51,333 nucleotides of DNA from Macrostomum lignano (taxonomy: Eukaryota): assembly GCA_002269645.1 (NCBI GenBank), contig NIVC01001243.1, forward strand, positions 1-51,333, read 5' to 3'. Numbering within the stretch: the stretch's first letter is position 1; every line of letters begins with the position of its first letter. Of the stretch, positions 1 through 51,333 are shown piece by piece. The translations under genes were made by a program, and so were the position numbers. The notes under the pieces were generated by a model. That model did no database searches. It saw nothing but the letters and a program-made list of their open reading frames with translations, and had not been told where the DNA came from.

Positions 1-19
1 AATATCAGTAAATACATGT

Positions 20-705
20 GTGGTAACTATGTCAGTTAGTGGTATCTGTATCAGTTACTGTGGTATCTGTATCAGTTACTGTGGTATCTGTGTCAACTAC
101 TGTGGTATCTGTGTCAACTACTGTGGTATCTGTGTCAACTACTGTGGTATCTGTGTCAACTACTGTGGTATCTGTGTTAACTACTGTGGTATCTGTGTCG
201 GTTACTGTAGTATCTGTGTTAACTACTGTGGTATCTGTGTCGGTTACTGTAGTATCTGTGTCAACTACTGTGGTATCTGTGTCAACTACTGTGGTATCTG
301 TGTCGGTTACTGTAGTATCTGTGTCAACTACTGTGGTATCTGTGTCAGATACTGTGGTATCTGTGTCAGTTACTGTGGTATCTGTGTCAGCTACTGTGGT
401 ATCTGTGTCAACTACTGTGGTATCTGTGTCAGATACTGTGGTATCTGTGTCAGTTACTGTGGTATCTGTGTCAGCTACTGTGGTATCTGTGTCAACTACT
501 GTGGTATCTGTGTCAACTACTGTGGTATCTGTGTCAGATACTGTGGTATCTGTGTCAGTTACTGTGGTATCTGTGTCAGCTACTGTGGTATCTGTGTCAA
601 CTACTGTGGTATCTGTGTCAACTACTGTGGTATCTGTGTCAGTTACTGTGGTATCTGTGTCAACTACTGTGGTATCTGTGTCAGTTACTGTCTTATCTGT
701 GTCAG
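20..705. repeat. 21-bp minisatellite (ACTGTGGTATCTGTGTCAACT), ~32 copies, probably intronic
   Basis: 21-nt period visible directly; the three repetitive ORFs over it (YCGICVN, DTDTTVV, VSVSTTV) are its translations. Confidence 0.95.
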
Positions 706-738
706 ATAATGCCACAGAGCCAGGCGACACCCCATCAG

Positions 739-962
739 ACAATGCAGCAATGGTGCTCAGTCAGCCGCATTCGCCCCATCCGCACTCGCAGCGAACTACA
801 AATCCGGCATGCCGTTCTACGCCGCAAGCGCTGCCTGCCTGGCTGCCGCAATCCTCCTGACCCCGCTGCTGGTGCTTCCTGGAGGCAGAAATCCTGCCAC
901 TACTTCGGCCGCCGTAGCCATTCACTGTCACATTGCTAGCGGAATCTTCTTGGCTTTTTCTA
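739..962 (+). CDS. Penultimate exon of PMP22/claudin/TARP-GSG1-like tetraspan membrane protein (5' boundary uncertain)
   Basis: Frame ...MPFYAASAACLAAAILLTPLLVL...HIASGIFLAFS; donor A|GTAAGA at 963, phase 1, matches the phase-1 acceptor at 1704. Hydrophobic TM2/TM3-like segments. Acceptor could be 718, 739 or another AG. Confidence 0.5.
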
Positions 963-1236
963 GTAAGACGTACAGCGCAGGGCTTTCATTAAACTCGCCA
1001 AAATTGAAGAATCGTTAACAATGTCATCAAAATAGCCATTAAGTTACGCCTCTAAAAATAGTCTGCATATAAGCGAGAAATGAACGTGGCCAAAATGGAA
1101 TCGAAGCTCTGGCGCGAGATTTGCTGAGTTACTGCTCAAAATTGACAATATGCATGACATTACGCATTAGAATAAATTGGTCTTAATTGTAGTTTTCCTG
1201 CTAAAAAACTGTTGCAGCACTAGTAGTGTTTGCCTT

Positions 1237-1598
1237 AGAGGGGCCGTAGCCCAGCGGTCTAGCGCAGCTGCTCTGGTGTGCCAGCGACCCAGGCTCGATT
1301 CCAAATGCAGTCACATTAATTTGGGGCTGAATTGGAATCTCGGCTTGGCTCTGCTCGTGCAATTAACGGCCTTGAGAGCCAACCCCCAAGGCACAGTGAA
1401 GTGTACATGCCTAACGATAATATAAAGTTAGGGCCGCTGTACACTCCTGTGTGAGTGTGTGCCTGCGTACGTATCGCGCGCATGTGTGCCTGCTCAGGGG
1501 AGTCTGCGGAATGGGCAGTAATGCCTCTCGCCGGTTGTGTGCCTATGTCGCTTAAAGTGCGCCAGGGTGCACACAACCCCCCTGCCTCTAATAAAAAA
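1237..1598 (+). mobile_element. tRNA-derived SINE with 12-bp TSD
   Basis: A box TAGCCCAGCGG 1247-1257, B box GGCTCGATTCC 1292-1302, A-rich tail ~1590-1598, direct repeat AGTGTTTGCCTT at 1225-1236 and 1599-1610. Confidence 0.8.
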
Positions 1599-1703
1599 AG
1601 TGTTTGCCTTTCTAAGAAGCAGATTATCGATCGAGCTTCATTCTAGACTACCCGAGTGTAGCTAACGTCCTACACTGATGCTCTTCTTCCGCAAAACTTG
1701 CAG

Positions 1704-2083
1704 GCGTATCGTTGGCGGCAGGCTGCCTGCACTTTGTCGGCGCCGTCGACTTTGAAGGTTTGAACGACGCCGAAACCGAGCTGACAAGACCGCCAGGCCA
1801 CAGCGGACCCGGCCACCCCGATGTCAGCTACCATTTCGGCCTCTCCTTCAAACTGGCAATCGTTGCATTCGCCGCGATAAACGCTGGAATGGCGGCCAGC
1901 ACCTGCCTCTGGTCGGAGCGAAGACGCTCGGCTGCGAGGTTTTTCGACAATAAAAAGATCGATGAAGAAGAGAATGATTCTCAGGCGCGAGCAGGCGCAA
2001 CCAACAGTCGAAGAGCTGCCGTGGCGGCTCCCGAAGCTGTCGAGTTGAGATCGTGTCCGCTGGCCAGCGAAGCGTGGGAATAA
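1704..2083 (+). CDS. Last exon of PMP22/claudin/TARP-GSG1-like tetraspan membrane protein
   Basis: Acceptor TTGCAG| at 1703. VSLAAGCLHFVGAV...SYHFGLSFKLAIVAFAAINAG resembles the TM3-ECL2-Y.YG.SF-TM4 pattern of CACNG/claudin-like proteins (recalled, not searched). Stop TAA 2081-2083; AATAAA at 2263. Confidence 0.65.
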
Positions 2084-2262
2084 CGATGAGCAAACGATTT
2101 AAACAAATACCGACTTGAAAATTTACGTGTAGGCAAATTATAAATAATTTCAAAAATGAATTAATTCATTAATTCCGTTTTTATTAAATGATTTGTTTCT
2201 AAATCGACTTTAAAAAGGTTAATAAGTTTAAATTCATGTGATATTTCCCATCGATGCATTCA

Positions 2263-2402
2263 AATAAATTATTTGGCAATAAAATCAAAATTATGTCAAA
2301 AAATTATTTTTCTGTTTAGATACGACAAAGTTAAATAAAAGGATGGCTTGGAAAGTTTTTTATAGCAGTACTGTCTAATTTTCTTTCAAGAAATACTTTA
2401 TT
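2263..2402. terminator. Convergent polyadenylation signals (AATAAA + strand 2263-2268; - strand 2397-2402)
   Basis: Hexamers in the AT-rich spacer between two tail-to-tail stop codons; usage not provable from sequence. Confidence 0.35.
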
Positions 2403-2708
2403 GTCTCAAACAACGGAAACCTTTTTGCATAGTTTAAAAGGTAATTTTGTCATTTTTCCATTTGTTGTCCATTTGAATTTCGAATCACTTGTTCACTAAT
2501 TTATAAGTATTGAATTATATGCTTATTGTTGTATGTTGAGACTAGGTACGAGGTAGGTGGGCTAAACTTTGCAAAAACGATTCTGGTAAAAACTAGTTCA
2601 AGTTGGTTTTTTGACAATCAAGCTACGCTCATACTTTAGTCAACAGCTACTAAGAAAACCAGTTTGTCAGCAAATACGAAGGTGCAAATATACTCTTAGT
2701 CAAATCGG

Positions 2709-5700
2709 TTACACATCGCAGAGCAGCGCGACGCCTCGCATTACCCAGTGCTCAACAGGTTGGTTGGTCTTCAGCCTGATGGTAGCCACATATGTGAGAT
2801 CCGTTCTTCTCGGCTTCTTATAGATAGGGCACGGGTACATCAGTCTGCCCTCACTATCGAGCTTGTTGATGGCGTAGATGTGCACCACCGGGAGCGGCTC
2901 GTTGAGAATCTTGGGCCGAGCTTCAGTCAGGCGGCTGTTCTTGCGGTCCCAGCCGGCGCCCTCGAGGAACAGACCGTGGACGAAGACGCCTTCTAGTGGC
3001 GCTTCTTTGACTTCATGCTGTAGCATAGTGGTGACGTCGTTTTGCAGCAGGACGCTGTCCAGAGCCCAGCCCTTGTGGGCCCGCGTCACCTCCTGGCGCA
3101 TGGCGGTCAGGAAGCCCTGCGGGTTGAAGAAGCCGGTCATCCAGAAGCAGTTGGGCCGGCCACCGAACACCCAGGTGTGGAATTGCTGGTTCCGGTTGAT
3201 CAGCTCGGTGAACCAGAAGCCGAGGGCTGACGAGTCCCAGGAGATCTTGCTCCACACCTGCGGTATCTTGGCGTCGTACATGGAGTCCAGAGCGTCGCGC
3301 AGATTCTCATTCATGATGATGGTGCCGTCGATGGCCAGCTTGAGGTCGGTGAGCGTGGTCCTCACTGCCGAGATGACGCGCTGCATGCGGTCCACCTCCT
3401 GTCTGAGGAAGATGTTCATCGGCTTCAACTCGCCCATCTTTTTTAGACGCTCGCGCACTTCGAACGGCACGTAGTCTCCGGGCAGTTTCTCCAGCAGGTC
3501 CTCGGCCTGCTTGTACACCACTGACTCGCGCGTCTCACCGGAGCCTCCGCCGGAATCCTTCGGCTGGATGCTGAGGATGCAGTCCAGGATGGTCTTAGTG
3601 GTGCGGCCCTGGTAGCTGATGTCAGCGTTGGCGTGCAGGCCGAACACCTGCGGCATGTCGTAGCCAGGCAGGTTCTGGATGTACTCAAGGTACTCAGTCA
3701 GCTTGGCGAACTTCGGTATGCTGTAGCCCTTGTAGAACTCAAAGCTTGGTTCAAATATCTTTTCAGAAAACCAAACCTTGCAAAATGTATTGAGCAGGAT
3801 TTTATCAAAATCATCTGTGACCCTGCCACCGTACTGGATTTCGCCGAGCATGTATCTCACAGTGCTCCAAGTTACACCCCTCTTCAAGTCCATGTCATCC
3901 AGGTGGTTCTGCACAAACTGGATGCTGGCGTTCAAGTCGGCGGTGTTGAACTCGTAGGGGATGTTCCAGCCGATGGGGCCGAACTTCCGGCGCTCCTGGA
4001 CTACCGTGTGCAGGAAGGCAACGCTGTAGAGCATTGGACGCCACTGCGGCATGTTACTGATGTCCAGGAAGTCCTGCGTGAAGCTCGTGAAGGTTCGCTT
4101 TAGACCCGCCTTCACGCCCTGGGGTGGCTCGTTTGTAAACTTGATGGACTGCTGGAGGAAGGCAATAGGAAACTTAGGATGCACCTCGCAGGTGACCCAC
4201 AAGCTGAAGTCGTCGTGTACCGACTCCGCCTCGGGCAGCTGCTCCGTCAACTCCATGACATAATCTAGCGATAAATGGCAGTTCTGCAGTAGAGCCCAGC
4301 CTCCATTCTGCAGACAGTTTGAGATTAGCCTCCTGGCGTGAACTTCCTGTCCCTGGCCCATAGATATGACCTTGCACTCCTTCTTGTGCTTCTTGGCCAG
4401 CAGTTCAATACTTGGTGTCGGGTCGGAGCCCATTGAAAGCAGACCGACCATTGGCGTTCGTGGCTCCGACTCGCTCCAAACAGCTTCAACATCCAGTATG
4501 ACACCTTCGGCAAACTTCGCCCCCAGGCTGTCAGCGATGTACTTCTTAGCCTGAGAGATGGTGCGATCTGGGCACCAGGATCTGATGAGCAGCAGGCGAC
4601 GGAAAGAGTCAATTTGGGTGTCGTATCCATCTGGAATTACATCTTCTTCAGGAGTTTCCTTATCGAACCATTGCTTCCAGGTCTTTTCGTTGCGAGTTAT
4701 CTGGTCTAGAATGCCAGAAAACTGGTGCAGATTCGACAGTTCAACTAAGTTCAGCCAAGTTGAATCCAAGATCCACTTGTACGGCTTTTCCCGCACCGCG
4801 TTCAGATCAAGGGACGCGCCACCTTTGATTAGAGTTTGGAACTCATCGTGTCGTATTTTATTTGACTGCATGTCGATCTTCAAAGCCAGCAACAAAGTGA
4901 ATGTCAGCCTGTCGATTTCATACAGACCTCGGATTATGTACCTCCATACTGAAGTTGTCATGTACTCAATAATGAATGAAATTCGCTTCAAATTGATTGG
5001 TGACTTGGTTGATCGTTCCATAGACAGGTCAAACAGGTGAAGGAACTGCCTCAAGGACGTCTGATACATCACATTCACCATTGACATCTCGGTGATGAGG
5101 AAGTACAGAATCGAACCTCTAGACGCTACTGGTCGGAATTCTTCGCGGGCATCGGCGATCTGCTGCTGAGTTTCTTTTGCCGTTTCGATCTGCTTCAGAA
5201 CTTCAATCGATGTTACCTTGGTTTCTTGAAGAACTTTAATTAGTTTTTCATCGTCGACTAAAGAGCCCTGGGTGCTGGTCAGGCGCACTAGAAGAGTGTC
5301 CTCTAAGTTTTTCATAAGCCTATTGTTCTTCGTGACGCTTTCCATCAAAAGCACCCTCTGAACTTCAAGATCTGACTTCTCGGTTTTGATTACTCGGCCA
5401 AGCAATTGATCTTCCAGTCCTTTCATCGTTACGGTGAAGTCGATAATGCTTGCCCTGGCATAGATTTCCGGCGTGTAGGCTGGATTCGGCAGCTTCGTAG
5501 TCATGTACAAGTAGAACCCGGACATCACGTCAACTTCTTTGTCGCCAACTTTTACTTTCTTTCTTGAGCCCTGTTTAATAAAATTTTTGTCGAGAATATT
5601 ATCCAGAGCGGGGTCTAATTCCTCACCGATGTCTTCAATCAGGAGCGGACGTCCGAGAGACAGAGCGTCTTCTATGTGCTGGCGGAAGTACTTGTGATTG

Positions 5701-7886
5701 AGCGTTGTGATTTGCAGGTCATTGGCAGCCTCACGGTTCTTAACCCAGCTCTTCCCTTGTCCCTGCGGATCAATCAGCAAGGGGTAGCGGCTGGCTTGGG
5801 TCACGATGATGCCATTTTCTGTGCTCAGCTCATCATTGGGCAGGCCCTGCAGATTCCACTCGGCAATTGTTGTGGCCTCAACAAGCATGTCGATTAGATT
5901 GAGACTTTCACTGTGGGGAATCTTCTTTTCGGTCATCATTTTCTGCCAGTTTTTGCTCAAATTCTGACGGAAGTCTTGATTGAACGGCCCAGAGTAGGAC
6001 AGAAAGGCGGTGGCTAAGAGAACATCTCCAGCCAGTCTGCCAATCTGGGACTTGTACTCCTTGCTCTGGTGCGTCCAGCGCTCTTTCTCATCGGCTAGGC
6101 CAGCGATCAGCTGTTCCGCTGCGCGCATCTTCCGACGACACGCTTCGGCATCGTCCTCCAGCATCTGCTTTTTGTGCATCGCCTCCTCGTAGACCGCTCG
6201 GACCTTGGCTAGCTCGGCTTCCTTTTCGTCTAGCGTTGCTTGTGCAGCAGCGAGGTCTTCGTTCGCTTTCCTCAATCGAATCTCCTGCTTTGCCAGGTTG
6301 TCTTTCAACGGTATGACCTCTTTGTTAATCCAAAAAAACTCTTGCATAGCCTTTGTCCACGATAGCAAGCCTGCTACATTTCCGCAGACCCTTTTCGCCG
6401 TTTCCATATTATAATCTTCCATTTCTAGGTAGGGCATAAGAAACTCAATGCTTTCTTCGTTGATTGAATCTTTGGAAAACTGCATTAGCATGTTGAGGAA
6501 CGTGGCGTTGGACATGAGCTTCTGCGATTCACTCCAGCTCGGCTTCGGACACGGCCTGTCAGGATCCTGCTGGACTGGATCTAAGCGTCGCTGGAATAAG
6601 ATCAGAACGCAGTCCATTATGCGCATGATTAGATGCGGTGGACTGCCCAGTCTCTTTACTGTGGCAATGTCGCCTGGTTTGATGGTGTTCAGCGCCTCTG
6701 CAGCTGCCTCCAGTGCTGGTCGAGCAGCCTCGAGCTTGTTCTCAGCAATGGCCTTATCCTGAGCGATGGATTCGACGATCATTTGCGCTCGATCTTTTAC
6801 TGATTCAACAGTGTTCTTAATCTCTTGAGCCTCACGCTGTTCAGTAGCAACAATCTTTAGCACCCTCTGGGCTTCTTTGTTGGCAACCGCCAGTTCCTTC
6901 TCTTTGACTACCAGCTCCGCGCTTAACACTTCGACGGATTTTTGAGCTTCGAGCAGCTTCTGGAGTCCGGTGTCCATTCTAGATGCCAGATCGCCATAGT
7001 AAGCATTCTTTCGCGAGTAGATTTCTTTGTAGCCCTGCAAGAAGCTGAGATACGACTTAGGCGTAACATGAGTGTTGCGCCTGTACTTGTGAAAGTATTC
7101 GCTACAGCTTTGAGCAACTCCGCCGTGCACTACGCCCATGGATTCGATGATCTGGGTCTTAACAGTGTCGGAGCACTCGATGTCAAACTTGGACAGAAAA
7201 TTTTCGGCAACGGCAATGAGCGCATCGCGTGGCCAACGCTGGAACCAGTCTACTGTGCAACCGGATGTTAGTGCCGGAAATTTCAATGCGCGGCTTCGGA
7301 ACTTCTCTCCGACTGGGGAGAAACACAACACCACGTGCAGATTTTGCTTGGTTCTAGCAAAAAAGTACTCCTCTAGATTTTCGTTGGTCGGGGGCCGTCT
7401 TGGATATTCCTTCTTCATCACGCCGATAAGCTCTTGACAAATTTCGTCCATCTCGTCCCTTTGGAACAGATTAGGTACAACTCCTGAAGCAAGCACGTTG
7501 TTGAGGTACTCAAGAAAGCTTTCGTCTTTGATTTCGTTGTCAGTGAACACAAACGTGACGCCCTTTCCCCGCTGTCCAGCGGTCCTGTATAGTAGTTTGA
7601 GATCCTCCATCAGGTTTGCAACGTTGTACGATCTAGTGAGCGTGATCTGGAAAGTCTTGTAACCAGCAATAAACGAGGAAAGTCTCGTCAGCGACTGCTT
7701 GCCGGAGCCCCCAACTCCTACTAGGAGAGCGTTGCCCCTCGGTGTGCTGATGATTCGAGAAATCTTCAATAGATGCTTCATAGCGTCGTGGAAGAAGACT
7801 AGATCCATGCCCGCTCCGCGGATGCTTTCATTGTATTGTCTGAGAAAGTTCTGAAGCCGCTCGCTCAAGAACTGCAGCGTTGGTAT
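2709..7886 (-). CDS. DNAH5: Axonemal dynein heavy chain DNAH5/8 family, exon 13 (AAA4, stalk/MTBD, AAA5, AAA6, C-terminus)
   Basis: Acceptor CCAG|ATACCA; P4 loop GVGGSGKQS; ends [12 protein letters not shown]; 5178 nt in frame. Confidence 0.95.
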
Positions 7887-7961
7887 CTGGAGAGTCAAGA
7901 ATTCATAATTAGTCAACAAGTTTAATCATTATTTTAAACTAAAGGCAATCACGCTACTTAC

Positions 7962-8031
7962 TGGCTCATAAACCCTTGGAACCTCAAGGACTGCCTCATC
8001 CGATTCCTCACTAGTAGCTTCAGGCAAGTCT
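7962..8031 (-). CDS. DNAH5: Dynein heavy chain exon 12
   Basis: TTCAG|A GAC TTG CCT ... GAG CCA|GTAAGT; DLPEATSEESDEAVLEVPRVYEP; phases 2 and 0 fit neighbours. Confidence 0.85.
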
Positions 8032-8097
8032 CTGAAATTGGGCGCAAAATATTAAATCTACGTTTCAGTGCTATTACGATTATCTGTTTTCAATTAC

Positions 8098-8220
8098 CTG
8101 AGGAAGTTTGCGAAGAACACAGTCTGTTGTACTACAGGTACGTGGACCTCGTTTAAGTTCTCTTTGACAACCCTGTGTATTGTTGACTCAAACCACGCTG
8201 CTTCATCAAGACTGGTGAAC
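8098..8220 (-). CDS. DNAH5: Dynein heavy chain exon 11
   Basis: TGCAG|G TTC ACC ... CTC AG|GTAATT; FTSLDEAAWFESTIHRVV...FFANFL; phases fit. Confidence 0.85.
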
Positions 8221-8293
8221 CTGCAAATGGAAGGGTTAGTCGAGTTAATTGTGGGAAACGATATGCAAAGAATCGATATACCTGTAGACTCAC

Positions 8294-10157
8294 CTATCGG
8301 AAATAACTCTGCAACATTCGTGCTTCCAAAGGCTTAGCAGTGTATTGGTGTCCTTTACAACCTCACTTTCGGTGCCGATCATGCCTTGCCAGATGCGACT
8401 TAGGTCTCTCAGATTGAAGACGTAGTGAAACTTAGCCGGGGTTGGCAGCATCTTAGCCTTCGTCAGCTGCCAGAGGCGTCGAGTTAGCGGCACGAGGCGT
8501 TCAACAAGATTGCAAACTTCGTCGGAAAATCCGCGCTCTTTGCAGAAGTGGCCGCAGCCGATGATGCTGAAGATTCGATCGATGCTAGAATTAGACGGCA
8601 GGGTGCAGTTAAAGATGTTAAACTGCCGCTTCAATCTTTGTGGAATGTCGTTTCGACCACCCCCGGGGTGAATCATGGCGGCCACAAACTGCATGTCGAC
8701 AACCGTGGTGAAGTCGCCGGGTTTCTCCAAGCTGTAAAAACCCGACGTCTCCATGAGTTGTCGGACGATCTCGTTGGCCGTCTGATCGCCCCACTCGTTG
8801 ATCATCGGCATGTTGATATCGTCGATGAAGACGGTCATCTTGCGCCCTGCAGGCGGCCCAAAAGTCGATCCCATGCGCTTGTCGACGTAGCTCTCGATAG
8901 TTCGTTGGAACATCATCGGGGTAGTAGCGCTAGAAAAGTTAAGAGCCTTTTTCATGTGCACCTCGGGGTCGAATTCGGCCAGGAATTTGTTGATTAGCAC
9001 CGTTTTTGCTGTGCCTTGCTCGCCAATAAGCAGCACCTGCTTCCCCTGCTTGTGGATAGTTTTAACCAGAAACTCTGTGCGCACGTTGTCGACGTTAGGA
9101 ACTAGAATGGAGCCGTACTCCGGAGTGCTGTCCTTGGGGTACTCGAACTCTTCCACTCTTCTTTCCCAGTGTTGCCAGTAGCCGTCTTCACCCACGAAGA
9201 AGTCAAACATTGTGTTGCCAGAATCTTTCACGCAGGGTGGCAGATCCAGACCAAGATTTCGCATGTGCTGTTCAAGCCTTGCTCGGTCGTCCCACTCCAG
9301 CAGCGCGCCGATAGACCACATGATTACAAAGACGTACAGCCTCTTGTACACATCCGGTTCTAGTGCGGCCTCTCTCTCTTCCCGCTTGGGAATGAGACCT
9401 TCGAGCAGATCGCAGCACTGCCGTACAATAAAAGCCTCTAAAACTTTCATCTTAAATGTGAGGTACTGAGTTGCGAAGCGCATTATGTTAGCAAAAGTTG
9501 ACTCAAACAGTGGAAACAGATTATTGCGCTCGGAGTCATTTCGCTTGAGCAGCCAGCCGCTGAGCAGGGGGTTCCAGTTGAGCCCGGAGCTGGACATGTA
9601 CACCATGCCGTTACGGGACACGGTGGCCGGCGACGCGTTGTCAATGTTGTGCACCTCGAAGATGATTTTACAGTTCGGTGCCATGGGGATTCGATCGCCG
9701 TTGGCCAGAGTCAGCGTCTTGTTGTCGTCCAGCACCGAGTTGAGGTTCTCGATCCAGATGGCGTCCACGGGGCCGTCCAGCACCAGCCAGATGTGCTCGC
9801 CCTTCTTGGCCTTGAGGGTGCGGCGCCACAGCGTGGAGAAGATGCCGTCTGTCCAGTCGTTGGTGGCCACGTCGAGCCGACCAAACATCTGCGGCGCCGT
9901 GATGGCCTTAGGGTTCATGCGGAGCTCGCGGTGCGGCTCACCGCAGTCCGTCATGGCCTTCATCAGCGTGTGGATGCAGCAGGTCTTGCCGGCTCCCGAT
10001 GGTCCGAGCGTCATCATGCCGTGACGGACGCGCTGCGTCTCAAACAGCTGGATGAGCTTCAGGTTCCAGGAGTCCCAGTTGATGAGCTGAGTTTCCTTAA
10101 CTTGATGCTCAATGGCCTTCTCTAGATCGTCGTATCCAGCTTTGTCAAGCCTCAAGC
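8294..10157 (-). CDS. DNAH5: Dynein heavy chain exon 10 (AAA2, AAA3)
   Basis: P2 GPSGAGKT, P3 GEQGTAKT; acceptor TTTAG|GC, donor AG|GTGAGT. Confidence 0.93.
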
Positions 10158-10619
10158 CTAAATTGCATGGTGCGAAACAATTCATGTTAGCGTATTCATC
10201 AGTTGCAAGCAGGAACTTGAAGTACATACTCGAGCACATCATTTGAGTAAAATACTATGACGTTGGACTTCTGGCAAATACATTAGAAAGACAGAAAGCG
10301 TTTTATTTCTGGAAGGCTTAGCTAATTTGCAGTCTTCTGTAGCTAATGTTTTTTTACAATATTATTAAACTTGTGAAGTGGCATCCGAGCAACCACAGAG
10401 TCGTATTAACTGTTTCTGAGAAACTACATCCGGTTTTTAACTGCTTCGGGTGAGTAATTTAAGGACGTGTAAAAATTAGTGTGCCAATTTTTCGTCGAAA
10501 AAACTATCTTTGAATACCCGGGCGCCCTTCAATACACACGCAAGCCCCTGCAACAACACCGATGCGCCAGACGCAGCAAAGTAATACGAGTATCCAAGAA
10601 ATTATACAAGATCTTCTAC

Positions 10620-10806
10620 CTGGAAATATGTCCTCAATTAGTGACATGAACAGCGGATCGTCCTCGTCAACCAGCTTGGACATGTTCATGTCGCGCAGCA
10701 CTCTCATCATAGTAGACTGTTCAGGCTCAGCCGGGTTGGCTCGTCGGGCCTGGCCGAGAGTTCGCAGAACGGACAAAATATTGCGCAATCCGAAGTCGTA
10801 GTGGAC
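10620..10806 (-). CDS. DNAH5: Dynein heavy chain exon 9
   Basis: TTTAG|GTC CAC TAC GAC ([18 protein letters not shown]) ... CCA G|GTAGAA. Confidence 0.9.
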
Positions 10807-10960
10807 CTAAAAAAGCAAGAAAAAATATAATGCATGACATTCAGGATATTGATATTCTAATTGTGTTGATTTTTGTCGACCGTTTTGTCTCCCACTCCTC
10901 TTTCGACGGCATTCTTATAGACGACTAGGAACGACTAGGATTTGAAATCCGAGGATTTTG

Positions 10961-11402
10961 CTTTCGACAGGAGGCAGACCCAATGTTCATCTTTTGACAT
11001 GTTGTGACTTTATCATAGCTCTATGGATAATAATAAAGCTTTTCGTTCTGAAAATTATAATTCTATGTTAATTTCTTATTCTACGTACATTTCCTGTGCC
11101 AAAAAAACATAAAAATGCATGGCACAGCTCGACAAGTTGGTTTTATGAATCTATTTTATCAACTCTGTCACACACATTGTTACACAGTCAACTAGGAAAG
11201 ACGAAATAGATTCACAAAACCAATGAGCCAAGCCGTGCCATTTAATAGCTTTTTTGCCACAGAACATGTACAAATGTAAATAGAATAAAAATTAACATAG
11301 AATCCTAGTTTTCTAAACAAAAAGCTTTATGAATATCAGTAGAGCTATAAGAAAGGTACAAAATATCATAAGATGAACACTGGGTCTGCCTACTATCGAA
11401 AG
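10961..11402. mobile_element. Foldback MITE-like element, ~200-bp imperfect inverted arms
   Basis: Left CTTTCGACAGGAGGCAGACCCAATGTTCATCTT vs reverse complement of right end CTTTCGATAGTAGGCAGACCCAGTGTTCATCTT; similarity continues inward to a ~40-bp loop; no clear TSD. Confidence 0.75.
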
Positions 11403-11632
11403 TAATAACAATTTTTGTGCTGAAAAAAATGAAAACTTCCTATTTCCGTAGTGTATTTTTTCGGAGAAAACCAGCCTCCCTTAACATTTTCTAAGAAATT
11501 TAGTTTCCTTTACTACTTGAGAAGTCCTTGGCATGGAGTCGGATGCGTTTACCGCGGTCTCGCCCCGTTTTGACGTATTAAATTATACTCAGTGACCTCT
11601 AAATCTTGATTATTTACACGTAAATGACTTAC

Positions 11633-12016
11633 CTGCTTCGTGAGCTGCTCCTCGCACAGCTTGTACAAGGTGAAGAACTTCCTGGCCAGTACAACATTGT
11701 CGATAAAGCCAACTGAGGCCAGCTTGACTCGGATGATGATCTGCCGGTCCGGCACCATCATGGCCACCGTGCGGAAGTTGATCTTCAGATTCTCCGGCAA
11801 CTCTTGACGACCGGCGTAGCCCGGGTTCATCGTCAGGAAGATTCCGAACTCCGGACTTAAGTCGACTTGATCGCCGTCAGTAAAGATGAACTGCTTTTTG
11901 TGCTCTTTCTTGCAGGTGAGCACAATGGCGATCTGTTGAGCAGCCACGGACAACACGGGGAGCTCGATGCGGTTAAACTCGTCGAAACAGCCCCAGCTGC
12001 CTGATTGAGCCAGACC
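11633..12016 (-). CDS. DNAH5: Dynein heavy chain exon 8 (AAA1)
   Basis: ACAG|GGT CTG GCT ([17 protein letters not shown]; Walker B) ... CAG|GTAAGT; [12 protein letters not shown] motif. Confidence 0.93.
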
Positions 12017-12231
12017 CTGTGTAGTTGGGAAGAAGAAGGAACTCCGATGTTTGATCAGGTAAATATTACGTTTCAGTTTCTCAAAGAGTAGCTCGTAGCA
12101 CTGCTATAGAAAAATATACGGCTACAAAAACGCAAAAATACTATTACCGAATCCGCCGCACACAATCAAGCATCCATTTTCCTCAGATTCCTTTGCTAAT
12201 CGATTCATGCGTTATACCACAATGTCCTCAC

Positions 12232-15200
12232 CTTGAAAATCCTGCCAAGTCCTCTGAAGTCCATCTGATCCGAGCAGTTGAAGACCACCACGTACTTGCC
12301 GAGGCAGCGGCCCATGTCTTTCACGGTTTCAGTTTTTCCCGTGCCGGCGGGACCAGCAGGCGAGCCGCCCATGGACATGCCGAGAGACTGGGCCAGGGTG
12401 ATGTAGCACCGATCAGTCAACGGTGTAATTACAAGTCGTTCGGTGCAGCCAAGAAACTCATTTTGATACTCAAAGTTAACGTCTGTAATGCTGATCTTGC
12501 AACTGTCAGTGTCCTCGACAAAGTAGAACCGAGTCTGTTTTAGCCACTCGAAATCCGAAGAGGATCTGATGTGCATCTTGCAGAGCTCGTCGAAAATATC
12601 CCGCTGGTGCACGTGGACAGTGATTAGGGTTTCAAACTTGGTGCGGTCGACTTTAGATAGATCCTGAGTAGTCTGCTGGATGAGCACGTTTAGCAGCTCT
12701 AGAAATGCCTTGTTGGTGTTTGACATCAAGGTCCTTTCAAATCGGCTATTGTTCAAAGCGTATGTTGAGTCACGCGTCCAAATCAGCTGAATTCCTAACA
12801 GGCCAACTTGAGCAGGAAACTTATCTAAGAAGTTCAGCAGGCTAAAGTTTCGCTCGCCAATGTCGTGGAAGGCGTCTACAATTAAACAGCGTACTGAGAA
12901 GTGCGTCTGCTGCAATAGGGTCATGAGCCACTCTTCCACATTGCCTTCGGCTTTTACCGGCTGTCTGAATGGCAGCACGACACCTTCGCTTGAGTAGCAC
13001 TCCGTCATAGTGCTGTACTGCCTCTCGTGAAATTTGACAGCTTTAACATTGTCGAACACCGACAGCAGGTGGTTCTGGATTGTGTGCGGATCCGATGCTT
13101 GGCCAAGAATCTCCAGCAAGACCGGGTCCGATACAAAGAAGAAGCGAGGAAAAAGAAGGCGCTTCTTTTCTAGGTAGCCGGAGAGAGACTTTCTACAAAG
13201 CTCCAGCTGCTCAAGCAGATGCGGCAGCAGCTGGCTCATGGTCTCATCTCCTACGCAGCAGCGGCATACGTTCCTAATATCGTGCGCCCTGTTCATAATT
13301 CGGATCCAGCTCTTGTCGATGTTGCTGAATCGTTTTGCCTCAGTTGGCAATTGCTTGGCAATGTCTCCACCAACGAATGCCGCTTCCAGATAAATCCACA
13401 GACTCTGAACTGTTAGCCACTGTTCAATTATTTCGTTCGTGTTAGTGAGGCTTTTCACCCACGTTTGGATCTCGGTTCTGAACGGAGCGTTGTAGCGATT
13501 GCTCATCAAGGAGCCGAGTACCATCAAAGAATCTTCCAGGAAGGTGATGATCTCTCCCAAGTGGTCACCTCTAATCAGCAATTCGCCGCGATGCTTAAAA
13601 GCCACAAATTTTAGCTCGTGGCTTTCCCACTCAGCGATCACAGCTTTAAGCTTGGATTCAATGTCCCTTTCCTTCACTGCGCTGATGCAGATATCCTCGA
13701 TTTCATCCTTAAATTGAAGCAGAGGAGCCTCTAGAATGTCTCTCAAAGTGAAACTGTCGCTCTCTACATCAAAGTCGTGATTTGTCAGGTCGCTCATTCG
13801 CTGCCAGTGACGCAGCTTCATGGCCTTGTTGGTCATCAGCTCCAGCAGTGGCACCATCTCATTGAAGTCTTCGATCATCTTGCTGAGGTCAGTATACGCG
13901 GACCAAGTCTTCAGTCCCGATGGTAGCTTTCGGCATCGCATTTCCAGAGCTTGCAATTCCGAGCTGATCTGATCAACGTCAATATCGGCGAACTGAATGT
14001 CATAGAAAGCGCTGACAGTATTAATGACGTCGTTGTACAGGTTGTAAAGCTTGGTAAGCAGCCCGAGTTCTTTCTTGATTCTTTCTAGGTCTGGGTAGCT
14101 GCTCACCTGCAAACCAAACAGCTCTTCGCCTCCGCTGAGGGTGTTGTATTTTCTAAAAAGAATGTCAAACTTGTTCTGAAAGATGATGAGGCGGTCAGAT
14201 GCCTCTCTAGGATGGAGGTCGGACACCATCGGTCCGTTAGTTTCGTAATCGTCGAAAAACTCCGCAGCCTCCAGCTTGAACGAACTCGTGTCTTTGATTA
14301 AGTCGGCCTTGTAGCTATCTTGTATGCTAAACAGATAGTTCTGCATCCTGACTCCTTTGGCTTTTAGTTGCAGCCAAGTGTATTTGAGAGTGTCAACCTG
14401 TTCCGATTCTTCTTTTGGCACGTTAAGGTGCCACTTCTCCAGCAGATCGTAGCACTCCTCAATTATCGGAATGATAGTGTCGATCTCAACCTCTCTGTCA
14501 CGGACTTCTTTTAGAGCAGCCATCACCTTGCGAATGTCGTCTAAATCTTTGATCGGGCGATCTAGCACTTTGTTGATGGCCTCCATCTCAGGGAAAAGCT
14601 TCACGACCTCAGATCTGTAGATGAGTCGGAGTGCTCGACCGAATATCTGGCGCCATTCAACAAGCTCTGCTTTGACAGAGAGCTTAAAGCGCTCAGTCAG
14701 AATGACAATTGGTCCGCACTCGATTGCAGAGTCGGAATTATTAACAAAATCTTCTTGTTCAAAGAACTCGAGAATTTTCGTCTTGTACTCAAACAGCTTT
14801 GGAGATTGTTCCTGAAACTGCCTCAGAACTGCCTGCTTATTGGCACTCCAGATGTGCTTAAACTCGTCGATTCTTACTAGAGAACTAATCAGTTCTTTCT
14901 TTTGCACAATCACGGCGCTCGAAAGCATAGAGTACTCCTGTGCCACATCATTGTTTCTTGAAATAAGATGATGCATTGATTTGGCTCGGCTGCTCTGCAA
15001 CTCCACAGGCTGCTCCGTGGCACTCTGATACTTGGAAAGTCGCCTGGACTGCTGAGACTGCTGTGTGGCGGCAGAGTAGCTAGACATCTCGGAAGCGGAC
15101 ACACTCTCTGCAAAACTCGGAGCCCTAGACCTCACTACCATTCTCTCCGTTCTGTCTTCCTCCTCTTCGTCATCACCATCGCTAGCCAAGTTTGGATCAG

Positions 15201-16632
15201 TTTCTGACGGCCATAGAGTCCAATCGTTGGACCACTGCAGCACGTTCCGGCTGACATTAATGATTGAGTAAGCAGCCTTGTTTACTCCCTGTTGCACTTC
15301 TTCCACAGAGGGACTCAGAATCACATTGGGAATAGATAGAGTAGCAAAGCACTGAAAGAGTGGACGCTCAACAGATGTGTTTTTATCGAAGGCGATCATA
15401 TTGGATGCGGTGATGCGCCGGCGTATTGTCTCCAGCGTGTTCTTCGTCACCTTGACTAGTGCATCAATGTTCTTGCCATTGAAAAACATTTTCAATTCTG
15501 TGGCTGCCTCCTGTAGATGCGCTTTCAGTTCCAGTTTCGTTCGGTGCTTAACGGCAGTCGGATCGTCTTCGTGAAAAACTTCGATCGGCTCTTCGGTGTC
15601 TGGAGCCTCACCAATGAGCATGTGGATAAGCTCATTAACTGACTCTTCAATGTTGCTGCTTATCATCTGAAGCGAATGGGCACCCTTCTGGCAAAGGCTA
15701 TGAGTGTGTTCGACAAAAGCTTCAATAGCCCAGGGTTCATTGTCAGGCAGCTCACACAGCGACACGTTAACCATTTCATCAAACTGACGATCGATCCGGA
15801 ACTCTCGCAGATCTCTTGCACGCGACAGCAGCAACTCCAGGTCGGACATTTCTGCACGTACCTCATTCAGGTAGACGTCAGTTCCTAAGCTCATCCAGTT
15901 GAGCTCCATCAGTCCCGGCTTCAGAGCCAGCTTTAGACGACCAAGTCGTGTGCCCAGCAGTGGCTCGTACTCTTCTGGTATTGAAGACAACAGCTGATAG
16001 TAGTTCACAATTATGCTTGTCAACTCATCGTAGCGTCTCCGGATGGTGCTCTGGTGAACTCTTAGTTCGTGAGCGGCCAGTGGAATGTCCATACCGAGTC
16101 GCGACATCAATTCCGTTTCGCGGATCAGCGTGAGGACCTCGGCATTCAGGTTCACTAGCAGGCGACGCGTCTCGGCGTGACGCGTGAGCAGTGGAGCTTT
16201 AAATCCCTCGTGCGCCTTCTGCACCTGGCCAGTCCACAGTCGATGGTAGAGCATTTCAAAAGCGACCAACGCTTCGGCCAACTTGTTGTAATTCTTCACT
16301 AGCCGTTTGCCTTCCTGGGTTTTAAGCAGCTGGGGAATTTTCTGCAGCAGCACCATTGGCCCTTCGATTCGGTGGTAGAGCTGTCTTGCCCAGTAGATTT
16401 TCCCGGCTATCGGAGGCAAATTTCTAGCGATGGGCGGTTGGTCTTTGTTATCGTTGTAGATTCTCACCGCCGAATCCAGCTCCTTACTGTAGATTTCCAG
16501 GATTTTCGAGTACTTCTCTTCGAGACCCAGACTGGGTACATCCAGACTTTCGAATCGCTTCAACGTCTGAACTGCTCGCAGGGTGCTGGTGGCCATGTCG
16601 AACTGGCTGTCAATGAAGGCCTTAAGCCTGGT
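12232..16632 (-). CDS. DNAH5: Dynein heavy chain exon 7 (tail, linker, start of AAA1)
   Basis: TTCCAG|ACC AGG ... TTC AAG|GTGAGG; P1 loop GPAGTGKTET; RFFFVSD linker motif; 4401 nt. Confidence 0.95.
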
Positions 16633-16717
16633 CTGGAAAGGTAAAATTGCTCAAATGTACTACGCTTATATGCAGAAGTTTAAGATTAATTCTTAGGAAA
16701 ACATTCTACTTCAGTAC

Positions 16718-17386
16718 CTCAAGCTCCTTAATATCTTCGTTGAAACGCTCGTAATCTTTATCAAAGTCCATCACTCGTCGATCCAGGAAGTCGTACTTTC
16801 GACGTTCCATGGTGTCGACAATGGTCTTGTAGGACTTTTTGTACTCCTCGATGCCTTCAATGTTGCTTTCTTGCAGGCTGTCGAAGATTTCAATTTTTCT
16901 AAACATGTCGATAATCTTCTTCAGGCGTTTGCAGAAGGTGTCAAACTTGCCGAATATGTAGACTTCAGAGAAATCGAATTTCCTTTCGTTCGGCATCTGC
17001 TCGAGCATCTTCTTGGTGCTGTGAAAGCAAGCCTGGTATTCTTCGTTCAGCCGAATGCAGTCCACCAGCTTGGCAATCACGGCCTCTCTGGGTCGCTTCC
17101 AGATTGTATCCTTGCCATTGTTGGTGATGTAAGTCTTGCACGCGGTGATCATCTGGTTGGTCACTTTGAAGAACAGCGGTGTCAGACTCTCAGAGGTGTT
17201 GTAGAAACGCGAGACGCTGTTAATCATTCGAATACCGTTGATGAGTCTCGGAATCATTGGCACCATCTTCACGGGGTCGCTGTGGTACAATGGCATGCAG
17301 TGCTCATCCAGAGTGTACAGGAATCTCACGTTGTCCTTGGCTTCATTGGCGTTGTCTGTGACCTCGCGGTCCATTGCTTGCCATTC
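16718..17386 (-). CDS. DNAH5: Dynein heavy chain exon 6 (tail)
   Basis: TTCAG|GAA TGG ... GAG|GTACTG; NEAKDNVRFL motif. Confidence 0.9.
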
Positions 17387-17533
17387 CTGAATTAATAAGA
17401 ATATCAACTTGAGTGTGGAAGGCATCCCTTGCCCCTCTTGCCTGATCGACAAGACATGATCACCTGATTTAACCCGGGTTCAAAGAAGACAAATAATTAA
17501 GACCCATGAGCATCCACTGAAAATCTAACTCAC

Positions 17534-17874
17534 CTCTTTAACTTTGGACTTGGCCAGATGCAGCACGGCCAGCACCTGAGTTACCTGGCGATTCTTGAGC
17601 TCGTCCAATAGCGAATAGTACTTGGCTAGGCGCCGCTTCCAGTATTCGAGCTCCGACCGTGGACCAACGTCGTCTCTAACGCGCAGGATTTGCTCCGACT
17701 CCGTCATCACCCGGTCGATGTGCGCCATCCAACCGCGGGCGATGGCTTCAACCTCGGCTAGCAGCTCAGCATTCGCTGCCACGGACGGAAGCGACTGCGT
17801 ACTCTTCAGCTGCGACGCCAGGTGCTCGGGACACGGAGAAAGCTTCACCTTGGACTCGATTGTGTCACGTGAAT
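17534..17874 (-). CDS. DNAH5: Dynein heavy chain exon 5
   Basis: TTTCAG|AT TCA CGT (only nearby phase-1 acceptor) ... GAG|GTGAGT; GPRSELEYWK motif. Confidence 0.85.
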
Positions 17875-17904
17875 CTGAAATGTGGAGTGAAGTCTTGATG
17901 CTTG

Positions 17905-17905
17905 C

Positions 17906-17958
<53 letters not shown>

Positions 17959-17983
17959 CACAGACAGACACACAGACAGACAC

Positions 17984-18063
<80 letters not shown>
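17905..18063. repeat. (GACA)n microsatellite, ~40 units, fills most of dynein intron 4
   Basis: Direct; source of the CLSV/DRQT pseudo-ORFs. Confidence 0.97.
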
Positions 18064-18064
<1 letters not shown>

Positions 18065-18077
18065 ATGCCAGTCTCAC

Positions 18078-18506
18078 TATTCAGCAGGGTGACAAAGTCG
18101 TCCAGGCTGTTAATGAAGCGACTCCGAGTGATTTCGTGCTCGTCGCCATTCAACTGGCCCCATCCGTGACCACCGTCGAGCGCCTTCAGCTGGGGCAGCA
18201 GGACGCTAGACAGAAGCTGCTCAACCCCGGCAATGGCGCCGCCATTGGAGCAGTCGAGCTGCATCAGATTGGCCTCCCTGCCGATGTTCTCCAGCGTGAT
18301 TGGCCGTTCGTTGTTGCAGCGCATGAACAGGGCGCACATGCCGTCAACTTGGTCGGTGGTGCCGTTGGTGACGAATAGCTTCGGCCGTCGCTGCGGCCGC
18401 GTGTTCGCAGATTGGAACCGGACAGGCTGGGGGCGAATGCCTGGGATTGGGATTGGTGGCATGGGTTTTATGATGGAGTGTCTGGCTCGAATGGGTAAGG
18501 TTATTG
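18078..18506 (-). CDS. DNAH5: Dynein heavy chain exon 4
   Basis: TTCAAG|CA ... AAT A|GTGAGA; KLFVTNG...WGQLN...FINSLDDFVTLL fits the DNAH5 N-terminus; 5' boundary less certain. Confidence 0.8.
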
Positions 18507-18529
18507 CTTGAAGAACCGATTATTGCATC

Positions 18530-20010
18530 TTAGTGGGCGCCCCTGTCTCTTGGTGGGCGCCCCTGTCTCTTGGTGGGCGCCACTGTCTTTTGGTGGGCGC
18601 CTGTCTATTTGACGGGCGCCCTGTCTCTTGGTGGGCGCCCCTTTCTCTTGGTGGGCGCCCCTGTTTCTTGGTGGGCGCCCCTGTCTCTTGGTGGGCGCCC
18701 CTGTCTCTTGGTGGAAGTCCCTGTCTCTTGGTGGGCGCCCCTGTCTCTTGGTGGGCGCCCCTGTCTCTTGGTGGAAGTCCCTGTCTCTTGGTGGGCGCCC
18801 CTGTCTCTTGGTGGGCGCCCCTGTCTCTTGGTGGAAGTCCCTGTCTCTTGGTGGGCGCCCCTGTCTCTTGGTGGGCGCCCCTGTCTCTTGGTGGAAGTCC
18901 CTGTCTCTTGGTGGGCGCCCCTGTTTCTTGGTGGGCGCCCCTGTCTCTTGGTGGGCGCCCCTGTCTCTTGGTGGTCGCCCTGTCTCTTGGTGGGTGCCCC
19001 TGTCTCTTGGTGGGCGCCCCTGTCTCTTGGTGGACGCCCCTGTCTCTTGATGGGCGCCCCTGTCTCTTGGTGGGCGCCCCCGTCTTTTTGTGGGCGCCCC
19101 CGTCTCTTTGTGGGCGCCCCTGTCTCTTGGTGGGCGCCACTGTCTTTTGGTGGGCGCCTGTCTATTTGACGGGCGCCCTGTCTCTTGGTGGGCGCCCCTT
19201 TCTCTTGGTGGGCGCCCCTTTCTCTTGGTGGGCGCCCCTTTCTCTTGGTGGGCGCCCCTGTTTCTTGGTGGGCGCCCCTGTCTCTTGGTGGGCGCCCCTG
19301 TCTCTTGGTGGAAGTCCCTGTCTCTTGGTGGGCGCCCCCGTCTTTTTGTGGGCGCCCCCGTCTCTTTGTGGGCGCCCCTGTCTCTTGGTGGGCGCCACTG
19401 TCTTTTGGTGGGCGCCTGTCTATTTGACGGGCGCCCTGTCTCTTGGTGGGCGCCCCTTTCTCTTGGTGGGCGCCCCTTTCTCTTGGTGGGCGCCCCTGTT
19501 TCTTGGTGGGCGCCCCTGTCTCTTGGTGGGCGCCCCTGTCTCTTGGTGGAAGTCCCTGTCTCTTGGTGGGCGCCCCTGTCTCTTGGTGGGCGCCCCTGTC
19601 TCTTGGTGGAAGTCCCTGTCTCTTGGTGGGCGCCCCTGTTTCTTGGTGGGCGCCCCTGTCTCTTGGTGGACGCCCTGTCTCTTGGTGGGTGCCCCTGTCT
19701 CTTGGTGGGTGCCCCTGTCTCTTGGTGGACGCCCCTGTCTCTTGATGGGCGCCCCTGTCTCTTGGTGGGCGCCCCTGTCTCTTGGTGGGCGCCCCCGTCT
19801 CTTGGTGGGCGCCCCCGTCTCTTTGTGGGCGCCCCTGTCTCTTGGTGGGCGCCACTGTCTTTTGGTGGGCGCCCTGTCTCTTGGTGGGCGCCCCTTTCTC
19901 TTGGTGGGCGCCCCTGTTTCTTGGTGGGCGCCCCTGTTTCTTGGTGGGCGCCCCTGTTTCTTGGTGGGCGCCCCTGTTTCTTGGTGGGCGCCCCTGTTTC
20001 TTGGTGCCCG
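18530..20010. repeat. 20-bp GC-rich minisatellite (TGGTGGGCGCCCCTGTCTCT), ~74 copies, with 60-bp higher-order unit
   Basis: Lines starting 18721, 18781 and 18841 are identical (60-nt period); diagnostic block GCCACTGTCTTTTGG...CTATTTGACGG recurs near 18579, 19136, 19393. Confidence 0.95.
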
Positions 20011-20081
20011 TGCCTCTTTGATGAGCGGCCCTAACTGTCTCCTCTATCCTCACTTTTATCCTCGCAATACAATATCCTCAC

Positions 20082-20169
20082 TTTTCGACCTGTGATGCCG
20101 CGACTCCTGGTAGTGAAAAATCAAACGCTGGATTCCGCCTTCGCAAAAGAAGCTGTCAATGAGGTCCAG
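20082..20169 (-). CDS. DNAH5: Dynein heavy chain exon 3
   Basis: TTTCAG|CTG GAC CTC (LDLIDSFFCEGGIQRLIFHYQE) ... A|GTGAGG; alternative donor at 20089 possible. Confidence 0.75.
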
Positions 20170-20336
20170 CTGAAATGAGAAAACGATTATGCTCAAAATA
20201 CATACTTGAATCGAATAATGTGATCAGGCATTCTACGCGGGTAATTAAGTTAATTAAAGTCTAGAGCAATCGTCTCTGCTGTGCAATCTACTGTTGTTTA
20301 AGTAGATTTTGTATTAAAGAAAATCCTTGAACTCAC

Positions 20337-20471
20337 GCTCTCAGTCTCCAGCATCGCATCTTCAACATCTTCGGGCTCTTGATCGAAGAAGTCGGCAACC
20401 CGATCGAACAGGTAGCGGTGGCGATCGTCCAGTCTGGCTCGATTGTTCTCCCGCTTGATTCGGGCCGCTTG
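20337..20471 (-). CDS. DNAH5: Dynein heavy chain exon 2
   Basis: ATCCAG|CAA ... AGC|GTGAGT; RARLDDRHRYLFDRVADFFDQEPEDVEDAMLE resembles the DNAH5 N-terminus (LDARHNYLF...EVEDAILE, recalled). Confidence 0.8.
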
Positions 20472-20504
20472 CTGGATTGGGGCATTGGTTCGAACTTAGG
20501 AGAG

Positions 20505-20877
20505 ACTTCAGGGGTGTGATCGCTTCAGGATAGGGGTGTGATCACTTCAGGATAGGGGTGTGATCACTTCAGGATAGGGGTGTGATCACTTCAGGATAGG
20601 GGTGTGATTGCTACAGGACAGGGGTGTGATCACTTCAGGATAGGGGTGTGATTGCTACAGGACAGGGGTGTGATCACTTCAGGATAGGGGTGTGATCACT
20701 TCAGGATAGGGGTGTGATCACTTTAGGACAGAGTTGTGATCGCTTCAGGACAGGGGCCTGTGATCGCTCCAGGACAGAGGCCTATGATCGCTTCAGAACA
20801 GGGGTGTGATCAAGACAGCAGTGATCAACTCAAGACAGCAGTGATCAACTCAAGACAGCAGTGATCAACTCAAGACA
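20505..20877. repeat. 22-bp minisatellite (ACTTCAGGATAGGGGTGTGATC, ~14 copies) then 3x 20-bp AAGACAGCAGTGATCAACTC; dynein intron 1
   Basis: Periods read directly. Confidence 0.92.
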
Positions 20878-21029
20878 AAAACAATTGACCATGCAACTGA
20901 AGATGGCGGTACCACCAGAAATTTGATGTGATTTGAAGATTTAAGTTGGCATACGCTCGTACAGTATAGGTCTCTTGTCTTCTAAAGTAGGCATTTACAG
21001 AAAAGTAAGCTAGACCTGACGAAACTTAC

Positions 21030-21083
21030 GTTAGTCTCCATGCGGAGCCTGCCAGCAAAGCTAGCTCGACTATCCGCAGCCAT
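21030..21083 (-). CDS. DNAH5: Dynein heavy chain exon 1 (MAADSRASFAGRLRMETN)
   Basis: ATG at 21083, donor AAC|GTAAGT, phase 0 fits exon 2; full model gives 4640 aa, the expected size for the family. Confidence 0.7.
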
Positions 21084-21261
21084 GGGCTTGAAAATAAATA
21101 TTAAAGAACTCTTCTTTAGTAACTTGATTTAACTTTCAAAAAATTAAACTCCAGAAAAAGCTTTTTTTCGAGCTTTAACACATGCAAGAACTCAAAGTTG
21201 CTGGCATTTTAGTAGGGCTAGGAGTTGCCTTAACTACAGGTATTGGCAGAATAGAAGCCCC

Positions 21262-21448
21262 GTTGCTTAGGTGATGCATTATCGCTAACACCAAACCCCC
21301 GGTCCTATTAAGCTTCTATAGATAACACCAGCGTATGCGCATTGAGCACGCGTTACATACATTAATAACGTTTCAATGTGCTGCTTTTCAAGCTACTTAA
21401 CTTCAGTCAGTAAGATCTGCAGTCTCTACCTGTTGTCACTATAGCAAC
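21262..21448. promoter_or_regulatory. RFX X-box-like motifs upstream of the ciliary dynein
   Basis: GTCACTATAGCAAC 21435-21448 fits RTHNYY-WT-RRNRAC; weaker GTTGCTTAGGTGAT 21262-21275. RFX control of ciliary genes is established; function here is inferred. Confidence 0.5.
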
Positions 21449-21675
21449 GTAGATTAAACAAGACGATCTCTCTCTCTGCCTGCGCCTCTCCTTAATGTGA
21501 TCATATTATCTTTCGTCGAATAGCTGTTTCTGTAAAGTCTTTTGAGCTGGGTGGCAGCATGCATGCAGTGTCACTCGCTGATTTGTAGGTAAGAATTAGA
21601 CACACTATTAGGGTAATATACAATGTTTGTTCAGAAGCTGTAGAGACAAACAGTCGGTTGTAAGTTGCTTTCTTT

Positions 21676-22125
21676 TCGGCTCACGGGGGTATTGCTGAGA
21701 TGCCAAGGCTCACGGGGGGATTGCTGAGATGCCAAGGCTCACGGGGGGATTGCTGAGGTTACAAGGCTCACGGGGGGATTGCTGAGATGCCAAGGCTCAC
21801 GGGGGAATTGCGGAGTCAAGGCACACGGGGGAATTGCGGAGTTGTCAAGGCACACGGGAAATTGCGGAATTGTCAAGGCACACGGGGAATTGCGGAATTG
21901 TCAAGGCACACGGGGGAATTGCGGAGTTGTCAAGGCACACGGGAAATTGCGGAATTGTCAAGGCACACGGGGAATTGCGGAATTGTCAAGGCACACGGGG
22001 GAATTGCGGAGGTTTCAAGACACACGGGGGAATTGCGGAGGTGTCAAGGCACACGGGGGAATTGCTGAGATGTCAAGGCACACGGGGGAATTGCGGTGTC
22101 AAGGCTCACGGGGGAATTGCGAAGA
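21676..22125. repeat. 28-30-bp minisatellite (CAAGGCACACGGGGGAATTGCGGAGTTGT), ~15 copies, intergenic
   Basis: Direct periodicity. Confidence 0.92.
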
Positions 22126-22657
22126 TACACGTGTAGTAAGATGGTTAAAATTAAAATTGGTTTAAAATTTGAAATCAACTTACTGAAATACGAGTAAAAA
22201 TGAATATCAAGTCAATAAACAAAGCATATAGATTTACACAAATTGCAGAACAAAACACTCCCACAGAGCTTGTATTGTATATTATGGTCGCATAGAATTA
22301 AAGTGGCGGGTAGTTAGCAACAGTAGTATGTGTTGTGGTTTATGTAATTTTTTGCATTTATAACGTAATATATAATATTAGAGAATGAATTTATTTACAA
22401 AAGATGACAAGACAGTCCTTCTGTATTATTTTATTTAAAACGAAACCTTTTCATATAACCTGCATATAGACTACTAATAAGAGAGCATGGATATCAGTAG
22501 TTAATATAAAATAGCGAAAATTATTAGTTGGATTATTTAATCAATAGTTGAATGCAGCTGGCAAACACGGTGAGACACCCCCCCCTCTGTCAGAAAATGA
22601 TTAACTAAGGCTTGAACAGTAACTATCAATACAGATATATAGTTTAGTCAATACAGA

Positions 22658-23295
22658 TTAAAACCTCAAATGAGTCTTGTGCTTCCGCATAAACAGATCC
22701 AATTCATCCCAGAACTGCTGCAGAACCGCTCTGTCCAGATGCCGCTTGTGCCGATCCAGCTGCAGCACGGTGACATTCCACTGCAGCACATTGGCATCAG
22801 TTGGCATGTCGGCAAACTTCAAATGGAAAGCCTTCACTCTGGCAAAAATGTCCACAGGATTGCCGCCGCCGATTGGCCAGTTCTTGAACTGCCAGGCCGG
22901 GCCCTGGACGAACACGGCTACAACCCGCGACCACTCGTCCGCTGTGAGCTTCTGCGGCTGGTCAACAACGCGAAACGGCACCGTTGTAGTGCCGTCCGGT
23001 CGCATTCGTTGAATCAGTGCTTCGTTTTCTCGACGAGCGCCTGCGGCGCGTTTATCTTCGATAGAAACAAATCGTTTCTCTAGCAGGATGTCTTTAGCGT
23101 TGAGCATAGAGATGAGGCTAGCGGTGGCCGGTATGATTATGATAGGAGTTCGGCTTGTGCGCTTCTGCTGACTGGACGGTGTTGAGTTCGTCGACAAGTT
23201 GCCAACTAGCGGCGAAGCTGGAACTGGCGTCCGGGGAGTGCCGGAGCCTGCGGGGTGAACAGGAACAGGTGAAGCTCGGTGCATACATTCGAGTC
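22658..23295 (-). CDS. CDC73: Parafibromin (PAF1 complex) exon 5, C-terminal Ras-like domain
   Basis: AATAG|GA (phase 1); [47 protein letters not shown] are hallmark CDC73 motifs; TAA at 22658-22660. Confidence 0.93.
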
Positions 23296-23327
23296 CTATT
23301 GTGAGTAGTACATTGCAGACACTGAAT

Positions 23328-23647
23328 CTGATTAATTGATTGATTACACCTGCCCCAATGGGCCAGTTGTGCAACCGACAGCTCAGCCGCAGCTATTGCG
23401 CGGCGCATCGGAAGGCTGCGTACGGCTGTTCAGTCTAAGGACTGGGGGGGGGGGTCGCCTTACACACCCTCAATTACCCCAGCTAATGCTGGCACCCATT
23501 TTACAGCTGGGTGAACTGAAGCAATGCAGACTTGAACTGTCTTGCTCAAAGACACAAATTGTTCCAGTAGTATCAGGAATCAAACCCCCGACCTTTTAGT
23601 CGGGAGTCCGACGGTCTAACCGCTACTCTACAACCCCTACAGCCCCT
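23328..23647 (-). mobile_element. tRNA-derived SINE with CORE-like domain and 11-bp TSD
   Basis: Minus-strand A box TAGAGTAGCGG, B box GGTTTGATTCC; + strand CCCATTTTACAGCTGGGTGAACTGAAGC...CTTGCTCAAAGACACA resembles the MIR CORE (recalled); (AATC)-like tail; AGACACTGAAT at 23317-23327 and 23648-23658. Confidence 0.8.
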
Positions 23648-23782
23648 AGACACTGAATAGAATAATTTTGATGCTTGTGACGTGCATGGGGTTGCTTCTA
23701 AAATATGAGATTCTAGCTTATCACATAAACTCTCATGATCAAACTCTCGACTAGGAAGTTGGATTAAAAGTGAGATTCCCAG

Positions 23783-24228
23783 CAGAGATTATCTCACAGT
23801 GAGATTCCCACCAGAGAATATGATCTCACAGTGAAATTCCCAGAAGAGAATATGATCTCACAGTGAGATTCCCAGCAGAGAAGATGATCTCACAGTGAGA
23901 TTCCCAGAAGAGAATATGATCTCACAGTGAGATTCCCAGCAGAGAAGATGATCTCACAGTGAGATTCCCAACAGAGAATTTGATCTCACAGTGAGATTCC
24001 CAGCACAGAATATGATCTCACAGTGAGATTCCCAACAGAGAATATCATCTCACAAAGATTCCCAACAGAGAATATGATCTCACAGTGAGATTCCCAACAG
24101 AGAATATGATCTCACAGTGAGATTCCCAACAGAGAATATCATCTCACAAAGATTCCCAACAGAGAATATGATCTCACAGTAAGACTCCCAGCAGAGAATA
24201 TGATCTCACAGTGGGATTCCCAGCAGAG
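23783..24228. repeat. 32-bp minisatellite containing palindrome ATCTCAC-A-GTGAGAT, ~14 copies; CDC73 intron 4
   Basis: Direct periodicity (e.g. GATCTC at 23822 and 23854). Confidence 0.93.
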
Positions 24229-24311
24229 TTTGACCCAACCAATGGAGGAGCTCTCAGCCAGATAAGATAGTTGCGGATAAAAGAATATAGGTAAGTATAA
24301 ATATCCCTCAC

Positions 24312-24594
24312 CAAAGCTTTGCCTCTGCTGCTGCATCCGCCTGGGATCCGAGGGCCTCGCGACGCCGCCGGGTCCTCCTCTGGCGGCGCTGGCATCGCCG
24401 CCTGGACCTGCCGGTCCCCTGCCCAACATGTCGATGCCCCAGCCGCCGACAGTGTCGATTTTAAAAAAATCTGCCGCCTCGTCTCGATTAGCGAATTTCT
24501 CCTGATCGTACCGACTGTACGCCAGGTGCTGCGTTGGTCGCTGCTGGTGCGCGGGATTCGAACCCACCGACTGGCGCGAATGCTGGTGATGATG
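24312..24594 (-). CDS. CDC73: Parafibromin exon 4
   Basis: CTGCAG|CAT ... TTT G|GTGAGG; AYSRYDQEKF...FKIDT matches YNRYDQERF...FKIDT. Confidence 0.88.
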
Positions 24595-24666
24595 CTGCAG
24601 GTTTGGAGCAGGAGAAATTCGTTAGTTTAAGGGTCTGATCGGAGAGATACTGCACTCGAAACTAGG

Positions 24667-25281
24667 GATCTGGGAGGCTGGCCCAGCAACTGACACTCTG
24701 GGAGGCTGGCCCAGCAACTGACACTCTGGGAGGCTGGCCCAGCAACTGACACTCTGGGAGGCTGGCCCAGCAACTGACACTCTGGGAGGCTGGCCCAGCA
24801 ACTGAGGAGCTGGGAGGCTGGCCCAGAAACTGAGGATCTGGGAGGCTGGCAAAGAAACTGAGGACCTGGGAGGCTGGCACAGCAACCGAGGATCTGGGAG
24901 GCTGGCAAAGAAACTGAGGACCTGGGAGGCTGGCACAGCAACCGAGGATCTGGGAGGCTGGCACAGAAACTGAGGACCTGGGAGGCTGGCACAGCAACCG
25001 AGGATCTGGGAGGCTGGCCCAGAAACTGAGGACCTGGGAGGCTGGCCCAGCAACCGAGGATCTGGGAGGCTGGCCCAGCAACTGAGGATCTGGGAGGCTG
25101 GCCCAGCAACTGAGGATCTGGGAGGCTGGCACAGCAACCGAGGATCTGGAAGGCTGGCACAGCAACTGAGGACCTGGGAGGCTGGCACAGCAACCGAGGA
25201 TCTGGGAGGCTGGCACAGAAACTGAGGACCTGGGAGGCTGGCACAGCAACCGAGGATCTGGGAGGCTGGCACAGAAACTGA
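24667..25281. repeat. 28-bp minisatellite (CTGGGAGGCTGGCCCAGCAACTGAGGAT), ~22 copies; CDC73 intron 3
   Basis: Direct periodicity. Confidence 0.95.
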
Positions 25282-25360
25282 GGATCTGGAAGGCTGGCCC
25301 GTAAACCTAGTCTATCAAATCAAGTCAAACTATGACCTCAACTCGCTCAGACAGACTTAC

Positions 25361-25684
25361 ACCTCCAGAAGCAGTCACAGCGGACGAGTTAGCAATGGCA
25401 TTGGCGCCCTCCTCGCGCGCTCGCACGGCCCGCAGCACGCCATTGAGCACAGAGTCGGCAAAGTTTCTCGTTGCCGCCTGCAGACAGGAATTCCTGTCGC
25501 GATGCAGTCGCTCGCGCGACACGAGATCGCGTAACAGGCTAAGATCTTCGCTGAAAAAGCTGCCCCCGATGGCGCCAGAATCGGCGCCAGCCAGGGCGCC
25601 GCCGCTCTCGTCCGGTTTGATGCTGTCACGAATTTTCACTCGGCGCTTCGCTCGGAGAGCGTGGATTTTCTCGATTGTCATCAC
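25361..25684 (-). CDS. CDC73: Parafibromin exon 3
   Basis: TCCAG|GTG ATG ACA ATC GAG AAA ATC ... GGT|GTAAGT; EKIHALRAKR, DIVSRER-like LVSRERLHRDRNSCLQ. Confidence 0.88.
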
Positions 25685-25717
25685 CTGGAGATTCGCGAGT
25701 TGGGACAGTGAGGGCGA

Positions 25718-26010
25718 TTAATCATGATTAGATAATTAGGGCAATTGATAATAATTAGATTATGACGGCAATAAAGATGATTAGATTATCAGGGCATTTA
25801 ATGATAATTATATAATCAGAGCAATTAATGATCATTACATAATGAAGGCAAAAAAGATGATTAGATAATACCGGCAAAAAGATTAGATAATGAGGGCAAT
25901 TCATGATAATTAGATATGAAGGGCGATTAATAATGATTAGATAATGAGGGAAATTACTGATGATTAGAAAATGACGGCAAAAAAGATAATTAGATAATGA
26001 GGGCAACAAT
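25718..26010. repeat. Degenerate AT-rich ~21-30-bp repeat (GATAATTAGATAATGAGGGCAAT); CDC73 intron 2
   Basis: Recurrent ATTAGATAATGA motif fills almost the whole intron. Confidence 0.8.
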
Positions 26011-26023
26011 AACATATTTATAC

Positions 26024-26729
26024 CTGACTAAGCGTTGATCCTTCGAATCTCTCCGGCAGCACTGCAGGCCTAGCAGCGCCAGTCTCGTCAACCAGTTTAG
26101 CCGCTAATCTCTCTCGCTCCTTCATCGACCGCTGCACAGCTGCCAGCTGATCAGCTTCGCTAACCGCCGTCTGAGCCGGGGCAGCTGAGCCAGCCTGCAG
26201 TCCGGAAGCATCAGTTGCAGCCGCAGTAGACGATTGCGCAACAATTCCGCTACTACTATTAGTAGCATCATTGGCACCACTCGAATCTAAATCGATTCTG
26301 GCCCGTTTAGCCAACGAATGCGAGTCGCTGTGATCGGCGGAGACGGCCGACGACGAGACATCGGCAGCGTCTGCAGATCTGACGGCGTCAAGATCCACTG
26401 TTGACAGAGCGGCAGAGGCATCAGTGGAGACGGCGGCGGCAGCAGAGGGAACAGACGGTTCCATACTAGACGCACCAGCTGCTGCCGCTGCAGCCACCGG
26501 CCTCTGCGCCGACATGTCCAGCGGAGCTGATCGATCAATCTTGTCCGAAGTGGCCGACTTGCCAGTGAGATAGTTGAGCAAGTCTCGGCGGTCGGGCAGA
26601 CGAACAACTGGCACACCGGCGGCTGCGGCTGTGCGCACATACTGGGCATGGTTGTGCCGGACATTGCGGAGCAGGTAGAGAATGCACTCTAGGGTGTAGT
26701 AGTCCTTGCTGCTGTCTGGCCGGTTTGTT
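26024..26729 (-). CDS. CDC73: Parafibromin exon 2
   Basis: GACCAG|A ACA AAC (phase 2) ... CAG|GTATAA; YYTLECILYLLRNV, VVRLPDRRDLLNYLTG, IDRSAPL. Confidence 0.9.
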
Positions 26730-26883
26730 CTGGTCAGTTGGGTGTGGAGATGGTGCAACATTTTGTTCAATGAATATAAATTGGAGTTTTTTTATTGTAC
26801 ATATAAATTGCTGTAGATATTTTTTGTCAAAACTATGACCTATGTTTATGAATTGGTGTATACATAAGACAAATATAATAGCT

Positions 26884-26885
<2 letters not shown>

Positions 26886-26944
<59 letters not shown>

Positions 26945-26948
26945 CTCA
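26886..26948. repeat. (TC)n microsatellite, ~30 units
   Basis: Direct. Confidence 0.95.
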
Positions 26949-29900
26949 CCAATAAAAGTCACTTAAACTGACTGGTTGAAAACCTCTGGGACAAGGTAGA
27001 GCCAGACTGAACAGTGTTTTAAAAGTACATCCCACATATTTACAGCTGCTCATCCATTTTATCAGGTCACTGAGAAAAAGAAGACTTAAGAGACTACTTT
27101 GCATTGCATTACACACTAATTTTTGGCCTGACAAAGAGCCCAAAGGCTTGAAACTGGTGGTATATATACTAAATTTATAAAATGCAATGACCTCTCTTCT
27201 CTTCTCTCTCTCTCTCTACCTACCTCTCTCTCACCAAAAATATGCAAAGTCTGACATGTGCTTCTATTACAATTTAGCCAATTATTTATTGCCAAGGCAA
27301 TGGGCTAATTACTTTTGTTTGACCGTCTGGAATAAGTGACTTACTCACTGACTAACTCAAGCAAATGCTCATGCCTTTGTCAAGTTTTTTTATTATCAAT
27401 TATTTTTATATAAATTTTAGATAGTTGCTTTAAAATTGCAAAAGAGAGATGTAAACCCTAAGTGAAATAAACAATTTTATTCTCAAAATAAACAGGCACA
27501 ATGCCAATAGACAAAATAGAGACAGTTTAAAACTGATTTTTTATTTGATATTAAAAGATTATTTTTAACAGAACCTTTTAAAAATGAAAATGAAAATCTA
27601 GTTTTGATTTTTCTCATTGGTAGCAATATAATTGAAAGCTTAGAAAGGCAGAGACATGAAACTTGATTACTTAAATTATAAAACCTGAAATGTCTATACT
27701 TAAACCAGAATATATTAATATCAGCTCTACTATGGCTTTATTGATATATACTAACACAATGTATACTAAATTATATATTAAATGATAAACTAGTTTGAAG
27801 TTGAAATCCTGACTTAGAATAGTGGGATAAGGCACAAAATCTAAACCAATAGGATTCTAGATAAATATAAAAGAAATGGGATATATAGATCTTAGATACA
27901 TAGGTATATAGACTAAGACCCTAGAAAATAGATAGAAATAGCAAATGGGATATAGGAATCAATGTAAATAAAAAAGGTAAGGATTATTGCTTATAGACAT
28001 ACTGGGTTACTGACTTTAGACTGCCAAAATTTGACTCTCTGTCAAAAGTCTGGCAGTGAAAAGCTATTACTTTTATTATGTTTATTTTTACTGTCAAGTC
28101 ATAAGACACTATCTGGACACTATAAAATTTATTTATATTAATAGTTAACAATTGCATTAATTGATCACATTTGATAGACAGATAAAACATTTTTAGTATA
28201 TTGATTCATTCAAACATATAAACCTTAGAGATTTAGTATATTTAGATAGCATTAACTTATGTAAGCTTGTTAAAGTTGATAATGAGAACCACTAAATTAC
28301 CATAATATCAAGAATGTATTTCTTCATTTTTTACTTAACAACCTCCTATTATTTGCACTATAAGTTTGTTATTTAATTAAGATATTATTTGTTTTATATA
28401 TTAACCATAAAAATAACCATGTTGCTATTAATATAAAATAGTCAGGAAAGTGTCATCTATGCTAGAATTTTCTGGTCCTCATTGGGGTGCATACTTGAAT
28501 CTAAAAGAATTATATTTGGCATACAAAAAGTGGTGTTCTAAGCTATTTGAAAATTGGTGCAAACATGTTTCTAAATCCAAATCCAAATCCAATCTAAATC
28601 CAAAAAATGTCTTACTTTTTTTACAATTATTTCCAAGTATTTTGAATGTGCTTTTGAATATGAAAAAATCAAGAAACCTAAACAAATTAAAAACATAAAA
28701 GAAATAAAACTTTTAAAATATGAAAGCATATTAAAAAACAAAATGCTACATTTTATGTCTTTTGAATTCATTTTTGATATAGTGATTTCCAATAGATATT
28801 CAGACAAATGATTCAAATAAATGAGTGTTCTGTTTAACAAAGATTTTCAATGCAGACTATATTTTAGCTATCTTTACATGCATCTAAGAGCTTTTTTTAT
28901 CTAAAAGTTTTCATTTTTATAGTTCAATTAAAGATATGATAAACAAAAAATAAGTTATATGCCTTTTTCTATTTCTATGCCTATCTTGGCAACAACAATA
29001 CATAATATATCCCTTGTTTTAAATTGACATTGCGAGCACTCCTAGTTGATATTTATATTAAGCAAAATTGTGCTTGAAGTGCATCTGGACTAAAATTAAA
29101 AAAAGCTTAAATAATGCATTTGATATTTTTGCTGCTGCACTTTGTTGTTTCTTTTGTCTCTAAGTCCTAAATATTAGTTACATATATTAATGTGTGTCCC
29201 AATTTTAAAATAAAGCTTTAGATACTTAAAATTACTAAAATGTTTTGCCTATATTTAAAAACAAATTATGTCAATCAATCTAACATTAATTTTGCAATAA
29301 CATCCTTACAAGAAAGTTATATATCAAGTAAAGTTACTAAATGTTAGGACATTTAAGGCATTGAACTAAAAGTTGCAAAAAAATTTTGGTAAAAATTGTT
29401 TAAGTGTAATTAGACATAAATTGGCTCTTAGGTTCTTAGGAATGTAAATATATAGGTATTATAATAAGCCTTCATAATTTTTGCTATTTATCCAAAATTG
29501 TATTAATTTTGTTTTAGGGTTTTTTCATATATAAATGACATTTTTGGTCAAACTCAAAAAGTAAGTCATATAGAAATAGTCAGTATAAATCAGGATTGCA
29601 TATATATATTGTTTAAATAGTTATCATAATAATAAATAACAATTGCTTGTTTATACAATACTACTTATTAAGCCAAAATAGTAGTAATAGTAACCTACTT
29701 AATAGTAATAATACTACTAGGCAAAATTGCCAAAATAAAAATAGGTCTACTTTTCAAAATCATTGAAAACATTAGGCGAAATCCAAAAACGTGGGATAAA
29801 ACGGTAAAACAAATCTGCAGACATTCGATGGAAAGTAATGCATTTAAAAAAGGTTTTTGAAAGATAGATAGGTCTTTAGAAAATAGTTCTGGATAAAAAC

Positions 29901-30364
29901 TATTGTTTTCATGCTTTATATTGTTGAATAAATAAGAAAAAACCACAAAAAATCATTTTGAAAGTCCGAGTTGACCAATTTGCAATTTTTTGTTTCATTT
30001 TTTTCATTATTAAACAATTAATTTTAAGACTTGTAGGCCTTAGAGAAGGCTAATTTTTTTACTACTTACAAAACAGAAAGTAATCTGTGTTTTACTTTTT
30101 ATTCAATTCAAAAAGATGAAGTATTTCTAAGGATTTCAAAGTTTTTCTAAAACCATATAAACTCGCAAAAAAACATACTAATATAAAGTGCAAAGTTTGC
30201 CAGCAAACATCTTTCTCTCAAAGTAAATATATCGCTAATTCCTTGTTGCAAAATAATCTTTAAGTTGTTTTCTTTCATTTAAATATCAACTTGCATAGTA
30301 TGAGTATTTGTAATATGCCTATATTTAGACTTAAAAATTTTGGGTAAAAAATGGTACCACAAAA

Positions 30365-31070
30365 TGTGAACCCGGCATCCAAATCAGATGCTTACTGTAT
30401 GCTTATTAAGCAACGAAGAACAATGAAATTACACTAAAACATGTATCATTGCGGTGTATATGCAGGAAAAAAAGAATTTTACAAATCGCTTTAGTAGAAG
30501 CTGAGTAAAATGCAATTTTCCAATCCTTATGGGAATTCCAATGTGTTACCCGGCTTCCAAATCAGATGCTTACTGTATGCTCATTAAGCGACGAAGAACA
30601 ACAAAATTACACTAAAACATGTATCATCGCGGCGTGTATGCAGGAAAAAAAGAATTTTCCAAATCGCTTTAGTAGAAGCTGAGTAAAATGCAATTTTCCA
30701 ATCCTTATGGGAATTCCAATGTGTTACCTGGCTTCCAAATCAGATGCTTACTGTGTGCTCATTAAGCGACGAAGAACAACGAAATTACACTAAAACATGT
30801 ATCATCGCGGCGTGTATGCAGGAAAAAAAGAATTTTACAAATCGCTTTAGTAGAAGCTGAGTAAAATGCAATTTTCCAATCCTTATGGGAATTCCAATGT
30901 GTTACCCGGCTTCCAAATCAGATGCTTACTGTATGCTCATTAAGCGACAAGGAACAATGAAATTACACTAAAACATGTATCATCGCGGCGTGTATGCAGG
31001 AAAAAAAGAATTTTCCAAATCGCTTTAGTAGAAGCTGAATAAAATGCAATTTTCTGATCCTTACGGGAAT
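30365..31070. repeat. 178-bp tandem repeat, ~4 copies
   Basis: CCAAATCAGATG at 30379, 30557, 30735, 30913. Confidence 0.93.
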
Positions 31071-32337
31071 TTGTATGTTTAAATAATAAACTTTAAATGT
31101 TGAACACAATTTATTGCAAACAAACTCTACAAAATACATGTTGTCAAGAGTAACGAAAGTGATAAACAAATAAACCCTTGAAAATAATGTTAAATAGGGT
31201 AAGATCTCATCAACCGAACAAGGGATCTTCAAAACCGAACATGCAAGTGACTTTCGTTTTTACTGTCTCATTGGAAATATATTTAAAGAGTCTATAAAAG
31301 TGCCATATCATTTGAAAGAAAACATTCTCATCTACAAAATGAGATAAAGTTTAGACAATCTACTCAATAGATACTCGAGAAAATGAGCATTATTGATAGA
31401 AATTATTAAAGAAATACGCGTTTCAGAGTTTTTTCTTGATTTGGGATGTCTGCAGAAGAATTGGTCTACAGACCACAATTTTTAACTTACATTCAAAACA
31501 AAATACTTTTTGAATTCAGTGTTAAATTTTCTACAAAGTAATATAACACACATACCAATCTGATGTATAGTTAAGCAAAAAATTCTAGTGTTCGGTTGAT
31601 GATACCAAATTACATGTTCGGTTCGGTTTTCAGATTTCAGAATCATCAACCGAACAGAAGAATCTTCAAAACCGAACGAACAAAAATTGTCCAAAAAAAC
31701 TTATTTCTCGCTTGATTCTTCTACCTTACATTGAATAAGATCTTTTTTTTAAAAGAACAACTCATTTAAGCCACGTAATTGCAAATATTTTTTGCTTAAA
31801 AATGTACCAATTTTAATGCAAAATACATAGGAGGATTTTTCCATTTTGACAAAATATTCCTATTAAATGCTTTTATTTCTACTAACAGTAGCTAAAAGCG
31901 ACATATAATTCCATATACATTTTCTTTTAAGAATTCTGCAACATAGAAAAGAAGATCGAATCAACAAGACAGGCCAAGATAGGCGCGGCCTACTAGGCCT
32001 AATGGTTGCCGCTTTACTGTATAATTGAAGAGTAAAAGGCCTAGTAAACGTCTAATTTAATTTAATTGTAAATAAGTACAATTACGAGTATTGTAACTGT
32101 AAGTAATACGAGCAAAGCCAAAGGCACAATATAAAATTTAATAATATGACTACAATAATATACATTTAGTAAAACCCTTATTAGAAAAGAAACAGATATA
32201 TGCTAGGCTATAGGCCTAGGCCCTATCAGAACGGGGAAATTTCAAAGATCTGACAAATTATATGATGGTAGGACGGAGAACTATACAAGGCGGTGAAGAG
32301 TCGCCTACTCCCAGATATATTAATAGACAAATGCAGA

Positions 32338-35300
32338 GAGGCGCCCTTAATACATGTAGATTGATGGACAGAAGCAGTTAGAGAGGCGCCCTTCATACAT
32401 GTAGATTGATGGACAGAAGCAGTTAGAGAGGCGCCCTTCATACATGTAGATTGATGGACAGAAACAGTTAGAGAGGCGCCCTTCATACATGTAGATTGAT
32501 GGACAGAAGCAGTTAGAGAGCGCCCTTGATCCAAGTAGATTGATAGACAGAAGCAGTTAGAGAGGCGCCATTCATACATGTAGATTGATAGACAGAAGCA
32601 GTTAGAGAGGCGCCCTTCATACATGTAGATTGATAGACAGAAGCAGTTAGAGAGGCGCCCTTCATACATGTAGATTGATAGACAGAAGCAGTTAGAGAGG
32701 CGCCCTTCATACATGTAGATTGATAGACAGAAGCAGTTAGAGAGGCGCCCTTCATACATGTAGATTGATGGACAGAATTCGCAGTTAGAGAGGCGCCATT
32801 CATACATGTAGATTGATGGACAGAAGCAGTTAGAGAGGCGCCCTTCATACATGTAGATTGATAGACAGAAGCAGTTAGAGAGGCGCCCTTCATACATGTA
32901 GATTGATAGACAGAAACAGTTAAAGAGGCGCCCTTCATACAAGTAGATTGATAGACAGAAGCAGTTAGAGAGGCGCCCTTCATACATGTAGATTGATGGA
33001 AAGAATTCGCAGTTAGAGAGGCGCCCTTCATACAAGTAGATTGATGGACAGAATTCGCAGTTAGAGAGGCGCCATTCATACATGTAGATTGATGGACAGA
33101 AGCAGTTAGAGAGGCGCCCTTCATACATGTAGATTGATGGACAGAAGCAGTTAGAGAGGCGCCCTTCATACATGTAGATTGATAGACAGAAGCAGTTAGA
33201 GAGGCGCCCTTCATACATGTAGATTGATAGACAGAAGCAGTTAGAGAGGCGCCATTCATACATGTAGATTGATAGACAGAAGCAGTTAGAGAGGCGCCCT
33301 TCATACAAGTAGATTGATGGACAGAATTCGCAGTTAGAGAGGCGCCATTCATACATGTAGATTGATGGACAGAATTCGCAGTTAGAGAGGCGCCCTTCAT
33401 ACATGTAGATTGATGGACAGAAGCAGTTAGAGAGGCGCCCTTCATACATGTAGATTGATGCAGGACAGAAGCAGTTAGAGAGGCGCCCTTCATACAAGTA
33501 GATTGATGGACAGAAGCAGTTAGAGAGGCGCCCTTCATACATGTAGATTGATGGACGGAAGCAGTTAGAGAGGCGCCCTTCATACATGTAGATTGATGGA
33601 CAGAAGCAGTTAGAGAGGCGCCCTTGATCCAAGTAGATTGATAGACAGAAGCAGTTAGAGAGGCGCCCTTCATACATGTAGATTGATGGACAGAAGCAGT
33701 TAGAGAGGCGCCCTTCATACATGTAGATTGATAGACAGAAGCAGTTAGAGAGGCGCCCTTCATACATGTAGATTGATGGACAGAATTCGCAGTTAGAGAG
33801 GCGCCCTTCATACATGTAGATTGATAGACAGAAGCAGTTAGAGAGGCGCCCTTCATACATGTAGATTGATGGACAGAAGCAGTTAGAGAGGCGCCCTTGA
33901 TCCAAGTAGATTGATAGACAGAAGCAGTTAGAGAGGCGCCCTTGATCCAAGTAGATTGATAGACAGAAGCAGTTAGAGAGGCGCCCTTCATACATGTAGA
34001 TTGATGGACAGAAGCAGTTAGAGAGCGCCCTTGATCCAAGTAGATTGATAGACAGAAGCAGTTAGAGAGGCGCCATTCATACATGTAGATTGATAGACAG
34101 AAGCAGTTAGAGAGGCGCCCTTCATACAAGTAGATTGATGGACAGAATTCGCAGTTAGAGAGGCGCCCTTCATACATGTAGATTGATGGACAGAAGCAGT
34201 TAGAGAGGCGCCCTTGATCCAAGTAGATTGATAGACAGAAGCAGTTAGAGAGGCGCCCTTGATCCAAGTAGATTGATAGACAGAAGCAGTTAGAGAGGCG
34301 CCCTTGATCCAAGTAGATTGATAGACAGAAGCAGTTAGAGAGGCGCCCTTCATACATGTAGATTGATGGACAGATGCAGTTAGAGAGGCGCCCTTCATAC
34401 ATGTAGATTGATGGACAGAAGCAGTTAGAGAGGCGCCCTTGATCCAAGTAGATTGATAGACAGAAGCAGTTAGAGAGGCGCCCTTGATCCAAGTAGATTG
34501 ATAGACAGAAGCAGTTAGAGAGGCGCCCTTGATCCAAGTAGATTGATAGACAGAAGCAGTTAGAGAGGCGCCCTTCATACATGTAGATTGATGGACAGAA
34601 GCAGTTAGAGAGGCGCCCTTCATACATGTAGATTGATGGACAGAAGCAGTTAGAGAGGCGCCCTTCATACATGTAGATTGATGGACAGAAGCAGTTAGAG
34701 AGGCGCCTTTCATACATGTAGATTGATGGACAGAAGCAGTTAGAGAGGCGCCCTTCATACATGTAGATTGATGGACAGAAGCAGTTAGAGAGGCGCCCTT
34801 CATACATGTAGATTGATGGACAGAAGCAGTTAGAGAGGCGCCTTTCATACATGTAGATTGATGGACAGAAGCAGTTAGAGAGGCGCCCTTCATACATGTA
34901 GATTGATGGACAGAAGCAGTTAGAGAGGCGCCCTTGATCCAAGTAGATTGATAGACAGAAGCAGTTAGAGAGGCGCCCTTGATCCAAGTAGATTGATAGA
35001 CAGAAGCAGTTAGAGAGGCGCCCTTCATACAAGTAGATTGATGGACAGAATTCGCAGTTAGAGAGGCGCCCTTCATACATGTAGATTGATGGACAGAAGC
35101 AGTTAGAGAGGCGCCCTTGATCCAAGTAGATTGATAGACAGAAGCAGTTAGAGAGGCGCCCTTGATCCAAGTAGATTGATAGACAGAAGCAGTTAGAGAG
35201 GCGCCCTTCATACATGTAGATTGATGGACAGAAGCAGTTAGAGAGGCGCCCTTCATACATGTAGATTGATGGACAGAAGCAGTTAGAGAGGCGCCCTTCA

Positions 35301-38300
35301 TACATGTAGATTGATGGACAGAAGCAGTTAGAGAGGCGCCTTTCATACATGTAGATTGATGGACAGAAGCAGTTAGAGAGGCGCCCTTCATACATGTAGA
35401 TTGATGGAAAGAATTCGCAGTTAGAGAGGCGCCCTTCATACATGTAGATTGATGGACAGAAGCAGTTAGAGAGGCGCCCTTCATACATGTAGATTGATAG
35501 ACAGAAGCAGTTAGAGAGGCGCCCTTGATCCAAGTAGATTGATAGACAGAAGCAGTTAGAGAGGCGCCCTTGATCCAAGTAGATTGATAGACAGAAGCAG
35601 TTAGAGAGGCGCCCTTCATACAAGTAGATTGATGGACAGAATTCGCAGTTAGAGAGGCGCCCTTCATACATGTAGATTGATGGACAGAAGCAGTTAGAGA
35701 GGCGCCCTTGATCCAAGTAGATTGATAGACAGAAGCAGTTAGAGAGGCGCCCTTGATCCAAGTAGATTGATAGACAGAAGCAGTTAGAGAGGCGCCCTTC
35801 ATACATGTAGATTGATGGACAGAAGCAGTTAGAGAGGCGCCCTTCATACATGTAGATTGATGGACAGAAGCAGTTAGAGAGGCGCCCTTCATACAAGTAG
35901 ATTGATGGACAGAATTCGCAGTTAGAGAGGCGCCCTTCATACATGTAGATTGATGGACAGAAGCAGTTAGAGAGGCGCCATTCATACATGTAGATTGATA
36001 GACAGAAGCAGTTAGAGAGGCGCCCTTGATCCAAGTAGATTGATAGACAGAAGCAGTTAGAGAGGCGCCCTTCATACATGTAGATTGATGGACAGAAGCA
36101 GTTAGAGAGGCGCCCTTCATACATGTAGATTGATGGACAGAAGCAGTTAGAGAGGCGCCCTTGATCAAGTAGATTGATAGACAGAAGCAGTTAGAGAGGC
36201 GCCCTTCATACATGTAGATTGATGGACAGAAGCAGTTAGAGAGGCACCCTTCATACATGTAGATTGATGGACAGAAGCAGTTAGAGAGGCGCCCTTCATA
36301 CATGTAGATTGATGGACAGAAGCAGTTAGAGAGGCGCCTTTCATACATGTAGATTGATGGACAGAAGCAGTTAGAGAGGCGCCCTTCATACATGTAGATT
36401 GATGGACAGAAGCAGTTAGAGAGGCGCCCTTCATACATGTAGATTGATGGACAGAAGCAGTTAGAGAGGCGCCCTTCATACATGTAGATTGATAGACAGA
36501 AGCAGTTAGAGAGGCGCCCTTGATCCAAGTAGATTGATAGACAGAAGCAGTTAGAGAGGCGCCCTTGATCCAAGTAGATTGATAGACAGAAGCAGTTAGA
36601 GAGGCGCCCTTCATACAAGTAGATTGATGGACAGAATTCGCAGTTAGAGAGGCGCCCTTCATACATGTAGATTGATGGACAGAAGCAGTTAGAGAGGCGC
36701 CCTTGATCCAAGTAGATTGATAGACAGAAGCAGTTAGAGAGGCGCCCTTGATCCAAGTAGATTGATAGACAGAAGCAGTTAGAGAGGCGCCCTTCATACA
36801 TGTAGATTGATGGACAGAAGCAGTTAGAGAGGCGCCCTTCATACATGTAGATTGATGGACAGAAGCAGTTAGAGAGGCGCCCTTCATACATGTAGATTGA
36901 TGGACAGAAGCAGTTAGAGAGGCGCCTTTCATACATGTAGATTGATGGACAGAAGCAGTTAGAGAGGCGCCCTTCATACATGTAGATTGATGGACAGAAG
37001 CAGTTAGAGAGGCGCCCTTCATACATGTAGATTGATGGACAGAAGCAGTTAGAGAGGCGCCCTTCATACATGTAGATTGATAGACAGAAGCAGTTAGAGA
37101 GGCGCCCTTGATCCAAGTAGATTGATAGACAGAAGCAGTTAGAGAGGCGCCCTTGATCCAAGTAGATTGATAGACAGAAGCAGTTAGAGAGGCGCCCTTC
37201 ATACAAGTAGATTGATGGACAGAATTCGCAGTTAGAGAGGCGCCCTTCATACATGTAGATTGATGGACAGAAGCAGTTAGAGAGGCGCCCTTGATCCAAG
37301 TAGATTGATAGACAGAAGCAGTTAGAGAGGCGCCCTTGATCCAAGTAGATTGATAGACAGAAGCAGTTAGAGAGGCGCCCTTCATACATGTAGATTGATG
37401 GACAGAAGCAGTTAGAGAGGCGCCCTTCATACATGTAGATTGATGGACAGAAGCAGTTAGAGAGGCGCCCTTCATACATGTAGATTGATGGACAGAAGCA
37501 GTTAGAGAGGCGCCTTTCATACATGTAGATTGATGGACAGAAGCAGTTAGAGAGGCGCCCTTGATCCAAGTAGATTGATAGACAGAAGCAGTTAGAGAGG
37601 CGCCCTTGATCCAAGTAGATTGATAGACAGAAGCAGTTAGAGAGGCGCCCTTCATACATGTAGATTGATGGACAGAAGCAGTTAGAGAGGCGCCCTTCAT
37701 ACATGTAGATTGATGGACAGAAGCAGTTAGAGAGGCGCCCTTGATCCAAGTAGATTGATAGACAGAAGCAGTTAGAGAGGCGCCCTTCATACATGTAGAT
37801 TGATGGACAGAAGCAGTTAGAGAGGCCCCTTCATACATGTAGATTGATGGACAGAAGCAGTTAGAGAGGCGCCCTTCATACATGTAGATTGATGGACAGA
37901 AGCAGTTAGAGAGGCGCCCTTCATACATGTAGATTGATGGACAGAAGCAGTTAGAGAGGCGCCCTTCATACATGTAGATTGATAGACAGAAGCAGTTAGA
38001 GAGGCGCCCTTGATCCAAGTAGATTGATAGACAGAAGCAGTTAGAGAGGCGCCCTTGATCCAAGTAGATTGATAGACAGAAGCAGTTAGAGAGGCGCCCT
38101 TCATACAAGTAGATTGATGGACAGAAGCAGTTAGAGAGGCGCCCTTCATACATGTAGATTGATGGACAGAAGCAGTTAGAGAGGCGCCATTCATACATGT
38201 AGATTGATAGACAGAAGCAGTTAGAGAGGCGCCCTTGATCCAAGTAGATTGATAGACAGAAGCAGTTAGAGAGGCGCCCTTCATACATGTAGATTGATAG

Positions 38301-41238
38301 ACAGAAGCAGTTAGAGAGGCGCCCTTGATCCAAGTAGATTGATAGACAGAAGCAGTTAGAGAGGCGCCCTTCATACATGTAGATTGATGGACAGAAGCAG
38401 TTAGAGAGGCGCCCTTGATCCAAGTAGATTGATAGACAGAAGCAGTTAGAGAGGCGCCCTTCATACAAGTAGATTGATGGACAGAAGCAGTTAGAGAGGC
38501 GCCCTTCATACATGTAGATTGATGGACAGAAGCAGTTAGAGAGGCGCCCTTGATCCAAGTAGATTGATAGACAGAAGCAGTTAGAGAGGCGCCCTTGATC
38601 CAAGTAGATTGATAGACAGAAGCAGTTAGAGAGGCGCCCTTGATCCAAGTAGATTGATAGACAGAAGCAGTTAGAGAGGCGCCCTTGATCCAAGTAGATT
38701 GATAGACAGAAGCAGTTAGAGAGGCGCCCTTCATACATGTAGATTGATGGACAGATGCAGTTAGAGAGGCGCCCTTCATACATGTAGATTGATGGACAGA
38801 AGCAGTTAGAGAGGCGCCCTTGATCCAAGTAGATTGATAGACAGAAGCAGTTAGAGAGGCGCCCTTGATCCAAGTAGATTGATAGACAGAAGCAGTTAGA
38901 GAGGCGCCCTTGATCCAAGTAGATTGATAGACAGAAGCAGTTAGAGAGGCGCCCTTCATACATGTAGATTGATGGACAGAAGCAGTTAGAGAGGCGCCCT
39001 TCATACATGTAGATTGATGGACAGAAGCAGTTAGAGAGGCGCCCTTCATACATGTAGATTGATGGACAGAAGCAGTTAGAGAGGCGCCTTTCATACATGT
39101 AGATTGATGGACAGAAGCAGTTAGAGAGGCGCCCTTCATACATGTAGATTGATGGACAGAAGCAGTTAGAGAGGCGCCCTTCATACATGTAGATTGATGG
39201 ACAGAAGCAGTTAGAGAGGCGCCCTTCATACATGTAGATTGATAGACAGAAGCAGTTAGAGAGGCGCCCTTGATCCAAGTAGATTGATAGACAGAAGCAG
39301 TTAGAGAGGCGCCCTTGATCCAAGTAGATTGATAGACAGAAGCAGTTAGAGAGGCGCCCTTCATACAAGTAGATTGATGGACAGAATTCGCAGTTAGAGA
39401 GGCGCCCTTCATACATGTAGATTGATGGACAGAAGCAGTTAGAGAGGCGCCCTTGATCCAAGTAGATTGATAGACAGAAGCAGTTAGAGAGGCGCCCTTG
39501 ATCCAAGTAGATTGATAGACAGAAGCAGTTAGAGAGGCGCCCTTCATACATGTAGATTGATGGACAGAAGCAGTTAGAGAGGCGCCCTTCATACATGTAG
39601 ATTGATGGACAGAAGCAGTTAGAGAGGCGCCCTTCATACATGTAGATTGATGGACAGAAGCAGTTAGAGAGGCGCCTTTCATACATGTAGATTGATGGAC
39701 AGAAGCAGTTAGAGAGGCGCCCTTGATCCAAGTAGATTGATAGACAGAAGCAGTTAGAGAGGCGCCCTTGATCCAAGTAGATTGATAGACAGAAGCAGTT
39801 AGAGAGGCGCCCTTCATACATGTAGATTGATGGACAGAAGCAGTTAGAGAGGCGCCCTTCATACATGTAGATTGATGGACAGAAGCAGTTAGAGAGGCGC
39901 CCTTGATCCAAGTAGATTGATAGACAGAAGCAGTTAGAGAGGCGCCCTTCATACATGTAGATTGATGGACAGAAGCAGTTAGAGAGGCACCCTTCATACA
40001 TGTAGATTGATGGACAGAAGCAGTTAGAGAGGCGCCCTTCATACATGTAGATTGATGGACAGAAGCAGTTAGAGAGGCGCCCTTCATACATGTAGATTGA
40101 TGGACAGAAGCAGTTAGAGAGGCGCCATTCATACATGTAGATTGATAGACAGAAGCAGTTAGAGAGGCGCCCTTGATCCAAGTAGATTGATAGACAGAAG
40201 CAGTTAGAGAGGCGCCCTTGATCCAAGTAGATTGATAGACAGAAGCAGTTAGAGAGGCGCCCTTCATACAAGTAGATTGATGGACAGAATTCGCAGTTAG
40301 AGAGGCGCCCTTCATACATGTAGATTGATGGACAGAAGCAGTTAGAGAGGCGCCATTCATACATGTAGATTGATAGACAGAAGCAGTTAGAGAGGCGCCC
40401 TTGATCCAAGTAGATTGATAGACAGAAGCAGTTAGAGAGGCGCCCTTCATACATGTAGATTGATGGACAGAAGCAGTTAGAGAGGCGCCCTTGATCCAAG
40501 TAGATTGATAGACAGAAGCAGTTAGAGAGGCGCCCTTGATCCAAGTAGATTGATAGACAGAAGCAGTTAGAGAGGCGCCCTTCATACAAGTAGATTGATG
40601 GACAGAATTCGCAGTTAGAGAGGCGCCCTTCATACATGTAGATTGATGGACAGAAGCAGTTAGAGAGGCGCCCTTGATCCAAGTAGATTGATAGACAGAA
40701 GCAGTTAGAGAGGCGCCCTTGATCCAAGTAGATTGATAGACAGAAGCAGTTAGAGAGGCGCCCTTGATCCAAGTAGATTGATAGACAGAAGCAGTTAGAG
40801 AGGCGCCCTTCATACATGTAGATTGATGGACAGATGCAGTTAGAGAGGCGCCCTTCATACATGTAGATTGATGGACAGAAGCAGTTAGAGAGGCGCCCTT
40901 GATCCAAGTAGATTGATAGACAGAAGCAGTTAGAGAGGCGCCCTTGATCCAAGTAGATTGATAGACAGAAGCAGTTAGAGAGGCACCCTTGATCCAAGTA
41001 GATTGATAGACAGAAGCAGTTAGAGAGGCGCCCTTGATCCAAGTAGATTGATAGACAGAAGCAGTTAGAGAGGCACCCTTGATCCAAGTAGATTGATAGA
41101 CAGAAGCAGTTAGAGAGGCACCCTTGATCCAAGTAGATTGATAGACAGAAGCAGTTAGAGAGGCGCCCTTGATCCAAGTAGATTGATAGACAGAAGCAGT
41201 TAGAGAGGCACCCTTGATCCAAGTAGATTGATAGACAG
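32338..41238. repeat. 45-bp satellite (AGAGGCGCCCTTCATACATGTAGATTGATGGACAGAAGCAGTTAG), ~197 copies, with 48-bp and B-type variants
   Basis: Direct periodicity; source of the 589-1685 aa MYEGRLSNCFCPSIY and STCMKGASLTASVHQ ORFs. Confidence 0.97.
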
Positions 41239-41684
41239 ACTCCCTGTAAGCCTGTTTTTTGAAAATTGAATGGAAAATAGGTTTGATATTATTGTAAAAG
41301 TTTAATGTACTTTACCTTAAAAGCTGGTTGTCAATTGATAGGCGTTACTCAAGAGCTTTACTACAGCTAGATATATTTCCAAAATGGCCTAAATGATAAC
41401 AAGACTTGGATAAATACTCAGGGCCTAGCCTTCTTAGAGCTAGCCTATGCCTAGTTTTAAAGCTGGCCTGTAGTGAGGAAATACTAGGCCTACCAATGTA
41501 AGAGTCAGCCTACTTGAGCTGTGGGATTTCAAACCAGCCAATAGGAACCAGACAGCGAATTTTTACTCTTGGATGACTAACGCGAATTCTCACATTCACA
41601 TGCCACAGCCAGGCTCCATATCCTTATTTTTGCGCAGAACTAGGACCATTGCGCGTACGTCGGCCTAGGCCTCATCAATACAAC

Positions 41685-41959
41685 CAGTGGCGGCGCCAAG
41701 TTGGGGGCAGAGAGGGCTGCTGCCCCCGGGTGACCACCCTCCTAAGACCACCCTACCATCCTTCCGTGGGGTGACCCACCATTAGTTTTTTAGCGCTCGT
41801 TGTATGCGTTTTTGTGAGATTATAGCGTATACTCTAATTTTAAAAATTCGCTGAGGGAGGGGTTTGAAAACCCAACCACCGCCCCTCCCCCTTAATCCAC
41901 AGAATTTACCTTAATCAGCATCGCCGCCACTGCGCACCGCCAAGGCTGCACCGCCACTA
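41685..41959. mobile_element. hAT-type MITE
   Basis: Ends CAGTGGCGG ... CCGCCACTA; near-perfect 8-bp TSD AATACAAC (41677-41684) / AATAGAAC (41960-41967). Confidence 0.65.
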
Positions 41960-42282
41960 AATAGAACCAACATTAATGGGCATATCGAAAGAAAATATAC
42001 ATTTGGCCTATCGGAAATTTCAGTCACTAGGGCCTAAAGCAAAACGTAGGCCTATAGTACTCGTATAGGCCTAAAACACCTTGTTTAAAGATTAGTAATT
42101 GAAGATACATATCTACATAACTTAATAAACTCTAATTTGTACCTAAACTCCTAATTTTCTCCGAGAACTCATCCTAGATTTATGGCTATCAATTACTAAC
42201 TACCGTAATTAGCCCTAATTGGTTGTTCTGGTCAATTACGCGAAAGAGCGAAAGAGCGAAATGGTTTCTGTATTTTAAAGTT

Positions 42283-44510
42283 AAAATGCTGAGCTAGGCC
42301 AAACTCAGCTCATTCTGAATTCATGATAGACTCAGGTGCTGGGATACACAGAGACAGTTAGAGAAGGAATCAGCCGGTTTGATGAAGATTATAGCGGCTC
42401 TCAAGTCCTCTCTGTGTTTGAGTGAAAATGCTGAGCTAGGCCAAACTCAGCTCATTCTGAATTCATGATAGACTCAGGTGCTGGGATACACAGAGACAGT
42501 TAGAGAAGGAATCAGCCGGTTTGATGAAGATTATAGCGGCTCTCAAGTCCTCTCTGTGTTTGAGTGAAAATGCTGAGCTAGGCCAAACTCAGCTCATTCT
42601 GAATTCATGATAGACTCAGGTGCTGGGATACACAGAGACAGTTAGAGAAGGAATCAGCCGGTTTGATGAAGATTATAGCGGCTCTCAAGTCCTCTGTGTT
42701 TGAGTGAAAATGCTGAGCTAGGCCAAACTCAGCTCATTCTGAATTCATGATAGACTCAGGTGCTGGGACACACAGAGACAGTTAGAGAAGGAATCAGCCG
42801 GTTTGATGAAGATTATAGCGGCTCTCAAGTCCTCTCTGTGTTTGAGTGAAAATGCTGAGCTAGGCCAAACTCAGCTCATTCTGAATTCATGATAGACTCA
42901 GGTGCTGGGATACACAGAGACAGTTAGAGAAGGAATCAGCCGGTTTGATGAAGATTATAGCGGCTCTCAAGTCCTCTCTGTGTTTGAGTGAAAATGCTGA
43001 GCTAGGCCAAACTCAGCTCATTCTGAATTCATGATAGACTCAGGTGCTGGGATACACAGAGACAGTTAGAGAAGGAATCAGCCGGTTTGATGAAGATTAT
43101 AGCGGCTCTCAAGTCCTCTCTGTGTTTGAGTGAAAATGCTGAGCTAGGCCAAACTCAGCTCATTCTGAATTCATGATAGACTCAGGTGCTGGGATACACA
43201 GAGACAGTTAGAGAAGGAATCAGCCGGTTTGATGAAGATTATAGCGGCTCTCAAGTCCTCTCTGTGTTTGAGTGAAAATGCTGAGCTAGGCCAAACTCAG
43301 CTCATTCTGAATTCATGATAGACTCAGGTGCTGGGATACACAGAGACAGTTAGAGAAGGAATCAGCCGGTTTGATGAAGATTATAGCGGCTCTCAAGTCC
43401 TCTCTGTGTTTGAGTGAAAATGCTGAGCTAGGCCAAACTCAGCTCATTCTGAATTCATGATAGACTCAGGTGCTGGGATACACAGAGACAGTTAGAGAAG
43501 GAATCAGCCGGTTTGATGAAGATTATAGCGGCTCTCAAGTCCTCTCTGTGTTTGAGTGAAAATGCTGAGCTAGGCCAAACTCAGCTCATTCTGAATTCAT
43601 GATAGACTCAGGTGCTGGGATACACAGAGACAGTTAGAGAAGGAATCAGCCGGTTTGATGAAGATTATAGCGGCTCTCAAGTCCTCTCTGTGTTTGAGTG
43701 AAAATGCTGAGCTAGGCCAAACTCAGCTCATTCTGAATTCATGATAGACTCAGGTGCTGGGATACACAGAGACAGTTAGAGAAGGAATCAGCCGGTTTGA
43801 TGAAGATTATAGCGGCTCTCAAGTCCTCTCTGTGTTTGAGTGAAAATGCTGAGCTAGGCCAAACTCAGCTCATTCTGAATTCATGATAGACTCAGGTGCT
43901 GGGATACACAGAGACAGTTAGAGAAGGAATCAGCCGGTTTGATGAAGATTATAGCGGCTCTCAAGTCCTCTCTGTGTTTGAGTGAAAATGCTGAGCTAGG
44001 CCAAACTCAGCTCATTCTGAATTCATGATAGACTCAGGTGCTGGGATACACAGAGACAGTTAGAGAAGGAATCAGCCGGTTTGATGAAGATTATAGCGGC
44101 TCTCAAGTCCTCTGTGTTTGAGTGAAAATGCTGAGCTAGGCCAAACTCAGCTCATTCTGAATTCATGATAGACTCAGGTGCTGGGACACACAGAGACAGT
44201 TAGAGAAGGAATCAGCCGGTTTGATGAAGATTATAGCGGCTCTCAAGTCCTCTGTGTGTTTGAGTGAAAATGCTGAGCTAGGCCAAACTCAGCTCATTCT
44301 GAATTCATGATAGACTCAGGTGCTGGGATACACAGAGACAGTTAGAGAAGGAATCAGCCGGTTTGATGAAGATTATAGCGGCTCTCAAGTCCTCTGTGTT
44401 TGAGTGAAAATGCTGAGCTAGGCCAAACTCAGCTCATTCTGAATTCATGATAGACTCAGGTGCTGGGATACACAGAGACAGTTAGAGAAGGAATCAGCCG
44501 GTTTGATGAA
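42283..44510. repeat. 142-bp satellite, ~15.7 near-identical copies
   Basis: AAAATGCTGAGC at 42283 and 42425 onward; a few copies lack one CT (140 bp). Confidence 0.97.
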
Positions 44511-45267
44511 GAGACTAGCTAGCTATAGCTTTTATATACTCAAAGGTGCTTTTGGGTCCAATCTAATCACTTTGACCTTAGCTTATCTAAAATCTTACCT
44601 AAGAGGGCCCCACAAAAAGTAGGCAAACTTTTACGCAAACAAAAAGTATGAAATCTTTCAGTCCTTTTACGAATTGATGAGTGGCCGAAGCTGCCTTGGG
44701 CAATTCCATCTTCACACCCGTGCCAAAACATAGACAACGTGTGCGAATTGAGCCGATTTTCGAGTTACTTTTTACTCGTAGGTGCGAAAAATTGGGTGAC
44801 AGACGGTTTGCGATAAGGGCTGTGTCTATTAATTCATTTTTACTGGGAACCGAATTTAAATTCGCACATTTTAAGTCCGTAGGATTAGGCTCAAATTCTA
44901 AGCACGATTTTTCGCACCCAATAGTCAAGTATTGGTCTATTGTCTAGAATCCCAGACCCTGGGCCTTTTCTGAGGCAATAGGCGGCATGATCCACCTATC
45001 CTTATCTCTGACTATCGACTGTTTTGCAAAATTCGGTTTGTTTTCGCACTTCGTGGTGAGCCTGGAACCAATTCGCGCACATTTTAGACATGATGGGCCT
45101 AACGAAGCGCCAGAAGCATTATGTCATAACTTCACGCCCTTTCCACGAAGTAAATAAATGATATGGCCTAAATAGCGACCGCAATGAAGCGAGAGAGATA
45201 AATCCATGCTTTGCATGCAGCATCCCGTTCATACTCCTGTTGCTCAATTTTGATATTTATTTTTAGA

Positions 45268-46465
45268 AGGAGCAGATGGAAAGAAAAAAGCAGATGGAGA
45301 GGAAGAGGCGGATGCAGAGGAAGGGCGGATGCAGAGGAAGGGATGGATGAAGAGGAAGGGATGGAATCAGAGGAAGGGCAGATGCAGAGGAAGGGGCGGA
45401 TGCAGAGGAAGGGCGGATGCAGAGGAAGGGCGGGTGTAGAGGAAGGGGCAGATGCAGAGAAGGGCGGATGCAGAGGAAGGGGCGGATGCAGAGGAAGGGC
45501 GGATGCAGAGGAAGGGCGGGTGTAGAGGAAGGGGCAGATGCAGAGGAAGGGCGGATGCAGAGGAAGGGGCGGATGCAGAGGAAGGGCGGATGCAGAGGAA
45601 GGGCGGATGCAGAGGAAGGGATGGATGAAGAGGAAGGGATGGAATCAGAGGAAGGGATGGAATCAGAGGAAGGGCGGATGCAGAGGAAGGGCGGATGCAG
45701 AGGAAGGGATGGAATCAGAGGAAGGGATGGAATCAGAGGAAGGGCGGATGCAGAGGAAGGGGCGGGTGCAGAGGAAGGGGCGGATGCAGAGGAAGGGGCG
45801 GATGCAGAGGAAGGGCGGATGCAGAGGAAGGGCGGATGCAGAGGAAGGGCGGGTGTAGAGGAAGGGGCAGATGCAGAGGAAGGGCGGATGCAGAGGAAGG
45901 GGCGGATGCAGAGGAAGGCGGATGCAGAGGAAGGGCGGGTGTAGAGGAAGGGGCAGATGCAGAGGAAGGGATGCATGCAGAGGAAGGGCGGATGCAGAGG
46001 AAGGGCGGATGCAGAGGAAGGGGCAGATGCAGAGGAAGGGATGCATGCAGAGGAAGGGCGGATGCAGAGGAAGGGATGGAATCAGAGGAAGGGCAGATGC
46101 AGAGGAAGGGCGGGTGTAAAGGAAGGGGCGGATGCAGAGGAAGGGGCGGATGCAGAGGAAGGGCGGATGCAGAGGAAGGCGGATGCAGAGGAAGGGCGGA
46201 TGCAGAGGAAGGGCGGGTGTAGAGGAAGGGGCGGATGCAGAGGAAGGGATGCATGCAGAGGAAGGCGGATGCAGAGGAAGGGATGCATGCAGAGGAAGGG
46301 CGGATGCAGAGGAAGGGATGGAATCAGAGGAAGGGCAGATGCAGAGGAAGGGCGGGTGTAGAGGAAGGGGCGGATGCAGAGGAAGGGCAGATGCAGAGGA
46401 AGGGCGGATGCAGAGGAAGGGCAGATGCAGAGGAAGGGCGGATGCAGAGGAAGGGGCGGATGGAA
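45268..46465. repeat. 17-19-bp purine-rich minisatellite (GGCGGATGCAGAGGAAGG), ~65 copies
   Basis: Direct; source of ADAEEG/MQRKGG/HPFLC pseudo-ORFs. Confidence 0.95.
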
Positions 46466-47009
46466 AAGGAGTGGATAGGGAGAAAGGATCCGCTGGCTTA
46501 TTCTAGTCCCAGTGTCAGCAGATTTAAGCATAAAAAATCCTTTGGCTGATCCAGAATTTGGGATTCCAACTGTAAATAAAAAAGCGCTACATATAGATGT
46601 GGCCAGAGTGAGAGATGGATAATTCCCATCTAAAGTTCTTGCATCCAGATTTCAAAAACTGAACGACGAGGAGAAAATTTGGCCTACGCAGACATGACCA
46701 GTTTTCCTCGTGCTGTCATTGGTTAGCCGAATTCCTTGCGCAGTCATGAGGATTGGCTGTTTCTGTTTGCTTTCCTGCGGCACCAATCAACTTTCCAACG
46801 TCCATTCATGCGTTTAAAATATTTGAATCAGGTTAAAAACCAATTGGCCCTAGCTACGTTAGACATTTGATTTTCAAGGCTCATCAATATCAACTGACAT
46901 CTGCAACATCGTTTCGAGATCGGACATCCGGATTACTGCTGCCTTCGCGAAACGCTTAAAAATTTTGCTTCTAATTATTGACTTTGTATTCATAGTCTAC
47001 GTTAACGGC

Positions 47010-47692
47010 CTCTCTATCTCTCCATCAGCCGCCGTCTACTCTCTATCAGCCGCCCGTCTCCTCTCTATCAGCCGCCCGTCTCCTCTCTATCAGCCGCCCG
47101 TCTCCTCTCTATCAGCTGCCTGTCTCCTCTCTATCAGCCGCCCGTCTCCTCTCTATCAGCCGCTTGTCTATCTCCTCTCTATAAGCTGCCTGTCTCCTCT
47201 CTATCAGCCGCCCGTCTCCTCTCTATCAGCCGCTTGTCTATCTCCTCTCTATAAGCTGCCTGTCTGTCTCCTCTCTATCAGCCGCCCGTCTCCTCTCTAT
47301 CAGCCGCCCGTCTCCTTTCTATCAGCCGCTTGTCTATCTCCTCTCTATCAGCTTTCTGTCTCCTCTCTATCAGCCGCCCGTCTCCTCTCTATCAGCCGCT
47401 TGTCTATCTCCTCTCTATCAGCGGCTTGTCTCCTCTCTATCAGCCGCCTGCCTGTCTCCTCTTTATCAGCTTTCTGTCTATCTCCACTCTATCAGCCGCC
47501 CGTCTCCCCTCTATCAGCCACCCGTCTCCTCTCTATCAGCCGCCCGTCTCCTCTCTATCAGCCGCCCGTCTCCTCTCTATCAGCCGCCCGTCTCCTCTCT
47601 ATCAGCCGCCTGCCTGTCTCCTCTCTATCAGCTGCCTGTCTATCTCCTCTCTATCAGCTGCCTGTCTATCTCCTCTCTATCAGCTCTCTATC
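47010..47692. repeat. 22-26-bp pyrimidine-rich minisatellite (TCTCCTCTCTATCAGCCGCCCG), ~29 copies
   Basis: Direct. Confidence 0.93.
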
Positions 47693-48537
47693 AGATTTTG
47701 AATATTTATTGCGAGCTTTTTCTTTCTTGTCTTTGCAAAAATCTACATGTATACAAGGCTGGGGTAAACAGATGAAGCCAATGAGCCTATGGTTTTGGCG
47801 GTCCACCTTGTTGCAGTGATTGCAGTTTGAGAACGAGGTGATGGTTTTCTGGAAAATTTTAAGAATCCACAGCATTTTTTCTTCACATCTTGCATGCGAC
47901 TACTTGAAGTAAAAATTTACGAGTATGATGAGAAAAAATAATATAAAATTACAAGAACTTGTTGCAAAAAAAATCGTTTTTTTACAATTTTTACTTTTCT
48001 TTATTCTTCTTCCTTAAGTTTTGAAAAATATTAACTATATGATAAAAAAAGGTTAAAAGTATACTAGAGGTACTTTTTCTTTCAAAAACAAGGTAATAAT
48101 GCCAAATAAATGCTTATGTTGAAAGCTGAAACATTAGTAGGTCCTTCAGAAGAACTCCGAAATGGCAAAGTATCAGCTCTGCTTTAAAGAACTTGTGTTT
48201 TTTTAAAATTCTTTAATGCTTTTCCGATTTGACTGTCTAAATAAGTAGAAAAATATGGCTTTTTATCAATTTAGCATGAAAGAGTTTAAAGAAATGGCAA
48301 AAAGGTAAAAATCACGATTTTTCATTCAATGGGGGTACTCTATTCAAATGCAGATAAACAATATTTTTCTACATTTATCTAAGCGAAAGTTATACTTTTT
48401 AGAAAGAGTATGTAATCTTTACATGAATATAATTATTAGAAAAAACGAACGAGAAATAAAAAGTTATTAGTGTCAAACACAAAAACCGAAACGTCAGATA
48501 CTGTTCGGTTTGAAGATACCCTAGAATCATCGTTCGG

Positions 48538-48830
48538 TTGAGATAAAATCATCAATAACTTTTTTTCTACTTGTGCAATAAAGTAAAGCAAACATTCATT
48601 TGAAAGAAAAAATGTTTTAAACAACTTCGGAGTTTTCATTTTATTACACATTAAACTTTTTTTGCTATCTATGAGAGAATGTTTGAGATAAAATCATCAA
48701 TAACTTTTTTTCTACTTGTGCAATAAAGTAAAGCAAACATTCATTTGAAAGAAAAAAATGTTTTAAACAACTTCGGAGTAGTTTCATTTTATTACACATT
48801 AAACTTTTTTTGCTATCTATGAGAGAATGT
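48538..48830. repeat. ~145-bp tandem duplication just inside the right TIR
   Basis: TTGAGATAAAATC...GAGAGAATGT at 48538-48682 and 48683-48830. Confidence 0.9.
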
Positions 48831-49420
48831 CGAAAAATGACACTTTCATGTTCGGTTGATGAGATCTTACCCTATGTTGTATAATTATAGAGTGTAACAT
48901 TATAAGATAGTTAAAGTTATTAAAATACATTATTATAGCTTTTCTATCATTTTCATTAGACTCATTTTAGGTCGTAATTAAACTTACCGTTTTAACAAAT
49001 CATTTTATTAAAAATAAAGCTATACAAAAATAATTTGTGCTTTAATAGACTTTTTTACCTTTTAAAAACTTGAATAAATTTATTTTATAGCTTTATTGCT
49101 TTCAAATTGCCAAAAAAACGAATTTTCATAAAACTTGCCCCTGATTTTTGGATTTCACCATTATCAATGAAAATGGTAACATACAATTATTGTAAAAAGA
49201 TTTATATTTTTTACTTGACAAATTTCAAAAGCAAGATGTCTTTTTATCCAGGCAAATAAATTTTATCAAATACAGTTAAAAAGTACTAATAAAATAACTA
49301 GGCCTATCAAAATCTCACTGGGCTGGAGTCCCTACTTATGGTTATACTCAACTTAAATGGGAATAAAGATTACATACTACCATCTAATATACTAAATACA
49401 GACATACTAAATTTACTTAC

Positions 49421-49551
49421 CCCCATATAATGTAATTAGTCTTTGTACTCTTAGGATAGGCAAAGTCTCCAAAGATAACTTCATCATCTTTTTCTACTAT
49501 TTCTTTATTTTTTATAGTGTAGTCTCGAATTATTGAAAGAACATCAGCCAT
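49421..49551 (-). CDS. CDC73: Parafibromin exon 1 ([44 protein letters not shown])
   Basis: Hand-translated; canonical CDC73 N-terminus; 131 nt ending TGG GG|GTAAGT, phase 2, matching the phase-2 acceptor of exon 2. Not in the ORF track. Confidence 0.92.
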
Positions 49552-50165
49552 GACAATACAAATTATTAACTACTTTAATTTTTAAGGACTTGATCAGAAA
49601 AAAATTCACTGTAATTTTAGCCTGCAAATTTACAACGATTTCTTTCTAAGGCTCTAAACTCAACTAGCTCTCTAGCGGCTACGAACAACACTATACTATA
49701 CACTCGTCGTCATGCAATACAATATTTTTTCGTTGACTAGTTTTTAAAAACTAGTTTTAATTCTTTAAAAATAACAAAATTGTATAAAAAAGCAAATGCT
49801 AAAAAGCAATGAAAGTTAAAAAATTTTCAAAAAAATTAAACGAAATGTTTTTTTATATGCTTTACTTTGGATCCAAATTCTTTTTTAAAAATTACTGTTT
49901 TCTAACTCAAATCCTCGCGCGCCAACTCCAACGCGACACTCTGGATAGATCACTCCACTCTCGCCCATTTTCATTTATGGATGTTGATCTAAACTGAAAC
50001 TTGAAGGTAAAAAACACTGAAGTTACTGACTTGACTATAGGTCACATGGGCAAAAATTACGCAACTTGTGTGGTGTACAATGCTATAATTATATACTTTT
50101 TTTATTTAGACCTACAATACAATATGGCCTAATGGTGCCCTAACCCACTGACCAAGAGCAATGGC

Positions 50166-50455
50166 TAGAGTTCCAGCACTGGAACCCATTTTCTAATAGC
50201 TATGGATCGGGCAGTCTTCTGCAGGCAGTTATCTACTAATACTAATGACATCTTTGAACATTAGAAGTATCTTCTTTTGAATCTCATCATTTTGTTTTGA
50301 TCTCAGGCCCTATTTTGAACAAAATCTCAATATAAACCACCTGTCAAAAATTAAAATGTTTCTGCTATATTATACCCATAAACTGCACTACAGGAATACC
50401 ATTGCTAGATCCAAAGCCATTAAAAATGGGTTCCAATGCCAGAACTGGAACTCTA
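50166..50455. mobile_element. MITE with ~45-bp imperfect TIRs, TA at both ends
   Basis: TAGAGTTCCAGCACTGGAACCCATTTTCTAATAGCTATGGATC vs reverse complement of right end TAGAGTTCCAGTTCTGGCATTGGAACCCATTTTTAATGGCTTTGGATC. Confidence 0.7.
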
Positions 50456-50662
50456 AGTCTCGAGCCTTTGCCCTGACCAAGACCTGATAGGCCTATGAGA
50501 CCTACACCCTAGGCCCCTAGCCTAAACCTAGGCTAGTCAATGAGTCAAGCTAGGCATAATATTTTTAATAAAAAATAATGTATTCTTATAGTTATGCCTT
50601 CAGGTTGTTCTACAATTGGGTCCCATCATGTTTTTGAACTTTAAGCACTTGTAACTTTTGAA

Positions 50663-51320
50663 GGTGCGCAGTCATTTCGTCTGCCGCCTTTTCGTCTGCC
50701 GGCAGACAAAACGACTTTTTAAAATAAGTAGCAAAATAAGTTTTATAAATGGCTGAAATTAATTTATAGTTTATTTTTAATACTTATAATTTACTAGTAA
50801 TTTTCAGATTTAGAATTAGATGTAGTCTTTGTATTTTTTATTTTGCTTATCGCAATGTTTCCAAGAAATACAATTATTCGTATATAAGCTTTAATTGAAT
50901 CTACGTAGTGAGCTATGAATGGGATTTATAATTTGTGCGCGTGTAACCTACTTATAATAAGTAAAATAATTCCAACTCGACTAATTGCTTTTGAGCTTTG
51001 AAGCTTTGAGACGGTTAAGAGATAGTATGGCGTCTGCCATATCATGACGAAAATGCATTGAATTCGTTCAATTGCGTAGTTTAATAAATATAAAAAAATA
51101 TTTAGAAATTTACTCGTTTAAGTCATTACTACTAAGAAATGATCCCAATATCTTAGTCATTGTTATCTTAAATATCTCAAATCTCAAATTAATGACAACA
51201 ACTGACATATTTACACTTATTAAAACTTTATTGTTCGTTGGCAGACGAAACAACTGTATCGTATTCTTGCAGACGAAAGGGTGGCAGACGAACTGGCGGC
51301 AGACGAAACAACCGTCACGC
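50663..51320. mobile_element. Non-autonomous TIR element with subterminal TTCGTCTGCC repeats and 8-bp TSD
   Basis: Left GGTGCGCAGTCATTTCGTCTGCCGCC, right GGCGGCAGACGAAACAACCGTCACGC; CTTTTGAA at 50655-50662 and 51321-51328. Confidence 0.75.
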
Positions 51321-51333
51321 CTTTTGAACTAGG

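What the first reader, a model, noticed from the sequence alone, without database searches (positions are those of the whole stretch)
31195..48874. Candidate 17.7-kb satellite-carrying DNA transposon that built most of CDC73 intron 1
Seen: exact 26-nt inverted match TA-GGGTAAGATCTCATCAACCGAACA at 31195-31220 and 48849-48874. An inner motif CAACCGAAC..ATCTTCAAA(A)CCGAAC occurs at ~31211 and ~31647 (+) and ~48502-48540 (-), like the IR/DR layout of some Tc1-type elements. I found no partner end near either terminus. Between them lie four different satellites (45, 142, 18, 22 bp; ~13 kb) and a nested hAT MITE, with no transposase. Established: TA duplication typifies Tc1/mariner and some ISL2EU elements, and TE-borne satellites are known, but usually one array in a short element. 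Inference: a giant non-autonomous element acting as a multi-satellite nursery or vector, accounting for ~78% of the intron.
Basis: partly seen in the sequence, partly recalled or inferred. Interest (0 to 1): 0.75.

Follow-up and report, generated by a model that had tools for sequence, protein, structure and literature searches.

The report
Transposon ends bracketing an intron's satellites
Two matching, inward-facing ends of a DNA transposon really do bracket 17.7 kb of tandem repeats in the first intron of CDC73, but such repeats fill all the neighbouring non-coding DNA too, so this is most likely an ordinary non-autonomous transposon swollen in place, not a proven satellite carrier.

Summary
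An exact 24-nt inverted repeat (27 nt with the flanking ATA/TAT) sits at 31197-31220 and 48849-48872, and TA abuts each end. Shuffles expect zero such matches. Nine copies of a ~17-25-nt unit ending in AACCGAAC lie within 490 bp of the left end and 375 bp of the right end, and nowhere else in 51 kb. Between the ends lie four arrays (45, 142, 17 and 22 bp; 13.0 kb), a hAT-like MITE and no transposase. The span covers 77.9% of CDC73 intron 1.

TA can equally be read as AT, and it does not separate one insertion from two. The arms share nothing beyond the motifs, so this is not a true IR/DR element. CDC73 introns 2-4 and the adjacent intergenic region are also 48-89% minisatellite.

No other copy, empty site or autonomous partner could be found, because the source genome is absent from every searchable collection. 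My best reading is one non-autonomous TA-flanked element whose core expanded in place (0.5).

The parts
31195..31196 (.). TA dinucleotide abutting the left end (candidate target-site duplication; can also be read as AT at 31194-31195)
31197..31220 (+). Left terminal inverted repeat GGGTAAGATCTCATCAACCGAACA (first repeat unit)
31221..31251 (+). Second tandem unit AGGGATCTTCAAAACCGAACA, absent from the right end, followed by TGCAAGTGAC. That decamer matches TGAAAGTGTC at the right end 8/10.
   Evidence: read
31589..31633 (-). Cluster B: two units in inverted orientation, including the exact 14-nt repeat core. It lacks the outermost 10 nt of a true terminus.
31643..31678 (+). Cluster C: inner direct copy of the two-unit left terminus (91% over 35 nt)
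31195..32200 (.). AT-rich left arm (27-34% GC), compositionally the same as the intron outside it
32335..41239 (.). 45-bp minisatellite, 197 copies, 94-95% identity at all offsets with a weak 587-bp higher-order period
41685..41959 (.). Nested hAT-like MITE with CAGTGGCGG... ends and an 8-bp duplication AATACAAC/AATAGAAC
42279..44512 (.). 142-bp satellite, 15.8 copies, 99% matches
45293..46462 (.). 17-bp (35-bp doublet) G-rich minisatellite, 67 copies
47018..47692 (.). 22-bp C-rich minisatellite, 28 copies
48477..48548 (-). Cluster D: two units, one preceded by TAGGGTA and followed by TGACGTTTCGGTTTTT. It resembles the left terminal 70 nt (79% over 43 nt). It is either an inner terminus-like repeat or a second right end.
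48538..48830 (.). Tandem duplication of 145 bp inside the right arm (98% identity)
48839..48872 (-). Right terminal inverted repeat (24 nt exact, single unit) plus 10 nt that continue the match past the unit-number difference
48873..48874 (.). TA dinucleotide abutting the right end
49421..49551 (-). Context: CDC73 exon 1 ([44 protein letters not shown]). Intron 1 runs 26730-49420.

Best explanation
The two ends mark one insertion of a non-autonomous cut-and-paste DNA transposon into a TA in CDC73 intron 1.

The element has 24-nt terminal inverted repeats. Each ~0.4-0.5-kb subterminal region carries several copies, direct and inverted, of a ~17-25-nt unit (consensus roughly AGGGTA..ATCTYMAHMAACCGAACA). 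I infer these units are binding sites for a transposase encoded elsewhere.

The ~1-kb AT-rich arms enclose a GC-richer core that is now about 83% tandem arrays. I infer that most of this bulk arose after insertion. It would have grown by the same local amplification (replication slippage and unequal exchange) that filled every other intron and the intergenic region nearby. A hAT-like MITE also inserted into the core.

On this reading the element did not move as a 17.7-kb satellite carrier.

Shown: the ends, the motif layout, the arrays, the absence of coding capacity and the array-rich neighbourhood.
Inferred: a single insertion, transposase binding, and growth in place.
For: - The exact 24-27-nt inverted ends are not chance.
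- All 10 AACCGAAC motifs in 51 kb lie within 490 bp and 375 bp of the two ends, against 0.57 expected.
- The ends face inward. Their arms are not homologous to each other, as expected for the left and right arms of one asymmetric element. Two random solo ends would show this arrangement only about 1 time in 8.
- No +-oriented end lies near the right terminus, so the right end(s) must pair across the satellites or be orphans.
- There is no coding capacity.
- Arrays make up 48-89% of CDC73 introns 2-4 and 55% of the intergenic region outside the element.
- The arrays are homogeneous (94-99%) and one has a weak higher-order period, which fits recent local amplification.
- The right arm itself carries a 98% tandem duplication of 145 bp, and the left terminus has one extra unit. 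Local duplication therefore acts on the element (read).
- A separate MITE has inserted into the core.
- Known precedents exist: MITEs whose internal repeat expands in copy number, such as miDNA4 and Xstir (PMC12628747).
Against: - No second copy of the family, no empty site and no autonomous partner could be examined, so a single insertion is not demonstrated.
- TA is only 2 bp and is expected at every end of a TA-targeting family.
- The core (42-58% GC) differs in composition from the arms and flanks (25-33% GC), and the change lies ~1 kb inside each end. If the arrays had grown out of AT-rich arm DNA they should be AT-rich. The core could instead be original cargo or a later insertion.
- AT-rich parts of the same intron carry almost no arrays (only the 178-bp x4 repeat at 30363-31071).
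- Cluster B and the TAGGGTA of cluster D allow other pairings of ends.
Confidence: 0.5

Rival explanations
1. Two independent, partial copies (solo ends) of one transposon family landed about 17 kb apart in the intron. The satellites between them are ordinary intron DNA that was never inside a transposon.
For: - Arrays of the same kind fill the other introns and the intergenic region without any such ends.
- There is no GC step at either terminus, so the arms look like the surrounding intron.
- TA at each end is expected for any copy.
- Solo inverted repeats are very common for some Tc1/mariner families, for example MADE1/Hsmar1 in human (PMC5224488).
- Other MITE-like elements occupy the same AT-rich DNA.
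Against: - It needs two truncations, each removing the inner half, plus inward orientation, plus one left-type and one right-type arm.
- The 24 terminal nt are identical.
- No other copy of the motif occurs anywhere else in 51 kb, so the family is not obviously dense here.
Confidence: 0.25
2. A giant non-autonomous element already carried the four arrays when it inserted and can move them as a unit (a multi-satellite vector).
For: - The core is compositionally foreign to the AT-rich arms and flanks. It sits symmetrically, ~1.0 kb from each end, as cargo would.
- The ends are intact and identical.
- Helitron/Helentron elements of Crassostrea gigas carry different array types within one element (PMC12628747).
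Against: - No second copy was found in any collection, including searches with the peptides that the arrays encode.
- The arrays are highly homogeneous, which fits recent local growth.
- Arrays are ubiquitous in the neighbouring non-coding DNA.
- Integration efficiency of Sleeping Beauty, a Tc1/mariner element, falls with transposon length (PMC4229213).
- A nested MITE shows that the core keeps acquiring material in place.
Confidence: 0.15
3. The structure is composite. A short MITE runs from the left terminus to cluster B (31195 to about 31612). A second element starts at cluster C and ends at cluster D (48523) or at the right terminus.
For: - The exact 14-nt repeat core lies in inverted orientation at 31589-31602, followed by TACC. 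That matches the terminus if 5 nt are deleted.
- Cluster C repeats the two-unit terminus 91% over 35 nt.
- Cluster D carries TAGGGTA followed by TA, like a real end.
Against: - Cluster B lacks the outermost GGGTAAGATC, and cluster C lacks any GGGTAAG.
- No TA-flanked boundary can be drawn at either cluster.
- Sequence next to cluster B is unrelated to sequence next to the right terminus (read).
- Even in this model, a right end still pairs with a left end across the satellites.
Confidence: 0.07

Closest known systems
Tc1/mariner non-autonomous elements, including the IR/DR subgroup (Sleeping Beauty, Tdr1)
   Same: TA directly flanks both ends. The element has terminal inverted repeats. Repeated site-like units occur at an outer and an inner position in the same orientation in each arm. 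The left arm has extra sites, as SB has its HDR (PMC5224488).
   Different: IR/DR elements have ~230-bp left and right repeats that match each other throughout. Here the arms match only in the terminal 24-37 nt and in the short units. The inner sites lie 310-440 bp in rather than ~170 bp. The terminus starts GGG, not the usual CAGT/CAGG type (my own knowledge). No transposase is available to confirm the superfamily.
miDNA4, a Tc1/mariner MITE of Xenopus with an internal satellite; also the Xstir MITE/tandem-array composites
   Same: A TA-type MITE whose internal tandem repeat varies from one monomer to longer arrays. Growth is proposed to happen inside the element (PMC12628747).
   Different: Those carry one repeat type in short elements, and the pattern is documented over many copies. 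Here there are four unrelated arrays totalling 13 kb in a single observed copy.
Helitron/Helentron elements of Crassostrea gigas with central arrays
   Same: Different types of tandem array occur within a single element, and the same arrays occur both inside and outside elements (PMC12628747).
   Different: Helitrons have no terminal inverted repeats and use rolling-circle transposition. This element has exact inverted ends flanked by TA.
Tetris / foldback elements of Drosophila virilis
   Same: A non-autonomous DNA transposon that shares its ends with a MITE, contains tandem repeats and seeds kb-size arrays (PMC4079207).
   Different: Tetris repeats lie within long inverted arms. Here the arrays are not mirrored and the arms are unrelated.
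En/Spm (CACTA) and Ac-type subterminal repeat regions
   Same: It works alike: many copies of a short motif, direct and inverted, confined to a few hundred bp at both ends, in elements that can be large (my own knowledge).
   Different: The termini are not CACTA. The 3-bp (CACTA) or 8-bp (hAT) duplications are absent (8-bp flanks match 2/8, read).

Membership tests
Tc1/mariner | TA target-site duplication | tested here: inconclusive
   TA abuts both ends. The palindromic ATA/TAT allows an AT reading too. Duplication cannot be shown without an empty site.
Tc1/mariner | Terminal inverted repeats | tested here: met
   24 nt are exact, and the match reaches 34 nt with 2 mismatches across a one-unit copy-number difference (read).
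Tc1/mariner | DD(E/D) transposase in the element or in an autonomous relative sharing the ends | not testable with these tools
   This copy has no ORF with a Pfam match. The source genome is in no searchable collection.
Tc1/mariner IR/DR subgroup | Two transposase-site repeats in the same orientation in each arm | tested here: met
   Left arm: 31205-31241 and 31643-31678 (+). Right arm: 48849-48866 and 48502-48548 (-). The left arm also has an extra inverted pair.
Tc1/mariner IR/DR subgroup | Long (~230 bp) left and right inverted repeats that match each other (PMC5224488) | tested here: not met
   Outside the terminal stretch, arm-arm local alignment is no better than shuffles: inverted score 16 against a shuffle mean of 16.6.
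ISL2EU (PHIS superfamily) | AT duplication within an A|AT|T target (PMC4482050) | tested here: inconclusive
   Read as AT|AGGG...CCCT|AT, the left context A-AT fits but the right context AT-G does not.
ISL2EU (PHIS superfamily) | Inverted repeats usually begin GG (PMC4482050) | tested here: not met
   Under the AT reading the repeat begins AG. It begins GG only under the TA reading, which is not the ISL2EU duplication.
Spy (PHIS superfamily) | No duplication, insertion between AAA and TTT, terminus GGANNNNG (PMC4122938) | tested here: not met
   The flanks are AAA / TGT if TA is counted as part of the element. The terminus would then be TAGGGTAA.
hAT | 8-bp target-site duplication | tested here: not met
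   If the repeat is taken as TAGGG..., the flanks are ATGTTAAA and TGTTGTAT, matching 2/8 in register. TAGGG does fit the YARNG terminus (my own knowledge).
MITE | Short (hundreds of bp), non-coding, high copy number | tested here: not met
   It is non-coding but 17.7 kb long. Copy number is not testable. The arms alone (~0.9-2 kb) could descend from a MITE-sized element.
Foldback / Tetris-like | Long inverted arms built of tandem repeats | tested here: not met
   There is no inverted relation between arrays. The single inverted 45-mer-like monomer at 47730-47759 is matched by 6 of 100 shuffles.

The most novel reading that the evidence does not exclude
A 17.7-kb non-autonomous TA-flanked transposon moves as one unit and carries four unrelated satellite arrays. 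It would then seed whole multi-satellite blocks at new loci and create most of a long first intron in a single step.
Probability: 0.13. Interest if true: 0.6.

Novelty: new member of a known kind. Interest (0 to 1): 0.3.

Why it matters
If the two ends are one insertion, one transposon plus local repeat growth accounts for 78% of a 22.7-kb first intron. This would be a concrete case of how introns lengthen.

The wider point is the genome itself. Nearly every non-coding stretch in this window is a minisatellite. That makes it a good system for asking whether transposons seed arrays or merely sit among them.

The vector version would add a multi-array TIR element to the known single-array MITEs and multi-array Helentrons. 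That is an extension of known biology, not a new principle.

Tried and rejected
1. Other copies by DNA:
- The 23-nt end and the two-unit motif were scanned in JGI metagenome contigs: nothing.
- The end was scanned in GTDB genome contigs, and its 18-nt core GATCTCATCAACCGAACA in IMG/VR: nothing.

2. Other copies or the source genome by protein:
- The CDC73 C-terminus has a best hit of 61%, and the dynein tail 40%.
- Array-encoded peptides plus core ORFs gave no hit.
- An exact look-up of a 650-aa dynein ORF returned no record.
- So no empty-site or paralogue test was possible, and the organism stays unidentified. It looks like an animal without close sampled relatives.

3. A full-text search of papers for six diagnostic sequence strings found nothing.

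4. Long inverted arms: rejected.

5. An inverted 45-mer monomer at 47730-47759, as a sign of a foldback core: 6 of 100 shuffles do as well.

6. Descent of the 17-mer and 22-mer arrays from the GGCAGACGAA repeats of the nearby MITE-like element: not above shuffles.

7. Direct repeats at the two borders of the GC-rich core, as a duplication from a nested insertion: four shared 10-mers beat shuffles (P = 0.003). Real AT-rich control segments share 0-3, so this was rejected.

8. Flank similarity outside TA (14/23): judged an effect of post-hoc extension and AT-richness.

9. Rfam and tRNA scans: nothing.

10. Pfam on core ORFs: nothing credible.
Full report
**What is there**

The 24-mer GGGTAAGATCTCATCAACCGAACA occurs exactly twice in the 51,333-bp window. 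The sites are 31197-31220 (+) and 48849-48872 (-), with no match in any of 100 dinucleotide-preserving shuffles. Self-BLAST extends the inverted match to 27/27, 31194-31220 against 48875-48849. This is because both ends are abutted by TA and then by A on the left and T on the right.

Reading the two ends side by side, the match continues past a difference in unit number. The left end reads ...CCGAACA[AGGGATCTTCAAAACCGAACA]TGCAAGTGAC. The right end reads ...CCGAACA-TGAAAGTGTC. So the left terminus carries two tandem copies of a ~21-25-nt unit and the right terminus carries one.

**The subterminal motif layout**

The octamer AACCGAAC occurs 10 times in the window, against 0.57 expected, and only in five clusters:
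- A: 31205-31241 (+,+)
- B: 31589-31633 (-,-)
- C: 31643-31678 (+,+)
- D: 48502-48548 (-,-)
- E: 48849-48866 (-)

The 14-mer TCATCAACCGAACA is exact at 31207 (+), 31589 (-), 31643 (+) and 48849 (-). Cluster C repeats the two-unit left terminus at 91% over 35 nt.

Cluster D reads, on the minus strand, TAGGGTA-TCTTCAAACCGAACA...TGACGTTTCGGTTTTT. It resembles the left terminal 70 nt at 79% over 43 nt and is followed by TA.

All nine units therefore lie within 490 bp of the left end or 375 bp of the right end, and none lies elsewhere.

The right arm also holds a 145-bp tandem duplication at 98% identity.

Apart from the terminal stretch and these units, the two arms are unrelated. Local alignment in either orientation does no better than block shuffles.

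**The interior**

TRF reports four arrays totalling 12.97 kb:

| Unit | Copies | Coordinates | Matches |
|---|---|---|---|
| 45 bp | 197 | 32335-41239 | 95% |
| 142 bp | 15.8 | 42279-44512 | 99% |
| 17 bp | 67 | 45293-46462 | 86% |
| 22 bp | 28 | 47018-47692 | 80% |

The 45-bp array is 93.5-95% identical at every offset, with a slight peak at 587 bp.

The arrays are unrelated to each other at BLAST sensitivity.

A 275-bp hAT-like MITE lies in one unique spacer at 41685-41959. It has CAGTGGCGG... ends and an 8-bp duplication matching 7/8.

No non-array ORF exceeds 114 aa, and none has a credible Pfam match. There are no Rfam families or tRNAs.

**Context**

The window carries two genes on the minus strand.
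- An axonemal dynein heavy chain spans about 2709-18462.
- CDC73/parafibromin has exon 5 at 22661-23305, exon 4 at ~24274-24597 and exon 3 at 25331-25681. Exon 2 starts at 26729, and exon 1 is at 49421-49551.

Intron 1 runs 26730-49420, which is 22,691 bp.

Two features of the neighbourhood change how the finding should be read.

First, minisatellites are everywhere outside the candidate element:
- Intron 2 is about 89% a 27-mer array.
- Intron 3 is about 86% a 28-mer array.
- Intron 4 is about 48% a 32-mer array.
- The dynein-CDC73 intergenic region is 55% arrays.

Second, GC content drops from 45-60% to 25-33% near position 27,000. There is no step at either terminus of the element. The steps lie about 1 kb inside each end, at ~32,200 and ~47,850. 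So the element has two ~1-kb AT-rich arms that look like the surrounding intron, and a 15.6-kb GC-richer core.

**One element or two?**

TA at both ends is expected for every copy of a TA-targeting family, so it does not discriminate.

These points favour a single origin:
- The ends face each other.
- The arms are of two different kinds, as left and right arms of one asymmetric element would be.
- Neither D nor E has a +-oriented partner nearby.
- The motif is absent from the other 33 kb of the window.

These points weigh against certainty:
- B and the TAGGGTA of D permit other pairings.
- Solo ends are common in some Tc1/mariner families (PMC5224488).
- I could not obtain any second copy or empty site.

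In every pairing model except 'orphan ends', a right end pairs with a left end across the satellites.

**Carried or grown in place?**

Growth in place is favoured by several observations:
- Arrays are ubiquitous in adjacent non-coding DNA.
- The arrays are highly homogeneous.
- The arms themselves show local duplication (an extra terminal unit and the 145-bp duplication).
- A MITE has inserted into the core.
- MITEs whose internal repeat expands are documented, for example miDNA4 and Xstir (PMC12628747).

Cargo is favoured by two observations:
- The core's composition is foreign to the arms.
- The core sits symmetrically between the arms.

I put single insertion plus growth in place at 0.5. 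Two unrelated partial copies get 0.25, a true multi-satellite vector 0.15 and a composite of a short MITE plus a second element 0.07.

**Family**

The bases at the ends can be read as TA|GGG...CCC|TA or as AT|AGGG...CCCT|AT.
- ISL2EU makes AT duplications in an A|AT|T target, with repeats starting GG (PMC4482050). The AT reading gives a repeat starting AG and a right context of G.
- PIF (TWA) and Pangu (ANT) duplications do not fit.
- Spy inserts between AAA and TTT with a GGANNNNG terminus (PMC4122938), which does not fit.
- hAT needs an 8-bp duplication, and the flanks match 2/8.

TA plus inverted repeats fits Tc1/mariner best.

The outer and inner sites work like an IR/DR layout. However, the defining long matching inverted repeats are absent, so I do not file it as an IR/DR element. 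The many direct and inverted subterminal units resemble the subterminal repeat regions of En/Spm or Ac in function, though not in family.

**Limits**

The source genome and its close relatives are absent from every collection I could query.
- The CDC73 best hit is 61% identical and the dynein tail 40%.
- No protein record exists for a 650-aa ORF of the window.
- Array-encoded peptides gave no hit.
- No DNA hit appeared in metagenome, prokaryotic-genome or viral contigs.
- No paper contains the diagnostic sequences.

**Verdict**

The 'one giant satellite-carrying transposon' reading is plausible in part but unproven. The satellite content is better explained as a property of this genome than of the element.

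Novelty is modest: a new, unclassified TA-flanked TIR family of a known kind. Interest is 0.3.

Noticed in passing
window 23306-26017 and 18463-22660: CDC73 introns 2, 3 and 4 are about 89%, 86% and 48% minisatellite (27-, 28- and 32-bp units). The dynein-CDC73 intergenic region is 55% arrays (20-, 22-, 20- and 29-bp units). Short introns made almost wholly of one minisatellite are unusual and may be a genome-wide trait.
   Followed up: partly
window ~27000; exon 1 at 49421-49551: GC content falls abruptly from 45-60% to 25-33% inside CDC73. Exon 1 is AT-rich in codon choice, while exons 2-5 are GC-rich with Ala/Ser-rich low-complexity inserts. The cause is unknown.
   Followed up: no
window 50668-50712 and 51240-51308: A second MITE-like structure about 640 bp long lies upstream of CDC73 exon 1. 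Its arms are inverted clusters of GGCAGACGAA (7 copies). This is the same 'repeated short unit in both arms' style as the focal element.
   Followed up: partly
window 50166-50192 and 50423-50455: A 24-33-nt inverted repeat (TAGAGTTCCAGCACTGGAACCCATTTT / AAAATGGGTTCCAATGCCAGAACTGGAACTCTA) with arms 230 nt apart. It is possibly another small MITE.
   Followed up: no
window 41685-41959: A hAT-like MITE (CAGTGGCGGCG... ends, 8-bp duplication AATACAAC/AATAGAAC) nested in a unique spacer of the core. A second internal copy of the right end lies at 41922-41932.
   Followed up: partly
window 31987-32217, 41386-42068, 45096-45165: The motif GGCCTA/TAGGCC (often as AGGCCTAG or GGCCTAGGCC) is concentrated in the unique spacers of the core and occurs once per 142-bp monomer. 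Its meaning is unknown.
   Followed up: no
window 30363-31071: A 178-bp repeat (x4, 95% identity) ends 124 bp before the left terminus. It is the only array in the AT-rich part of intron 1.
   Followed up: no
window 45293-46462 and 47018-47692: The G-rich 17-mer and C-rich 22-mer arrays have opposite strand skew. Their consensus units share GGGCGG.TG...AGAGGA when one is reverse-complemented, so they may be an old inverted duplication. BLAST finds no significant similarity between the arrays.
   Followed up: partly
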